A stretch of 64,000 nt of DNA from Bacteroidales bacterium (GTDB lineage: Bacteria > Bacteroidota > Bacteroidia > Bacteroidales > WCHB1-69), in contig JAZSKB010000004.1 of assembly GCA_045534635.1 (NCBI GenBank), forward strand, positions 617 to 64,616, read 5' to 3'. The notes under the pieces were generated by a model that was given only the letters and a program-made list of their open reading frames with translations, made no database searches and was not told where the DNA came from. The position numbers were made by a program, and so were the translations under genes. Of the stretch, positions 1 through 64,000 are shown piece by piece (position 1 is the first letter of the stretch; the number at the start of each line of letters is the position of its first letter).

Positions 1-180
1 GAAATAATAACGTTATACAATTATGACCCTGTTGGCAATGTTACCTATGTATATAGTGAATATCCATGGAAAGGAGCTTTTGATGAATCTTTCTGTTATG
101 ACGAAGCAGACCAACTTACTAATGCTGTTAATGACAAAGATTTTTACAACTTGCAGACACCGAAATCAACCCACAAATAG
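1..180 (+). CDS. RHS/YD-repeat protein, 3' end (partial; 5' end outside window)
   Basis: Frame 1 is open from the window edge to TAG 178-180. The translation EIITLYNYDPVGNVTYVYSE...FCYDEADQLTNAV shows two YD-repeat units. Confidence 0.5.
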   Translation, partial: EIITLYNYDPVGNVTYVYSEYPWKGAFDESFCYDEADQLTNAVNDKDFYNLQTPKSTHK

Positions 181-292
181 GATATACAAAAGATTGGCAT
201 GAGATTACTAAAAGAATTCAACACCAAACAAAAAGCTGTTGATAAAATTGTTTGAAGAGAGATATAAAAATAAAAGAAGAAATCAATAAACT

Positions 293-322
293 AAAAAGGG
301 AACCGATAGGTTCCCTTTTTTT
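293..322. terminator. Bidirectional rho-independent terminator
   Basis: GGGAACC (298-304) / GGTTCCC (309-315) stem with GATA loop. An A-run lies upstream and a T-run (316-322) downstream. It sits between convergent genes. Confidence 0.8.
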
Positions 323-334
323 AGATATAAAGAA

Positions 335-886
335 TTATTTTTTGAAGTAGCGATTAAATAGACCTTCAAATCCTTTACCGTGTCTTGCTTCATCTTTTGC
401 CATTTCGTGAACGGTATCGTGAATAGCGTCTAAATTACGTTCTTTCGCAATACGAGCGATACGCATTTTGTCTTCACAAGCACCGGCTTCAGCGTTCATA
501 CGTTTTTCTAAATTTGTTTTAGTATCCCAAACAACATCGCCAAGTAGTTCAGCAAATTTTGCACAATGTTCGGCTTCTTCCCAAGCATAACGTTTGAATG
601 CTTCAGCAATTTCAGGATAACCTTCTCTATCTGCTTGACGGCTCATTGCTAAATACATACCTACTTCTGTAGCTTCGCCCATGAAGTGAGCATTTAAATC
701 TTTAATCATTTCTTCACCAGAATCTTTTGCGATACCAATAACATGTTCTGTAACAAAGTTTAATTTGTTATTTTCATCTAAAACTTTAAATTTGTCTTTT
801 GGTTGTTTGCATTGAGGACAAAAATCTGGTGCATCATTTCCTTCGTGTACGTACCCACAAACGGTACAAATAAATTTCTTTGTCAT
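335..886 (-). CDS. rbr: Rubrerythrin with N-terminal rubredoxin-like domain (reverse domain order)
   Basis: 183 aa. N-terminal CTVC...CPQC metal site, followed by ferritin-like di-iron helices with ExxH motifs (EEAEH, DEARH). Confidence 0.9.
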
Positions 887-917
887 TTTACTGAATATTT
901 AATGTTAATATTTTAAA

Positions 918-1334
918 TTATTTGTTGTTACAATTTTTACAAACTCCACAATAGTAAATATCAATACTTTGTAATATAAAATCTTTGTCAATAGGAACAT
1001 TTTCATTATCAATATTTAAAGAAGGCATATCAAAAATACAAGAACATTTACAACAACGAAAATGTGCGTGAGGAGTTGTTTCTCCATCATAACGACAAGT
1101 ATTTCCATCAATAGTCAACTCTTTTGTAATTCCTGCATTTACAAACATTTTAAGAGTGTTGTAAACCGTTGTTTTTGAAAGAGTTGGAATAACATTTATC
1201 AAATCTTCGTATATTTGGTCAACGGTAGGGTGTGTTTTGTGCGTTGCCAAATAGTCGTATATCATCAATCTTTGAACAGAAGATTTGATATTGTGTTGCT
1301 CTAAATATTGTTTATGTTTATTTATTGAACTCAT
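918..1334 (-). CDS. Fur-family regulator (PerR-like)
   Basis: The track start (TTG 1373) lies inside the -7 box, so I use the first ATG at 1334 (MSSINKHK...). HAHF and two CxxC pairs (CCKC, CGVC) are present. It lies 31 nt upstream of rbr on the same strand. Confidence 0.8.
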   Translation of the reverse strand: MSSINKHKQYLEQHNIKSSVQRLMIYDYLATHKTHPTVDQIYEDLINVIPTLSKTTVYNTLKMFVNAGITKELTIDGNTCRYDGETTPHAHFRCCKCSCIFDMPSLNIDNENVPIDKDFILQSIDIYYCGVCKNCNNK

Positions 1335-1339
1335 TTTAT

Positions 1340-1358
1340 ATTTGTAATTATTACAAAT
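1340..1358. promoter_or_regulatory. Perfect 9-1-9 palindrome ATTTGTAAT-T-ATTACAAAT, candidate Fur/PerR operator
   Basis: Read directly from the sequence. It lies between the -7 box (1371-1378) and the ATG (1334) of the Fur-family gene. Confidence 0.55.
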
Positions 1359-1370
1359 TTGAAATTTTTG

Positions 1371-1378
1371 CAAAGATA
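1371..1378 (-). promoter_or_regulatory. -7 promoter box TATCTTTG (Fur-family gene/rbr)
   Basis: Matches the Bacteroidetes TAnnTTTG consensus, 37 nt upstream of the ATG. Confidence 0.6.
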
Positions 1379-1440
1379 CAATTTTTTTTTATACAAAAGC
1401 AAAAAAAAGGAAAAAAAATTTTAATAATAATAAAAAAGTG

Positions 1441-1448
1441 TACTTTTG
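1441..1448 (+). promoter_or_regulatory. -7 promoter box TACTTTTG (MFS transporter)
   Basis: TAnnTTTG match 16 nt upstream of ATG 1464. Divergent from the perR promoter. Confidence 0.6.
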
Positions 1449-1463
1449 CCGAAAAATAGAAAT

Positions 1464-2795
1464 ATGATGAATACGAGAAAACAGTCATTAGTGTTTAGTT
1501 TAATAATAATAGCCGTATTGTATTTTATATTTGGCTTTGTAACATGGCTTAATGGTACGTTGATACCATTTTTGAAAACAGCGTGTCAGTTGAACAATTT
1601 TTTAGCCTATTTTGTTACTTTTTCGTTTTATATTGCCTATTTTGTTACGGCATTGCCATCGTCTGTAATACTACAAAAAATAGGGTTCAAAAATGGCATT
1701 GTTTTAGGTTTATTTGTTATGACAATAGGTTCTGCGTTATTTTTACCAGCAGCATATATACGTTCTTATATTTTATTTTTGATAGGATTGTTTGTTATGG
1801 GTACAGGATTATCAATTATGCAAACGGCTGTAAATCCGTATGTAACTATTTTAGGACCCATAGAAAGTGCTGCACGACGTATAAGTATTATGGGAATGTG
1901 CAATAAATTAGCAGGCATTATTGCCCCAATTATTTTAGCAACATTTCTTTTGAAAGGAGCAGAAAATATTTATACAGAAATAAGTACGTGTGTTAATTCT
2001 TTTGAACACAATGCTTTATTAGACGAATTGGCTCTTCGATTAATAAAACCTTATTTGGCAATGACTATTATTTTGGCAGGTTTAACAATTTTAATGTTTT
2101 TTGTTTATTTACCTGAAGTAAATCATGAAGAAGAAAGTAAAACAACATCAACAACAATACTAAATTATCCACATTTATGGTTTGGAGTTGTTGCATTGTT
2201 TTTTTATGTTGGAGTGGAGGTTATAGCAGGAGATACTATTATTCGTTATGGAGAATCGTTGGGTATTGCTATGGAATCGGCACAATATTTTACAAGTATC
2301 ACTTTGATAACTATGTTGATAGGTTATTTTATTGGAATAATTGTTATCCCAAGATTTATCAATCAACGAATTGCATTATTGATATGTTCGATTTTAGGAA
2401 TAATTTTTACTTTATTAGCGATTTTTGTACCGACAGAAGCACAATTTTCGTTTCCATTTATCAATATTACCAATTTTGAATCAATTACAATGACAATACC
2501 ATATACAGTCTTTTTTGTTGCGATGTTAGGATTAGCCAATTCTTTAGTATGGCCAGCGATATGGCCTTTGAGTTTAGATGGTGTTGGACATCATGAAAAA
2601 ATAGGTTCCGCTTTATTGATTATGGCAATAGCTGGAGGAGCTTTGCTACCTTTGGTTTATGGCTATTTTTCAGATATAATGGGAACTCAAAATGCTTATT
2701 TTATTGCTATTATATGTTATATAGTAATAATGGCGTTTGCTTTGTTTGGTTATAAATTAGGAAAAAATAAAAATCATGAAGTGGATAAGAATTAA
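1464..2795 (+). CDS. MFS sugar transporter (glucose/galactose-fucose permease family)
   Basis: Polytopic hydrophobic ORF. The N-terminal FGFVTWLNGTLIPFLK resembles the GluP/FucP signature. The track TTG start overlaps the promoter box, so I use ATG 1464. Confidence 0.75.
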   Translation: MMNTRKQSLVFSLIIIAVLYFIFGFVTWLNGTLIPFLKTACQLNNFLAYFVTFSFYIAYFVTALPSSVILQKIGFKNGIVLGLFVMTIGSALFLPAAYIRSYILFLIGLFVMGTGLSIMQTAVNPYVTILGPIESAARRISIMGMCNKLAGIIAPIILATFLLKGAENIYTEISTCVNSFEHNALLDELALRLIKPYLAMTIILAGLTILMFFVYLPEVNHEEESKTTSTTILNYPHLWFGVVALFFYVGVEVIAGDTIIRYGESLGIAMESAQYFTSITLITMLIGYFIGIIVIPRFINQRIALLICSILGIIFTLLAIFVPTEAQFSFPFINITNFESITMTIPYTVFFVAMLGLANSLVWPAIWPLSLDGVGHHEKIGSALLIMAIAGGALLPLVYGYFSDIMGTQNAYFIAIICYIVIMAFALFGYKLGKNKNHEVDKN

Positions 2796-4038
2796 TTTGT
2801 TTTTTTATATTATTATATTGTTCATCAATACAATATTTGCACAAGATACATTATATACTCGTAAAATTATTAATAAATTGTGTTCAAAATCGTTTTGTGG
2901 AAGGGGATATGCTTTTAAAGGAGATTCTATTGCTGCTCAATTTATAGCAAAACAAATGCAAAATTTTGGATTACTTACATGGTATGATAATTATCAACAG
3001 CCGTATATGATAGGTGTAAATACTATTGGAAAAAATGCACAGTTTGATTTTGGCAAAAGTTATAATGAAAAAATAGAAGGAGATAATTTGAAAATAGACC
3101 CGATGAGTGTTTCCACAAAAGGTAAATATCGTATTATTGAATTAGAAAATTTTTCAAAAGAAAATTCTTCAAAAGTATTAGTGTGTATTGACGCAACAAA
3201 ATATGAAAATGACAAAGAACGTAAATTAGAATTACGTAATTTAATATATAATAATGAATTAGGTGTAAAAGGATATGTTGTTTTAGAAAGTAAACAAAGA
3301 ATGGCATCACCACAAAATGCTTTAAAAAAAGCAAATCATTGTATAGTTTATTTGGTTAAAGATAGTGTAAAAGCACCATTAACAACGGTGAAAATAAATA
3401 TAGATGCAAATTTTAATGATAATTATAAATGTCAAAATGTGGTGGGCTATATCAAAGGGACAAAATATACAGATAGTTGGTACATTATAGGAGCACATTA
3501 CGATCATTTGGGCATGATGGGAAAAAAAGTATTGTATCCGGGAGCCCAAGATAATGCAACAGGAGTTGCTCTTGTGCTTGATTTGGCTCGTTATTTTAGC
3601 GAAGAAAAACATCAACCACAACACAATATTATGTTTGTTGCTTTCGATGGAGAAGAATCAGGACTATTAGGGTCAATGTATCTTGCAAAAAATTTACCAA
3701 TATCACCAAAAAATGTTAAAATGATGATTAATTTAGATATGGTTGGTACTGGTGAAGAAGGATTTAAAATTTTTGGAATAGAAACATTTCCAAATGAATG
3801 GGAAAAAATTCAAAAATTGAATGAAAAAAATAATTATACAAATAACTTAAAAATAGATGGTATGCGTCCCAATAGTGACCATTATCCATTTTATAAAGTT
3901 GGTTGTCCAGCGATATTTATGCTTACTATGGGAAAATCAGGGAAATATCATCATACTGAAGATTTACCTGAAAATGTTACCTTTAGCAATTATTATGGTT
4001 TGTTTAATATGATAGTAGATTATTTAAATTTTGAATAA
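2776..4038 (+). CDS. M28-family metallopeptidase, secreted
   Basis: Signal peptide present. Motifs GAHYDHLG, GAQDNATG, FDGEESGLLGS and NLDMVG are typical M28 metal ligands. Confidence 0.8.
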   Translation: MKWIRINLFFYIIILFINTIFAQDTLYTRKIINKLCSKSFCGRGYAFKGDSIAAQFIAKQMQNFGLLTWYDNYQQPYMIGVNTIGKNAQFDFGKSYNEKIEGDNLKIDPMSVSTKGKYRIIELENFSKENSSKVLVCIDATKYENDKERKLELRNLIYNNELGVKGYVVLESKQRMASPQNALKKANHCIVYLVKDSVKAPLTTVKINIDANFNDNYKCQNVVGYIKGTKYTDSWYIIGAHYDHLGMMGKKVLYPGAQDNATGVALVLDLARYFSEEKHQPQHNIMFVAFDGEESGLLGSMYLAKNLPISPKNVKMMINLDMVGTGEEGFKIFGIETFPNEWEKIQKLNEKNNYTNNLKIDGMRPNSDHYPFYKVGCPAIFMLTMGKSGKYHHTEDLPENVTFSNYYGLFNMIVDYLNFE

Positions 4039-4039
4039 A

Positions 4040-4735
4040 ATGGCAAAACTTATTCTTGTTCCTACGCCTATTGGTAATATGGAAGATATTACTTTACGAG
4101 CATTACGTGTTTTGCAAAAATCGGATATAATTTTAGCAGAAGATACTCGTGTTAGTAAAAAATTGTTGACACATTATAATATTGATAAACCGATTGTGGC
4201 ACATCATCAACATAATGAACACCAACAATTAGAAGCATTTCTTCGTACAATAGAAAAGTATAATCAAGTAGCAGTTGTTACAGATGCAGGGACGCCAGGA
4301 ATATCAGACCCTGGATTTTTGTTGCTGAGAGCTTGTATAGAAAAAGGCATAGAAGTTGAAACTTTGCCAGGACCGACAGCATTTGTGCCAGCACTTGTCA
4401 ATTCGGGGTTACCTTGTGATAGATTTTATTTTTATGGTTTTTTACCACATAAAAAAGGAAGAAAAACGGCTTTGGAATATTTGACCAATGTGCCAGAAAC
4501 TTTTATTTTGTATGAATCTCCTTTTCGTTTAATAAAAACATTGCAACAACTTTATGAATTTGCAGGGGAAAGACAAATTGCTGTTTGTCGAGAACTTACT
4601 AAAATGTTTGAAGAAACATTTCGTGGAAAAATAAGTGAAGCAATTGCTTATTTTTCTCAAAAAGAGGTTAAAGGAGAAATAGTAATTGTTGTACAAGGAA
4701 AAGAACAAAGCGAAAAAACAAAAATGAAAGAATAG
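4040..4735 (+). CDS. rsmI: 16S rRNA 2'-O-ribose C1402 methyltransferase
   Basis: MAKLILVPTPIGN...ILAEDTR; tetrapyrrole-methylase fold pattern. ATG at 4040. Confidence 0.9.
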   Translation: MAKLILVPTPIGNMEDITLRALRVLQKSDIILAEDTRVSKKLLTHYNIDKPIVAHHQHNEHQQLEAFLRTIEKYNQVAVVTDAGTPGISDPGFLLLRACIEKGIEVETLPGPTAFVPALVNSGLPCDRFYFYGFLPHKKGRKTALEYLTNVPETFILYESPFRLIKTLQQLYEFAGERQIAVCRELTKMFEETFRGKISEAIAYFSQKEVKGEIVIVVQGKEQSEKTKMKE

Positions 4736-4738
4736 TTT

Positions 4739-5878
4739 ATGGCTTCAATATATATTCATATTCCTTTTTGTTTTCAGAGATGTGATTATTGTAATTTTTT
4801 TTCTTCAACACGATTACAACAAAAATCTGCGTATTTATTAGCACTAAAAAAGGAATTGATTTTACGAAAAAACTATCTTGAAGCAGAACCTATAGAAAGT
4901 ATTTATTTTGGAGGAGGAACACCTTCTGTACTTACGGCTAATGAAATAGATGATATTATTTCTTGTATTTCAGATAATTATATTGTTTCTTCGTATGCAG
5001 AAATTACTTTAGAAGCAAATCCAAACAATTTATGTGAAGAGTATTTTAAAAACTTGACAACAACCAGAATTAATAGGTTAAGCATTGGAATTCAATCGTT
5101 TAATGCTGATAATCTAAAAATTTTAGGAAGGATACATTCTGGAAAACAAGCAGAAGATTGTTTGCTTTTGGCAGAAAAATACAATTTTAACAATCTTTCC
5201 ATTGATTTAATGTACGGTTATCCTTTATTGACAATACAACAATGGATAGCGAATTTGGAAAAAGTAAAAGATGTAAAGCATCTTTCGTGTTATTGTTTGA
5301 CATTGGAAAAACAATCGGTTTTGTATAAAAGAATAAAAAATCAAAATTTACAACAAGCTACAGAAGATGATATTTTACAACAAATTGAGATTTTAGAAGA
5401 GTTTGCACAACAAAATAATTTTATTCATTACGAAACTTCTAATTTTTGTAAAAAAGATTTTCATTCTCGACACAATACCGCTTATTGGCAAAATAAATCT
5501 TATTTGGGAGTTGGTTGTTCGGCACATTCTTTTAATAAAAATAGTAGGCAATGGAATTTAAGTAATATTGATTTATATATCAATAAATTAAATAAAATTA
5601 AAGATGTGTCGGAATTTGATATTTATGAATATGAAAGTTTAAGTAAAATAATGCAAATCAATGAATATATAATGACATCGTTGCGAACAATTTGGGGGTG
5701 CGATTTAGATTATATAAGCAAATATTTTTCAGAAGAAAAAGCCAATCTGTTGAAAGAAAAATTGACATTAATAGATACAAAAAACTACATATTGAAAAAT
5801 AATATTTTACAACTTTCTCCGCAAGGACAATTATTAGCTGATGCTATTGCTTGTCAATTATTTTTTGAAGAAGAATAG
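4739..5878 (+). CDS. hemW: Radical-SAM heme chaperone HemW (HemN-like)
   Basis: CFQRCDYCNF (CxxxCxxC); 379 aa. Confidence 0.85.
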   Translation: MASIYIHIPFCFQRCDYCNFFSSTRLQQKSAYLLALKKELILRKNYLEAEPIESIYFGGGTPSVLTANEIDDIISCISDNYIVSSYAEITLEANPNNLCEEYFKNLTTTRINRLSIGIQSFNADNLKILGRIHSGKQAEDCLLLAEKYNFNNLSIDLMYGYPLLTIQQWIANLEKVKDVKHLSCYCLTLEKQSVLYKRIKNQNLQQATEDDILQQIEILEEFAQQNNFIHYETSNFCKKDFHSRHNTAYWQNKSYLGVGCSAHSFNKNSRQWNLSNIDLYINKLNKIKDVSEFDIYEYESLSKIMQINEYIMTSLRTIWGCDLDYISKYFSEEKANLLKEKLTLIDTKNYILKNNILQLSPQGQLLADAIACQLFFEEE

Positions 5879-5883
5879 TTTTG

Positions 5884-6531
5884 TTAAAATTTGCTAACTT
5901 TTGGAGCATTCCCAAGAGGAATATGAATAATATATTTTTCGTTGAAATAGGTATCAGAAAACCAATTTTGAATAGGATATTTTATTGTTTTTCGAGGAAC
6001 TTGTTGCAATTCTTGGGTTAAATCTCCTCCTTTGAGATAAAGAATTCCATTGGCAATGGTATTAAAAGAATCTTTACACACACGATGATGAATCCATTTA
6101 AAGAAAATAGGTAATGTTGTAACGGCTCGACTTACAATAAAATCATATTCACAATTTAATTCTTCGGCTCGAATTTGTGTGCATTCTACGTTGTTTAGTT
6201 GCAAACTATCTACAACGGCTTGAGCAACTTTTATTTTTTTTCCTATAGAATCAACTAAATGAAAATGGGCAAAAGGAAACATAATCGCTAAAGGAATTCC
6301 AGGAAAACCTCCTCCTGTGCCGACATCTAAAATTGTAGTTTGATTTTTGAATTGTAATAATTTGGCGATACTCAAAGAGTGTAAAATATGATTAGTGGAA
6401 ATATTTTCAATATCTTTGCGAGAAATAACGTTAATTTGTGCATTCCAAAATTTATACAAATCAGGCAAAGCATTGAATTGTTCCTGTTGTTGTTGAGTCA
6501 ATGTCGGAAAATGTTGTTCTATGATATTCAT
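5884..6531 (-). CDS. rsmG: 16S rRNA m7G527 methyltransferase
   Basis: GTGGGFPGIPLAI SAM motif; 215 aa. Confidence 0.9.
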   Translation of the reverse strand: MNIIEQHFPTLTQQQQEQFNALPDLYKFWNAQINVISRKDIENISTNHILHSLSIAKLLQFKNQTTILDVGTGGGFPGIPLAIMFPFAHFHLVDSIGKKIKVAQAVVDSLQLNNVECTQIRAEELNCEYDFIVSRAVTTLPIFFKWIHHRVCKDSFNTIANGILYLKGGDLTQELQQVPRKTIKYPIQNWFSDTYFNEKYIIHIPLGNAPKVSKF

Positions 6532-6545
6532 TTATTTAGAATTTG

Positions 6546-6976
6546 TTTGCAAAAGTATCATTTTTTTCTATAAAATTATAGGTTTTAAATTCAACTTAGA
6601 AAGAATAGGTTCAATAAAAATATCACCAATAACACCGAAAAAAGCAACATAAATATTTCTTGCTGTAAATCAGCATATTGAAGAAATTTAGAAAAGTTTT
6701 AAATTTCACAAAAAATTTTTTTCATTTTTTTATCAAAAACCGACCACTTTGGCACAATATTTGTTGTGTATAAAATGTTGAATGATAACAATATGCTAAA
6801 AAATGAGAGTTTATAAAAAACATACAAAAAACACTTATAACTGACTGATAGACAGTAGTATTAGTGGATGTTTTATAGTGTATTGTTTTGAGGCTCGTTA
6901 TTACAAGCTACCTGCATTAAATTTAAGTTATAACATCAACTTATAAAGTTATAAAAAAAGTGTTATCTTTGTAAAA
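6546..6976 (-). repeat. Dispersed intergenic repeat, copy A (full length, both promoter arms)
   Basis: Hand-aligned to copies B-G. 6546-6628 is identical to the reverse complement of 36458-36540. It contains -7 boxes at 6550-6557 (minus strand, toward rsmG) and 6964-6971 (plus strand, toward the hydrolase). Confidence 0.9.
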
Positions 6977-7000
6977 TCATTTTTATAATTTTATATAGTG

Positions 7001-8266
7001 ATGAAAAAAATATTTTGTTTCTTTTTCTTTGTCGCATTATCTATAAATTTGTATGCTCAAAAAACCGAATATTGGAAAGGTATTTTAAAAACAGGAACTC
7101 TTGTTGATTTACTTATCACAATAGAAATACACTTTGACACAGATACACTTGCATTTCTCGGTTCTCCTTGTCAAACAGAAGATATTTTTAAAACCTCTAA
7201 AATAGTTTTTCGTAATGATTCTCTTTTATTTTCTGTAAAAATAGAAAATTCTATTGCTCGTTTTCGAGGAAAATATTTATCAGAAGATTCTATTCAAGGA
7301 CTTTTTACACAATCAATTTCTAACATTCCTTTGACACTAACAAAAAATGAAAACAATATTTTTTTCAATCGCCCACAAACACCTAAAAACATTGATTATA
7401 TTTGTGAAGAAGTAAATTTTTTTGTAGATAGTGTCAATTATCAATTTCATGGTACGCTTTCTTATCCAAACGAAGGCGATAATTTTCCAGCAGTAGTATT
7501 GATTTCTGGTTCTGGTCAACAAAACAGAGACGAAGAAATTTTTCATCATAAACCTTTTGCAGTTATTGCCGATTATTTAACAAGAAATGGCATTGCTGTT
7601 TTAAGATACGATGACAGAGGTTATGGAACTTTCGATAGCAGTTTAAGTTCTGCCACCACCTACGATTTTGCCAACGATGCCGAAGCGGCAATGTCATTAT
7701 TAACATCTCACAAAAAAATTAATCCTAACCAAATAGGTTTACTTGGTCACAGCGAAGGTGGAATGATTGCTCCTATTGTTGCCAGCAGAAACAAAAATGT
7801 TGCTTTTATCATTTTATTAGCAGCACCAGGTGTCAATGGATTGGATTTGCTTATCGAACAAAACAAAAAAATAATGAAAGGTTTCGGATATAACAACAAA
7901 GATATTAAAAATCAAATAAATAAACTTAAAAATAAAGACGTTTCTTTAGGAATGAATCTTCCATGGATGAAATATTTTATTGATTTCGAACCTTCTAAAT
8001 ATTTAAAACAATTGACAATTCCTGTACTTGCTCTCAATGGAGAAAAAGATAGTCAAGTGATTTCTTCACAAAATTTACCTGCTATAAAAAAGGCTCTTAA
8101 GAAAGCAAAAAACAAAAATTTTGATATAATTGCACTTCCTAATTTGAATCATTGTTTTCAAGAATGTACCACAGGTTTACCCAATGAATATTTTTTTATA
8201 GAACAAACCATCTCCCCACAAGTTCTACAATTAATAAAAGATTTTATTAAAACATATAATAAATAA
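7001..8266 (+). CDS. Alpha/beta hydrolase, secreted
   Basis: Signal peptide; GHSEGG nucleophile elbow. Confidence 0.75.
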   Translation: MKKIFCFFFFVALSINLYAQKTEYWKGILKTGTLVDLLITIEIHFDTDTLAFLGSPCQTEDIFKTSKIVFRNDSLLFSVKIENSIARFRGKYLSEDSIQGLFTQSISNIPLTLTKNENNIFFNRPQTPKNIDYICEEVNFFVDSVNYQFHGTLSYPNEGDNFPAVVLISGSGQQNRDEEIFHHKPFAVIADYLTRNGIAVLRYDDRGYGTFDSSLSSATTYDFANDAEAAMSLLTSHKKINPNQIGLLGHSEGGMIAPIVASRNKNVAFIILLAAPGVNGLDLLIEQNKKIMKGFGYNNKDIKNQINKLKNKDVSLGMNLPWMKYFIDFEPSKYLKQLTIPVLALNGEKDSQVISSQNLPAIKKALKKAKNKNFDIIALPNLNHCFQECTTGLPNEYFFIEQTISPQVLQLIKDFIKTYNK

Positions 8267-8392
8267 TTGACTTTTTATTTGTAACGAACAAAAATACATT
8301 AAAAATCAACGAATTATATTTTTCTCATTGCGTTTTAAATTTCCATTTTCATAAACCATACAAAATCGTCTATTTATATTCAAAAAAAGTTG

Positions 8393-8400
8393 TATCTTTG
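8393..8400 (+). promoter_or_regulatory. -7 promoter box TATCTTTG
   Basis: TAnnTTTG match. The track start TTG 8398 lies inside it. Confidence 0.6.
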
Positions 8401-8418
8401 CCAAATAAAAAAATTTAT

Positions 8419-9375
8419 ATGCAAGAAGTCATCTATAAAGAGAAAAAAGAAACCCGAGCAGGTTTCGGTGAAGGATTGCTTGAAGCAGGTAAACAAAATG
8501 ATAATGTTCTTGCTTTGTGTGCAGATTTGACAGGTTCTGTTAAAATGGATAGTTTCGCCAAAACATTTCCAGAAAGATTTTTTCAAATAGGAATAGCAGA
8601 ATCTAATATGGTAGGAATGGCAGCAGGTATGGCAATAGCAGGTAAAATACCTTTTGTAGGTTCTTTTGCAAATTTCTGCACAAGCAGAGTTTTAGACCAA
8701 ATCCGTATGGCTGTAGCATATTCCAATACAAATGTAAAAATATGTGGTTCTCACGCAGGAATTACCCTCGGAGAAGATGGAGCAACACACCAAGTTATGG
8801 AAGATTTAGGAATGATAAAATCTCTTCCAAATATGGTAGTAATTAATCCTTGCGACTTTAATCAAACCAAAGCAGCAACTATCGCTATTGCGAAACATGT
8901 TGGTCCTGTTTATTTAAGATTTGGTCGCCCAAAAGTTCCAAATTTTACACCAGAAAATCACGAATTTAAAATAGGCAAAGCCTTAATGATGAACGAAGGC
9001 AACGACGTAAGTATTTTCGCTACAGGTCACATGGTATTTCCTGCATTGCAAGCAGCATATATTTTATCGCAAAAAGGCATCAATGCAGAAGTAATCAACA
9101 TTCACACTATCAAACCATTAGATACAGAACGCATACTCAAATCTGTAAGGAAAACTCGTTGTGTAGTAACAGCCGAAGAACATCTAATCAATGGAGGTTT
9201 AGGTGATAGCATTGCTCAACTATTGGTTCGCAATTTCCCTTGTCCTCAAGAATATGTTGCTGTTGATGACAGATTTGGAGAAAGTGGAACACCTGAACAA
9301 TTACTCAAAGAATACAATCTTACCGATGAGGCTATCGTAGATGCTGCAATGAAAGCAATAATGAGAAAAGGTTAA
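8419..9375 (+). CDS. Transketolase, C-terminal subunit (split type)
   Basis: FQIGIAESNMVGMAAGMA and GEDGATHQ motifs. About 318 aa, corresponding to the pyrimidine-binding plus C-terminal domains only. Confidence 0.85.
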   Translation: MQEVIYKEKKETRAGFGEGLLEAGKQNDNVLALCADLTGSVKMDSFAKTFPERFFQIGIAESNMVGMAAGMAIAGKIPFVGSFANFCTSRVLDQIRMAVAYSNTNVKICGSHAGITLGEDGATHQVMEDLGMIKSLPNMVVINPCDFNQTKAATIAIAKHVGPVYLRFGRPKVPNFTPENHEFKIGKALMMNEGNDVSIFATGHMVFPALQAAYILSQKGINAEVINIHTIKPLDTERILKSVRKTRCVVTAEEHLINGGLGDSIAQLLVRNFPCPQEYVAVDDRFGESGTPEQLLKEYNLTDEAIVDAAMKAIMRKG

Positions 9376-9399
9376 TAAGTAAACAAAAATATAGATATA

Positions 9400-9777
9400 A
9401 TGGCAAAAAAAATTATTCACACAGAAAATGCACCTAAGACAATAGGTCCTTATAGTCAAGCCGTTGAAATCAATGGTATGTTATTTATCTCTGGTCAAAT
9501 TCCAGTTATTCCTTCCACAGGAGAAGTTCCTTCTGGAATTGAGGCTCAAACAGAACAAGTAATGAAAAATATTTCCGCAATACTAAAAGAAGCAGGTTAT
9601 GAATTCAAAGACATTGTTAAAACAACATGTTTATTGAGTGATATCGCTAATTTTGTTCCTATGAACGAAGTATATGCAAAATATTTTCCAACAGAATGTC
9701 CTGCACGTGCAGCATTTGCTGTAAAAGATTTACCCAAAGGTGTTTTAGTAGAAATAGAATCAATCGCTGTAAAATAA
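9400..9777 (+). CDS. ridA: RidA/YjgF family reactive-intermediate deaminase
   Basis: 125 aa; GPYSQAV...GQIP pattern. Confidence 0.9.
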   Translation: MAKKIIHTENAPKTIGPYSQAVEINGMLFISGQIPVIPSTGEVPSGIEAQTEQVMKNISAILKEAGYEFKDIVKTTCLLSDIANFVPMNEVYAKYFPTECPARAAFAVKDLPKGVLVEIESIAVK

Positions 9778-9804
9778 TTTAATAACTTGTTTAATTAATT
9801 TAAT

Positions 9805-11037
9805 ATGAAGAAATTAAGTAGTATCGTTTTGTCTGCATTTTTGATATTCTCATTTGCAGCACAAGCACAAGAAAAGGAAAAAGAAAACAAAGAAGAAGGT
9901 TACATTTTTACAGTAACCAAAGAAATTCCCATTACTCCTGTTAAAAACCAATACAATGCTGGTACATGCTGGTGTTATAGTGGTTTAGGATTAATAGAAG
10001 CAGAATTAATTCGTATGGGTAAAGGCGAACACGATTTATCAGAAATGTATCTCGTTCACCGCACATATACAGATAGAGCAACAGCCGCAATTCGTACTCA
10101 TGGCGATGCTTCTTTCTCTCAAGGTGGTTCTTTTTACGATGTTATTTATGGAATGAAACATTATGGTTTAGTTCCTGACAACATTATGCCTGCAGGTGTT
10201 ATGTATGGAGATACTTTATCTAATCATAGCGAACTTTCTGCTATCGCTGATGCTTGTGTAGAAGCGTTATCTTCTGGAAAAGTAAAAAAATTCCAATCTG
10301 ATACCGCCGGAAATATGTTGTGGCAAAAAGCTATTAGTGCTATTCACGATGTTTATTTAGGCACTTGTCCTGAAGAATTTACTTACAATGGTAAAAAATA
10401 TACTCCAAAATCATTTTATGAATCTTTAGGATTAAATGCTGATGATTATATTTCCATCACCTCTTTTACTCATCATCCTTTTTACGAAAAATTCATTCTT
10501 GAAATTCAAGATAACTGGCGTTGGGGTTCTTCTTACAATGTTCCAATAGATGAATTTATGCAAATTTTTGATTATGCAATAGAAAATGGTTATACTATTG
10601 CTTGGGGTAGTGATGTTAGTGAAGACGGTTTCCGTATTGGAAGAAAAGTTGGTGCTTGTGTTTTACCTGATTTCAATGCTACATCTACTGAGGCTATGGG
10701 TAGTGATATGGCTCATTGGACAGGATTAAGCAAAAGCGAAAAAACAAAAGAAGCAGAAAAACATCCAACTCCTCAACGTTGGGTTTCTCAACAAGAAAGA
10801 CAACTTGCTTACGATAATTGGGAAACAACTGACGACCATGGTATGTTAATTTATGGAACTGCTAAAGACCAAATGGGTAATGAATATTATATGGTTAAAA
10901 ATTCTTGGGGTGACTATGGAACCTATCACGGAATGTTCTATGCAAGCAAAGCTTTTGTTCGTTACAAAACCATGAATATTGTTGTTCATAAAAATGCTAT
11001 TCCAAAAGAAATCAAGAAGAAATTAGGTATTAAATAA
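9805..11037 (+). CDS. C1-family cysteine peptidase (aminopeptidase C/bleomycin-hydrolase-like), secreted
   Basis: Signal peptide; catalytic-Cys motif NAGTCWCYSG; DDHGMLIYG...VKNSWG. Confidence 0.8.
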   Translation: MKKLSSIVLSAFLIFSFAAQAQEKEKENKEEGYIFTVTKEIPITPVKNQYNAGTCWCYSGLGLIEAELIRMGKGEHDLSEMYLVHRTYTDRATAAIRTHGDASFSQGGSFYDVIYGMKHYGLVPDNIMPAGVMYGDTLSNHSELSAIADACVEALSSGKVKKFQSDTAGNMLWQKAISAIHDVYLGTCPEEFTYNGKKYTPKSFYESLGLNADDYISITSFTHHPFYEKFILEIQDNWRWGSSYNVPIDEFMQIFDYAIENGYTIAWGSDVSEDGFRIGRKVGACVLPDFNATSTEAMGSDMAHWTGLSKSEKTKEAEKHPTPQRWVSQQERQLAYDNWETTDDHGMLIYGTAKDQMGNEYYMVKNSWGDYGTYHGMFYASKAFVRYKTMNIVVHKNAIPKEIKKKLGIK

Positions 11038-11060
11038 TTTCTTTCTCTAAAATAAACAAT

Positions 11061-11094
11061 AAAAAAATCCCTCCAAAAAAGGAGGGATTTTTTT
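11061..11094 (+). terminator. Rho-independent terminator
   Basis: ATCCCTCC / GGAGGGAT stem with A6 loop, followed by a T-run. Confidence 0.85.
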
Positions 11095-11102
11095 AAAAAT
11101 GT

Positions 11103-11110
11103 TATCTTTG
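11103..11110 (+). promoter_or_regulatory. -7 promoter box TATCTTTG (lpxH)
   Basis: TAnnTTTG match 17 nt upstream of ATG 11127. Confidence 0.6.
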
Positions 11111-11126
11111 CAAATATTTTGTTTAC

Positions 11127-11891
11127 ATGGAACATATCAACGGCAATGTTTATTTTATCTCCGATTGTCATTTCGGACTTCCCAATTTGCAAGAAAGTGC
11201 AATGAGAGAAAAAAGGGTTGTTTCTTTTCTTGAACACATTTCTAATGATGTTACGCACCTTTTTCTTTTAGGCGATATTTTTGATTATTGGTTTGAATAT
11301 AAATATGTTGTTCCTAAACATAATATCCGTTTTATTGGCAAATTAGCAAACTTGGTTGACAAAGGAGTTAAAATCTATTACGTTCTTGGCAATCACGATA
11401 TGTGGAACTTTGGATATCTTGAACAAGAAATCGGTTTAACAATTTTACGCGGTGTTCACGATTTTGAAATCAATGGAAAAAAAGTTCGGTTAGGACACGG
11501 AGATGGATTAGACCCTGCAGATAAAGGTTATTTGTTCATCAAATGGATATACGCTTCCAAATTTAACCAACGTTGGTTTGCTGCTTTACACCCTCGATGG
11601 TCTTTTGCTTTAGCCAATAAAGTCTCTCTATTAAGCAGAAACGCCCACCTTGAAGAAGATAAAATTTTTGCTGGCGAAGACAAAGAACCTATTATCACAT
11701 ATTGTAAAAATATTCTTAAAAATGAACATTTTGACTATTTCATTTTTGGACACAGACACTATCCTTTAGATTTTCCTTTACAAGAAAATTCTCATTATAT
11801 CAATGCTGGAGACTGGCAAACTCACGATTCGTTTGTGGAAATGAAAAATGAAAATTGTAATTTAAAATATTATCGACAAAATAATCAATAA
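11127..11891 (+). CDS. lpxH: UDP-2,3-diacylglucosamine diphosphatase
   Basis: Metallophosphoesterase motifs ISDCHFG, GDIFDYW, GNHD, GHGD. Confidence 0.8.
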   Translation: MEHINGNVYFISDCHFGLPNLQESAMREKRVVSFLEHISNDVTHLFLLGDIFDYWFEYKYVVPKHNIRFIGKLANLVDKGVKIYYVLGNHDMWNFGYLEQEIGLTILRGVHDFEINGKKVRLGHGDGLDPADKGYLFIKWIYASKFNQRWFAALHPRWSFALANKVSLLSRNAHLEEDKIFAGEDKEPIITYCKNILKNEHFDYFIFGHRHYPLDFPLQENSHYINAGDWQTHDSFVEMKNENCNLKYYRQNNQ

Positions 11892-11892
11892 A

Positions 11893-12576
11893 ATGATAGA
11901 AGAAGAAAAAATGACATTGATTTGTAATCAATTAAATGCAAAAAGTAATTTAAAAATTCTTACTTATTCGCAAACTAAAAACGCATTTGAAATGCTAAAA
12001 AAGGAAGCAAATGCTTTTCCTGAAACATTTAAATCTTTATTCCCTGAATCTGAAGTAATAGTAAAATTTGAAACAAAACAAAATCAATGTTTTAATTTAC
12101 AATACGGTAGCGATGTTTTATTTTGTTATTTACATAGCAACATTTTTGAATTCAATCGCGACCACGAAGTTATGAAAACACCATATATTCGCGAAAACAA
12201 AGACCGTTCTTTTTGTGGTGTTATTTCTATTTATAACTTTCTAACAGATTCTGTTTTATTCGATAGATTAAATGATTCGGGATACCTTATCGGAAGAATT
12301 TTTATTAATTGTGAAGGGCATTGTTACATTGACGGCAAACGCGAAGTAGGACAAATTTACAGCAATTTTAGTTCAACTATTTTTGACGAAAACATTGCAA
12401 AAAATATTATTGAATCTGCTTTGCTATATACCATCAACTTCGATTTATTGGTTCCTCCATACGAAATGATGAAAGAATTAACCGTTCATGAAATGATAGA
12501 ATTGAACAATCAACACAATTTGATAAAGACAGCGAAACGCTTAGGCTTTCGTTTTCAAGCAGATACGAAAGATTAA
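11893..12576 (+). CDS. Hypothetical protein
   Basis: 227-aa ORF tightly coupled to lpxH. I recognise no motif. Confidence 0.6.
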   Translation: MIEEEKMTLICNQLNAKSNLKILTYSQTKNAFEMLKKEANAFPETFKSLFPESEVIVKFETKQNQCFNLQYGSDVLFCYLHSNIFEFNRDHEVMKTPYIRENKDRSFCGVISIYNFLTDSVLFDRLNDSGYLIGRIFINCEGHCYIDGKREVGQIYSNFSSTIFDENIAKNIIESALLYTINFDLLVPPYEMMKELTVHEMIELNNQHNLIKTAKRLGFRFQADTKD

Positions 12577-12617
12577 AAAAAATTTAACAAATTTGCATTT
12601 TGTATTATTTTTTTTTG

Positions 12618-12625
12618 TACTTTTG
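12618..12625 (+). promoter_or_regulatory. -7 promoter box TACTTTTG (tRNA-Glu)
   Basis: TAnnTTTG match 22 nt upstream of the tRNA 5' end. Confidence 0.6.
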
Positions 12626-12647
12626 CATTACCTTTTTTGAGGGACAT

Positions 12648-12719
12648 GGTCAGTTCGTCTAGGGGTTAGGACACAAGGTTTTCATCCTTGCAACAGGGGT
12701 TCGATTCCCCTACTGACTA
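12648..12719 (+). tRNA. tRNA-Glu (anticodon UUC)
   Basis: Cloverleaf folded by hand. Acceptor GGTCAGT/ACTGACT, D arm GTCT-AGGGGTT-AGGA, anticodon stem CAAGG/CCTTG with loop TT-TTC-AT, T arm AGGGG-TTCGATT-CCCCT. Confidence 0.9.
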
Positions 12720-12721
12720 CA

Positions 12722-12749
12722 AAGCCTGTTTGAAACAGGCTTTTTTTTT
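12722..12749 (+). terminator. Rho-independent terminator after tRNA-Glu
   Basis: GCCTGT / ACAGGC stem followed by T9. Confidence 0.8.
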
Positions 12750-12762
12750 AAATAAAATTATC

Positions 12763-14109
12763 ATGAATATCAGCAAACGATACTATATAACTTTTTTATG
12801 GGCGAAATTTGTTCACGATGTTTTATATTATCGTAGAACATACCTCAGAATGAAATCCCCTTATCCCAAACGAGGAACTTCTATGGTAATAGTTTCCAAT
12901 CATCAAAATTCACTCAACGATGCAATGGGAATTATTCTTACCATGCGAGGACAAAAAGTTTGGTTTATGGCTCGTGCTGATGTTTTCAAAAATAAATTTA
13001 TTTCCAAATTGTTGACATTTCTTGGAATAATGCCTGTTTATCGTCAACGCGATGGTCATGCGAATCTAAAAAACAATTTTGATATATTTGGTAAAGCAGA
13101 AGATTTTATATTACAAGGTATTCCTATTTGTCTTTTTCCAGAAGCAAAACATCAAGATAGACATTATTTAGGAAAATTTTATCTTTCTTATACGCGTTTG
13201 GCTTTTGAAGCCGCAGAACGCTCCAATTTTGAAAAAGAAATCTTTATTTTACCTTCTGCCAATCATTATCAAGACTATTTTTCTATACAATCCGATTTAC
13301 TTATTTCTTATGGAAATTGTATTTCTTTGAAACCTTATTACCAACTTTATAAAGAAAATCCAAGAAAAGCACAAGAAATTGTAAATGATATTGTTTACAA
13401 AGAAGTACGTGAAATGATGCTTGATATTCAGGAAGAAGAACATTATCAAGAAATTTACGATATTTTAGGCAATTTTGGTGTTGATTATGCTATCGCTAAC
13501 AAAACGAATCCTTATAAATTGCCCGATAAATTAAAAATAGACCAAACTATTGTCGCAACAATAGAAGCAGAAAAAGAAAAGAATTTTGATAATTTTAAAC
13601 ATATTTGTCAATTAAGTAAAGAATATTCTTTACTTTTAAAGCAAACAAATTTATCTGATATTTGTATAAAAAATACTTATTCTTGGATTTCTTTTGTTTT
13701 AAACTTTTTACTTTTATTATTGCTTTTCCCTCTTTTTGTTTTTGGGTTAGCACATCATATTGTACAATATTTTCTTCCCAAAAGAATTTCTCGAAAATTT
13801 AAAGATAAATTGCTTCGTCCTTCTGTTGATTTAGCAATGGCAATGACAATTACTATTCCTATTACTTATTTCATTTTCATGATTTTATATCCTTCTTTTA
13901 TTCATCCTTTCTGGTTAGGTATTTTGGTTTATCTTTGTGTTCCTTGGACAGGAAGAATTGCTGGATTTTGGATAAGAAAATCAAATTTATACATCAATAT
14001 GGTACGTGCTTTCTACATAAAAAATACCAATAAAAATTTGTGGAATAGTTTGACAAACAAAAGGAAAGAATTGATTAATATAATGTTCTCATTAATGCAA
14101 AAGTCATAA
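12763..14109 (+). CDS. Lysophospholipid (1-acyl-sn-glycerol-3-phosphate) acyltransferase family, membrane-anchored
   Basis: The track ORF starts inside the tRNA, so I use the in-frame ATG 12763 (MNISKRYY). NHQNSLND and FPEAKH acyltransferase motifs; C-terminal TM helices. Confidence 0.75.
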   Translation: MNISKRYYITFLWAKFVHDVLYYRRTYLRMKSPYPKRGTSMVIVSNHQNSLNDAMGIILTMRGQKVWFMARADVFKNKFISKLLTFLGIMPVYRQRDGHANLKNNFDIFGKAEDFILQGIPICLFPEAKHQDRHYLGKFYLSYTRLAFEAAERSNFEKEIFILPSANHYQDYFSIQSDLLISYGNCISLKPYYQLYKENPRKAQEIVNDIVYKEVREMMLDIQEEEHYQEIYDILGNFGVDYAIANKTNPYKLPDKLKIDQTIVATIEAEKEKNFDNFKHICQLSKEYSLLLKQTNLSDICIKNTYSWISFVLNFLLLLLLFPLFVFGLAHHIVQYFLPKRISRKFKDKLLRPSVDLAMAMTITIPITYFIFMILYPSFIHPFWLGILVYLCVPWTGRIAGFWIRKSNLYINMVRAFYIKNTNKNLWNSLTNKRKELINIMFSLMQKS

Positions 14110-14628
14110 TTATTCTTCTTCACACTGTATATTTTCATTATCTGCTTTGTTCAATAAAGCATTTTTTAGTGGTGGAATAAATGTATCTGCACATTTTTTA
14201 CACGGATTATACATCAATGAATTTGATTGTCTTTCTTCGGTAAAAATATATTGTTGCGTATCTATACAATTGATTATATGTAAAATAAATCCAAATAAAA
14301 AAACTATTTTCATCGCTCCAAAAACCAAACCCAATATCTTTTCTAATATATCAGGTAATAAAATATTAAACAAAGATTTCAATATTTTACCTATAAAAAT
14401 AATGACTATTGCAACAACAACAAATGCAATTACCATTGCCAATACATTAGCAAAAGGTTGATTTTCATTTATAAAATTTTCAAGAACAATATCTTTCAAA
14501 TATACTGTTGACCAAGCACCTCCAATAAAGGCTAACAATGAAAACAATTCATCGAAAAATCCTCTCCGAAAACCTTTATATGCAAACCATATTATTAAAA
14601 TAAGAACTACAACATCAAATATCTTCAT
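14110..14628 (-). CDS. cvpA: CvpA-family membrane protein
   Basis: 172 aa with 4 TM helices and a typical CvpA N-terminus (MKIFDVVVLILIIWFAYKGFRRGF). Confidence 0.7.
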   Translation of the reverse strand: MKIFDVVVLILIIWFAYKGFRRGFFDELFSLLAFIGGAWSTVYLKDIVLENFINENQPFANVLAMVIAFVVVAIVIIFIGKILKSLFNILLPDILEKILGLVFGAMKIVFLFGFILHIINCIDTQQYIFTEERQSNSLMYNPCKKCADTFIPPLKNALLNKADNENIQCEEE

Positions 14629-15389
14629 TATTTTGATTTTTGAGCAGCAAACATTGCTTTTGCATATTTAGAAGCATACACAAAATCGTTTATTTCTGTA
14701 TTATTGGTATTTAAAATTTCTTTATTTGAACCTCTCCACCATAATTTTCCTTGATAGATAAAAGAAATAGTATCTCCTATTTCCATTACAGAATTCATAT
14801 CATGCGTATTGATAACTGTTGTAATTTTATACTCTTGTGTTATTTCATGAATCAATTTATCTATTACCAAAGATGTTTTTGGATCAAGTCCTGAATTTGG
14901 TTCATCACAAAATAAATATTTTGGATTGAGGGCTATTGCTCTTGCTATTGCGACTCTTTTTTTCATACCTCCACTTATTTGCGAAGGAAATAAATTGTGT
15001 GCATGCGATAAATTTACTCGCTCTAAACAAAATTCTGCTCGTTTTTCTTTTTCTTTTTCTGACATATTTGTAAGCATTGTCATTGGAAACTTTACATTTT
15101 CTTTGACATTCATCGAGTCAAACAATGCTCCTCCTTGAAACAATACACCCATTTCTTGTAACAATTGTTCATAATATTTTTTTCCAATGTTTTTCAAATC
15201 TCTTCCATTGTACAATATCGCTCCTTTTTCATTGTGGTACAATCCTATAAGACATTTCATTAAAACGGTTTTTCCTGAACCACTTTGACCTATTATCAAA
15301 TTTGTTTTTCCTTCTTCAAAATAGGTGGACACATCGGAAAGTACTTCTCTTCCATCGAAATATTTAAACAAATTTTTTACTTCTATCAT
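14628..15389 (-). CDS. ABC transporter ATP-binding protein (MlaF-like)
   Basis: Walker A GQSGSGKT, signature ISGGMKKR, Walker B LFCDEP. Confidence 0.85.
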   Translation of the reverse strand: MIEVKNLFKYFDGREVLSDVSTYFEEGKTNLIIGQSGSGKTVLMKCLIGLYHNEKGAILYNGRDLKNIGKKYYEQLLQEMGVLFQGGALFDSMNVKENVKFPMTMLTNMSEKEKEKRAEFCLERVNLSHAHNLFPSQISGGMKKRVAIARAIALNPKYLFCDEPNSGLDPKTSLVIDKLIHEITQEYKITTVINTHDMNSVMEIGDTISFIYQGKLWWRGSNKEILNTNNTEINDFVYASKYAKAMFAAQKSK

Positions 15390-15390
15390 T

Positions 15391-16131
15391 TTAACCTAAA
15401 AATATTTTAGTGAGAATAACATTAAATAGTAATAACGCAAAACTACTATTGACTACTCCTTGTGTACTTGCTTGACCAACTTCCAAGGCTCCTCCTTGTG
15501 TTCTATATCCGCAAAAACTTGATACTGATGCTATTATAATGCCAAATACAAATGTTTTTACAAGAGCATACACAATATCATATACTCTAAAAAAACTTTT
15601 TATACCTTCTAAATATTGTTCTGGAGGAATAGTACTCATATATGCACAAGCAAACCAACCACCAAACAAACAAAGAAAAATACTAATAATCACCAATAAT
15701 GGATTGACTATCGAACAGGCTATTATTTTTGGTAATGCCAAATGCGATGCAGAATTTATTCCCATGGTTTCTATGGCATCAATTTGTTCTGTTACTCGCA
15801 TTGTCCCTATTTCGGAGGCTATACTTGAACCTATTTTTCCTGCTAAAAACAAACTTATTATCGTTGGGGAAAATTCCAATACTACCGATTGTCTTACCAC
15901 AAAACCTATTGTCCACGTTGGAATCCAAGGACTTTCTACTTGTAATGCTGTTTGAATCGTAAGTACTGCTCCCATAAACAAGGATATAACTGACACTATC
16001 AGCAACGATTGTATGCCCAAATTGTACATATCTCCTGCCAATTGCTTACGAAAATAAGACATTTTTTTAGGTTTTACCAAAACCCTTTTCATAAACAGAA
16101 GATACTCGCCAATATATTGTAATATTTTCAT
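15391..16131 (-). CDS. ABC transporter permease (MlaE family)
   Basis: 246-aa polytopic protein immediately upstream of the ATPase. A -7 box TAATTTTG lies on the minus strand at 16185-16192. Confidence 0.8.
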   Translation of the reverse strand: MKILQYIGEYLLFMKRVLVKPKKMSYFRKQLAGDMYNLGIQSLLIVSVISLFMGAVLTIQTALQVESPWIPTWTIGFVVRQSVVLEFSPTIISLFLAGKIGSSIASEIGTMRVTEQIDAIETMGINSASHLALPKIIACSIVNPLLVIISIFLCLFGGWFACAYMSTIPPEQYLEGIKSFFRVYDIVYALVKTFVFGIIIASVSSFCGYRTQGGALEVGQASTQGVVNSSFALLLFNVILTKIFLG

Positions 16132-16264
16132 CTTACTTTATTTCGTAAAAACAATGCTCTATTTTATCTTTTATATTCATCTTGCAAAATTACAATTTTT
16201 AAGCCAATAGGACAATATTTTTTTCAAAAAAGTGTTAACTATAATAGATTTTAAAATAAAAATA

Positions 16265-16441
16265 ATGAAAAACAGATATATTTTGTATTTTTCTTTATTG
16301 TTGTCGATAATGTTTTTATCTGCTTGTTCTACAAATAGATACCAGCCAAAAAATGTAAAAAAACATCGTCGATGTGGGGATTGTCCTCGATTTACATCAA
16401 CATACGTTAATTCATTCAACACTGTTGCTTTAAACAATTAA
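16265..16441 (+). CDS. Small lipoprotein (58 aa), unknown function
   Basis: In-frame ATG within the track ORF. Lipobox FLSAC; basic Cys-containing tail HRRCGDCPRF. Confidence 0.45.
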   Translation: MKNRYILYFSLLLSIMFLSACSTNRYQPKNVKKHRRCGDCPRFTSTYVNSFNTVALNN

Positions 16442-16444
16442 GTA

Positions 16445-17080
16445 GTGATTACCAACGATTTAAAAATAAGTTTATCGAAATATTTACCACTTAATTGCAT
16501 TGATGAAATTGTTCTTTTACTTTGCAAGAACAATGTTCATTTAAAATTATCTCGTCCTCGCAAAACAATACAAGGGTCTTTTCAAGTTAGCAAAACAGAA
16601 AAATTTCCTATTATCACTATCAACAACAATTTAAATAAATACCAATTTTTACTTACATTTTTGCACGAATGGGCTCATTTTCTTTGTTACGAACAAAAAA
16701 TAAAAGGACATGGTGTCGTTTGGAAACAAACTTTTGGCAATTTAATCAATGAATATATCCAAAAAGAAGCCTTTCCAAAGGATTTAATTCCTGCTTTGCT
16801 TCATTTTTCAAAACATATCAAATACACAGAATACACTGATATAGAATTGTGTAAAGCTCTTTCAAAATACGATGATGATAAAATAAAATTGCAAAATTGT
16901 GAATTTTTGTCAAATATTCCAGAAAATTCGGTATTTTTGCACAATGGAATCCTAATGGAGAAATTACATCGGTTGAGAAAATATATCGTTTGTAAAAATA
17001 TGAATAACAACAAATTATATAAATGTCACCCGATGATGATGATAAAAGTAGTTAATAATAATAAAACAATGAATCAATAA
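16445..17080 (+). CDS. SprT-like zinc metalloprotease domain protein
   Basis: HEWAHF (HExxH) motif; GTG start. Confidence 0.65.
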   Translation: MITNDLKISLSKYLPLNCIDEIVLLLCKNNVHLKLSRPRKTIQGSFQVSKTEKFPIITINNNLNKYQFLLTFLHEWAHFLCYEQKIKGHGVVWKQTFGNLINEYIQKEAFPKDLIPALLHFSKHIKYTEYTDIELCKALSKYDDDKIKLQNCEFLSNIPENSVFLHNGILMEKLHRLRKYIVCKNMNNNKLYKCHPMMMIKVVNNNKTMNQ

Positions 17081-17082
17081 AT

Positions 17083-18186
17083 ATGAGTCAAATGGATAAT
17101 AACAACTATTGCGTAATTATGGCAGGAGGTGTTGGAGCAAGATTTTGGCCATTGAGCCGAACTTCAAAACCCAAACAATTTATAGATATTTTAGGAGTAG
17201 GTAAATCACTAATACAACTTACCATTGCAAGATTTACACAAATATGTCCTATCGAAAATATTTATATTGTTACCAATGAAATTTATTATGATTTGGTTAA
17301 ACAACAACTTCCACAACTATCTGATGAACAGATAATTTTGGAACCAATGAGACGCAATACCGCACCTTGTATTGCGTATGCTAACGCAAAAATCAAACAT
17401 CGCAATCCTAACGCTAATATTGTGGTAGCACCTTCCGACCATGTAATCTTAAATGAAAATTCATTTATAGAACATATCAAAGCGGCTATGCAATGTACTC
17501 AAGCCAATCCTTGGTTGCTTACTTTGGGAATTAAACCAACTCGTCCTGATACTGGCTATGGATACATTCAATACGATGATAAAACCACTTATGCCGCAGA
17601 ACAACGTATCTGTAAAGTGAAAATTTTTACAGAAAAACCTGAATTAGAATTGGCTAAACAGTTTTTAGAAAGTGGTGATTTTCTATGGAATGCAGGAATT
17701 TTTGTTTGGAAATTGCCTATTATTGAACAAGCTTTTGCTCGTTTTTTACCAGAAGTTTATGAATTGTTTGAAAAATGTGTTCCCGCTATTGGCACTAAAA
17801 ACGAAAAAGAGGCTATTTCTAAAACATACGAACGCTGTACTTCTATCTCTATTGACTATGGTGTTATGGAAAAAGCCGATAATGTTCATGTTTTAGCCTC
17901 CGATTTTGGGTGGTCTGACCTTGGAACTTGGGGTTCTTTGTTTGAACATCTCAAACACGATGAAAACAATAACGCAATAAATTCTCCTAACGATGTTTTT
18001 ACTTACAATGCCAAAAATTGTATTGTCAACACACCAAAAGGAAAAGTTGTTGTAATTCAAGGACTTGAAGATTATATCGTTTCTGAAAGCGAAAATACTC
18101 TTCTTATTTGCAAAAAAAGCGATGAACAACAAATTCGCCAATTTGTTAATGATGTTCAACTTCAAAAAGGTGATAGATATATTTAA
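17083..18186 (+). CDS. Mannose-1-phosphate guanylyltransferase
   Basis: [14 protein letters not shown] nucleotidyltransferase loop; 367 aa. Confidence 0.85.
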
Positions 18187-18197
18187 TAAAATATTGT

Positions 18198-19649
18198 ATG
18201 TCAAAAAATAACGAAAATAATCTTATTGAAAATATCGCCACTAAAGATTATGAATATGGTTTTGATTCTAATATCGAAACCGATTATTTTCCTAAGGGCA
18301 TTAATGAAGATATTGTTAGAAAAATTTCTGAATACAAACAAGAACCTCAATGGTTGCTTGAATTTCGTTTGAATGCTTTTCGCAAATGGCAAACAATGAA
18401 AGAACCTAATTGGGCTCACCTAACAATACCAACTATTGATTATCAAGATATTATATATTTTGCTGTTCCCAAAAAACAACCTCAAAAAAATAGTTTATCC
18501 GAAGTTGACCCAAATGTATTAGAAATGTTCAACAAATTAGGAATTCCTCTTGATGAACAAAAAAGATTGAGCAATGTTGCTATTGATGCCGTTGTAGATT
18601 CAACTTCCGTAAAAACAACATTTAGAGACACTTTAGAAAAACAAGGAATCATTTTTTGCTCTTTTGGAGAAGCCGTAAAAGAATATCCTGATTTAGTTCG
18701 ACAATATTTAGGAAAAGTTGTTCCACCTTCTGATAATTTTTTTGCAGCCCTTAATTCTGCTGTATTTTCTGATGGTTCTTTTTGTTATATTCCTAAAGGT
18801 GTTCGTTGCCCTATGGATTTATCAACGTATTTCCGTATCAATGCAAAAAACACTGGACAATTTGAACGTACACTCATTATTGCTGACGAAGATGCGTATG
18901 TTAGTTATATGGAAGGTTGTACCGCTCCTCAAAGAGATGAAAATCAACTTCACGCCGCTGTTGTTGAAATTTTTGCCATGAAAAACGCAGAAGTTAAATA
19001 TTCTACCGTACAAAATTGGTATCCCGGCGATAAAAATGGCAAAGGAGGAGTGTACAATTTAGTAACCAAACGTGGTATCTGTCAAGGAGATAATTCTAAA
19101 ATTTCTTGGACTCAAGTAGAAACAGGTTCTGCCATTACATGGAAATATCCAAGTTGTATTCTAAAAGGAGATAATTCTACTGGTGAATTTTATTCTGTTG
19201 CTGTTACTAACAACTACCAACAAGCCGATACTGGAACAAAAATGATTCATATCGGAAAAAATACCAAAAGCACCATTATTTCTAAAGGAATTTCTGTTGG
19301 AAAAAGTCAAAATAGTTATAGAGGATTGGTAAAAATTTTGCCAAATGCTCAATATGCCAGAAATTATTCACAATGTGATAGTTTGTTACTTGGTGATAAA
19401 TGTGGAGCACATACATTTCCTGTTTTAGATTGCAAAAATAAAACTGCCATTTTAGAACACGAAGCCTCCACTTCCAAAATTTCAGAAGAACAACTTTTTT
19501 ATTGCAGACAACGAGGTATTAGTACTGAAAATTCTATTGGACTAATTGTCAATGGATATGCTAAAGATATTTTAACTCGATTACCTATGGAATTTGCTGT
19601 TGAAGCCCAAAAATTGCTTTCTATCAGCATTGAAGGTGGTGTTGGCTAA
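18198..19649 (+). CDS. sufB: Fe-S cluster assembly scaffold SufB
   Basis: 483 aa with highly conserved SufB blocks ([26 protein letters not shown]). Confidence 0.95.
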
Positions 19650-19656
19650 AATAAGC

Positions 19657-20799
19657 TTATTGATTTTTTATATTATCCTCATTTACTGTTGTTTCTACTT
19701 TTTGATTCGTGATTTCTGTTACTATATATTCATGGTCTGATAAATGATTATCTGATACTCTATAGTTAAAACTATTCAATGTTTTGTCATATAAAATATA
19801 GTCTATCCTAAAAGATAATATTTTATTTATTTTCATTGTTTTACTAAACCATTTACCACTTTCTACAAAAGCATCTTTTTTATCTTTACTCAATTGTGCA
19901 TAACAATATGACCAAGGAGTATCGTTGAAATCACCACAAATTATAGTTTTATATGGTGATTGTTGAATATGATTTAACAAAACTTGTACTTGCAAAGTTC
20001 TTTTCATCGCTCCATTAATAAATTTTCTTACCAATTGACGACTTCCTTCTTTCAATTCATCAGTAGTAATACTTGATTTATTTATAATTTTATTAGCAAA
20101 AACATAATCTTTATTCGCAAAATGTAAAGATTGCAAATGAACATTATATATTCTTATTGTATCTGCATTAAAAACAATATCTGCATAAATAGCATTATTT
20201 CCTATAGAATTTTCAAAATTTATTTCTCCTTGATTTATAATAGGATACTTACTCATTGTAAGCATTCCATAAGTATGAGGTCCATCTACAACAGAAGTAA
20301 ATTTTTGTAAATATGGTAAGTTTAATTCTTGACGAAGTTGTTCTAAAATAGCATCTTTTCTATCGTAAAATTCTTGCAAACATACAATATCACTATTTTC
20401 TTTTGACAATATTTGTATAATACTATCTTTTGTTGATATTGAATGATTGTCTATACCCATTACATGAACATTGTACGACAATAATTTAAAACTTTCCACT
20501 TTTTCAGGAAGTTTTTCTCCAGACCATTGAAACCATTTGCCTATACTATTGAATCCTATTAAAATAACTATCAATGAAATAAGAGAAAATCTTTTTTGAT
20601 TAAGAAGCCAATAGAACACAAAAATAACATTAACAATCAACAAATAAGGATAAATCAACGATAAAAGGGAAAGATATTTGACTTCTAATGGAGATATTAA
20701 GCTACATAAATAATTTGCCAACAATAATATTGCAAATACTATATTGATAATCAATATTATTGACTTTATAAATGAAATTTTTTCTTTTCCTTTTTTCAT
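19657..20799 (-). CDS. Endonuclease/exonuclease/phosphatase-family membrane protein
   Basis: N-terminal TM helices; EEP motifs LSYNVH, DIVCLQEF, SDHEY. Confidence 0.75.
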   Translation of the reverse strand: MKKGKEKISFIKSIILIINIVFAILLLANYLCSLISPLEVKYLSLLSLIYPYLLIVNVIFVFYWLLNQKRFSLISLIVILIGFNSIGKWFQWSGEKLPEKVESFKLLSYNVHVMGIDNHSISTKDSIIQILSKENSDIVCLQEFYDRKDAILEQLRQELNLPYLQKFTSVVDGPHTYGMLTMSKYPIINQGEINFENSIGNNAIYADIVFNADTIRIYNVHLQSLHFANKDYVFANKIINKSSITTDELKEGSRQLVRKFINGAMKRTLQVQVLLNHIQQSPYKTIICGDFNDTPWSYCYAQLSKDKKDAFVESGKWFSKTMKINKILSFRIDYILYDKTLNSFNYRVSDNHLSDHEYIVTEITNQKVETTVNEDNIKNQ

Positions 20800-20803
20800 G
20801 AAC

Positions 20804-21700
20804 TTACCAATTCTTTTTTTGACTTGTTTTAAATAAAAAATCTTTTTCTTCTTTTGTTAAACTTTGATAACCAGATTTAGCAACCTTATCTAAAATACTA
20901 TCTACATGACGACGATATTCTGCTCTTTCTGCATTATATTGTTCATCTGTTTTTGGTCGCTGACTTTGGAAAGTTGTTTTCGATTGTTTTTCTGTTGAAG
21001 ACTGTATTTTTTGAAAAAATTGAGGACATAAAACATAAGCACAACCAAATAAAACACCTCCTATATGAGCAAAATGACCACCAGAATTTCCATTTGGAAT
21101 ACTCAATATGTCAATAATTAAAAAAAACAACACTATCCATTTTAATTTAACATTGGCAATCCACATATTTATATTCATATTGGGAACTTTACATGCTATT
21201 GCTCCCATAATTGCCATTATCGCTCCGGAGGCTCCTACCGCTACTGAATAATTTTTAACAGACTCAAATACAGGAAAATAATTGTAAGATAAAATATAAA
21301 GTAAATGTCCAACTATTCCTCCTAATAAATAAACAACATAGATTTTTTTGGATTCAAAAAATTGCATAAATATTTGTCCTGCAAAATACAACAATATCAT
21401 ATTAAACAAAATATGAGAAAAATTGGCATGAACAAATAAGCTTGTAATTATTGTCCAAGGACGATATAACAATAATTTCCAATCGGAACTTACTGCTAAA
21501 TAATCCGTTATTGTTTGTATTGAATAAATATTTGTTGCAAACAAAAAATTTAAGATATTTGTCAAAATTCCTACAAACAACAAAACCACATAAACTATTA
21601 TATTTATCGTTATTAATCGACGCAATGGGGTTTTGTATGAAAAAAAATAACGTATTTGTGTTACTATTTCTTTGATAATATTTCCAAAAGTTGATTTCAT
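20804..21700 (-). CDS. Rhomboid-family intramembrane serine protease
   Basis: HANFSHILFNM, GASGAIMA (GxSG) and FAHIGG motifs. Confidence 0.85.
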   Translation of the reverse strand: MKSTFGNIIKEIVTQIRYFFSYKTPLRRLITINIIVYVVLLFVGILTNILNFLFATNIYSIQTITDYLAVSSDWKLLLYRPWTIITSLFVHANFSHILFNMILLYFAGQIFMQFFESKKIYVVYLLGGIVGHLLYILSYNYFPVFESVKNYSVAVGASGAIMAIMGAIACKVPNMNINMWIANVKLKWIVLFFLIIDILSIPNGNSGGHFAHIGGVLFGCAYVLCPQFFQKIQSSTEKQSKTTFQSQRPKTDEQYNAERAEYRRHVDSILDKVAKSGYQSLTKEEKDFLFKTSQKKNW

Positions 21701-21704
21701 CGTT

Positions 21705-22562
21705 TTAATAATAATTTTTTCTTGCTTGTTTTCTCCAATATAATATCAATATCAATCCAAAAATCATTCCTCCAAGATGTGCAAAATGTGCTATACCATC
21801 GGCGGTACCACTAATTCCGTAAAACAATTCTATTGCTCCATAAGCCAATACAAACCATTTCGCTTTTATTGGTATAAAAAAGTATAAGTATATCAAGGTA
21901 TTAGGAAACATCATTCCGTACGCCAACAAAAGACCAAAAACACTTCCTGAGGCTCCTACTATATTTGCATGACTAATATATGCATCTTTATATTCTAATA
22001 AATAACTATTTATATACGATTTAGCATTTGCAACATCTATTCCATTTTGTAATAAGATTACATTTTCTTTAAATCGTTCAAAGCCTTCTTTCATAGTATT
22101 ATTTTCAAAATCTATCATAAACTGATGATTGGCTATAAGATTATTTAATGTTTCGACATCAGGATTTACGATGCAAGCATCTATGTATTTCAAATCGGGT
22201 ATTAACTCCCAAGCTAAAACGCCATAATGCGTCAATGCTGCTCCTATACCTGTCAGAATATAATAAAGCAAAAAACGTTTCGCTCCCCAATAATTTTCTA
22301 TGACAGAACCAAACATCCACAAGGCAAACATATTAAAAAATAAATGTCCGATGTTGCCGTGCATAAACATATATGTAATAAATTGATACGGATAAAATAA
22401 ACTTGATTCAAAATAATGTAATCCCAATAATGTATATAAATCAATGTTAAATTTTTGCATAGCAATTGTTGCCATAAACATTAAAACATTGATAATGATA
22501 ATATTCTTCACTACTGGCGGAAGAATAGAAAACTTCCCTATACTATAATATCCGTTATTCAT
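21705..22562 (-). CDS. Rhomboid-family intramembrane serine protease (paralog)
   Basis: HGNIGHLFFNM, GASGSVFG and FAHLGG motifs. Confidence 0.85.
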   Translation of the reverse strand: MNNGYYSIGKFSILPPVVKNIIIINVLMFMATIAMQKFNIDLYTLLGLHYFESSLFYPYQFITYMFMHGNIGHLFFNMFALWMFGSVIENYWGAKRFLLYYILTGIGAALTHYGVLAWELIPDLKYIDACIVNPDVETLNNLIANHQFMIDFENNTMKEGFERFKENVILLQNGIDVANAKSYINSYLLEYKDAYISHANIVGASGSVFGLLLAYGMMFPNTLIYLYFFIPIKAKWFVLAYGAIELFYGISGTADGIAHFAHLGGMIFGLILILYWRKQARKNYY

Positions 22563-22793
22563 TTTTATACAATTAGTTATTTATTAACGATTGTTTTGCT
22601 TATTATTGTATTTATAAAAAGAAATATTCTATAAAAATTTCATTTTTTGTATTTTTGGAAAAATCAATATCCTGTGAATTTTGATAAATAACTTCAATAC
22701 TTATTTGTTCTTTTTTTTGTTTTGTTTTGTACTTCACATTTTAGGGAAAGAAGCAAAACTTCAAGTTTTTTTCATAATTACAAAAAATTCTTT

Positions 22794-23240
22794 TTAGTTC
22801 ATTTTGAAAAAATAAAAAATTAGTTTAATTGTTTCTTCTTTCTTCTTTCTTAAATAGTGAAAATATGATATTCCTATTAATCCATAATAAAAAAATGGTT
22901 TACAAGGATATATATAATAAAAAATATTTGATTGCTGTTCTTTTGTATAAAAAGAAGATGTTCCTAGAAAATATCTTTCTGGTAAATTAAAGAAATTTAT
23001 AATAATAGGTAATAAAAGAATACTTAATAATACCCATAATTTTATTGGAGGAAGTTTCTTCATATAAAGAAACAACAACAATAATCCAATTATAAGCAAT
23101 AAAAGCAAAATAAGAACTAAATAAATATTTGCTTTTAATAGTAACAATAAACTCGTAATTAAATCACATAAAATATTACAACTTTTAAAAAAAAGAATAT
23201 AAAATAAAATACCATAATAAAAATCAAGATTCTTTTCCAT
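22794..23240 (-). CDS. Hypothetical membrane protein
   Basis: 148-aa Leu/Ile-rich ORF with no recognisable motif. Very AT-rich. Confidence 0.4.
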   Translation of the reverse strand: MEKNLDFYYGILFYILFFKSCNILCDLITSLLLLLKANIYLVLILLLLLIIGLLLLFLYMKKLPPIKLWVLLSILLLPIIINFFNLPERYFLGTSSFYTKEQQSNIFYYIYPCKPFFYYGLIGISYFHYLRKKKEETIKLIFYFFKMN

Positions 23241-23305
23241 TTTTATATAAGATTAAAATAAACGACACTTTTTTTTATTTTGATTTCTTAATTTAATTAT
23301 TTGTT

Positions 23306-23398
23306 CCTCAAAACAATACACTAAAAACAGTCCATAACACTACTGTTTATCAGATAGTTATAATCGATTTTTTTGATATGTTTTTTATAAACTGTCAT
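23306..23398 (+). repeat. Dispersed intergenic repeat, copy D (segment 1 only)
   Basis: CCTCAAAACAATACACTAAAAA...CTACTGTTTATCAGATAG...TTTTTTATAAACTGTCAT aligns to segment 1 of copies A, B, F and G. Confidence 0.85.
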
Positions 23399-23415
23399 AT
23401 ATCGTTATAAAGAAA

Positions 23416-26400
23416 TTATTTTACATTGATACGAATACCTTCGCTATGTGAAGTAAATTCAGGAGCATACATACATTGAATAGTAGTGATACCATTAGAA
23501 AATTGCCCTTTTTGTGTAGCGATAAGAGTATATTCAAAAACATAAGTTCCTTTTGGTAAATATTCAATAAAAAAATTAGTTGCAACATCGCGTGTAGATT
23601 CATAATACATTAAACCTCCTTGATAGCGGTATACAGAAAGAATATTAGTAGGTTCAAAACAAGAGGCTCGCATATCTTTAAGATGAACATATTCCATATC
23701 TCTATCGGTAGAAATAACAATTCTTACTTTTATTTTATCACCAACAGCAATAGTATTATTATTTTTAATTTCAGATAAATGTTCTCCTCTATCGTTAAAA
23801 ATGATTTTATAAAGTTGTTTATTTATTGCTAAAGAAGTTTTTGCAGAAGAAATTTTATCTAAATTTTCAAAATATTGCCAAAAACAACTTCCCCAACTTG
23901 TACCATTATCAATTTGTTGTAAAGAAATATTTCCCATATCGGGTGTTATTTCATCGTTATTCCAAGACATTTTGAAGTATCCTGTTCCACTTTCGATAGA
24001 GGAAATTGTATCACTATAAATAATTTGTTCTCCAATAGTGATTTTAGTTTTGTGCAATTTGCTAAGATTGTTGTTACCACGTAATAGCAAAGCATAACAA
24101 GCAGCGGTTGTTGATTTGGTACTTCCCCAATTTTGAGATTGACGTTGTTTGAGTAACCACAATTGCATTTTTGCAACGCTTTCACTATCTTTGGAAATGG
24201 TTTCAAATGCTTCTATCATTAGGGCTTGACGTTCTATTGGTGCTTCGTACCAATACCAACCTAAACCTTCTTTATGCCACCACATTCCCATTTCATCGGA
24301 ATATTGTGCTTTGGATTTAATGGAAGTGATTATTTTTTCAGCAGTAATTTTATCGCCTGAACGATAAAGACTCAAAGCGATAAGTGTTTGTCCATATAGA
24401 TTTTTTTCTGTCCAATATTTTTGTGCTTGATTTATACAGAAATCAAACATTTTTTTATTTTTTTCTGCTATTGGAAATTGTTCAAAGAAAAAACTTCTTG
24501 CGTAGAGGTATTGTGTAACGTTGTAAGAAAGAAAATTATCGGAAATAGAACGATTTTTTAGCGAATCGTACCATTTTTGCATACTATTATCAATAAATTG
24601 TATTGCTTTTCGAAGAGTATTGGCATTTAGATTTTCGGAAATATTCATTGTTTGAAGATGACCACAACCGCTTACAATATGGCTGGTAATGAAAAAATTG
24701 GAACGATACCCTCCTGAAAACCAAGACCAACCTCCATCGTTTCTTTGTCCTTTTTCTAATGCTTTTTGGGCTTTATTCAATTCGAGATTAATTCTTTTTG
24801 TATCAAATAAATTAGAAATACGTTGTTTATTTTCTTTTTCCGATTGTGCTTCCAAAAGCCAAGGAGAATTTTCAATAGCAATATTTTTCAATTCGCTATT
24901 TTTTTCTAAATTAGACAAAAAAGCATTACTATCTTCTTGTTGCCATTGCATAAAAACAGCTTTAATTTCTGGAGAAGAATTAACAATTGTAGATGCTATT
25001 GTATTGGCATATAGGCGACTAAATATTTGTTCGTAACATTCGTACGGATATTCTATTAGATAAGGAAGCGATTGTAAAGCATACCATAAAGGATTTGCGG
25101 TAAATTCAAAAGTGAATTTGTAATTAGAAAGAGTATTATTACTGTCTGTCAAATGTTTATAGGCTTGTTTAAATTTATCAAAAGTAAAAGTTTTAGTTTG
25201 TCCTTTGTTTACATAAATGGGCATAGTTTCGGTAACTAACATTCGGTTTGATAAAATAGGCAATATTTTTTGTTCTCCGTCGCTATGTATATCGCTAATT
25301 GCCATTGTTTTACAATTAATAGCACCAATTTCATGAGGAATAATGAGTGTAAAACTTACAATATCGCTTTCTCCTTTGGAAAGATTGAAAGTATCTTTGT
25401 TTACTTGATAAATAATATCAAGAGGTTTGTTATCAATGGAATTAGAAATTTGCAATGAAACATGTCCCGCAATTTTTTTTACACTCATATTGACAACTTT
25501 AGCAGTAAAAATTATTGTATCTCCTTCACGTAAGAAACGAGGATAATTAACAACTAACATCAAATCTTTTTGGGTTTGTATAAATTGTTCAAACAAGCCA
25601 TAGTAAAGATTTTGATTATGAGCGATACCATGCATTTTCCATTTAGTAAGAGATTCTGGCATTGTGGCTGAAAATATTATATTGCCATTGCTATCACTTT
25701 GTAAATGAGGATAAAAAAAGGCTGTTTCATTAAAATTAGAACGTAAATTTGGTAGTACTGATTTCGTTATAGATGCTTCTTCTTTAACAGAAACTTCTTC
25801 TTTAACAGATACTATAGAAAGAACATTTTCGTCATCAACCATTCCTATTTTCTTAGCATTTCTTGGTCTAACATTGTTTTTCATTGTTCCCGCACAACAT
25901 ATTGGATATTTAAAACTAATATTAGAAGGTTTATTTATCCATTGGGGAGATAAAATATTTATCAAAGGATTGTGATTTTTTTCAAAAAATCTAGACCTAA
26001 TAGTCTCATGATTAAAATCTTTGTAATCAAAATATGTATAATGAAATCCGTCTATAATAGGAAGAGAAAAATTATAATTGTGTTTGACAAATGCATCCAA
26101 AGAGGCATCGTACATATTGCAAAGCAATTCTGCAACAATAGGTTTACCTTCCGCATTTTTTATTTTGAAATGCCATTGTTCTTTTTCTCCGGGCTGTAAA
26201 TAATTTCTAAATGTAACATATTCAAAATAAATATTTTTATTTGTTTCTTGTACACTTATTTTTTTTGTTTGATTATAAAAATGATTGTGTTGATGAACAA
26301 AAATATTGCAGTGTAAATATCCCAAATGTTCTTTTTTTATTGGAAAATCAAAGTGTATTTGTCCTTTGTTTATCATTTTATGCTCTTGATAGATAATAGA

Positions 26401-29274
26401 ATCGTTGCAAGTAAATTCAAAATGAATAACAACATCTTCCAAATAAGAACCATAAACTATATGTAATGTATCACCAATATAAATGGTTGTTTTATCAACA
26501 TCAAGAAAAATAGGTTCATAACGGGTACAATTGTTAGATTCTGCATCGTTTAATGAAAAAATATGTTGATTGGTAACTTCTTGATTAAAAGTATCTTTTG
26601 CGGTAAGCGTAATACGATAGTACCCTAAATGTTTTTTGTTAAAAATTTTACGTAAATCAAGAAAAGATGTATCATTTGTGAAAAGAGAACCTTCTAATAT
26701 TTTATTTCCTTTCCAATTTTCTGGAAGATGATTATTTTTATAAGAAAGATAAGGGAAGTTTTTGCGATATTCTTTTTCTGTAAAATTCTCTACATCAGGA
26801 ATTGGAAACATATCTCTTGAATGGTAATAAATAGATGGAACTTCCAATCGTTCTATTGAATAATGTACAAGTGTATTTTGATTTTCACCACTTAAATTGG
26901 TAGTTTGCAAAGAAAAAGATTGTTTTGATTGGTGAATATCATTATTTTCTGGAATATCTAAATGAATATATAAACTTTTGCTTCCAACATAAACCGCTGT
27001 TGAACAAGAATGTGTTTCTCCAGAAATATCAGTGACATCTGCAAAAATAATATATTGATAAACAGGGAAATAATTTCTATCTTCTATTGAAGATTCTGCA
27101 ATAAAAGTTAATTCAAATTCACCGTTGTCATTTGTGGTAGTTTCTCCTTGAACTATTTCTTTTGTTGTCATATTGTTCCACCAACGACAATAAGGAAATT
27201 TACTATGCCGAACAATGTGATATGTTACTTTAGCATTATCGATAGCGTAACCAGAGTACGCCGTACATTCTCCTTTAATTGTTATAGATTGGTCTAATTT
27301 AAAGCAAGCTTTAGGTTGATTGATTTTTACTTCAAAATTAGGTCGTTTGTATTCTTCAACAGAAAAATAAGTCCTTTCATAATATCCTTTAGAATTGACA
27401 ATTCCCAAACTAAAAGTGCCTGTATTGCCTGTTGAAGGAAGCGTAAAATTACCAGAAAAAGAACCATATTGATTGGTGGTAACTTTTATAGAATCTATGG
27501 CTTGATAATTTGCATCGTAAAGCATTATTTGATAGTTTGTGTTAGAAAGAACACTATGATTTGAATCAGATTTTACTGCAATACCCTTGAAATACACTTG
27601 CTGACCGGGACGATAAATTTGTCTATCAGTAAAAAAATAAACTTTTTGAAAAGATGAAGTTTTGTCATTATAATTACTATAAAAGTAATCATCAAAAGAA
27701 AATTTTTCATTTTTATAAGAAACATGTATAGTTCCTATTCTACTATATTTCAAGATATTGTTAAAATATGCATATCCATTTTTATCTGTTCTTTTTAATT
27801 GGATAGATTTATTTTTTTGCATTTCAATTTTTATGGTTGCATTTTCTAAAGGATAACCTGTCTGTCTATCAAAAACATAATAAATTAAATCTGCATTTTT
27901 ACTATTATAAACAAAGTCAATGTTATTAACAAGAATTTTTATTATTGCACAAGTACTACCAATTTTCATTGTATCTTGCATTTCAGAAAAAGGACGATTG
28001 GAATACCACATTATATAATGTCCTGATTCCATTGCAGGAAAAATAGCATCAAAAGTTTTGGGACGATAGTCATATTTGTTGTGAGCACAAATTGTAAATG
28101 TTTTTGCAACAGATAATTTTTTGAGAAATTTTATCGGAGAAGTTTTTTTCATTTCATCAAAAGTAGATTCATCTACGGCAAACAATTGAATGTAAATAGA
28201 ATCGCAATTGGTACTAACAAAAGACATTAGCCCTATTTGATTTGGAATATAAGTTTCTGATAATGTTGCAGTTATAGATGATTTTTTTATTTCTTGTATT
28301 TTGTTTTTTGCATTTATCGCAGAATAAGAATTAGGGGCAAACTCAATTGCTTTTTCATACCATTCTATTGCAATTTTATAATCATTGTAATATTCGGGAA
28401 AATTTATAGTATCGTATTTTTCCCCTCTTTTTTGGTAATAATCTCCTAAAACATAACAAATTTGTTCATATCCTTTTTGATTTTGATAGTTATTTTCTAA
28501 ATTATTTAAAGCATTGAAATACAATTCTTTTTTATTTGATAACGTACATTTTGTTTGTAAATAGTTCAATCGTAAAAGTGCGATATATATTTGTAATTCA
28601 GAAGATTGCTCTTGATAAAATGATGTCAATGTTTGTAAAATTTTTAAAGCTTGATAACTAAAAGACAGTGTATCTGATGTATTGATTGATATTTTAGCAA
28701 ATATTTGATTATCAGAAAAAAAACAAGTATCATTTATATCAAAAGGACGAATAGGAATAGGCATTTCGTCTATAGTTTGATTGTAAAATTGTATCGCAAG
28801 ACAAGCCAATGCTTCGTATAAAGAAGAATAGTACATTATAGAAAAACTGTCTAAATGAGTAAATAATTTTTGATATTGTTCATAAGGAATTTGAACAAGA
28901 GAATCCTTGTCTTTTAATGATAGTTCATAGTGCATAACAATTTGTTCTACAATAGTTTGAATATCCCATTCGTGAAGAGATTTTTCCAAAATATTAGTAT
29001 TTTCTATTTTGCTAATAAATAGCATTTTATAAATGTTTTCTTTGTAAAAATTTTCCAAAAACAAAGCCATATAACTATGCCAAAGTGCTTTTTCAGAAAT
29101 ATTTCCTGTATTGATACAATTTTGAATGTAAGAATATGCGGAATCGTAAAAATTATCGTATTTTTTTAGAGAATTAATGTGTTCTTGTTGAGCAAAAATA
29201 TTTTGAGTATTCGATTGAGCAAAAAGACAACTATTGCATACAAATAATATTATGATAAATATAACTTTCTTCAT
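23416..29274 (-). CDS. Alpha-2-macroglobulin family protein with thioester motif
   Basis: About 1950 aa. YPYECYEQ (CxEQ thioester, codons at 25027-25038). I use the start at M12 (ATG 29274) because the track ATG overlaps the -7 box. N-terminal signal peptide. Confidence 0.85.
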   Translation of the reverse strand: MKKVIFIIILFVCNSCLFAQSNTQNIFAQQEHINSLKKYDNFYDSAYSYIQNCINTGNISEKALWHSYMALFLENFYKENIYKMLFISKIENTNILEKSLHEWDIQTIVEQIVMHYELSLKDKDSLVQIPYEQYQKLFTHLDSFSIMYYSSLYEALACLAIQFYNQTIDEMPIPIRPFDINDTCFFSDNQIFAKISINTSDTLSFSYQALKILQTLTSFYQEQSSELQIYIALLRLNYLQTKCTLSNKKELYFNALNNLENNYQNQKGYEQICYVLGDYYQKRGEKYDTINFPEYYNDYKIAIEWYEKAIEFAPNSYSAINAKNKIQEIKKSSITATLSETYIPNQIGLMSFVSTNCDSIYIQLFAVDESTFDEMKKTSPIKFLKKLSVAKTFTICAHNKYDYRPKTFDAIFPAMESGHYIMWYSNRPFSEMQDTMKIGSTCAIIKILVNNIDFVYNSKNADLIYYVFDRQTGYPLENATIKIEMQKNKSIQLKRTDKNGYAYFNNILKYSRIGTIHVSYKNEKFSFDDYFYSNYNDKTSSFQKVYFFTDRQIYRPGQQVYFKGIAVKSDSNHSVLSNTNYQIMLYDANYQAIDSIKVTTNQYGSFSGNFTLPSTGNTGTFSLGIVNSKGYYERTYFSVEEYKRPNFEVKINQPKACFKLDQSITIKGECTAYSGYAIDNAKVTYHIVRHSKFPYCRWWNNMTTKEIVQGETTTNDNGEFELTFIAESSIEDRNYFPVYQYIIFADVTDISGETHSCSTAVYVGSKSLYIHLDIPENNDIHQSKQSFSLQTTNLSGENQNTLVHYSIERLEVPSIYYHSRDMFPIPDVENFTEKEYRKNFPYLSYKNNHLPENWKGNKILEGSLFTNDTSFLDLRKIFNKKHLGYYRITLTAKDTFNQEVTNQHIFSLNDAESNNCTRYEPIFLDVDKTTIYIGDTLHIVYGSYLEDVVIHFEFTCNDSIIYQEHKMINKGQIHFDFPIKKEHLGYLHCNIFVHQHNHFYNQTKKISVQETNKNIYFEYVTFRNYLQPGEKEQWHFKIKNAEGKPIVAELLCNMYDASLDAFVKHNYNFSLPIIDGFHYTYFDYKDFNHETIRSRFFEKNHNPLINILSPQWINKPSNISFKYPICCAGTMKNNVRPRNAKKIGMVDDENVLSIVSVKEEVSVKEEASITKSVLPNLRSNFNETAFFYPHLQSDSNGNIIFSATMPESLTKWKMHGIAHNQNLYYGLFEQFIQTQKDLMLVVNYPRFLREGDTIIFTAKVVNMSVKKIAGHVSLQISNSIDNKPLDIIYQVNKDTFNLSKGESDIVSFTLIIPHEIGAINCKTMAISDIHSDGEQKILPILSNRMLVTETMPIYVNKGQTKTFTFDKFKQAYKHLTDSNNTLSNYKFTFEFTANPLWYALQSLPYLIEYPYECYEQIFSRLYANTIASTIVNSSPEIKAVFMQWQQEDSNAFLSNLEKNSELKNIAIENSPWLLEAQSEKENKQRISNLFDTKRINLELNKAQKALEKGQRNDGGWSWFSGGYRSNFFITSHIVSGCGHLQTMNISENLNANTLRKAIQFIDNSMQKWYDSLKNRSISDNFLSYNVTQYLYARSFFFEQFPIAEKNKKMFDFCINQAQKYWTEKNLYGQTLIALSLYRSGDKITAEKIITSIKSKAQYSDEMGMWWHKEGLGWYWYEAPIERQALMIEAFETISKDSESVAKMQLWLLKQRQSQNWGSTKSTTAACYALLLRGNNNLSKLHKTKITIGEQIIYSDTISSIESGTGYFKMSWNNDEITPDMGNISLQQIDNGTSWGSCFWQYFENLDKISSAKTSLAINKQLYKIIFNDRGEHLSEIKNNNTIAVGDKIKVRIVISTDRDMEYVHLKDMRASCFEPTNILSVYRYQGGLMYYESTRDVATNFFIEYLPKGTYVFEYTLIATQKGQFSNGITTIQCMYAPEFTSHSEGIRINVK

Positions 29275-29295
29275 AAGTATCCTTTTTATTTTTTG

Positions 29296-29303
29296 CAAAA
29301 ATA
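29296..29303 (-). promoter_or_regulatory. -7 promoter box TATTTTTG (A2M)
   Basis: TAnnTTTG match on the minus strand, 22 nt upstream of ATG 29274. Confidence 0.55.
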
Positions 29304-29542
29304 TCATTTTTTACAGAAACCGTAAAATGTTTTGCAAATTTTTTCTTGAAAGCATATCTCCTTTACATGTTTACAACCCACCAAAATCAAAAATATCATA
29401 CTTTTTAGAATAAAATATTACATGGTTTGGTAGTGAATTAGAAATTTATAAATTATATTACGTTTTTTTCGCATATAAATACCTTCAATGCGGGTGGATT
29501 GTATATGAGTAAGATGTGAGCCATGGTTTTTCGTTCATTAAC

Positions 29543-29887
29543 GGGTCTCTGCTGGTAAATGTAGGAGACTTGTTATTACGAGCCTCAAAACAATACACTA
29601 TAAAATATCCATTAATACTACTGTCTATCAGGTAGTTATAAGTATTTTTTGTGTGTTTTTTATAAACTCTCATTTTTTAGCATATTGTTATTATTCAACG
29701 TTTTATACACAACAAATATTGTACCAAAGTGGTCAATTTTTGATAAAAAAATGAAAAAAATTTTTTGTAAAGTTTAAAACTTTCCTGAATTTATTTAATA
29801 TGTTGATTTTCAGTAAGAAAGGTTTGTGTTGTTTTTTCAAGTGTTCATGGTGTGTACTATTAGGTTTCTTTTGATTATAAATTCAAC
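29543..29887 (+). repeat. Dispersed intergenic repeat, copy B (segments 1-3, diverged 4)
   Basis: Aligns with the reverse complement of copy A along its length, and with copy G over about 190 nt (about 11 substitutions plus one 3-nt indel by hand count). Confidence 0.9.
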
Positions 29888-29894
29888 AAAAAAA

Positions 29895-30494
29895 TCATTT
29901 AATATTACAATCGCAAGAAGGAGAAAATAAAATTTTTACATTTGGCAACAATTCTTGCATTGCTTTTTTATGACTATCGTGCATATTGACAACACGTAAA
30001 TCTATCGTTTTCAAATTATTATCAAGTGCAGAAATTTCTTGTGGTAATGTGATAATCAATGTTGACCACATATCTAAGTATTTCAAATTTGTAAGATTTT
30101 TTATCTCTTTAGGCAATTCTGCAATATTGTTTCTATTGATTATTAGTTGTTGCAATTGAGACAATTTCCCAATTTTTGCAGGCAATTCTTTCAAACGATT
30201 GTTGGACAAATCTAAATATGTAAGATTTTGTAATTCAAATATTTGTTCAGGAATTTCTTTAAGATTTACTCCTGAAAGAATCAATTGTTGTAAATTAGGA
30301 AAATTTAGTATTTTTTGAGAAAAATCATTTGGCAATTTACGTTTAAATTTCAAACGGTAAACCTTTTCACAAGCAATAGTATCTGTTTGTTCAAACGAAA
30401 AAAATAAAGTTTGTTGAGCCAAAGAAGCACTATCTAACACTTGAGCCTTTGCAACAAAAGGCAATAAAAACAAAAGCAAAAAACATTTTTTCAT
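29895..30494 (-). CDS. Leucine-rich-repeat protein, secreted
   Basis: Signal peptide MKKCFLLLFLLPFVAKAQ. About 23-residue LRRs (LTYLDLSNNRLKELP, LQQLIINRNNIAELP). The start is trimmed past the promoter box. Confidence 0.8.
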   Translation of the reverse strand: MKKCFLLLFLLPFVAKAQVLDSASLAQQTLFFSFEQTDTIACEKVYRLKFKRKLPNDFSQKILNFPNLQQLILSGVNLKEIPEQIFELQNLTYLDLSNNRLKELPAKIGKLSQLQQLIINRNNIAELPKEIKNLTNLKYLDMWSTLIITLPQEISALDNNLKTIDLRVVNMHDSHKKAMQELLPNVKILFSPSCDCNIK

Positions 30495-30509
30495 TTGTAC
30501 AATTTTTTG

Positions 30510-30517
30510 CAAAAATA
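30510..30517 (-). promoter_or_regulatory. -7 promoter box TATTTTTG (LRR gene)
   Basis: TAnnTTTG match on the minus strand, 16 nt upstream of ATG 30494. Confidence 0.55.
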
Positions 30518-30609
30518 CCAAAAATTTGCCAAATTTTTGAATGTTTTTTATTAAAAAAAAGGTGTTGAAAAGAAATGTCTTTTTTTCTTTTTTATATTCA
30601 ATTGATTTT

Positions 30610-30617
30610 TACTTTTG
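30610..30617 (+). promoter_or_regulatory. -7 promoter box TACTTTTG (TPR gene)
   Basis: TAnnTTTG match 35 nt upstream of ATG 30652. Confidence 0.55.
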
Positions 30618-30651
30618 TGTAATTTTTCACTATACGAAAACATTATTAGTA

Positions 30652-33600
30652 ATGAAAAAAGAGATTTTATTTAAATGGCTTATAATTAGTATATTGGTTT
30701 TGTTTAATGGAAAGATAATTGCTCAACAAAGCCGCCATTATCATTCTCCAGAACATGAATTTACTCGTGCAAAAGAGTTATTCGACAAACAACAATATGG
30801 TTCTGCCAAAAGTTTGTTTACTCAGGTCTATCAAAAGATTGAAGACAATTTTGACACTCGAAAACAAACATCTTTGTTTCATATGGCATTATGTGCAACT
30901 ATTCTTTATCATGATGATGCTGAACAATTAGCCTATTATTTTGCTTCAGAATATCCTCAATATATGGATTTAGACAGAATGTGGTTTCATTTGGGAGAAT
31001 ACTTTTTTACTAAAAAACAATACAAAAAAGCACTTGTCGAATATCAAAAAATCAATCCAAAAATATTGACAGAAGAAGAAAAAGCTTCTTATGAATTTAA
31101 AATGGCTTATGGTTATTTTATTCAAGATATGTATGCAGAAGCAAAACCTTTGTTTTCTTCGGTAATGCAATCGGAAAACGATTACAAAAATAAATCTATT
31201 TTCTATTATTCGCATATCCTTTATACTGAAAAAAGTTATAACGCTGCTTTACAAGGATTTACAAGATTGATAAATGAAGAAACTTATTCTGAAATTGTGC
31301 CTTTTTATGTAGCACATATCTATTTTGGAACAGAGCGATACAATGAAATTATTGCTCAAAAAGACGAACTTTTATCAAAAAGTAGTAAAAAACGTTTGCC
31401 TGAAATCAATGGTATTATTGCACAATCGTATTTCCAAATACAAAAATACAGAGAGGCTATTCCTTATTTTGAAGAACATATCAAAACCAACAGCAATACG
31501 GCTTGTGAAATTTATTATATGATTGGCTATTGTTATTACAAAAACAATCAATATTCCAACGCTATTGATAATCTTACACAATCCATTTGTTCTAACGATA
31601 GCATTAATCAGTATGCATATTATACCCTTGGAGATAGTTATTTGCAAAACAATCAAAAAGAATTTGCCTCACGAGCCTTTTTGTCTGCATACGAAAAAGG
31701 AAACAATGCTCGTATAAAAGAAGATGCTCTTTTTCAATATGCTAAATTGCAATACGAATTGGCAAGCAATCCTTTTCTTTCAGCTATTTCTGCATTTGAA
31801 AAATATTTAAACGAATATGCAAACTCTGCCCGAAGAAACGAAGTCGAAACATTTCTTTCTTCTATTTATCTTACAACAAAAAATTACAAGGCAGCAATTG
31901 TTTCTTTAGAAAAAATCACCAACAAAAGTACAACTTTATTAAAAGCATATCAACGAGTTACTTATTATCGAGGATTGGAATTTTTCAACGAAAACAATTA
32001 CGAAGAAGCGGAACAATATTTCAATATTTCTCTTTCTAACAATTATGATGCCGCTATTTATGCTCAAACATTATTTTGGAAATCTGAAATTGATTATCGT
32101 AGAGAAAATTATAAACAAGCCGCTAATGGTTTCACATTATTTCTCAACAATTCCAAAAGTAAAGAAGTGGTTGAATATCCAATGTGTTTTTACAATTTAG
32201 CATACGCTGAATTTAAACAGAAAAAATATTCTTCTGCAACAACTCGTTTCAAAGAATTTTTATCTTTTAAAAATCAAATTGCCGATTATAGACTTATTGC
32301 AGATGCTTACAATCGTTTGGGAGATTGTGCTTTTATGCAATCACAATTAGAATCTGCTCACGTATATTATTCTCAAGCAGTAGAAATGAATGTTTACGAT
32401 GTTGATTATGCATTATTTCAAAAAGCACAAACCGAAGGTAGTTTACGTCAATATGATACCAAAAACAATACAATGAAAGAATTGATTGAAAGGTATCCTT
32501 CTTCTTATTATATCGCAGATGCTCAATACGAAATTGCAAATACATTTTTTTCTGCAGGAAAAATACAAGAAGCATTGAACGCTTATGACAATTTTATTAC
32601 ACAAAACCCGAAAAATCAATTAGTTAAATCTGCATTGCTAAAAAAAGGTTCTATTTATTATAACAACAATCAAGATGAAAAAGCACTTGAAGTATATAAA
32701 CAAATAGTAGCAAATTATCCTCACACTGACGAAGCAGGAACAGCACTAAAAAGCATAGAAAATATTTATGTTGCCTCTGGAAATGTTGACGATTTTTTCA
32801 ATTACGTTCGGAATGTTTCTTCGGATAAAATTACTGTTTCTTTTCAAGATTCTGTAACTTACAATGCTGCTTCTGAACAATATTTTAGTAAAAATTTTAT
32901 TGAAGCAGAAAAAGGTTTTGAACAATATATCAATCGTTTTCCAGATGGTGTTTTTATTTTAAAAGCCAATTATTACAAAGGAGAATGTGCTCTTCGTAGA
33001 AATGATTTTATTTCTGCTCTTCCTGCTTATGAATATGTTATTCAACATAAAGGAGAAGAACAATTTTTATTTCCTTCATTACAAAACGCTGCTCGTATTC
33101 AACTTGCAGATAGCAATTACAAACAAGCAATTGTTTATTATAAACAATTAAATGAACATGCTCCTCTTACTTCTCAAAAAATAGAAGGTTTACACGGGCA
33201 AACACTTTGTTATTATCATTTAAAAGATTTTAACAACGCTTTAATATTAGCTCAACAATTGTCTGCTGAAGAACATGCTGATTTGTCTCAAAAAGAATTA
33301 GGTCATTTGATTGCTGCCCGTAGTGCTATTGCCATTGATAGTTTTGCTTTAGCAGAAAAAGAATATACTATTTTATCAAAAGGAAATTCTACAGAATCTG
33401 CTTCTGAAGCATTATACTATCTTGCTTATATCAATTATTTGAGCAATGATATGGACAAAACAGAAAAACGAATTTTTGATATGCTTGTCAATATCACTCA
33501 TGATTATTGGTTGGCAAAATCATATATTTTATTGGGAGATGTTTATTTAGCAAAAGGAAATTCATTCCAAGCGAAACATACTTATATGAGTATTATCGAA

Positions 33601-33726
33601 AATTATGATGGTGAAGATTTAAAAACCATTGCAACAGAAAAATACAATGCAATAATTGCTCAAGAACAAAAAAATTCACAAACCAATCAAAATGTGGAGG
33701 ATTCTGAAAATGAAATTATTAAATAA
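30652..33726 (+). CDS. Large tetratricopeptide-repeat protein, secreted
   Basis: Signal peptide at M38 of the track ORF. Many TPR-like A/Y/F-patterned helical repeats across about 1020 aa. Confidence 0.75.
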   Translation: MKKEILFKWLIISILVLFNGKIIAQQSRHYHSPEHEFTRAKELFDKQQYGSAKSLFTQVYQKIEDNFDTRKQTSLFHMALCATILYHDDAEQLAYYFASEYPQYMDLDRMWFHLGEYFFTKKQYKKALVEYQKINPKILTEEEKASYEFKMAYGYFIQDMYAEAKPLFSSVMQSENDYKNKSIFYYSHILYTEKSYNAALQGFTRLINEETYSEIVPFYVAHIYFGTERYNEIIAQKDELLSKSSKKRLPEINGIIAQSYFQIQKYREAIPYFEEHIKTNSNTACEIYYMIGYCYYKNNQYSNAIDNLTQSICSNDSINQYAYYTLGDSYLQNNQKEFASRAFLSAYEKGNNARIKEDALFQYAKLQYELASNPFLSAISAFEKYLNEYANSARRNEVETFLSSIYLTTKNYKAAIVSLEKITNKSTTLLKAYQRVTYYRGLEFFNENNYEEAEQYFNISLSNNYDAAIYAQTLFWKSEIDYRRENYKQAANGFTLFLNNSKSKEVVEYPMCFYNLAYAEFKQKKYSSATTRFKEFLSFKNQIADYRLIADAYNRLGDCAFMQSQLESAHVYYSQAVEMNVYDVDYALFQKAQTEGSLRQYDTKNNTMKELIERYPSSYYIADAQYEIANTFFSAGKIQEALNAYDNFITQNPKNQLVKSALLKKGSIYYNNNQDEKALEVYKQIVANYPHTDEAGTALKSIENIYVASGNVDDFFNYVRNVSSDKITVSFQDSVTYNAASEQYFSKNFIEAEKGFEQYINRFPDGVFILKANYYKGECALRRNDFISALPAYEYVIQHKGEEQFLFPSLQNAARIQLADSNYKQAIVYYKQLNEHAPLTSQKIEGLHGQTLCYYHLKDFNNALILAQQLSAEEHADLSQKELGHLIAARSAIAIDSFALAEKEYTILSKGNSTESASEALYYLAYINYLSNDMDKTEKRIFDMLVNITHDYWLAKSYILLGDVYLAKGNSFQAKHTYMSIIENYDGEDLKTIATEKYNAIIAQEQKNSQTNQNVEDSENEIIK

Positions 33727-35509
33727 AAATATGATTCATTATACAAAGCAGTATCTGCTTATTTTATTAAGTTTTATATTCTTTGTTTCTGTAATGGGAC
33801 AATCTCAATACGATGTGATAGTTAGTTCGACATTTAGTCCTACCATTAGCGACGCTCAAAAGAAAATAGAACAAAAAGCAGAAATAAACGACACGTCAAA
33901 AAATGTTACTGAAGTAACCTATAATATCTCTGTTCCTGCTTATCGTTATCAATTTGAACCAGACCCTATAAATGCTCCTAAAGTAGGAAGAGATAAAATT
34001 CATCGACTTTATCGCAATTATATCAAGTTTGGTTTTGGAAATTATCTTACTCCTTATTTAGATTTTGAAGCAAATTCTCTTCGTTCAACAAAATACGCAT
34101 TTGGAGTAAAAATTTTTCATCATTCTTCTTGGGGAAAAATCAAAACTTATGCTCCCGCAGGATTTAGCGATAGCCGTGTCAATATTTATGGTGAAAGATA
34201 TTTTAAAAATTATATTCTTTCTGCAAGTATGTCTTACAACCATTTATTAGCACATTGTTATGGATTTCAGCCTGATAGCGTTTTTTCTTTTGATAAAACC
34301 AATGAGGAAAACATTAAAATAAATGGAAAAGATATTCTTAGACAATATCATCATGCCAATGGAGAATTGTTTTATAGAAGTAGTGCTGATATTAACAAAC
34401 ACAAATTCAATCAATTGTATGCTATAAAATACAATTTCTTGGCAGATAACAACAAAAATACTTACGAACACGATATTCAAGCATATACAGACTTAAACAA
34501 AGATGTAGAAATAAAGAAATTTACCTATATCAATTTTGGTGGACGTTTAGGTATGGATTATCGTCACAATCGTTGGCAAAATCAACATTTAGCAGATTAT
34601 TGGATAATCAATTTGAATCCACATGCTGCTTTTCAATATAAAGAATATTATCTAAAAGTAGGTTTTGATATGGCTCTTTCTACCGAACCTTCTTGGGGCA
34701 ATGATACAATAAAAACAACACGTTTTCACTTTTTTCCAGATATAGAAGCCCGATTGAATATTGTTCCCAACATCTTTGCAATTTATGCTCGTTTCGATGG
34801 TGGAATTTATCATGATAATTATTACAAAAATATTGAAGAAAATCCTTATTTGTCAAACGAGTTGAGATTAGGATTTATTGACCAAAAATCTCGTTTTTAT
34901 TTAGGTTTACAAACAAGTATTTCTCGTAGTTTAACTATTGGAGCAGGTGCTTCTTTTGCTTTTTATGGAGCTCTTCCTTATTTTATCAACGACACCGCAC
35001 AACTTTTTAATTACAAAGATACTGCTTTGTTCATTGGAAATACTTATACGATTATTTATGATAAAAGCAAAGTATTAAATGCTCATTTCGATATGAATTA
35101 CAAATACAAAGATATGCTCAATCTTGGTTTGAATATTGATTATAATTATTTTATAACAAGTGAAAATTTGTTAAAACCATGGTACAAACCTGCTTTGGAA
35201 ATAAAATTAGATGCTCAATATGTTTTATTGAAAAAATTTGTTTTCAAACTTGGATTTGATATTGATGCTTTTATGTATCGTCCTGAATTTATAGAAAACA
35301 ATGTTGGTTACATTGCTATGACCCCTATTTTTGATTTCGATTTTGGATTTGAATATCTTTGGTCGAAACGTTTTTCTATTTTTGCTAATTTCAATAATTT
35401 TCCTTGCCAACGCAATCTTAACTATTTTAATTATCCTAATCATCGTATCAATGTTTTGTTTGGCTTAAAATATACTTTTGGAGGGGAATCTTTAACAAAA
35501 AAGAAATAA
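33710..35509 (+). CDS. Putative outer-membrane beta-barrel (porin-like) protein
   Basis: Signal peptide; alternating amphipathic strands; aromatic C-terminus (LFGLKYTFG). Overlaps the TPR gene by 17 nt. The start is uncertain (33692, 33710 or 33731). Confidence 0.55.
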   Translation: MKLLNKNMIHYTKQYLLILLSFIFFVSVMGQSQYDVIVSSTFSPTISDAQKKIEQKAEINDTSKNVTEVTYNISVPAYRYQFEPDPINAPKVGRDKIHRLYRNYIKFGFGNYLTPYLDFEANSLRSTKYAFGVKIFHHSSWGKIKTYAPAGFSDSRVNIYGERYFKNYILSASMSYNHLLAHCYGFQPDSVFSFDKTNEENIKINGKDILRQYHHANGELFYRSSADINKHKFNQLYAIKYNFLADNNKNTYEHDIQAYTDLNKDVEIKKFTYINFGGRLGMDYRHNRWQNQHLADYWIINLNPHAAFQYKEYYLKVGFDMALSTEPSWGNDTIKTTRFHFFPDIEARLNIVPNIFAIYARFDGGIYHDNYYKNIEENPYLSNELRLGFIDQKSRFYLGLQTSISRSLTIGAGASFAFYGALPYFINDTAQLFNYKDTALFIGNTYTIIYDKSKVLNAHFDMNYKYKDMLNLGLNIDYNYFITSENLLKPWYKPALEIKLDAQYVLLKKFVFKLGFDIDAFMYRPEFIENNVGYIAMTPIFDFDFGFEYLWSKRFSIFANFNNFPCQRNLNYFNYPNHRINVLFGLKYTFGGESLTKKK

Positions 35510-35558
35510 AAAACAATATTTATATTGTTAACACGTTAAAACAATAAAAATATTTCAA

Positions 35559-36299
35559 ATGAGAAAATTTGTTGCTTTATTTATTATATTGATTTATAAT
35601 GGGTTCGTTTTTGGAAATGATTTTCAAGAAGGAAATGAAGCCTATAATAACAAAGATTTCAAAACTGCAATTAATTTGTATGAAAATTGTGTTAATCAAG
35701 GTGTTGCAAATCCTATTTTGTTTTTCAATTTAGGTAATGCTTATTTCAAAAATGAAAATCTTGGTAAAGCAATTTTATGGTACGAAAGGGCTTTGCGTTT
35801 AGAACCAAATAATGAAGATATTATTCATAATTTGGCTTTTGCAAATACTCAAATTGTTGATAAAGTGAACAATGATGTTTTTTGGATTGAACAATTTTTT
35901 AACAAAATTCTTTTTCTTTTCTCTACACGTTCTTGGGCTTTTCTCTCTATTATTTTTGTATTTTTAACTTGTTTTTGTATTGCTATTTTGCTTATTGCTA
36001 AACAATCTAAAATGAGAATGTTTTTCTTTTTTTCAACAATTACTTTTCTTATTTTATTTATTATCAGTATAATAATTGCTTCTATTAGTTATAAGCAAAC
36101 GACAAATAACGATAAAATTATTGTTACAAAATTGTCTGTTGTTGTCAAAAGTACACCCGATTCTTCGGGTACGACTTTATTTACTGTTCACGAAGGTATC
36201 AAAGGAATAATTACTGATAAAACCGATAAATGGATTGAAGTAAAATTTCCTAACGACGAAAAAGGCTGGATAGAATCTACTTCAGCAGAAATAATTTAA
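35559..36299 (+). CDS. TPR + SH3b membrane protein (BatE-like)
   Basis: N-terminal TPR (LGNAYFKNENLGKAILWYERALRLEPNN), central TM helices, and a C-terminal SH3-like segment. Confidence 0.55.
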   Translation: MRKFVALFIILIYNGFVFGNDFQEGNEAYNNKDFKTAINLYENCVNQGVANPILFFNLGNAYFKNENLGKAILWYERALRLEPNNEDIIHNLAFANTQIVDKVNNDVFWIEQFFNKILFLFSTRSWAFLSIIFVFLTCFCIAILLIAKQSKMRMFFFFSTITFLILFIISIIIASISYKQTTNNDKIIVTKLSVVVKSTPDSSGTTLFTVHEGIKGIITDKTDKWIEVKFPNDEKGWIESTSAEII

Positions 36300-36300
36300 T

Positions 36301-36541
36301 TGTTAATCAATGTTTATATATAGCAAGAATCGTGCCAAAGTGGTCGATTTTTGATAAAAATAAAAAAAAATTTTTTGTAAAATTTAAAATTTTCCTAAAC
36401 TTTCACAATATGTTGATTTTCAGCAAGAAAAGTTTGTATTGCTTTTTTCGGTATTACTGGTGATATTTTTATTGAACCTATTCTTTCTAAGTTGAATTTA
36501 AAACCTATAATTTTATAGAAAAAAATGATACTTTTGCAAAG
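36301..36541 (+). repeat. Dispersed intergenic repeat, copy C (segments 2-4 with left promoter arm)
   Basis: 36458-36540 is 83/83 identical to the reverse complement of 6546-6628. It ends in the -7 box TACTTTTG (36529-36536), which faces kdsA. Confidence 0.9.
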
Positions 36542-36576
36542 TTGTTTCTTCAAATCAATATCAAATAATTTTTTCA

Positions 36577-36584
36577 TAAATTTG
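36577..36584 (+). promoter_or_regulatory. -7 promoter box TAAATTTG (kdsA proximal)
   Basis: TAnnTTTG match 45 nt upstream of GTG 36629. It is a second promoter candidate, downstream of the repeat-borne one. Confidence 0.5.
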
Positions 36585-36628
36585 CAAGAACAATAAAGTA
36601 AGTTTATTTACAAGATTATAAAACAATA

Positions 36629-37447
36629 GTGGAAAGCAAAGATTTATTTAAGAGTATTATTGAGCAATGTCAAGAAAATTTTTTTCTCATAGCCGGTCCT
36701 TGTGTCGTAGAAGACGAAACAATGCCAATGAAGATAGCCTCTCAATTGAAAGAGATTACCACAGCATTGAATATTCCATTTATTTTTAAGGCATCGTATC
36801 GAAAAGCCAATCGTTCGAGTGTAAATTCTTTTACTGGTATCGGAGACGAAAAAGCACTTAAATTAATAGCGGAAGTAAGACAAAAATTGCAGGTTCCCGT
36901 TTTGACAGATATTCATAGTGCTCAAGAAGCAAAAATGGCAGCAGATTATGTTGATGTGTTGCAAATACCTGCTTTTTTGTGCCGACAAACCGATTTGTTG
37001 GTATCCGCGGCACAAACAGGAAAAATAGTCAATGTGAAAAAAGGACAATTTTTATCTCCTGAAGCAATGAAATTTGTCGTAGAAAAAGTACGTTCTTCTG
37101 GAAATGATAAAGTAATGATAGTAGAAAGAGGAACAATGTTTGGATACCAAGATTTGGTTGTAGATTTTCGAGGAGCAACCATAATGCGAGAAAATAATTG
37201 TCCTATAGTGATAGATGTAACGCATTCATTGCAACAACCTAATCAAAGTTCTGGCGTTAGCGGAGGAAGAAGAAATTTAATAGCAACTATTGCCAAAGCA
37301 GGAATTGCTGTTGGGTTCGATGGCGTTTTTATGGAAACACATTATGATGTAACTCATGCAAAATCAGACGCTTCTAATATGATTCCTCTTGATGAAGTAA
37401 AAGCCTTGTTAGAACAACTTGTTAAAATACGAAAAGCTATTTCTTAA
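36629..37447 (+). CDS. kdsA: 3-deoxy-8-phosphooctulonate synthase
   Basis: LIAGPCVVE and FKASYRKANRSS motifs; 272 aa; GTG start. Confidence 0.9.
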   Translation: MESKDLFKSIIEQCQENFFLIAGPCVVEDETMPMKIASQLKEITTALNIPFIFKASYRKANRSSVNSFTGIGDEKALKLIAEVRQKLQVPVLTDIHSAQEAKMAADYVDVLQIPAFLCRQTDLLVSAAQTGKIVNVKKGQFLSPEAMKFVVEKVRSSGNDKVMIVERGTMFGYQDLVVDFRGATIMRENNCPIVIDVTHSLQQPNQSSGVSGGRRNLIATIAKAGIAVGFDGVFMETHYDVTHAKSDASNMIPLDEVKALLEQLVKIRKAIS

Positions 37448-37618
37448 AAATATTTAGAAAAAATTAGTCGTTGTTACGCTTGTCTCATCTCTTATCGTAA
37501 TATGTTTCATAATTGTAATGTATATATAACAACGTCTCAAAAAAAAATGTTGTTATAAAAATATTTTTTATTAAGAAAACATTTATCAAGTGTACAAAAA
37601 AGTCATTAAAAAAAATGC

Positions 37619-37626
37619 TACATTTG
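37619..37626 (+). promoter_or_regulatory. -7 promoter box TACATTTG (lipA)
   Basis: TAnnTTTG match 30 nt upstream of ATG 37656. Confidence 0.55.
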
Positions 37627-37655
37627 CGATTATTGAGAAAATAGAGTAAATAAAA

Positions 37656-38519
37656 ATGGATAGAACAAGAAAACCAGATTGGTTGAAAATAAAATTAGAA
37701 GCGGGAGGCAATTACCCAAAGGTAAAAAAGGTAGTGGAAATGAATAAATTGCACACTATCTGTAGTAGTGGAAAATGCCCAAATATAGGAAAATGTTGGA
37801 ATATGGGAACGGCAACATTTATGATATTAGGAGATATTTGTACACGTAGTTGTAAATTTTGTGCAACGAAAACAGGCAAACCTCTTCCACCAGAAGCACA
37901 AGAACCCGAACGTATAGCAGATAGTGTTCATTTAATGCAACTCAAACATTGTGTAATTACCTCTGTTGATAGAGATGATTTACCAGATAAAGGTGCTCAA
38001 TTTTGGGCAGATACAATAATGGCAATACGTAAAAAAAATCCTGAAACAATTATAGAAGTTTTAACACCTGATTTTGATGGTGTTGAACAATATTTAAATA
38101 TTGTTTTTAATGCCAAACCAGATATTTTCAGTCATAATATAGAAACAGTAAAACGTTTGTCTTCTCAAGTAAGAAGTAGAGCAAAATACGAGTTGAGTTT
38201 AGATGTTTTGCGTCAATCTGCAGCCAAAGGATTAATTACCAAATCGGGAATTATGGTTGGCTTGGGTGAAATCGAAGAAGAAGTAATATCTACTATGAAA
38301 GACATGAAAAATGTTGGTTGTCAAATGCTTACAATTGGACAATATTTGCAACCCACACACGATAATCTTCCTGTAAAAGAATATATTACACCAGAACAAT
38401 TCGATAAATATAAACGTATCGGTTTGGAGTTAGGTTTTGGAAATGTAGAAAGTGCACCATTGGTACGTTCTTCGTATATGGCAGAACGTAGTTTTGTATC
38501 ATCAAATATTTGTAAATAA
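37656..38519 (+). CDS. lipA: Lipoyl synthase
   Basis: CTRSCKFCA radical-SAM cluster plus the N-terminal CPNIGKCW cluster. Confidence 0.95.
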   Translation: MDRTRKPDWLKIKLEAGGNYPKVKKVVEMNKLHTICSSGKCPNIGKCWNMGTATFMILGDICTRSCKFCATKTGKPLPPEAQEPERIADSVHLMQLKHCVITSVDRDDLPDKGAQFWADTIMAIRKKNPETIIEVLTPDFDGVEQYLNIVFNAKPDIFSHNIETVKRLSSQVRSRAKYELSLDVLRQSAAKGLITKSGIMVGLGEIEEEVISTMKDMKNVGCQMLTIGQYLQPTHDNLPVKEYITPEQFDKYKRIGLELGFGNVESAPLVRSSYMAERSFVSSNICK

Positions 38520-39193
38520 TGAACATTCATTTTGAAGATTGGGGAACTATTGATTATGGGCAAGCCTTAAGGCAACAACAAGAAATATTTGATAAAATAG
38601 TTGCTCAAAAAAGTGATTTTAGCAATTTATCGGCATATATACCATATCAACGATTTGTAGTATGTGAACACCCTCACGTATATACGTTGGGCAAACATGG
38701 TCAACAGCAAAATATGCTTATCAGTGAAGATTTTCTAAAAAAAATAAATGCAACGTATTATCAAATAGATAGAGGTGGAGACATTACCTATCATGGTCCT
38801 GGTCAAATAGTTGGATATCCTATATTGGATATAGAAGCCTTGCAATTATCGTTGAAAGAGTATATCTACAATATAGAGGAAGCAATTATTTTGACATTGC
38901 AAACTTATGGAATAACATCTTCTCGTTTACAAGGAGCAACAGGAGTTTGGTTAGATGTAGGCGGAAAAGATACTCGAAAAATATGTGCTATAGGGGTTCG
39001 TTCAAGTCGTTATATTACCATGCATGGTTTTGCTCTAAATGTAAATACCGATTTAAAATATTTTTCGTATATCAATCCATGTGGTTTTATCGATAAAGGA
39101 GTAACTTCTATGGAAAAAGAGTTGCATCAAAAACAAGAAATTTCGATAATAAAATCCCAAATTTACAAAAATTTTTGCAAATTAGTACTCTAA
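38519..39193 (+). CDS. lipB: Octanoyltransferase
   Basis: RGGDITYHGPGQIVGYPIL motif. Start overlaps the lipA stop. Confidence 0.9.
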   Translation: MNIHFEDWGTIDYGQALRQQQEIFDKIVAQKSDFSNLSAYIPYQRFVVCEHPHVYTLGKHGQQQNMLISEDFLKKINATYYQIDRGGDITYHGPGQIVGYPILDIEALQLSLKEYIYNIEEAIILTLQTYGITSSRLQGATGVWLDVGGKDTRKICAIGVRSSRYITMHGFALNVNTDLKYFSYINPCGFIDKGVTSMEKELHQKQEISIIKSQIYKNFCKLVL

Positions 39194-39334
39194 AAAAGAC
39201 GCTTTAAGTAAAAAAACAAGCCATTTTTTCAAAAAAACAGAAAGATAAAAGAACATAATATATTGATAGATAAATATAAATCAAAAAAAAGAAAAAAAAA
39301 TGGCGTAAATTTTTATTCATATTAAAAAAAATTG

Positions 39335-39342
39335 TACTTTTG
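39335..39342 (+). promoter_or_regulatory. -7 promoter box TACTTTTG (tRNA-Gln)
   Basis: TAnnTTTG match 16 nt upstream of the tRNA 5' end. Confidence 0.6.
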
Positions 39343-39358
39343 CAGTGCGTAAGATGAT

Positions 39359-39429
39359 TGACCAATGGTGTAATGGTAGCACTACAGTTTTTGGTACTGT
39401 CTGTCTAGGTTCGAATCCTGGTTGGTCAA
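39359..39429 (+). tRNA. tRNA-Gln (anticodon UUG)
   Basis: Cloverleaf folded by hand. Acceptor TGACCAA/TTGGTCA, anticodon stem ACAGT/ACTGT with loop TT-TTG-GT, T arm CTAGG-TTCGAAT-CCTGG. Confidence 0.9.
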
Positions 39430-39476
39430 CAGTAAATTTCACAGCGTTAATTGTTGTGGGGTTTTGAAAGGAAAAA

Positions 39477-39505
39477 AGGAGGGGGCTTGTGCAACCCTCT
39501 TTTTT
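39477..39505 (+). terminator. Rho-independent terminator after tRNA-Gln
   Basis: GGAGGG...CCCTCT stem followed by T6. Confidence 0.7.
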
Positions 39506-39536
39506 GTTAGTAATATAAAATGAAAGTAAAAATAAA

Positions 39537-39989
39537 ATGGGACGAATTACGGTAGAGTATATCACAAAATTAGTCAATGAACATATTGAGGGAACTGATT
39601 TGTTTGTTGGAGAAATAAAAGTGAAACCAGGAAATATCATCTATGTCTTTTTAGATGGAGACAATGGTGTAACTATTGAAAAATGTGTAGAGGTAAGTCG
39701 TCATATAGAAAAAAGTTTAGATAGAGCAAATGAAGATTTTGAATTAAATGTTTCTTCGTATGGTATAGGTCAGCCGTTGAAATATTTACGACAATATCGT
39801 AATGCAATAGGAAAACAACTTTCGGTAATACTTAATGATGGAACTAAACATGTGGGGAAATTACTTCAAGTAGAAGAATCATCAATTGTTATACAAAAAG
39901 TTGCTACCAAAAAGAAAGATTCTCCAATAGAATTGACTATTGAGTTGAAAGACATAAAGATAGCAAAATTAGATGTAGTATTTAAATAG
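39537..39989 (+). CDS. rimP: Ribosome maturation factor RimP
   Basis: 150 aa in the conserved position upstream of nusA. Confidence 0.85.
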   Translation: MGRITVEYITKLVNEHIEGTDLFVGEIKVKPGNIIYVFLDGDNGVTIEKCVEVSRHIEKSLDRANEDFELNVSSYGIGQPLKYLRQYRNAIGKQLSVILNDGTKHVGKLLQVEESSIVIQKVATKKKDSPIELTIELKDIKIAKLDVVFK

Positions 39990-40014
39990 TAAAATAAAAA
40001 TAACAAATATACAA

Positions 40015-41268
40015 ATGGGCGAAAATCTTAATTTGATAGATACATTTTCCGAATTTAAGGAATTTAAAAGCGTTGACAGAGAAGCGTTAATGCGTATTTT
40101 AGAAGATGTTTTTAAGCAAATGCTGTATAAAAAATATGGACAAGATGCGAATATTAGCGTAATTGTAAACGTTGATAAAGGAGATGTTGAATTTCAACGT
40201 TGGTTAGAAATTGTCGAAGATGGCGAATTGACAAATGAAAGTACGCAAATAGAATTGTCAAAAGCAGTAAAAATAGAACCTGATTTTGAAGTCGGTGAAG
40301 AACTCTGTGAAACAATACATTTAAAAGATTTTGGCAGACGTGATATTTTATCTTTGAGACAAAGTCTATCGGCAAAATTGATGGAATACGAAAAAGATAT
40401 CATTTATCAAAAATATGATAAGAAAAAAGGAGAAATTGTAAATGGTACAGTTGTACACGTTTACAAAAAAGACCTTACTTTTGTTGATGAAGATGGTATT
40501 GAATTACAAATAAAAAGAAGCGAACTTATTCCAAGAGATTTTTATAAAAAAGGAGACCCTATTCGTGCCGTTGTTGTAAAAGCCGAACCAAGAGCCAATT
40601 CTTCTTTTATTATAGAAGCCTCTCGAACTTCTCCATTGTTTTTGGAAAGATTGATGGAAGAAGAAATTCCTGAAATTTATGATGGACTGATTATAATAAA
40701 AAATATTGTCCGTATGCCGGGAGAAAGAGCAAAAGTATCGGTTGAAACTTTTGACGAGAGAATAGACCCTGTTGGTTCTTGTGTTGGTATGAAAGGTTCT
40801 CGTATTCATGGTATTATGCATGAATTGAGAGAAGAAAATATTGATATTGTAAATTACACCTCTAATGCTGAATTGTTTATTGCCAGAGCATTAAATCCAG
40901 CAAAAGTTTCTACTTTGGAAATAGATGAACAAAGTAAAAAAGCCGTTGCTTCTATGAAACCAGACCAAATTTCTTTGGCTATTGGTAAAAATGGTTCCAA
41001 TATCCGTTTGGCAAGTAAACTTACTGGTTATGAAATTGATGTAGTAAGAGAAAATGCTATAGGAACAGAAGATGTCGATATTCAAGAGTTTAATGATGAA
41101 ATCGACCAATGGATACTCGATGTTTTGGTAAGTATTGGTTGCGATACAGGAAAGAGTGTATTAGAATTGGGTCGTGAAGAACTTATCCGTCGTTCTGATT
41201 TGGAAGAAGAAACTGTTGATGAAATCATCAGAATTATTACCAAAGAATTTGAAAGCGACGAAGAATAA
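40015..41268 (+). CDS. nusA: Transcription termination/antitermination factor NusA
   Basis: S1 and KH domain pattern (GSCVGMKGSRI, AIGKNGSNIRLA). Confidence 0.95.
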   Translation: MGENLNLIDTFSEFKEFKSVDREALMRILEDVFKQMLYKKYGQDANISVIVNVDKGDVEFQRWLEIVEDGELTNESTQIELSKAVKIEPDFEVGEELCETIHLKDFGRRDILSLRQSLSAKLMEYEKDIIYQKYDKKKGEIVNGTVVHVYKKDLTFVDEDGIELQIKRSELIPRDFYKKGDPIRAVVVKAEPRANSSFIIEASRTSPLFLERLMEEEIPEIYDGLIIIKNIVRMPGERAKVSVETFDERIDPVGSCVGMKGSRIHGIMHELREENIDIVNYTSNAELFIARALNPAKVSTLEIDEQSKKAVASMKPDQISLAIGKNGSNIRLASKLTGYEIDVVRENAIGTEDVDIQEFNDEIDQWILDVLVSIGCDTGKSVLELGREELIRRSDLEEETVDEIIRIITKEFESDEE

Positions 41269-41308
41269 TCATAAAATTAATTTGAATAAGGTTTAAAAAT
41301 AATATTAG

Positions 41309-44300
41309 ATGTCAGAGGAAGTAAAAAAATTGCCACGTTTAGGTAAAGCTGCCAAAGATTTTAATGTCAGTATTGCCACAATAGTAGAATTTCTATCTCA
41401 AAATGGATTTCCAATAGAAGATGGAGAGCAGTCAGATAAAAAGAAAGAAAATATAAAACTGACTCAAGAAATGTACGATTTGTTGGTAAAAACATATCAA
41501 TCAGACCGTAACACTAAAGAAAAAGCAGCCGAAATAGAAATAGGTGTCGCTACAAAAGCAGCGTTGAAAGCGGAAGCCGCCCAAAAACAAAATAAAGAAA
41601 AGAAAAAAGCAGAAAAAAAGGCTGCAAAAGTAGAAAAAAATGTGGATAATTCAGTAACAATTCCTGAAACTACAATAGAGCAAAACTCTGACCTCGAAAA
41701 TATTGTTGAAGAAATTGATAAAGAAGAAATTGTTGTTGAACCTGTTCTCGAAAAAATTAATATTGTCGAAAAACCTGAAGAAGAAAATTTTTCTTTGGAA
41801 AAACCAAAGATTCAAAAACCGAAAATCCTTGGAAAAGTTGATTTAACAAAAATTGATAAACCAACAAAACCTGTTAAAAAAACAAAATTAGAAAAAGCAA
41901 CTAAAAACAAATCAGAAAAAGTTGCTGAAAGACAGGATAATAAAGAGAATATTGAAGAATCTATTTCTAAAGAAATAAAATTAGAAACAGCATCAAATGT
42001 ATTGACAAATCCAATAATTGAGACAACTTCGGAATCAAAACTTGATGTTGAAATCAAACCAAGTATAGAAGAAAATATAGTAAATGAAAATACTTCTGAA
42101 AAAGTAGAAGCCACAACTTCACAAATAAAGGAAGAAAAGCCAATTGTTGAAGAACCAGCACAACAAATAGTAGAACCTATTAATGTTCAACAAGAAAAAC
42201 CAGAGCCAGAACATATCCGAACCGTAATACCACAATTGCAAGGTATTAAAACAACAGGGAAAATCGACCTTTCTGCAATAAATGATAAAACAAAACCAAA
42301 GAAAAAAAGTAAAGAGGATTTACGCAAAGAAAAAGAAGAGCGTATTCGTGCAGAAAAAATGATTGCAGAACAAATCAGGAGACAGAAAGAACAAGAAAGT
42401 GGTATTGTAAGAGAAACAAAGCCAAAAGAAGATAAAAAAGAAAATAATTTTATAAAAACAAAAGTAGAACGTCTTTCTGGAACAAAAGTTGTTGGAAAAA
42501 TCGACAATGTTGATGATTTGAAAAAAGGACATACCAAAGAAGGTGGTGAAAGAAAAGAAAAAAGAAAACGTATCACCAAATATAGCCCAGATGAAAAAAT
42601 GTCTTTTGAAACAAAAAAACAAGATTTCAAAGAAAGAAGGAAAGAAAGACATAGAGAAAAACGTCCAGATATTAATTTTGAGGAGGTTGAAGACCAAATC
42701 AGAAGGACTATGGCTAAAATGGGTCCTCTTGGAAAAACCAAAGCAGCAAAACATCGACGTGAAAAACGTGAGTTGATACAACAAGAAATGGAACAAGCTC
42801 AACAACGTCAAGCTTTGGAAAGCAATATTTTAAAGGTAACAGAATTTATTACCGCTAACGAATTAGCAACTATGATGAATGTTCCTGTTAACAAAATTAT
42901 TGCTACTTGTATGAGTGTTGGTTTATTTATTTCTATCAATCAACGATTAGAAAAAGATAATATCGAATTGTTGGCAGAAGAATATGGTTTTAAAGTACAA
43001 TTTTCTGATTCAGAACTTGAAGATGAAGTAAATATTAGTCAGGATGATCCAACATTATTAACATCGCGTGCCCCTATTGTAACCGTTATGGGACATGTTG
43101 ACCATGGAAAAACTTCTTTATTGGATTATATTCGCAAAACCAATGTAATAGCTGGAGAAGCAGGTGGTATTACTCAACATATCGGAGCATACGAAGTACA
43201 TTTGCCTGATGGCAGAAAGATTACTTTCTTAGATACTCCAGGACACGAAGCATTTACTGCGATGAGAGCACGTGGTGCAAAAATTACAGATATTGTTATT
43301 ATTGTAATTGCTGCCGATGATAGTGTAATGCCTCAAACAATAGAGGCTATCAATCATGCTCAAGCGGCTGGTGTTCCTATGATATTTGCTATCAATAAAA
43401 TAGATAAACCGGGAGCAGAACCTGACAAAATTCGTACCGCTTTGGCAAATATGAATTTATTAGTAGAAGAATGGGGTGGTAAAATTCAAAGTCAAGAAAT
43501 TTCTGCAAAAAAAGGTATCAATGTAGATATTCTTTTGGAAAAAGTATTGATAGAAGCCGAAATGTTGGAATTGAAAGCCAATCCAACAGGTATTGCCGCT
43601 GGTACCGTTATCGAATCTTCTCTTGATAAAGGTCGTGGTTATATCGCTAAAATGTTGGTTCAAAATGGAACTCTCAAAAAAGGTGATATTGTTGTTGCCG
43701 GAACAAGTTTTGGTAAAATTAAAGCAATGTACAATGAACGTAATCAATTGGTAACAGAAGCAGGACCTTCTACTCCTATATTATTGTTAGGCTTAGATTC
43801 TGCTCCTCAAGCGGGAGATACTTTTAGAGTTTATTCCGAGGAGCGTGAAGCAAAATCTGTTGTTAGCAAACGTCAACAATTGTTGAGAGAACAAGGTATC
43901 CGTGCTCAAAAACATATTACCCTTTCTGAAATTGGAAGAAGAATTGCTATTGGTGATTTCAAAGAATTGAATATTATTATCAAAGGTGACGTAGATGGTT
44001 CAATAGAAGCATTATCCGATTCTGTATTGAAATTATCAACAGAAGATGTTCAAGTGAATGTTATTCATAAATCGGTAGGACAAGTTACAGAATCTGATGT
44101 ATTGTTGGCTTCTGCTTCAAATGCTATTATTTTGGCTTTCCAAGTTAGACCATCGAATGGAGCAAAAAAACTTGCAGAACAAGAACAAATAGACATACGT
44201 ACATATTCTGTTATTTACGATACAATCAACGACTTGAAAGAAGCAATTGCAGGAATGAAAGCACCTGAATTGAAAGAAAATATTGTTTGTAATATAGAAG

Positions 44301-44569
44301 TTAGAGAAACTTTCCACATCTCGAAAGTTGGTACTATTGCAGGTTGTTACGTTCTTGATGGAAAAGTACAACGTACTACAAGAATACGTATTATTAGAGA
44401 TGGTATTGTTATTTATACTGGTCGTTTAGGTTCTCTCAAACGTTTCAAAGATGATGTTCGTGAAGTTACTGCTGGTTATGAATGCGGTTTGAATATCGAA
44501 AGTTTCAATGATGTTCGTATTGGCGATATTATCGAAGGTTTTGAAGAAGTTGAAGTTAAAAAATCTTAA
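41309..44569 (+). CDS. infB: Translation initiation factor IF-2
   Basis: Long K/E-rich N-terminal region. GTPase motifs [17 protein letters not shown]. Confidence 0.95.
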
Positions 44570-44606
44570 TAATTAATATAGTAAAAATCGTAGTAAAATT
44601 GAATTT

Positions 44607-45014
44607 ATGAGTTTTGTAAAAGAGTTTAAAGAATTTGCTGTTAAAGGCAATGTAGTTGATATGGCTGTCGGTGTTATCATTGGTGGTGCTTTTGGAAAAA
44701 TTGTATCTTCTTTGGTAAACGATATTATTATGCCTCCTATTGGTTGGTTGATTGGTGGTATGGATTTTTCAAAATTGAGTCTTACTTTGCCTCAAATTAC
44801 AGAAGGAGACCCTGTAACTTGGAATTATGGTAATTTTTTGCAAGTTACTATTGATTTTTTGATAGTTGCTTTTTGTATTTTTATGCTTATCAAAGGAATT
44901 AATAAATTGACAAAGAAAAAAGAAGAACCAGCAGCATCTCCTGCTCCTCCAACCCCAACAAAAGAAGAAACGTTGTTAACAGAAATAAGAGATATTTTGA
45001 AAGAAAAAAAATAA
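44607..45014 (+). CDS. mscL: Large-conductance mechanosensitive channel
   Basis: [27 protein letters not shown] signature. Confidence 0.95.
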
Positions 45015-45062
45015 ATTTATTCGTTAATTTATCGAGAACATAGTTTTTTATTATTATTTATT

Positions 45063-45098
45063 ACCAAGAGAATAATCAAAAAATTCTCTTGGTTTTTT
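45063..45098. terminator. Bidirectional terminator between mscL and hflX
   Basis: 11-bp stem ACCAAGAGAAT / ATTCTCTTGGT followed by T6. Confidence 0.8.
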
Positions 45099-45143
45099 AT
45101 TTTGCAAAAAATGGATAAAAAATATTGTTTAGTTTGAAAAATA

Positions 45144-46334
45144 TTATTCTTCAGAAGGATAATCCCATAAAAAATTATTGTAAGGATATATTTTTACATG
45201 AAGACGTTTAACTTCTTGATACACCAATTTTTTAAATTGTTCTATATTTGTTTTATCTTTAGCGGAAATAAACAATGTTGGAAATTTACTTTTTGCCATC
45301 CATGTTTGTTTAAGTTCTTCAAGAGAAATATTTTCTTTTGTTGGTTCTGTAAGGTCATCAGGGTCTTTTTCTATCCAAGTATAATTGTCTATCTTGTTGA
45401 AAATAAGTATTGTAGGTTTGTTTTCCGCTCCAATTTCGCAAAGAGTTTGCTCCACAATTTCTATTTGAGATTCAAAATCGGGGTGAGAAATATCTATTAC
45501 ATGTAGTAAAAGGTCGGTTTCTCTTACTTCATCAAGTGTAGATTTAAACGATTCTATTAATCCGTGTGGTAATTTTCTTATAAATCCTACAGTATCAGAA
45601 AGTAAAAAAGGAAGATTATCAAAAACAACTTTACGTACAGTAGTATCTAAAGTTGCAAATAATTTATTTTCTGCAAAAACATTTGATTTGCTTATCAAAT
45701 TCATTATTGTAGATTTACCTACATTGGTATAACCAACCAAAGCCACTCGAACAAATGCTCCGCGATTGCTTCTTTGGGTTGCTTTTTGTCTATCTATTAG
45801 TTTAAGACGTTCTTTTAATAAAGACATTCTTTGTCGGACGATTCTTCTGTCGGTTTCGATTTCTTTTTCTCCAGGACCTCGCATTCCTATACCTCCTCTT
45901 TGTTTTTCAAGGTGTGTCCACATTCTTGTTAAACGGGGTAAAAGATATTCGTATTGTGCCAATTCTACTTGTATTTTAGCGTGTGCTGTATGGGCTCTGG
46001 AGGTAAATATATCTAAAATAAGGCGAGTTCTGTCTATTACTTTGCAAGACGATAAACATTGTTCTATGTTGCGTGTTTGCGAGGGTGACAATTCATCATC
46101 GAAAATAATAGTATGAACATTGTTTTCTTCTACAAAAATGGCAATTTCTTCCAATTTCCCTCGACCAATATATGTTTTGGGATTGGGTTGAGGTAGCGAT
46201 TGTAAAAAACGTTTTATTTCTTTTCCTCCTGCTGTTTCGGCTAAAAAGGATAATTCGTCTAAATATTCATTTGTGCGTTCCTCATCTTGATTTGAATGTA
46301 TCAAACCAACTAAAACTACATTTTCTAATTCCAT
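45144..46334 (-). CDS. hflX: GTPase HflX
   Basis: GYTNVGKST, DTVGF, NKID motifs. The track GTG start (46367) lies in the -7 box, so I use ATG 46334 (MELENVVLVG). Confidence 0.9.
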   Translation of the reverse strand: MELENVVLVGLIHSNQDEERTNEYLDELSFLAETAGGKEIKRFLQSLPQPNPKTYIGRGKLEEIAIFVEENNVHTIIFDDELSPSQTRNIEQCLSSCKVIDRTRLILDIFTSRAHTAHAKIQVELAQYEYLLPRLTRMWTHLEKQRGGIGMRGPGEKEIETDRRIVRQRMSLLKERLKLIDRQKATQRSNRGAFVRVALVGYTNVGKSTIMNLISKSNVFAENKLFATLDTTVRKVVFDNLPFLLSDTVGFIRKLPHGLIESFKSTLDEVRETDLLLHVIDISHPDFESQIEIVEQTLCEIGAENKPTILIFNKIDNYTWIEKDPDDLTEPTKENISLEELKQTWMAKSKFPTLFISAKDKTNIEQFKKLVYQEVKRLHVKIYPYNNFLWDYPSEE

Positions 46335-46348
46335 TACCTTGTTTTCAA

Positions 46349-46461
46349 TATTTTGCAAAGATAACACTTTTTTATAACTTTCTAAGTTGAATTTTTAATC
46401 GCACTCCAAGTAGTCAATTTTTGATAAAAAAATGAAAAAAATTTTTTTTGCAAAGTTTTTG
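46349..46461 (+). repeat. Dispersed intergenic repeat, copy E (right promoter arm plus part of segment 2; segment 1 absent)
   Basis: The reverse complement of 46349-46390 aligns to 6936-6976 with 2 mismatches and 1 indel. 46400-46458 aligns to segment 2. It contains the hflX -7 box (46356-46363, minus strand). Confidence 0.85.
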
Positions 46462-46517
46462 TTGAGAAATTTTGTGAGGTAAAATTGATAATTTTTCGTT
46501 GTTAATTAAAAAAATGC

Positions 46518-46525
46518 TATCTTTG
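46518..46525 (+). promoter_or_regulatory. -7 promoter box TATCTTTG (lpxD)
   Basis: TAnnTTTG match 27 nt upstream of ATG 46552. Confidence 0.6.
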
Positions 46526-46551
46526 CGAAATGGATATAATTGTTAAGCACG

Positions 46552-47598
46552 ATGAAATTTACAATAAAAGAAATTGCACAAGTTATCAATGGAACAATAG
46601 AAGGCAATCCAGATGCGATAATAGATAAATTTTCAAAAATAGAACAAGGCGAAGAAGGAGGATTGTCATTTTTGGCGAATGTAAAATATACACCGCATAT
46701 ATATACAACTAAAGCAACTGCGGTACTGGTTAGCAATACATTTCAACCAACACAACCATTAAAATGTACGCTAATTCGAATAGAAGACCCTTATTTGGCA
46801 TTTGCTCAATTGATGACATTTTATCAAGAAAAACAAAATAAAGTAGGAATATCTTCATTTGCAGCATTTGGAGAAAACGTTAAAATAGGAAAAGATGTTT
46901 ACATTGGAGATTTTGTTTCAATAGCCTCTGGGGTTGTTTTGGGAGATAATGTAAAGATATATCCTCATACTTATATTGGAGAGAATGTAGTTATAGGCAA
47001 CAATACTATTTTGAATCCGGGAGTAAAAATACATCATGATTGTATAATAGGCAATAATTGTACATTGCATGCAGGAGCAATTATTGGAGCAGATGGTTTT
47101 GGATTTGCACCACAAAAAGATAATCAATATATGAAAATTCCACAATTGGGCAATGTTGTCATAGAAGATAATGTTGATATAGGAGCAAATACATGTATTG
47201 ATAGGTCAACAATGGGTTCGACAATAATTCGTAAAGGGGTAAAATTGTGCAATTTTATACAAGTTGCCCACAATTGTGAAATAGGCGAAAATACCGTTAT
47301 GGCAGCTCAATGTGGTATAGCTGGTTCGACAAAAATAGGAAAAAATTGTATTTTCGGAGGACAAGTAGGGGTAAATTGGCATTTGCAAATAGGTGATAAT
47401 GTTCAAGTTGGGGCACAAAGTGCGATTAGTCACAATGTAAAAGACAATGCAGTTTTGTTGGGAACTCCAGCCTTCAACGCAAGTGATTGTGTGAAATCGT
47501 ACACAATGTTCAAATTTCTCCCTTCATACGTCAATCGTATCGCTGATTTAGAAAAACAAGTAAAAGAGTTATCAGAAAAAATAAACACTTCAAAATAA
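46552..47598 (+). CDS. lpxD: UDP-3-O-acylglucosamine N-acyltransferase
   Basis: Left-handed beta-helix hexapeptide repeats; N-terminal MKFTIKEIAQVINGTIEG. Confidence 0.9.
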   Translation: MKFTIKEIAQVINGTIEGNPDAIIDKFSKIEQGEEGGLSFLANVKYTPHIYTTKATAVLVSNTFQPTQPLKCTLIRIEDPYLAFAQLMTFYQEKQNKVGISSFAAFGENVKIGKDVYIGDFVSIASGVVLGDNVKIYPHTYIGENVVIGNNTILNPGVKIHHDCIIGNNCTLHAGAIIGADGFGFAPQKDNQYMKIPQLGNVVIEDNVDIGANTCIDRSTMGSTIIRKGVKLCNFIQVAHNCEIGENTVMAAQCGIAGSTKIGKNCIFGGQVGVNWHLQIGDNVQVGAQSAISHNVKDNAVLLGTPAFNASDCVKSYTMFKFLPSYVNRIADLEKQVKELSEKINTSK

Positions 47599-47603
47599 AT
47601 ATA

Positions 47604-48788
47604 ATGAATATTAGGGAGTTGTTTTTCAATTGTATGGCTCAAACTTCAACAGAGCCTTTAGCAATAACAATAGAAAATGCCCAAGGGGTAAATTTATTTT
47701 CTGAAAAGGGCAAAAAAATTATAGACCTTATTTCAGGAATTTCAGTTAGCAATGTTGGACATTGTCATCCAGAAGTAGTTCAAGCGATAAAAAATCAAGT
47801 GGATAAATATATGCATTTGATGGTTTATGGTGAATTGGTACAATCGCCACAAGTTCTTTTTGCACAAGCACTTACGAATATTTTACCTTCCAACCTCAAT
47901 GCGGTATATTTTGTCAATTCTGGTTCAGAAGCAATAGAAGGAGCAATAAAATTGGCTAGAAGATATACACAACGAACAGAAATACTTTCTTGTTACAATG
48001 CTTATCATGGTTGTACCAATGGAGCAATGAGTGTTATGGGAAGTGAAAATTTTGTTCGTAATTTTCGTCCACTTTTACCAGATTGTAACAAAATTCGTCA
48101 TGGTAATGTTGAGGATATAAATTTAATTACTGATAAAACAGCCGCCGTAATAATAGAAGTAATTCAGGGAGAAGCCGGTGTCCGAACAGCCGATAGTATT
48201 TTTTGGCAAAAATTAAGAGAAAAATGTACACAATGCGGTACTATGCTCATTTTTGATGAGGTACAAACAGGTTTTGGTCGTTCAGGAAAAATGTTTGCTT
48301 TTGAAACTATTGGTGTCATTCCTGATATATTGGTTTTAGCCAAGGCAATGGGAGGAGGTATGCCCGTAGGAGCATTCATTTCAGAAAAATCTATTTTAAA
48401 TTGTTTTACAACAAATCCTGTTCTTGGTCATATTACTACTTTTGGTGGTCATCCAGTATGTTGTGCCGCAGGATTGGCTTCATTACAAATTATTTTTCGA
48501 GAAAAATTGTTTGAAGAAGTAGAAAAAAAAGCTCAATTGTTTGTTAATCAAATCAAAACAATGCAACATGTAAAACAAATTCGTCAAAGTGGATTGATGA
48601 TAGCCGTTGATTTTTTTGATAAAGAATTGAATTTCAAAATAGTAAAGGAATGTCTAAATGCAGGTTTACTCACCGATTGGTTTTTATTTTGTGATACCGC
48701 AATGAGAATATCTCCACCATTGGTTATTCAAGAAACAGAAATAGAAGAAGCCTGTTGTATTTTACGTTCTGTTTTAAAAAATATTTAA
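47604..48788 (+). CDS. Class-III PLP aminotransferase (acetylornithine/GABA aminotransferase family)
   Basis: SGSEAIEGAIKLAR and DEVQTGFGRSGK motifs. Confidence 0.85.
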   Translation: MNIRELFFNCMAQTSTEPLAITIENAQGVNLFSEKGKKIIDLISGISVSNVGHCHPEVVQAIKNQVDKYMHLMVYGELVQSPQVLFAQALTNILPSNLNAVYFVNSGSEAIEGAIKLARRYTQRTEILSCYNAYHGCTNGAMSVMGSENFVRNFRPLLPDCNKIRHGNVEDINLITDKTAAVIIEVIQGEAGVRTADSIFWQKLREKCTQCGTMLIFDEVQTGFGRSGKMFAFETIGVIPDILVLAKAMGGGMPVGAFISEKSILNCFTTNPVLGHITTFGGHPVCCAAGLASLQIIFREKLFEEVEKKAQLFVNQIKTMQHVKQIRQSGLMIAVDFFDKELNFKIVKECLNAGLLTDWFLFCDTAMRISPPLVIQETEIEEACCILRSVLKNI

Positions 48789-48881
48789 AAATTAATAAGC
48801 AATTTTGAAATAAAAATTCCTGATATGACTTCAACCTAAAAAAATATTGAACAATAAACAATAAGAATATAAGTAAAAATG

Positions 48882-48972
48882 ATAGTTCAAAAAAATGACA
48901 CAAAAAAATTGCTTGTAACTACCTGATATACAGTAGCATTATAGGCTTTTTATAGTGTATTGTTTTGAGGCT
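48882..48972 (-). repeat. Dispersed intergenic repeat, copy F (segment 1 only)
   Basis: ...CTACCTGATATACAGTAG...TTTTATAGTGTATTGTTTTGAGGCTG aligns to segment 1 of copy A in the same strand sense. Confidence 0.85.
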
Positions 48973-49125
48973 GTTTTTTTTCATGAACTTTTGGATGAAT
49001 ATTTAAATTACTTCGCAAAAGGTAAGATTACAAATTCATCACCAAAAATTGAGAAAGTATATTATCAAAATCAAGCTTTGCAAAACAAAGAACTTCCACC
49101 TCGTAATGGGAATGACTACCAATAA
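48937..49125 (+). pseudogene. Start-less gene remnant running out of repeat F
   Basis: Open frame with no ATG: ...FIVYCFEAVFFHELLDEYLNYFAKGKITNSSPKIEKVYYQNQALQNKELPPRNGNDYQ*. The first ~12 codons are repeat-derived. Confidence 0.3.
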
Positions 49126-49154
49126 ATTCCAATAACATATAAAATATTAACATT

Positions 49155-49622
49155 ATGAAAATAATTATTAAAAACATGTGTGTCTTTATCGTACTATTAT
49201 ATAATATAAATATATCACTATGTCAGAAAAATATGGATTGTTATTTGCATTTCCAAGATAATCCTTCAGATAGATTTTATATTTCAAATTCAACATTTGT
49301 TACATCTATAGATAGTTGTTTTTGTAGTAAAGATACACTATTTGTTATATTGAAATCACTTGTTAAGATTAAGGTATCATGTCAAGAAAGTACCATTCAA
49401 ATTCGCGACTACAAATCAGATAGCATAGAATATTACCATGCATTTAGGAAAAATAAAAGTAAATATAAGTATAGTTTTTCTTTACTGGATTGTTATTCAA
49501 TGAAAAGTATTTCATACATCATAATTAAAAACTATTACTGCATTCGATATTTTAAGCATAAAAGGAGGAATCTCTATATTCAGGTTGCATCCGAAATTTT
49601 TTCAGATACTAAAAAGTTTTAA
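49155..49622 (+). CDS. Hypothetical small secreted protein
   Basis: 155 aa with an N-terminal hydrophobic signal; Cys- and Tyr-rich; extremely AT-rich. I recognise no motif. Confidence 0.45.
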   Translation: MKIIIKNMCVFIVLLYNINISLCQKNMDCYLHFQDNPSDRFYISNSTFVTSIDSCFCSKDTLFVILKSLVKIKVSCQESTIQIRDYKSDSIEYYHAFRKNKSKYKYSFSLLDCYSMKSISYIIIKNYYCIRYFKHKRRNLYIQVASEIFSDTKKF

Positions 49623-49637
49623 AGAAATATTTTTTTG

Positions 49638-49645
49638 TATCTTTG
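49638..49645 (+). promoter_or_regulatory. -7 promoter box TATCTTTG (glycosyltransferase)
   Basis: TAnnTTTG match 25 nt upstream of the TTG start at 49670. Confidence 0.6.
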
Positions 49646-49669
49646 CAAAATAATTTTTAATTTACAATT

Positions 49670-50845
49670 TTGAAGATAGTTGTATTATTATCAAGGGTTC
49701 CTTATCCGCTGGAAAAAGGCGATAAACTTCGAGCGTTCAATCAATTAAAAGAATTGTCAAAACGACATGAGATTTATCTTTTTGCTCTTAACGAAGGAGC
49801 ATTGCATCCTCAAGCAAAAAGTATTTTAAGTCCGTTTTGCAAACAAATATACATATTAAAATTATGTAAAGCAACAATATTTTTCAATTTGATTAAGTCT
49901 TTATTTCAAAAGATTCCTTTTCAATGTAGTTATTTTTTTAATAAGAAACATTACAAATTTATCAATCAAGAAATTGATAAAATTGCTCCTGATGTTATTT
50001 ATACTCAACTTATTAGAACAACAGAATACGTCAGACATCGCAAAGAAAAGAAAATTTTAGATTATCAAGATGTTTTTTCCAAAGGAATGTTTCGTTTAAT
50101 GGAAAAAGCCCCATTTTATAAAGCGTGGATTTACCGATTGGAATATCGTCGTTTGCTTCGATACGAAGGAGATGTTTTTAAAGATTTTGATTATAAAACA
50201 ATTATAACACAAGTAGATAGAGCTTTGATACATCACCCTAAGGCCGAACAAATTGTAGTTGTTCCCAATGGTGTTGATACACAATATTTTGAACCACAAA
50301 AAGTAGAAAAAATTTACGATATTATATTCACAGGAAATATGTCTTATACTCCGAATGTTTTCGCATGTGAATATCTTGTAAAAGAAATATTGCCAGAATT
50401 GCTTAAATATGAGCCAAATATCAAAATAGTATTATGTGGTGTAAATCCTTCTCCAAGAGTTTGTGCTTTGAAAAGTAAAAATGTAGAAATTACAGGTTGG
50501 GTCAACGATATTAGAAGTTATTATGCTCAATCGAAAATTTTTGTTGCTCCTATGGAATTAGGTACAGGTTTACAAAACAAACTTTTGGAAGCAATGGCTA
50601 TGCAATTACCTTGTATTACCTCTCCATTAGCAAGCAAACCTATCAATGCTGTTCACAATTCAGAAATTATTGTTTGTAATAGTGTTTTGGGTTATGTTGA
50701 TGCTATTATTCATTTATTACATCAACCTGATTTTTACAATCTTGTTGCCAACAATGCTTACCAATTTGTAAAACAAAATTACAATTGGACAGAGACTACA
50801 AAAATTTTGGAAAATTTAATTTTAGAAACAAAAAATACATTTTAA
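49670..50845 (+). CDS. GT-B (family 4-like) glycosyltransferase
   Basis: 391 aa. C-terminal G..NKLLEAMAMQLPCITS (E-x7-E region). TTG start, with no ATG nearby downstream. Confidence 0.7.
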   Translation: MKIVVLLSRVPYPLEKGDKLRAFNQLKELSKRHEIYLFALNEGALHPQAKSILSPFCKQIYILKLCKATIFFNLIKSLFQKIPFQCSYFFNKKHYKFINQEIDKIAPDVIYTQLIRTTEYVRHRKEKKILDYQDVFSKGMFRLMEKAPFYKAWIYRLEYRRLLRYEGDVFKDFDYKTIITQVDRALIHHPKAEQIVVVPNGVDTQYFEPQKVEKIYDIIFTGNMSYTPNVFACEYLVKEILPELLKYEPNIKIVLCGVNPSPRVCALKSKNVEITGWVNDIRSYYAQSKIFVAPMELGTGLQNKLLEAMAMQLPCITSPLASKPINAVHNSEIIVCNSVLGYVDAIIHLLHQPDFYNLVANNAYQFVKQNYNWTETTKILENLILETKNTF

Positions 50846-50879
50846 CAAACTTATTTTTAACTTTTTAACATTTTTTTTT

Positions 50880-52529
50880 ATGAAGAAATATTTCATACCA
50901 ATCAGTTCCGCCTTGTTAGCGATAGTGCTTTGCGTGAGTTGCAACAATAAGCAAGAACAAACAACAACAACAGAAGAAAAATCTATTATGCAACAAAAAG
51001 TAGAAGAATTTGCTATGGTGGATTTAACCACCGATTTAAGTCATCTTTCTGAAAATGAAAGACAAATTATCAGTATCTTTATAGATATTGCTAAAATTAT
51101 GGACGACTTGTTTTGGAAACAAGCATTTGGAGATAAAACTACATTAGATACTATCTCCGATGAATGGACAAAACGTTTTGCCCTTATCAATTATGGTGCT
51201 TGGGATAGATTAGGAGGAATGAAACCTTTTGTTGAAGGTTATGGAGAAAAACCTCTTGGTGCAAATTTCTATCCTGCTGATATGACCAAAGAAGAATTTG
51301 AATCTTTGGATAATCCTGACAAAAATAGCCTCTATACTATTATTCAACGCAATGAAAATGGAGAACTTAATGTTGTTTGGTTCAAAGATTATTACAAAGA
51401 ACAACTTACTGAAGTTTGCCAATTATTACAAAAAGCAATTGATTTATCCGAAAATGAAGGTCTTAAAAATTATTTAATTGAAAGAAAAAAGGCTTTTGAA
51501 ACAGACAATTATTTTGAAAGTGATATGGCTTGGATGGATATGAAAGAAGGACTTATTGATTTTGTAGTTGGTCCTATAGAAAATTATGAAGACCGCTTAT
51601 TTGGAACAAAAGCCGCTTACGAAGCGTTTATCCTTATCAAAGACCAACAATGGAGCAACGATTTGGCTAAATTTACAAAAATGTTGCCCGATTTACAAAA
51701 AGTATTGCCTTGCGAAGATAAATACAAACAAGAAATTCCAGGAACAGAAGCTGACTTAAATGTTTATGATGTAATTTATTATGCTGGCGATTGCAATGCT
51801 GGTAGCAAAACTATTGCTATCAATTTGCCAAACGATGAAAAAGTTCATCTAAAAAAAGGAACTCGCCGTCTTCAACTAAAAAATGCTATGAAAGCAAAAT
51901 TTGATAAAATTCTTTTACCTATTGCTGAAGTTATTTTAGACAAAGAACAATTAAACAATGTAAAATTTGATGCTTTCTTTTCTAATGTTACTTTCCACGA
52001 AGTTGCTCATGGTTTAGGTATTAAAAATACTGTTTCTGGTAAAGGTCCTGTTAGAGAAGTGCTTCAAGCCCAATATAGTGCTTGGGAAGAAGCAAAAGCC
52101 GATATTTTAGGATTATTTATGGTTCAACAACTTATAGAAAATGGTGAAATTAATAATATCACTGTTGAAGACGCTTATATTACTTTCATTGCTGGTATTT
52201 TCCGTTCTGTTCGTTTTGGAAGTTCAAGTGCTCATGGTCAAGCTAATATGATGTGTTTTAATTTCTTTGAAAAGGCAGGTGCTTTTTCTCGTAACAACGA
52301 AGGAATTTATCACATTGATGTTGAAAAAGCAAAAAACGCTATGGTTGAATGGGCTTCTTTAATTTTAAAAGTTGAAGGCGAAGGCGATTTGGAATTCGCT
52401 ACACAATACAATAAAAATAATTCCATAATCTCTGAAAACCTTAAAGCAGATTTACAAAAAATTGCAGAACGCAATATTCCTCGTGATATTTTCTTCAATC
52501 AAGGAAAAGATATTCTTAATTTAAAATAA
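50880..52529 (+). CDS. Zinc metallopeptidase lipoprotein, DPP-III (M49)-like
   Basis: Lipobox LCVSC; HEVAH zinc motif followed by WEEAKAD. Confidence 0.6.
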   Translation: MKKYFIPISSALLAIVLCVSCNNKQEQTTTTEEKSIMQQKVEEFAMVDLTTDLSHLSENERQIISIFIDIAKIMDDLFWKQAFGDKTTLDTISDEWTKRFALINYGAWDRLGGMKPFVEGYGEKPLGANFYPADMTKEEFESLDNPDKNSLYTIIQRNENGELNVVWFKDYYKEQLTEVCQLLQKAIDLSENEGLKNYLIERKKAFETDNYFESDMAWMDMKEGLIDFVVGPIENYEDRLFGTKAAYEAFILIKDQQWSNDLAKFTKMLPDLQKVLPCEDKYKQEIPGTEADLNVYDVIYYAGDCNAGSKTIAINLPNDEKVHLKKGTRRLQLKNAMKAKFDKILLPIAEVILDKEQLNNVKFDAFFSNVTFHEVAHGLGIKNTVSGKGPVREVLQAQYSAWEEAKADILGLFMVQQLIENGEINNITVEDAYITFIAGIFRSVRFGSSSAHGQANMMCFNFFEKAGAFSRNNEGIYHIDVEKAKNAMVEWASLILKVEGEGDLEFATQYNKNNSIISENLKADLQKIAERNIPRDIFFNQGKDILNLK

Positions 52530-52563
52530 AACCTTTTCTTGATTTATTAAATTATTTTAATCT

Positions 52564-52671
52564 TTACCAAGTCCTAAAAAATATTACATTTTTTAGGACT
52601 TGCTGTTTTAAAAATATCAAACAAAAAACTATATTGGTAAAATTACCCACAACATCATAATTGTATAACAT
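52564..52671 (-). pseudogene. RHS/YD-repeat gene fragment
   Basis: The reverse complement of 52636-52681 matches window positions 1-45 at 38/45 nt. The fragment translates (EII)MLYNYDVVGNFTNI... and then runs into the hairpin. Confidence 0.6.
52569..52601. terminator. 14-bp perfect hairpin (bidirectional terminator candidate)
   Basis: AAGTCCTAAAAAAT-ATTAC-ATTTTTTAGGACTT, 40 nt after the M49-like gene stop. Confidence 0.65.
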
Positions 52672-52708
52672 TATTATTTCGTTGTTAATTCTCCTAATTT
52701 CTATTCTG

Positions 52709-52716
52709 CAAAGATA
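52709..52716 (-). promoter_or_regulatory. Orphan -7 promoter box TATCTTTG facing the YD fragment
   Basis: The minus strand reads AAAAAAAGTGTTATCTTTG, the same extended sequence as the hflX and hydrolase promoters. No intact minus-strand gene lies downstream. Confidence 0.5.
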
Positions 52717-52728
52717 ACACTTTTTTTG

Positions 52729-52736
52729 TACTTTTG
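52729..52736 (+). promoter_or_regulatory. -7 promoter box TACTTTTG (island operon)
   Basis: TAnnTTTG match 58 nt upstream of ATG 52794, back-to-back with the orphan box. Confidence 0.55.
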
Positions 52737-52793
52737 CATTTGGATTTCAAAATGAAATCACTTATAGAGTCTAACATTTAAAAATTTGTAATT

Positions 52794-53444
52794 ATGACAG
52801 AAAATTTTGATTTTTTAAAGAATCCATTTAAAGGATTAACTAATGAAAACAAAGAAGAGTTTCAAAACAAATGCTCTGAAATTGCAGAAAACCTATTTAA
52901 CAATTTCTGTATTCAATGTGGTGAAAACGGAGAAGAAAAGTATTACAAGTTCGCAGAAATTGAGTTTTATTATTACAACAAGGAAAATTTAAATCAAAAA
53001 TGGAATGAAAAAACTTATCCGCGAACAAACAAAGATGCTGGAGATTTGTTTTTCCATTATAGTGGTGTAGATATTTGTTTTGACAGCAAGTTTGACAATG
53101 GTATTTTTGGCGGCATTTTGATTAGAAGCTTGAAAGACAATCAGGGGAAATATATTACAGGACCATCTGTATGTATGCTCGAAATTTTGAATGCTTGTTC
53201 AAAATCTGAAAGAATGCCAAAATTAGTTTCACCGAAAAAAGAAAAGTGTGAAATTGGAGAACCTATTGAACGATATGGCATTGAACAAAAGGATGATTTA
53301 CCATTGTGCTTCTACGACAAGAATCTATTTGAAAAATATACAAGCAAAGATAATTGTAAAGAAATATTTGAAAATGCAACTTGGGATTATGCCAAAAAGT
53401 CACCAAAGAAAAAAATAAGGTATTATAAAAGATTTTGCAAATAA
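52794..53444 (+). CDS. Hypothetical protein, possible 3-methyladenine-glycosylase (AAG/Mpg)-like fold
   Basis: 216 aa. FAEIEFYYY, LFFHYSGVDICF and GGILIRS loosely follow the I-x-E-x-E-A-Y / YVY..YG..C.N / AVLIRA pattern of the Mpg family. This is a weak by-eye match. Confidence 0.3.
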   Translation: MTENFDFLKNPFKGLTNENKEEFQNKCSEIAENLFNNFCIQCGENGEEKYYKFAEIEFYYYNKENLNQKWNEKTYPRTNKDAGDLFFHYSGVDICFDSKFDNGIFGGILIRSLKDNQGKYITGPSVCMLEILNACSKSERMPKLVSPKKEKCEIGEPIERYGIEQKDDLPLCFYDKNLFEKYTSKDNCKEIFENATWDYAKKSPKKKIRYYKRFCK

Positions 53445-53498
53445 TCACAGCCAATCGTACCAACAACAATATCCAATAACAACTAAACAAAAAACGCC

Positions 53499-53843
53499 AT
53501 GGAAACCAAAAATCTTGAAATAATATCGCCATTAATGGAAAATGCTTTTTCGGAACCAGTCTTACATAAGGTAGTATTAAGCAAGATTGATTTTGAACTT
53601 CCCGATGAAATATGGAATGCCATTAACGACGGATTCGCTTACTATTGGGATATTGAAGTTGGTTTTGGCAACTATGCGGATTTTGAAGACACATGCCGTT
53701 TCATAAACAAACATCTGGAATCTGCCAATATATTATTTCCATACGAAAAACTGGAGACTATCGTTAATATAATATATGATTTCGTCGAACAAATCCCCGA
53801 TGCTTTTTTAGATGAATCTGCTGTTGTGATACCAGTAAAGTAA
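53499..53843 (+). CDS. Hypothetical small acidic protein
   Basis: 114 aa; D/E-rich; no signal peptide; no recognisable motif. Confidence 0.5.
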   Translation: METKNLEIISPLMENAFSEPVLHKVVLSKIDFELPDEIWNAINDGFAYYWDIEVGFGNYADFEDTCRFINKHLESANILFPYEKLETIVNIIYDFVEQIPDAFLDESAVVIPVK

Positions 53844-53850
53844 GAAGAAA

Positions 53851-54828
53851 ATGAGAATTACATTCGGATTACTAATTGGAATTATTGTCTGTTTAATATC
53901 CACAAAAGCAGCAACTTGTAACGAATTTTATAAAAATAACAACTTAATAAATAAACCTATGTTTGAAATGAAAGACAAGAAACCGAGCAACGAGCAAACC
54001 GTCTATATGTCGGAACTGCTAATGGACAGATACCCCGAAACTTGCAAGAACCTGATTGCCATTCTCGAAAAGCATAATGTGAAATACTCGTTTATTAAAG
54101 GCACTAAAGATATTTGGTGCCGCGACTATATGCCAGTCCAAACCGAATCGGGAAAGTTTATCCAGTTCAGATACGACCCAAGTTATTTGAAAGGCAAAAA
54201 GGAATGGGAAGATTCGCGTTCCGATGTGAAAGAAGTTTGCCGGTTGAATAATATCAACGCTACATTTTCGGACATAAACCTCGATGGTGGAAATATTCTT
54301 ATCTGTGATGGACGAGCAATATTGTCGGACAGGATTTTCTCCGAAAATCCAAATTATGAAAAGGATTCTTTGACAAACGAGTTATCGAAACTGCTGGAAT
54401 GTAAAGAAATTATCATAATTCTTGCACTAAAATCACAAAATGAAGATTTTACAGGACACGCAGATGGAATGGTGAGATTTGTGAACAGGAACACCATTAT
54501 AGGCAACGAAAGATGCCCCAACGAGTACAAATATATGAAAGAAGGATTGCAAAAGGTTATTAATGATTACAATCTTGAGTATATCGACATTCCATTTTTT
54601 GAAGACAAAGACCGCAAACATCCTGACAGTGCAGTCGGAATATATGTGAACTATCTGGAGGTTAATGACTTGATTGTGATGCCGATATTTAATCGGGACG
54701 AGGACAATCAGGCTCTTGAAATCATAAAAAAGACATTTCCAGACAGGAAAATCGAAACAATCGACTACAGCGATGTCGCCAAGGAAGGCGGTTTGCTAAA
54801 TTGTACGACATGGGTGATTCATAACTAA
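53851..54828 (+). CDS. Agmatine/peptidyl-arginine deiminase-family (guanidino-modifying enzyme) protein with N-terminal signal sequence
   Basis: DIWCRDYMP, LDGGNI, TGHADGMVRF and C-terminal GGLLNCTTW (catalytic Cys codon 54802-54804) follow the PAD_porph/AguA motif order. Alternative starts lie at 53959 and 53968. Confidence 0.7.
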   Translation: MRITFGLLIGIIVCLISTKAATCNEFYKNNNLINKPMFEMKDKKPSNEQTVYMSELLMDRYPETCKNLIAILEKHNVKYSFIKGTKDIWCRDYMPVQTESGKFIQFRYDPSYLKGKKEWEDSRSDVKEVCRLNNINATFSDINLDGGNILICDGRAILSDRIFSENPNYEKDSLTNELSKLLECKEIIIILALKSQNEDFTGHADGMVRFVNRNTIIGNERCPNEYKYMKEGLQKVINDYNLEYIDIPFFEDKDRKHPDSAVGIYVNYLEVNDLIVMPIFNRDEDNQALEIIKKTFPDRKIETIDYSDVAKEGGLLNCTTWVIHN

Positions 54829-54853
54829 ATGATTAATTTTTAAAACTATTAAT

Positions 54854-55093
54854 ATGAAAAGAGTTGTTTTATTTTTTGTCTGCGTAACTTTGTTATCGTC
54901 TTGCCGCCAAAGCAAATCGGATATCGTGAAAGATTATATAGATGACATAAATAGTTATGACTCTAAAAAATTGAATCAGTTACTAACTGATAATTTTATG
55001 TATTATGGCAAAGATACTTTAAACAAAACTATCTATATGACAATTATGGATTATGAAAAAAATATTGGTCAAAAAGCGAGTCTCTACTTGTAA
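54854..55093 (+). CDS. Lipoprotein, truncated NTF2/SnoaL-like domain
   Basis: Lipobox LLSSC. At 79 aa it is too short for a full NTF2-like fold. The last 5 codons and the stop lie inside repeat copy G. Confidence 0.45.
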   Translation: MKRVVLFFVCVTLLSSCRQSKSDIVKDYIDDINSYDSKKLNQLLTDNFMYYGKDTLNKTIYMTIMDYEKNIGQKASLYL

Positions 55094-55299
55094 AAACCAG
55101 TGCTTTATAATAACGAGCCTCAAAACAACACACTATAAAATAGCTATTAAAACTACTGTCTATCAGGAAGTTATAAGCAATTTTTTTGGTGTGTTTTTTA
55201 TAAACTCTCATTTTTTAGCATATTGTTGTTATTCAACATTTTATACACAACAAATATTGTTCCAAAGTGGTCAATTTTTGATAAAAAAGTGAAAAAAAT
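55078..55299 (+). repeat. Dispersed intergenic repeat, copy G (segments 1-2)
   Basis: Aligns to copy B 29543-29760. Its start overlaps the 3' end of the preceding ORF. Confidence 0.9.
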
Positions 55300-55424
55300 A
55301 GAATTTTTAACTCTACTTCAAGAAAACCAATCTATTAAAAAAGAAGAAAAAGAAAATATTTTTTTTAACTATAATTGTTAACAACATTTTTTGTTTTTTT
55401 AGCGATGATTAATGATTTTTTTTC

Positions 55425-55432
55425 TATTTTTG
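55425..55432 (+). promoter_or_regulatory. -7 promoter box TATTTTTG (prs)
   Basis: TAnnTTTG match 25 nt upstream of ATG 55457. Confidence 0.55.
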
Positions 55433-55456
55433 TGAAAAATAAAAAAAGAATAAAAA

Positions 55457-56419
55457 ATGGCAGAAGTTAAGATTGTAGCAGGAAGGTGTTCGCAAGCATT
55501 GGCAGCAAAAATTGCTCAAGTGTATGGTCAAAAATTGGTTGAAGTAGAGATAATGCAATTTAGTGATGGAGAATTTCAACCATCGTATTCTGAAACATTG
55601 CGAGGTTGTGAAGTATTTATAGTTCAATCTACAATACCACCAGCAGACAACTTAATGGAGTTGCTTTATATGATAGATGCAGCCAAACGAGCATCTGCTC
55701 ATAAAATTATAGCGGTAATGCCTTATTTTGGTTGTGCTCGACAAGATAGAAAAGATAAACCAAGAGTGCCAATAGGAGCAAAATTGGTGGCTAACTTGTT
55801 AACAGCAGCAGGAGTAGATAGAATAATAACGATGGATTTGCATGCCGATCAAATACAAGGATTTTTCGATGTTCCAGTGGACCATCTTTATGCTTCAAGA
55901 ATATTTTTGCCATATTTGAAACAACGAAATTTTAAAAACCTCTGTATGGCATCTCCTGATACAGGAGGAACACGTAGAGCAGCAATGTACGCCAAATATT
56001 TAGAAGCAGATTTGGCAATAGGATATAAACAACGTCCTCGCCCTAATGTGATAGGTTCTTTGCAAATTATTGGAGATGTAAAAGATAAAGATGTTGTATT
56101 GGTTGACGATATTATAGATACAGCAGGTACTATTTGCAAAGCCGCTGCTGCTATCAAAGAATTGGGAGCTAATTCTGTACGAGCAATGTGTGTACATCCT
56201 GTATTGTCTGGAAAAGCTTACGAAAATTTAGAAAACTCTGTTTTAGAAGAAATTATCACAACAGATACTATTCCATTGAGACAAAAATGTGACAAAATTA
56301 CAGTTTTATCAGTGGACAAATTGTTTGCAACCGTTATTGGAAGTGTTATTTCAAATCGTTCTATCAATACATTATTTGATTTTGACCATTTCCTCAATCT
56401 TAATGATATTACATTGTAA
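55457..56419 (+). CDS. prs: Ribose-phosphate pyrophosphokinase
   Basis: DLHADQIQGFF and VLVDDIIDTAGT PRPP-binding motifs. Confidence 0.95.
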   Translation: MAEVKIVAGRCSQALAAKIAQVYGQKLVEVEIMQFSDGEFQPSYSETLRGCEVFIVQSTIPPADNLMELLYMIDAAKRASAHKIIAVMPYFGCARQDRKDKPRVPIGAKLVANLLTAAGVDRIITMDLHADQIQGFFDVPVDHLYASRIFLPYLKQRNFKNLCMASPDTGGTRRAAMYAKYLEADLAIGYKQRPRPNVIGSLQIIGDVKDKDVVLVDDIIDTAGTICKAAAAIKELGANSVRAMCVHPVLSGKAYENLENSVLEEIITTDTIPLRQKCDKITVLSVDKLFATVIGSVISNRSINTLFDFDHFLNLNDITL

Positions 56420-56442
56420 AACGAAATAAGGAATCTAAAAAA

Positions 56443-57396
56443 ATGAAGATAGTTGCTGTAGAATCAATAGGAATTGATGCAGTAAAATTAAAACAAATTA
56501 GTAAAACTTTTCTTGATTTAGGACACGAATTTGTTTTCTATTCTGATAGACAAGAAGATGAAAACACATTGGTGGACCGAATGAAAGATGCAGATATAGT
56601 AATAGTATCAAATATAAAATTATCAGAAAATGTTCTTTCTAAATGTCCAAAATTAAAAATGTTGTCAATCGCTTTTACAGGTGTTGACCATATTGATTTG
56701 GAATATTGTAAAAAAGCAAATATTGTAGTTTGTAATGCTTCAGGTTATGCTACCGATGCTGTAAGTGAACTTACAGTAGGTTTGATAATAGACCTTTATA
56801 GAAATATTACATTTTTAGATAATAAAACTCGTCAAGGAGGTTCTCGTAATAATTTTTTAGGAAGACAATTGCGAGATAAAGTTGTCGGTATTGTAGGTAC
56901 AGGATCCATTGGTAGTCGTACTGCTTTGTTGTTACAACAATTTGGTTGTAAAGTATTGGCTTGGAGTCGAACAGAAAAAACAGAATTGAAAGAAAAAGGA
57001 ATTCAATATGTTTCTTTAGAGGAATTGCTTTCACAATCGGATATTATTTCTTTGCATGTTCCGCTTACAGAAGAAACACAAAATCTTATCAATAAAAAAA
57101 GATTGGCAATGTGTAAATCTTCAGCGGTACTGATAAATACTGCTCGTGGAAAGGTTGTTGATATAGATGCTTTGGCAGAAGCCTTAGAAAAGAAGCATTT
57201 GGCAGGTGCTGCAATTGATGTTTTTGAAGCAGAACCTCCATTGATGCGTAATCACCCTTTGTTATCTGCTCCCAATTGTTTAGTTGTTCCTCATATTGGA
57301 TTTGCTACCATTGAATCGTTTGAAAAACGAATTGATATTGTTATAAATAATATTTTAGCCTATCTTCAAGGAAAAGTTATCAACAAGATTTTGTAA
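56443..57396 (+). CDS. D-isomer-specific 2-hydroxyacid dehydrogenase family
   Basis: GIVGTGSIGSRTA NAD-binding motif; NTARG...D and PH(I)G catalytic region. Confidence 0.85.
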   Translation: MKIVAVESIGIDAVKLKQISKTFLDLGHEFVFYSDRQEDENTLVDRMKDADIVIVSNIKLSENVLSKCPKLKMLSIAFTGVDHIDLEYCKKANIVVCNASGYATDAVSELTVGLIIDLYRNITFLDNKTRQGGSRNNFLGRQLRDKVVGIVGTGSIGSRTALLLQQFGCKVLAWSRTEKTELKEKGIQYVSLEELLSQSDIISLHVPLTEETQNLINKKRLAMCKSSAVLINTARGKVVDIDALAEALEKKHLAGAAIDVFEAEPPLMRNHPLLSAPNCLVVPHIGFATIESFEKRIDIVINNILAYLQGKVINKIL

Positions 57397-57536
57397 AAAA
57401 GTTAATTTGTAAAATGTAGGTATTCAATAGTTTATATATAATATTAACAGTTTTAACAGTTCTTATATTAACAAAAGTTGTTGATAAGTAAATTTCAATA
57501 TAGTGCAATAGATAAAAAAACTTGTAAAATATATTG

Positions 57537-57544
57537 TATCTTTG
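57537..57544 (+). promoter_or_regulatory. -7 promoter box TATCTTTG, distal to mraZ
   Basis: TAnnTTTG match 188 nt upstream of the mraZ ATG. Confidence 0.5.
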
Positions 57545-57616
57545 TCAGAGAAGAATAAGTAATATTTTTCGTGAAGTTCATTTTTTCATAAATGCCTCTA
57601 AAATAGAAGGTTAAAC

Positions 57617-57660
57617 AACGTAAACGTTTGAAATAACTATTGAGTGTTTGCGTTTTTTTT
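57617..57660 (+). terminator. Terminator-like hairpin in the mraZ upstream region
   Basis: AACGTAAAC (57617-57625) pairs with GTTTGCGTT (57646-57654), 9 bp including one G-U, followed by a T-run to 57660. Confidence 0.45.
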
Positions 57661-57670
57661 AGCCAAAGAT

Positions 57671-57707
57671 TGGGGAAAAAGTGGGAAAAATGAGTAGAAA
57701 AATGGGA
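57671..57707 (+). promoter_or_regulatory. Candidate MraZ operator: phased TGGG(G/A) repeats
   Basis: TGGGG 57671, (AAAG)TGGGA 57682, degenerate TGAGT 57691 and TGGGA 57703. Spacing is about 10-12 nt, ending 25 nt upstream of the mraZ ATG. Confidence 0.55.
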
Positions 57708-57731
57708 TTTTTGTAAAAAAATAAAATTTAA

Positions 57732-58196
57732 ATGGCACTAAAAGGAACAGTAAAAATTGATGACAGAGGGCGGTTCTTGCTACCAACCGATATTTTTCGT
57801 GAAGTCAACGAAAAAGCGGGAGGCAATTATGTTGTCAATAGAAGTACTGACAAGTGTTTGACACTTTATCCTATGCATGTGTGGAATGTTGTAAGTGCTA
57901 AATTGAGTAGAATCAATACTTTCGACCCTAAAAAAAGAGCTTTGGTGCGTTATTTTTTGGGAAGTGCTACAGAAATTAGTCTTGATAGCAAAAATAGATT
58001 GCTTGTTCCTAAAGATTTGAAAGAGTATGCAGGAATTGAAAAAGAGATACTTATCATAAAAATCAATCCTTTTATAGAGTTGTGGAATCCAGTATTGTAT
58101 GATAAACAAATGGAAGAAACTTTGAAGTTTAGTGCAGAAGATTTGTCTATAATTGCCAACGAAATTTTTAGTGATGGAAAAGAGTTCTTACCATAA
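57732..58196 (+). CDS. mraZ: Transcriptional regulator MraZ
   Basis: Two MraZ repeats (DDRGRFLLP, DSKNRLLVP). Confidence 0.95.
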   Translation: MALKGTVKIDDRGRFLLPTDIFREVNEKAGGNYVVNRSTDKCLTLYPMHVWNVVSAKLSRINTFDPKKRALVRYFLGSATEISLDSKNRLLVPKDLKEYAGIEKEILIIKINPFIELWNPVLYDKQMEETLKFSAEDLSIIANEIFSDGKEFLP

Positions 58197-59091
58197 TGCA
58201 GTATTGCTTTCGCAAAGTGTTGAAGGTTTGAATATTAAACCAGATGGCATTTATGTTGATGTTACTTTTGGAGCTGGAGGGCATTCAAGAGCAATATTGA
58301 AACAATTGAATGAAAAAGGAAAATTGTTTGCTTTCGACCAAGACGAAGATAGTTTGGCAAATCGTATAGAAGACTCTCGTTTTGTGTTGATTAACCATAA
58401 TTTTAAATATATAAAAAATTACCTTAAATTATATGGAGTAACACAAGTAGATGGTATTTTAGGAGATTTAGGTGTGTCTTCTCATCAATTTGATAGTGAA
58501 CAAAGAGGATTTTCTATTCGTTTCGATTGTGATTTGGATATGAGAATGGATGTTCGCAAAAATATGAAAGCGGCAGATATTCTCAATACTTATTCTGAAA
58601 TAGATTTGCGAAATTTATTTTATCGTTATGCGGAGGTAAATAATGCAAACAAATTAGCAAATATTATTGTTAAAGAAAGGATAAATTCTCCTTTTGGACG
58701 TTCATTGGATTTTCGTTCTCGTATAACAGAATGTATCCCCAAAGGAAAAGAAAACAAATATTTAGCTCAAGTATATCAGGCTTTGCGAATAGAAGTAAAT
58801 GAAGAATTAGAAGTATTGCAAACGCTATTGTGTCAAACACCAACATTGATAAAACCAGGTGGTCGATTGGTGATTATTTCTTATCATTCTTTGGAAGATA
58901 GATTGACCAAAATATTTATGCGAAGTGGCAATTTTGAAGACAAAATAGAAAAAGATTTTTATGGTAATATTTTGGCTCCTTTTGTTCCAATCAATCGAAA
59001 AGCAATAGTGCCAAGCGAGGAAGAATTGGCAAATAATAATCGTAGTCGTAGTGCAAAATTAAGAATTGCAGAAAGGAGAATAAATGGATAA
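58174..59091 (+). CDS. rsmH: 16S rRNA m4C1402 methyltransferase
   Basis: HNAVLL...DVTFGAGGHS motif. ATG 58174 overlaps the mraZ 3' end; the track TTG 58153 is also possible. Confidence 0.9.
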   Translation: MEKSSYHNAVLLSQSVEGLNIKPDGIYVDVTFGAGGHSRAILKQLNEKGKLFAFDQDEDSLANRIEDSRFVLINHNFKYIKNYLKLYGVTQVDGILGDLGVSSHQFDSEQRGFSIRFDCDLDMRMDVRKNMKAADILNTYSEIDLRNLFYRYAEVNNANKLANIIVKERINSPFGRSLDFRSRITECIPKGKENKYLAQVYQALRIEVNEELEVLQTLLCQTPTLIKPGGRLVIISYHSLEDRLTKIFMRSGNFEDKIEKDFYGNILAPFVPINRKAIVPSEEELANNNRSRSAKLRIAERRING

Positions 59092-59467
59092 CTCTGCTAC
59101 AATCAACAAAAAACACACAAAGTGGACATCAAAAGTAAAAAAAGAGATTCGCTATGTGATGAATGGAAAAATTTTGCAACGAATAAATTGGAAAGAAAAT
59201 TGGATATTTATTGTATATATTTTTGTTTTAATTATTATCTTAATATACAGAAATTTAAGTTATAGCAACAAAATTGACATCATCGAAAAGTACAACAAAG
59301 AAATTATGCTTTGTCGAGATAAAGCAATGGATATAAAAGAAGAAAATTATAATATCGGTTTAAGTATAGAAAAATCACTTTTGGAAATGGCAGAAGAAAA
59401 TAATTTCAATACAAGTGGCTATTTACCATTTGTGATACAACCAATAGAGAAAGGAGAAAAAGATTAA
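59084..59467 (+). CDS. ftsL: FtsL-like cell-division protein
   Basis: 127 aa with a single TM helix, in the conserved dcw position between rsmH and ftsI. Confidence 0.6.
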   Translation: MDNSATINKKHTKWTSKVKKEIRYVMNGKILQRINWKENWIFIVYIFVLIIILIYRNLSYSNKIDIIEKYNKEIMLCRDKAMDIKEENYNIGLSIEKSLLEMAEENNFNTSGYLPFVIQPIEKGEKD

Positions 59468-61710
59468 TGAGCGAAAAACCCAAAAAAAATAAAGTTTTTG
59501 CTTTAAAAATCAAGATTATATATTTTATACTCTTGATTTTAGGGATTTTTGCTATGTGGAGAATGGTTTCACTTAAAATCAATTTGGGAAAATATTACAA
59601 TGGATTGGCTATTCCTCAAGATAGTAGTGTTACCATAGAAAATAGAACTTTTGCTTTTGAATATTCAAGCGAAAATGGGAAAAGAGGAAATATTTGTTCA
59701 GAAGATGGAACTATTTTATTGACAGATATTTATATTTACGATTTGTATTGGTTTCCTTCAAATGTAATAGGAAAAGATTCTGCAAGATTTATGGAAAAAG
59801 CAGATTCTTTGATAGATATATTTTGTCAAATCAATCCAAAATATAAGAGAGAATATTATGTTAAAAATATCAAAGAGAGATATATACAATTTCGTAAAGA
59901 ATGGAATTCAGCCAACGAAAAAGAAAAAAGTAAAGATAAACAAGTTGCTCAAATAGGAAAATTAGAAAAACAACGTCTCAATAAAGAAAAAGTTTTAATA
60001 TTGGTATCAAATATAGGAAAACCAAATAAATGGGTTCGACAAAAACATATTAATGCAATAGATTCTCTTTTTGTAATATGGCATGGGGATAAACGATTTA
60101 AAGGAGGTTGTCAAAAAGATATTCGTTATGTAAGACGTCAACTTTCAGGAGATTTTCCCTCTTCTATTTTGGGAAGAATGGGAACAAAAATTAGTTCTGT
60201 CGGCATTGATAGTATGGTATTCAACAATGGAATGGAAGGTTATTTCGATGAAGAATTATCAGGAGAATGTATGCCAAAACGTATTTTGAAAGTGAATGGA
60301 TATACAATTCGTTTGCGAGAAAATAAAAACTTACAACCTAAAAGTGGAAAACATATAATAACCACAATAAATACAGATATTCAACGTGTTACAAAATCAG
60401 CATTGAATCGTTATCTCGCATTAGCAGAAGCTAAAAATGGTTGTGCAATAGTAATGGAAGTAAAAACAGGAGCAATAAAAGCAATTGTAAATTTAGACCG
60501 AGATGAAATTACTGGAAAATATATAGAACGAAGTGACCATACTATTATAGAACGATTTGAACCAGGTTCTACATTTAAATTAATAACCCTTTTGGCTGTA
60601 TTAGAAACAGGAAAAATAGATACAGGTGATTTGGTAGAATGTGAAAAAGGTAAATATTCTTTAGCCAGAGCATTTGAAATATCAGATAATGAAGGATTAT
60701 TCAATGCGGCTCGTATTGCTTTTGGTGATATTAATAAATTTGGGTTAGGAGTAGAAAAAATGGGATTACAAACAAATTTAGATATTGAAATAAAAGGAGC
60801 AAAACAACCATTGCTAAGAAGTGTAACAACTTCATTAGCAGACTTTAAAAATATCACTCATGGATATAGTGTGAGTGTGCCTCCTATGTATATGTTGGCT
60901 TATTATAATGCAATAGCAAACAATGGAGTGTATGTTAAACCACATTTGTTGAAAGCAATGATAGACCCAAATTATGAAAACAAAAATAGAGAAGATTATG
61001 AATCTATTGTAATTAATAAAAAGATTTGTACACAACGGACTATCAATAGAGCAAAAAAATGTATGGAAGGAGTTGTTGCTCATGGAACAGCACGCCGTAT
61101 TCGTGATGAAAGATATTTTATGCAATTGAAAGATAGTACAATAAATGCAATTCCACTTATTGCAGGAAAAACAGGAACGGCATTTATTTATGATGAAACA
61201 ACAAAAACTTATAGTTCAACTTTGAAAAATTCATCATTTATAGGTTATTTTCCATCAGAAGCACCAAAATATACTTGTATGGTGCTCATCAAAGGAACAA
61301 CATTAGATGCAAGTCGTTGTGCGGCTCCTGCATGTAAAGAAATTGCAGAAAAATTGATTACCAATCTCAATGAGTTTGATATTAGTAGTCAAGAAGGGAA
61401 AACATTGTTGCCTAATTGTAGTATCGGCAATAAAGAAGATATTGCTCAAATATATCAAACAATGGGAATAGATATTTATTACAAAGGCAATAGTGATTAT
61501 GTTCGTGTGAACACAGAAGCAAATTCTGTCAAAACAACACCTATACAGATAGAAAATATACCATTATCTTCATTTTTAAAAGGTTGCAATGCTAAAGATG
61601 CAGTATATTTATTACAAAAAAAAGGTTATCAGGTAATAGTCAATGGAAGAGGAAAAGTGGTTAATTATTCTATACAAGGTAAAACAATAAATTTATATTT
61701 AACAAATTGA
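59467..61710 (+). CDS. ftsI: Penicillin-binding protein (FtsI/PBP3-type transpeptidase)
   Basis: STFK, SDN and KTGT motifs; N-terminal TM anchor. Confidence 0.9.
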   Translation: MSEKPKKNKVFALKIKIIYFILLILGIFAMWRMVSLKINLGKYYNGLAIPQDSSVTIENRTFAFEYSSENGKRGNICSEDGTILLTDIYIYDLYWFPSNVIGKDSARFMEKADSLIDIFCQINPKYKREYYVKNIKERYIQFRKEWNSANEKEKSKDKQVAQIGKLEKQRLNKEKVLILVSNIGKPNKWVRQKHINAIDSLFVIWHGDKRFKGGCQKDIRYVRRQLSGDFPSSILGRMGTKISSVGIDSMVFNNGMEGYFDEELSGECMPKRILKVNGYTIRLRENKNLQPKSGKHIITTINTDIQRVTKSALNRYLALAEAKNGCAIVMEVKTGAIKAIVNLDRDEITGKYIERSDHTIIERFEPGSTFKLITLLAVLETGKIDTGDLVECEKGKYSLARAFEISDNEGLFNAARIAFGDINKFGLGVEKMGLQTNLDIEIKGAKQPLLRSVTTSLADFKNITHGYSVSVPPMYMLAYYNAIANNGVYVKPHLLKAMIDPNYENKNREDYESIVINKKICTQRTINRAKKCMEGVVAHGTARRIRDERYFMQLKDSTINAIPLIAGKTGTAFIYDETTKTYSSTLKNSSFIGYFPSEAPKYTCMVLIKGTTLDASRCAAPACKEIAEKLITNLNEFDISSQEGKTLLPNCSIGNKEDIAQIYQTMGIDIYYKGNSDYVRVNTEANSVKTTPIQIENIPLSSFLKGCNAKDAVYLLQKKGYQVIVNGRGKVVNYSIQGKTINLYLTN

Positions 61711-61717
61711 ATTAGCA

Positions 61718-63178
61718 ATGAAAACATGGCAAGATATAATTAAAGGGATAAATATCAAACAATTGATAGGAAAGATACCACAAAAAGTATCTGCAATATG
61801 TTTTGATACACGTCAAGTGGTAAAAGATAGTGTATTTGTTGCACAAAAAGGAACCAAAGTAGATGGTCATCAATTTGTAAATCAGGCAATTGATGCAGGT
61901 GCAATTTGTGTTGTTGTAGAAGTAATACCTGAAAATATTCGAGAAAATGTTTGTTATATACAAGTTGAAAATTCTTCTTTAGTATTGGCAATCATGGCAG
62001 ATAATTTTTATGACCACCCATCGCAAAAGTTACGTTTAGTAGGAATTACAGGGACAAATGGCAAAACGACAACAGTTACTTTATTGTATAGATTGTTTTT
62101 GTCAATGGGTAAAAAAGTAGGTTTATTGAGTACAATAGAAAATAGAATCAATGAAGAAGTAATACCCAGTACACATACAACACCAGATAGTGTGAAAATT
62201 AATGAAATGCTTGCGAAAATGGTTGATGCTGGTTGTGAATATTGTTTTATGGAGGTTAGTTCTCATGCTATTGTACAAAATAGAATAAGTGGATTGCATT
62301 TTACAGGAGCTTTGTTTAGCAATATTACACACGACCATTTAGATTATCATAAAACTTTTGCTCAATATAGAGATGCGAAAAAATTATTTTTTGATAATCT
62401 TCCTGCGACAGCATTTGCATTGACTAATTTAGATGATGCCAATGGTATTGTTATGCTACAAAATACTGTTGCCAAAAAATATACATATAGTTTGAATAAT
62501 GCAGCATGTGATTTTAAAGCAAAAATTATTGAATGTAATATTGAAGGAACGCAATTGAGAATTGCAGGAGATGATGTTTGGTTTAGATTAGTAGGAAAAT
62601 TTAATTCGTATAATTTGTTGGCAATTTATGCTACAAGTGTACTTTTGGGAATAGATAAACATTTGGTATTGCTTAAAATGAGTCTTCTTGAAGCTGCCGA
62701 AGGGCGTTTCTTTACTATGCGAGGAAAAAATGTTACGGTAATAGTAGATTATGCTCATACTCCCGATGCTTTGCAAAATGTTTTGGAAACAATCAATGCA
62801 GTGAGCAAACCAGAACAAGAAATAATTACAGTAGTTGGTTGTGGTGGAGATAGAGATAAAACCAAACGTCCAGAAATGGCTAAAATAGCGTGCAAATTGA
62901 GCAATCGTGTGGTCCTTACTTCTGATAATCCACGAACAGAAGACCCTAATGAAATATTGACAGATATGGAAAAAGGAGTAAGTACCGCTTATGAACCAAC
63001 AACACTTGTTATTCCTGATAGAAAACAAGCAATTAAATCTGCAATTGTGCAAGCAAAAAACAATAGTATTGTTTTGATTGCTGGCAAAGGACACGAAAAA
63101 TATCAAGATATAAATGGAGTAAAACATCATTTTGATGATGTTGAAGAAGCACAGAAATATATTAAAGAATATGATTAA
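61718..63178 (+). CDS. murE: UDP-N-acetylmuramoyl-tripeptide synthetase (meso-DAP/Lys adding)
   Basis: GITGTNGKTT P-loop; DNPR motif (SDNPRTEDP). Confidence 0.95.
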   Translation: MKTWQDIIKGINIKQLIGKIPQKVSAICFDTRQVVKDSVFVAQKGTKVDGHQFVNQAIDAGAICVVVEVIPENIRENVCYIQVENSSLVLAIMADNFYDHPSQKLRLVGITGTNGKTTTVTLLYRLFLSMGKKVGLLSTIENRINEEVIPSTHTTPDSVKINEMLAKMVDAGCEYCFMEVSSHAIVQNRISGLHFTGALFSNITHDHLDYHKTFAQYRDAKKLFFDNLPATAFALTNLDDANGIVMLQNTVAKKYTYSLNNAACDFKAKIIECNIEGTQLRIAGDDVWFRLVGKFNSYNLLAIYATSVLLGIDKHLVLLKMSLLEAAEGRFFTMRGKNVTVIVDYAHTPDALQNVLETINAVSKPEQEIITVVGCGGDRDKTKRPEMAKIACKLSNRVVLTSDNPRTEDPNEILTDMEKGVSTAYEPTTLVIPDRKQAIKSAIVQAKNNSIVLIAGKGHEKYQDINGVKHHFDDVEEAQKYIKEYD

Positions 63179-63235
63179 TATTTGATAATAAATTTATTAA
63201 CAATAAATTAAATTAATATTTAACAATTTTGTATT

Positions 63236-64000
63236 ATGCTTTATTATTTTTTTGATTGGTTAGACCAACATTTTGATTTACCGGGAATAGGTGTTTTTCA
63301 TTATATTTCGTTTCGTACCGCTATGGCGGCGATGTTATCATTGTTTTTATCGCTTATCATTGGTAAATATGTGATAAAATTGTTACAAAAAAATCAAATT
63401 GGAGAAAGTATTCGAGACCTTGGTTTGCAAGGACAAATGGAGAAAAAAGGTACTCCAACGATGGGAGGTATAATTATTTTGTTTAGTATATTGTTATCGG
63501 TAATACTTTTCAATAAATTGGACAATATTTACATTATCTTAATGATTGTTACAACAATTTGGTTAGGGTTACTTGGTTTTTTAGATGATTATATAAAGGT
63601 AAAAAAGAAGAAAAAAGAAGGTCTTCCTGCAAAATTGAAATTGATAGGACAATCATTATTAGGGTTGTTTGTTGGTTTAGTATTGTTTTTTCATCCAGAA
63701 GTAGTAATAAAAGAAAAATGTAGTAACCCTAATTATGTTAGTACAGAAAATGTTTTTAGAGTAGAAAACAATCCAGATGAAGGAACAACAGGCTATGAAT
63801 GTATTCAAGCACAAAAATCTACCAAAACTACAATACCATTTTTTAAAAACAACGAATTAGATTATGCATTGTTGCTCAAATGGTTGGGAGATGGTTATGA
63901 AAAATGGGCTTGGTTGATTTATATTCCAATTATTATTTTTATAATTGTTGCGGTAAGCAATGGAGCAAATCTCACAGATGGATTAGATGGTTTAGCCATT
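63236..64000 (+). CDS. mraY: Phospho-N-acetylmuramoyl-pentapeptide transferase (partial, 3' end outside window)
   Basis: Not in the ORF track because no stop falls in the window. ATG 63236, open for 255 codons. MLYYFFDWL...KKGTPTMGGIIIL...NLTDGLDGLA. Confidence 0.9.
   Translation, partial: MLYYFFDWLDQHFDLPGIGVFHYISFRTAMAAMLSLFLSLIIGKYVIKLLQKNQIGESIRDLGLQGQMEKKGTPTMGGIIILFSILLSVILFNKLDNIYIILMIVTTIWLGLLGFLDDYIKVKKKKKEGLPAKLKLIGQSLLGLFVGLVLFFHPEVVIKEKCSNPNYVSTENVFRVENNPDEGTTGYECIQAQKSTKTTIPFFKNNELDYALLLKWLGDGYEKWAWLIYIPIIIFIIVAVSNGANLTDGLDGLAI

What the first reader, a model, noticed from the sequence alone, without database searches (positions are those of the whole stretch)
46349..46461. hflX and hydrolase promoters are homologous arms; copy E is the element without segment 1
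The reverse complement of 46349-46390 (TCAACTTAGAAAGTTATAAAAAAGTGTTATCTTTGCAAAAT) matches 6936-6976 with 2 mismatches and 1 indel. So the promoter driving hflX and the one driving the alpha/beta hydrolase are the same right arm of the element, and homology again stops about 5 nt past the -7 box. Copy A is therefore bounded by outward promoters on both sides. In copy E the right arm joins directly to segment 2, and the ~190 nt carrying segment 1 are missing. In copy A a 13-nt direct repeat, TCAACTTAGAAAG (6591-6603) and TCAACTTATAAAG (6936-6948), brackets the body. The same extended box AAAAAA(A)GTGTTATCTTTG also occurs at 52709-52727.
Basis: seen in the sequence. Interest (0 to 1): 0.55.

Follow-up and report, generated by a model that had tools for sequence, protein, structure and literature searches.

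The report
Promoter-carrying mosaic repeats that reshuffle a genome
The hflX and hydrolase promoters are true copies of one short promoter module. It belongs to a species-specific family of patchwork intergenic repeats in an uncultured Bacteroidales bacterium. These repeats are where closely related strains have rearranged their chromosomes, which is a known kind of phenomenon seen here in a new lineage.

Summary
The non-consensus 23-mer TCAACTTAGAAAGTTATAAAAAA occurs only at these two sites, where 0 are expected by chance. Among 231 promoter pairs this pair scores 38 against a mean of 13.5 (sd 5.1).

Both arms carry strong Bacteroidetes -7 boxes (TATCTTTG) about 30 nt upstream of hflX and of the hydrolase gene. 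Copy E is the arm fused directly to a 46-65 nt core of segment 2, with no segment 1.

There is no single bounded element. The intergenic DNA is a mosaic of modules:
- seg1, a ~95-nt imperfect palindrome (5 copies)
- seg2 (5 copies)
- seg3 (3 copies)
- promoter arms
- a ~30-nt module containing the 13-mer

The bodies contain no promoter-like site, and no transposase or recombinase is encoded in the window. No Rfam, GTDB, JGI, viral or sister-species match was found.

In conspecific strains (99.4-99.6% identity), contigs end or change neighbours at these spacers. One strain carries a C/A hybrid element, which implies an inversion of about 30 kb between inverted copies A and C. Other junctions fall at the edge of the 13-mer module or inside the promoter A-tract/-7 core.

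Best reading: BIME/Correia/BrickBuilt-like mosaic repeats that supply promoters and serve as recombination substrates. This is a new member of a known kind and of moderate interest.

The parts
46350..46398 (-). hflX promoter arm (P_R type). The -7 box TATCTTTG is at 46356-46363, the A-tract at 46368-46373, the 13-mer TCAACTTAGAAAG at 46378-46390 and the 17-mer at 46378-46394. The hflX ATG is at 46334.
   Evidence: (PWM score 16.0; 99.97th percentile is 9.6)
46396..46460 (+). seg2 core of copy E (AATCGCACTCCAAGTAGTCAATTTTTGATAAAAAAATGAAAAAAATTTTTTTTG), fused directly to the arm
   Evidence: 46408-46453 vs 6749-6704, 89%; nhmmer 46401-46460, E=4e-11
46461..46525 (+). E-specific spacer followed by the lpxD promoter (A-tract 46506-46512, -7 box TATCTTTG 46518-46525; lpxD ATG at 46552). 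Strain junctions fall at 46509-46526.
   Evidence: PWM score 27.5
6928..6977 (+). Hydrolase promoter arm (P_R type). The 13-mer variant TCAACTTATAAAG is at 6936-6948 and the -7 box TATCTTTG at 6964-6971. The hydrolase ATG is at 7001.
   Evidence: (PWM score 20.9); all hydrolase contigs end inside this arm
6776..6918 (-). seg1 of copy A, a ~95-nt imperfect palindromic unit (CCTCAAAACAATACAC ... GTATGTTTTTTATAAACTCTC)
6691..6791 (-). seg2 of copy A
6534..6700 (-). seg3 plus the left promoter arm (P_L) of copy A. The 13-mer is at 6591-6603 (read on the plus strand) and the -7 box TACTTTTG at 6550-6557. It drives rsmG (start at 6531).
   Evidence: (PWM score 17.6)
29559..29904 (+). Copy B: seg1 29559-29701, seg2 29685-29786, diverged seg3 29776-29904. 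It lies between the LRR gene stop and the A2M gene start. No promoter-like site inside it.
   Evidence: strain breakpoint at 29888
36300..36548 (+). Copy C: seg2 36300-36396, then seg3, the 17-mer (36483-36499) and the P_L promoter (-7 box 36529-36536) driving kdsA. It forms an inverted repeat with copy A.
   Evidence: (I2: 185 nt, 90%)
55095..55306 (+). Copy D: seg1 55095-55238 and a shortened seg2 55223-55306, upstream of prs. In strain L021 seg1 is absent and the upstream neighbour is different; the junction is at 55210-55222.
23306..23425 (+). Copy F: solo seg1 that overlaps the last codons and the stop of the A2M gene
48853..48989 (-). Copy G: solo seg1 located 3' of the aminotransferase gene. 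It sits on the strain-variable side of a junction at 48816.
52703..52752 (-). Third, weaker arm-like promoter (AAAAAAAGTGTTATCTTTG, -7 box 52709-52716). It lies back to back with a plus-strand promoter (-7 box 52729-52736).
   Evidence: D15, I14; PWM score 15.5

Best explanation
The window comes from an uncultured Bacteroidales bacterium of about 30% GC. Its intergenic spacers carry a species-specific family of non-coding mosaic repeats. The modules are a ~95-nt palindromic unit (seg1), two further body modules (seg2, seg3), a ~30-nt module containing the 13-mer, and promoter arms. The promoter arms consist of an A-tract plus a sigma-A type -7 box TAnnTTTG.

The hflX promoter (46350-46398) and the hydrolase promoter (6928-6977) are paralogous copies of one such arm. 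Copy E is that arm joined to a seg2 core.

Inferred mechanism:
- The arms act as the working promoters of the adjacent genes. The bodies have no promoter of their own.
- The modules are spread and recombined by host recombination rather than by a dedicated transposase. This includes RecA-type exchange between copies of 100-300 nt at about 90% identity, and short-homology exchange within the ~20-nt extended promoter core or the 13-mer module.
- Only exchanges that leave each operon with a promoter survive. As a result junctions pile up at promoter edges and the spacers become patchworks.

Shown here: the homology, the promoter-consensus quality, the modular make-up, the restriction to this species in the data sampled, and the coincidence with strain rearrangement breakpoints, including a C/A hybrid element.

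Inferred only: promoter activity and the recombination pathway.
For: Homology of the arms.

Promoter quality: a PWM was trained on 16 independent promoters. The arms score 16-21 against a 99.97th percentile of 9.6, and no site above 8 lies inside seg1, seg2 or seg3. The -7 consensus TAnnTTTG is established for Bacteroidetes (PMC7366714, PMC9723704).

Modular family. seg1 is an imperfect palindrome (z-scores down to -3.3).

Flanking genes are unrelated housekeeping genes. No transposase or recombinase is present in the window.

Species restriction:
- No hits in about 100 kb from sister species (HflX 84-88% identical).
- Only chance hits in GTDB representative genomes and in JGI metagenomes.
- No hits in viral contigs.

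Recombination:
- L041 carries a hybrid element that is C-like up to column 54 and A-like from about column 88. It joins the TPR gene to rsmG, followed by window 6774..1 in inverted order. This fits an inversion of about 30 kb between inverted copies A and C.
- L008 joins a methylmalonyl-CoA mutase terminator to the hflX arm, 5 nt beyond the 13-mer.
- L002 and L031/32/35 have junctions inside the lpxD promoter A-tract/-7 core. In L031 the promoter is chimeric with the A2M promoter upstream part.
- L021 has a junction at the seg1/seg2 border of copy D.

Tally: five element spacers (A-E) were never traversed collinearly by another strain's contig. They account for 42 contig ends and 13 internal breaks. 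The sampled non-element spacers were traversed 54 times, with breaks in 3.
Against: - Only 7 copies in the window plus a few strain variants were available, so the genome-wide catalogue is unknown.
- Promoter activity and transcription start sites are untested.
- One breakpoint (37591) lies in a spacer that has no body module.
- Copy A shows a 13-nt direct repeat whose outer flanks match the flanks of unoccupied 30-mer modules. That pattern also fits an insertion event.
- Contigs were fetched using genes that lie next to the elements. This inflates the count of contig ends at elements, although not the contrast with the traversed spacers.
- The strain contigs are metagenome assemblies.
Confidence: 0.6

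Rival explanations
1. The body of copy A (6604-6935: seg3, seg2, seg1 and a linker) is a small non-autonomous insertion, or a site-specifically integrated unit. Its target is the ~30-nt module TAAAAAT-TCAACTTAGAAAG-TTATAAAAAA. The two 13-mers would then be a target-site duplication or att cores. The hflX arm in E and L008 would be a partly occupied or unoccupied target sitting in front of a promoter.
For: - In A the left 13-mer keeps the left flank seen in the unoccupied-type sites (TTTTAAAT), and the right 13-mer keeps their right flank (TTATAAAAAAAGTG).
- Three copies of the module without a body share both flanks: L008 3947-3980, L008 12996-13025 and L041 about 2105-2135.
- The 13-mer contains the palindrome AACTT-N3-AAGTT.
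- seg1 has MITE-like internal inverted repeats.
Against: - Only one copy (A) has the repeat on both sides.
- C and E have one-sided junctions. B, D, F and G have none.
- The sequence to the left of the 13-mer in A and C (the P_L promoter) is itself repeated.
- No terminal inverted repeats at the body ends were evident on reading them; this was not examined separately.
- No transposase or integrase is present in the window.
Confidence: 0.15
2. The repeats are a multi-copy functional gene family. Possibilities are a small RNA (the seg1 hairpin) or a small protein or type I toxin-like peptide encoded in seg3. One candidate is MLI[YF]SKK.L.CFF..W. In the other frame the candidate is the hydrophobic MLLFSVLLVIFLLNLFFLS, whose stop codon lies inside the 13-mer. 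On this view the repeats are conserved because they are expressed.
For: - seg1 folds into a ~90-nt hairpin with z-scores of -2 to -3.3, and a few G-U or compensatory changes favour the reverse strand.
- The frame-1 ATG and reading frame of seg3 are kept in A, B and C. The A, C and L041 differences in frame 2 are synonymous (reading of the sequence).
Against: - No promoter-like site lies inside any body module.
- No Rfam match, even at E<=1.
- Orientation relative to the flanking genes is inconsistent.
- Copies are truncated at various points and the start codon varies (ATG, GTG, GTA).
- T-rich DNA yields hydrophobic ORFs by chance.
- Only three seg3 copies are available.
Confidence: 0.1
3. The arm similarity is only convergence on the organism's extended promoter consensus, and the apparent rearrangements are metagenome assembly chimeras at repeats.
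For: - Many promoters share AAAAAAA-nnnn-TAyyTTTGCaaa, including in sister species.
- The 52716 box is explained mostly by this consensus.
- The strain contigs come from short-read metagenome assemblies.
Against: - The 17 nt upstream of the consensus match at 16 of 17 positions. The 23-mer is unique to the two arms, with 0 expected by chance.
- The pair lies 4.8 sd above the other promoter pairs.
- The junction sequences share less than a k-mer with the alternative partner. The L031-type junction is seen in three independent samples. The L008 junction shares only a 30-nt repeat.
- The window's own copy E is confirmed by L001, L002, L004 and L033.
Confidence: 0.04

Closest known systems
BrickBuilt MITE-like element of Porphyromonas gingivalis (Klein et al. 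2015, PMC4596501)
   Same: Same order (Bacteroidales). Species-specific, always intergenic, multi-copy, built from subunits, carries promoter elements able to act in both directions, and has been proposed to shape genome evolution.
   Different: BrickBuilt is defined by a tandem 23-nt minisatellite between leader and tail subunits with small inverted-repeat ends. No tandem array is present in these elements. No sequence relationship was tested or seen.
Correia repeat-enclosed elements (Neisseria)
   Same: Short dispersed intergenic repeats that provide outward promoters for neighbouring genes and are associated with rearrangements or inversion (review PMC10969869).
   Different: Correia elements have defined 26-nt terminal inverted repeats, a TA target duplication and sigma-70 promoters. 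Here the only terminal inverted repeat is the promoter consensus itself, no general target duplication exists, and the promoters are of the Bacteroidetes TAnnTTTG type.
BIMEs (E. coli mosaic elements built from palindromic units) and pneumococcal BOX elements (own knowledge)
   Same: Extragenic mosaics in which a palindromic unit is combined with several other short conserved modules in variable order and number. Copies act as recombination substrates.
   Different: No sequence homology is expected. BIME modules are 20-40 nt and bind gyrase or IHF. Here the modules are 30-170 nt, and two of them are complete promoters for the flanking genes.
Bacteroides invertible promoters (invertons) and shufflons (own knowledge; PMC12068327 listed, not read)
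   Same: Bacteroidales DNA rearrangements that change which gene a promoter faces. Alternative arrangements coexist in populations.
   Different: Invertons are about 200-bp promoter segments flanked by short inverted repeats and flipped by a dedicated recombinase. Here each promoter stays attached to its own gene, the 13-mers are direct repeats, the documented event is a roughly 30-kb inversion between 230-nt homologous copies, and no recombinase gene is nearby.

Membership tests
Bacteroidetes sigma-A (sigma-ABfr) promoter | A -7 box matching TAnnTTTG, placed a short distance upstream of the gene | tested here: met
   TATCTTTG at 46356-46363(-) lies 22 nt before the hflX ATG. TATCTTTG at 6964-6971(+) lies 29 nt before the hydrolase ATG. 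PWM scores are 16.0 and 20.9 against a 99.97th percentile of 9.6. Consensus from PMC7366714.
Bacteroidetes sigma-A (sigma-ABfr) promoter | A -33 TTTG motif | tested here: not met
   No TTTG lies 17-21 nt upstream of either box. The motif was not recovered in F. johnsoniae RNA-seq data either, so it is weakly defining.
Bacteroidetes sigma-A (sigma-ABfr) promoter | A mapped transcription start or reporter activity | not testable with these tools
   No expression data for this uncultured organism.
MITE | Short, non-coding, multi-copy, with no transposase | tested here: met
   7 copies of 120-430 nt in 64 kb. No Pfam transposase or recombinase anywhere in the window.
MITE | Terminal inverted repeats at the ends of the element | tested here: inconclusive
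   For the composite copy A, the only terminal inverted repeat is the pair of outward promoters (22 nt, 77%, equal to the promoter consensus). seg1 has an internal 18-nt inverted repeat at 83% (29589-29606 / 29672-29689) and is an imperfect palindrome.
MITE | A target-site duplication flanking each copy | tested here: not met
   Only copy A has a 13-nt direct repeat, and it lies inside the promoter arms. No flanking direct repeat was seen around the other six copies in the repeat list and flank alignments; no dedicated search was run for them.
MITE | A parent IS with matching ends | not testable with these tools
   No IS in the window. The seg2 core pattern found nothing relevant in GTDB or JGI, and the seg1 and 13-mer-module patterns found nothing in viral contigs.
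BIME/BOX-type mosaic intergenic repeat | Variable combinations of discrete modules that include a palindromic unit, located outside genes | tested here: met
   Combinations seen: seg1+2+3 (A, B), seg2+3 (C), seg1+2 (D), arm+seg2 (E), seg1 alone (F, G). All are in spacers.
BIME/BOX-type mosaic intergenic repeat | Sequence homology to the E. coli PU/REP or pneumococcal boxA/B/C modules | not tested
   No reference sequences were compared. Rfam gave no match. Membership is therefore claimed only by architecture.
BrickBuilt (P. gingivalis) | A tandem 23-nt minisatellite between leader and tail subunits | tested here: not met
   Tandem Repeats Finder reports no array in any element copy, apart from a low-complexity 14-nt A/T run at 46437-46473.
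Bacteroides invertible promoter (inverton) | A promoter segment flanked by inverted repeats, found in both orientations, with a site-specific recombinase | tested here: not met
   The arms keep the same orientation and the same gene in every assembly. The 13-mers are direct repeats. No recombinase in the window.

The most novel reading that the evidence does not exclude
The ~30-nt module TAAAAAT-TCAACTTAGAAAG-TTATAAAAAA (palindromic core AACTT-N3-AAGTT), possibly together with the extended promoter core, is a dedicated recombination or target site. A recombinase encoded elsewhere in the genome would use it to insert body modules and to swap promoter-led operon blocks. That would give programmed, possibly reversible, reshuffling of housekeeping operons in this Bacteroidales lineage, rather than passive homologous recombination.
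Probability: 0.08. Interest if true: 0.75.

Novelty: new member of a known kind. Interest (0 to 1): 0.4.

Why it matters
This shows that ordinary housekeeping genes (hflX, a hydrolase, rsmG, kdsA, and lpxD in some strains) in an uncultured gut- or environment-type Bacteroidales bacterium are driven by duplicated, exchangeable promoter modules.

The repeats carrying these modules mark the points where strains that are 99.5% identical differ in gene order. At least 8 breakpoints fall within 64 kb, including a roughly 30-kb inversion between two copies.

There are two practical consequences. First, these repeats explain why short-read assemblies of this species fragment at the same spacers in dozens of samples. 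Second, MAG contigs that cross these spacers should be treated with care.

Biologically, this adds a Bacteroidales example to the small set of repeat families that both supply promoters and drive rearrangement (Correia, BrickBuilt, BIME).

Tried and rejected
- Rfam at gathering threshold on the whole window, and at E<=1 on copies A and E: no family apart from two tRNAs.
- GTDB representative genomes and JGI metagenomes scanned with the seg2 core AAGTRGTCRRTTTTTGATAAAA: only chance 22-25 nt hits in unrelated organisms of about 46% GC or in Bacillota.
- IMG/VR scanned with a seg1 pattern and with the 13-mer module: nothing found.
- Sister-species loci (HflX 84-88% identical): no module hits. There hflX sits next to an acyl-ACP thioesterase gene, and its promoter shares only the core consensus.
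- seg2 as an internal promoter for a seg3 small ORF: rejected. It has TTTTTTG without the TA, and no site in seg1, seg2 or seg3 reaches a PWM score of 8.
- seg1 as an intrinsic terminator: only copy G is followed by a T-run, and orientation relative to the upstream genes is inconsistent.
- BrickBuilt-type minisatellite: absent.
- A first similarity test on -50..-15 alone gave only z of about 2 for the arm pair, because the homology starts near -33. It was replaced by the -40..+10 local alignment and the 23-mer search.
- The look-up of the agmatine deiminase-like protein (53851-54828) found no record, so the reciprocal junction of copy D was not obtained.
- The look-up of the 155-aa ORF showed that copy G is usually traversed and added little.

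Full report
**1. The observation**

The 13-mers lie at 6591-6603 and 6936-6948. The box AAAAAAGTGTTATCTTTG is exact at 6954, 46373(-) and 52726(-).

Bacteroidetes promoters resemble one another, so I tested whether the match exceeds the consensus.

- The window has about 20 intergenic sites of the form AAAAAAA-nnnn-TAyyTTTGCaaa. The hflX promoters of two sister species share this core.
- Among 22 such sites, the hflX/hydrolase pair has a local alignment score of 38. The mean is 13.5 (sd 5.1). The pair ranks second of 231, behind only rsmG/kdsA.
- The part of the arm that lies outside the consensus, TCAACTTAGAAAGTTATAAAAAA, occurs with up to 3 mismatches only at these two places. None is expected by chance.
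- The third box at 52716 is a weaker relative (scores 28 and 25). It is explained largely by the consensus.

**2. The organism and the surrounding genes**

The window is about 30% GC. Its HflX matches proteins labelled 'MAG: Bacteroidales bacterium'.

The genes flanking the repeats are unrelated housekeeping genes:
- rsmG and an alpha/beta hydrolase (copy A)
- a 148-aa ORF and alpha-2-macroglobulin (F)
- A2M and an LRR protein (B)
- a TPR protein and kdsA (C)
- hflX and lpxD (E)
- an aminotransferase and a 155-aa ORF (G)
- an agmatine-deiminase-like gene and prs (D)

No ORF in the window is a transposase or recombinase.

**3. Anatomy of the repeats**

Self-comparison and nhmmer profiles define several modules.

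- **seg1.** It runs from CCTCAAAACAATACAC to about AAACTCTCAT. There are five copies: A 6776-6918(-), B 29559-29701, D 55095-55238, F 23306-23425 and G 48853-48989(-). It is a ~95-nt imperfect palindrome with an 18-nt, 83% internal inverted repeat. Its hairpin gives z-scores of -2 to -3.3, and covariation is weak.
- **seg2.** Its core is AAGTRGTCRRTTTTTGATAAAAAAATGAAAAAAATTTTTTG. It occurs in five copies (A to E).
- **seg3.** It occurs in A and C, and in diverged form in B.
- **P_L arm.** This left promoter arm is identical in front of rsmG and kdsA.
- **P_R arm.** This right arm lies in front of hflX and the hydrolase gene.

A PWM trained on 16 other promoters gives the arms scores of 16-21, against a 99.97th percentile of 9.6. 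It finds nothing above 8 inside any body module. The arms are therefore good sigma-A type promoters (TAnnTTTG; PMC7366714 and PMC9723704). The bodies have no promoter.

In copy E the 17-mer CTTTCTAAGTTGAATTT of the arm abuts seg2 directly (TTAATCGCACTCCAAGTAGTC..., compared with C's GAATCGTGCCAAAGTGGTC). About 178 nt of copy A, comprising seg1 and a linker, have no counterpart in E. E also lacks seg3 and P_L. It continues through a unique 45 nt into the lpxD promoter.

The module combinations seen are 1+2+3 (A, B), 2+3 (C), 1+2 (D), arm+2 (E) and 1 alone (F, G). Ends recur only approximately. For example, the seg1/seg2 border falls within A coordinates 6774-6792 in C, F, G and the L021 variant of D.

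**4. Where the family occurs**

- No Rfam family matches.
- The seg2 core pattern gives only chance hits in GTDB representative genomes and JGI metagenomes.
- seg1 and the 13-mer module are absent from IMG/VR.
- Five loci from two sister species (HflX 84-88% identical) have no module.

In the data sampled, the family is restricted to this species.

**5. Comparison with conspecific strains (99.4-99.6% identity)**

Short-read contigs carrying rsmG, the hydrolase gene, hflX, lpxD, prs or the TPR gene end at the edges of the repeats in dozens of samples.

Contigs that do cross the repeats show different neighbours.

- **L041** (a 240-kb SPAdes contig) joins the TPR gene to rsmG through an element that is C-like up to alignment column 54 and A-like from about column 88. 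It is followed by window 6774..1 in reverse order. This is the product expected from homologous exchange within seg2 between the inverted copies A and C, which share 185 nt at 90%. It implies an inversion of the roughly 30 kb between them.
- **L041-L044 and L046** also break at 29888, the edge of copy B.
- **L008** places a methylmalonyl-CoA mutase gene and its terminator directly against ...TAAAAAT-TCAACTTAGAAAG-TTATAAAAAAGTGTTATCTTTG-hflX, with no seg2.
- **L002** keeps all of copy E, but a different gene (AMP-binding/acyltransferase) follows. The junction lies in the promoter A-tract.
- **L031, L032 and L035** have lpxD behind a chimeric promoter. Its upstream 38 nt match the A2M promoter region (window 29343-29291) and are fused at TAAAAAATG to lpxD's own -7 box. 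After the aminotransferase gene these contigs switch to purA at 48816.
- **L021** has copy D without seg1 and with different upstream genes.

The tally summarises this. The A-E spacers were never traversed collinearly by another strain's contig. They account for 42 contig ends and 13 internal breaks. The sampled non-element spacers were traversed 54 times, with breaks in three.

The junctions are unlikely to be assembly artefacts. The junction sequences share less than a k-mer with the alternative partner. The L031 type is seen in three independent samples. Copy E of the window is reproduced in L001, L002 and L004.

**6. The 13-mer**

The 13-mer belongs to a ~30-nt module, TAAAAAT-TCAACTTAGAAAG-TTATAAAA(AA). 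The module is found in four settings:
- in front of the hflX promoter
- in front of the hydrolase promoter (one change in the spacer of its AACTT-N3-AAGTT palindrome)
- at two promoterless sites in other strains (L008 12996-13025, followed by a GC-rich hairpin; L041 about 2105-2135, a TCAACTCAGAAAG variant)
- in truncated form (AAATTCAACTTAGAAAG) at the end of seg3 in A and C

In copy A the left 13-mer keeps the module's left flank and the right 13-mer keeps its right flank. This is what insertion of the 332-nt body into one module, with duplication of the 13-mer, would produce. It is the only two-sided case, so I keep this as a rival at 0.15.

**7. Interpretation**

The most economical reading is a species-specific family of mosaic intergenic repeats. 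Their arms are the working promoters of adjacent genes. Their copies serve as substrates for host recombination. Longer copies undergo homologous exchange, as shown by the C/A hybrid. Short homology in the extended promoter core and the 13-mer module gives the junctions at promoter edges.

Promoter activity and the recombination pathway are inferred, not shown.

**8. Comparison with known systems**

By architecture this resembles BIME/BOX mosaics, in which a palindromic unit is combined with other modules. By function it resembles Correia elements and P. gingivalis BrickBuilt, which are intergenic, species-specific and promoter-bearing (PMC4596501, PMC10969869).

- It fails the MITE criteria for target duplications. 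Terminal inverted repeats are inconclusive.
- It lacks BrickBuilt's minisatellite.
- It is not an inverton. The promoters stay with their genes, the repeats are direct, and no recombinase is nearby.

**9. Verdict**

This is a new member of a known kind. It is of moderate interest mainly because of the density of strain-level rearrangements tied to the repeats and because of the chimeric promoters.

Noticed in passing
window 52530-52800 and 1-51; L041 15479-15670; L033 6231-6383: Two back-to-back divergent promoters share one A/T tract (-7 boxes at 52709-52716 on the minus strand and 52729-52736 on the plus strand). The minus-strand promoter faces a gene-free stretch of about 130 nt that ends at a bidirectional hairpin (52569-52601). 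That stretch contains a 37-codon ORF and a 51-nt sequence (52630-52680) repeated in inverse orientation at window 1-51 (82%). L041 shows a 192-nt paralogue (92%) just beyond the window's left end. L033 differs here. This may be a small gene or sRNA that is itself duplicated.
   Followed up: partly
window 6604-6660 (minus strand), 36409-36495, 29797-29870: seg3 contains two overlapping small ORF candidates. Frame 1 reads MLI[YF]SKK.L.CFF..W (17-24 aa), with the ATG kept in A, B and C. Frame 2 in copy A reads MLLFSVLLVIFLLNLFFLS (19 aa), with its TGA stop inside the 13-mer. The A, C and L041 differences are synonymous in frame 2, but the start codon varies (ATG, GTG, GTA). No promoter-like site lies upstream.
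   Followed up: partly
L031/L032/L035 1-53 compared with window 29291-29343: In three samples the upstream part of the lpxD promoter is replaced by the upstream part of the A2M promoter, fused at TAAAAAATG to lpxD's own -7 box. This is a chimeric promoter with the crossover inside the extended promoter core.
   Followed up: yes
L008 12996-13060: A copy of the 30-nt 13-mer module is followed not by a promoter but by a GC-rich hairpin, CACAATATGCCAGCCGTACGGCTGGCATATTCG. This is unusual in a 30% GC genome.
   Followed up: no
window 29296-29307: The best promoter-like site for the A2M gene (-7 box at 29296-29303 on the minus strand, PWM score 24.9) lies inside the ORF as listed from the ATG at 29307. 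The true start of the 1963-aa alpha-2-macroglobulin gene is therefore probably further downstream.
   Followed up: no
L063 1-60 compared with window 48865-48900: One strain has a 13-nt tandem duplication (AAAAAAATGACAC x2) inside copy G's seg1.
   Followed up: no
window 37591 / L008 12765: A strain rearrangement breakpoint lies about 28 nt upstream of the lipA -7 box (37619-37626), in a spacer with no seg1-3 module. Not every breakpoint needs a body module.
   Followed up: partly
L009-L013: In two sister species, hflX sits in a conserved block (acyl-ACP thioesterase, DUF3276, ABC2, MFS, porin). In the window species both flanks of hflX differ from that block, and the upstream neighbour varies even between strains. 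This suggests much faster reordering in this species.
   Followed up: partly
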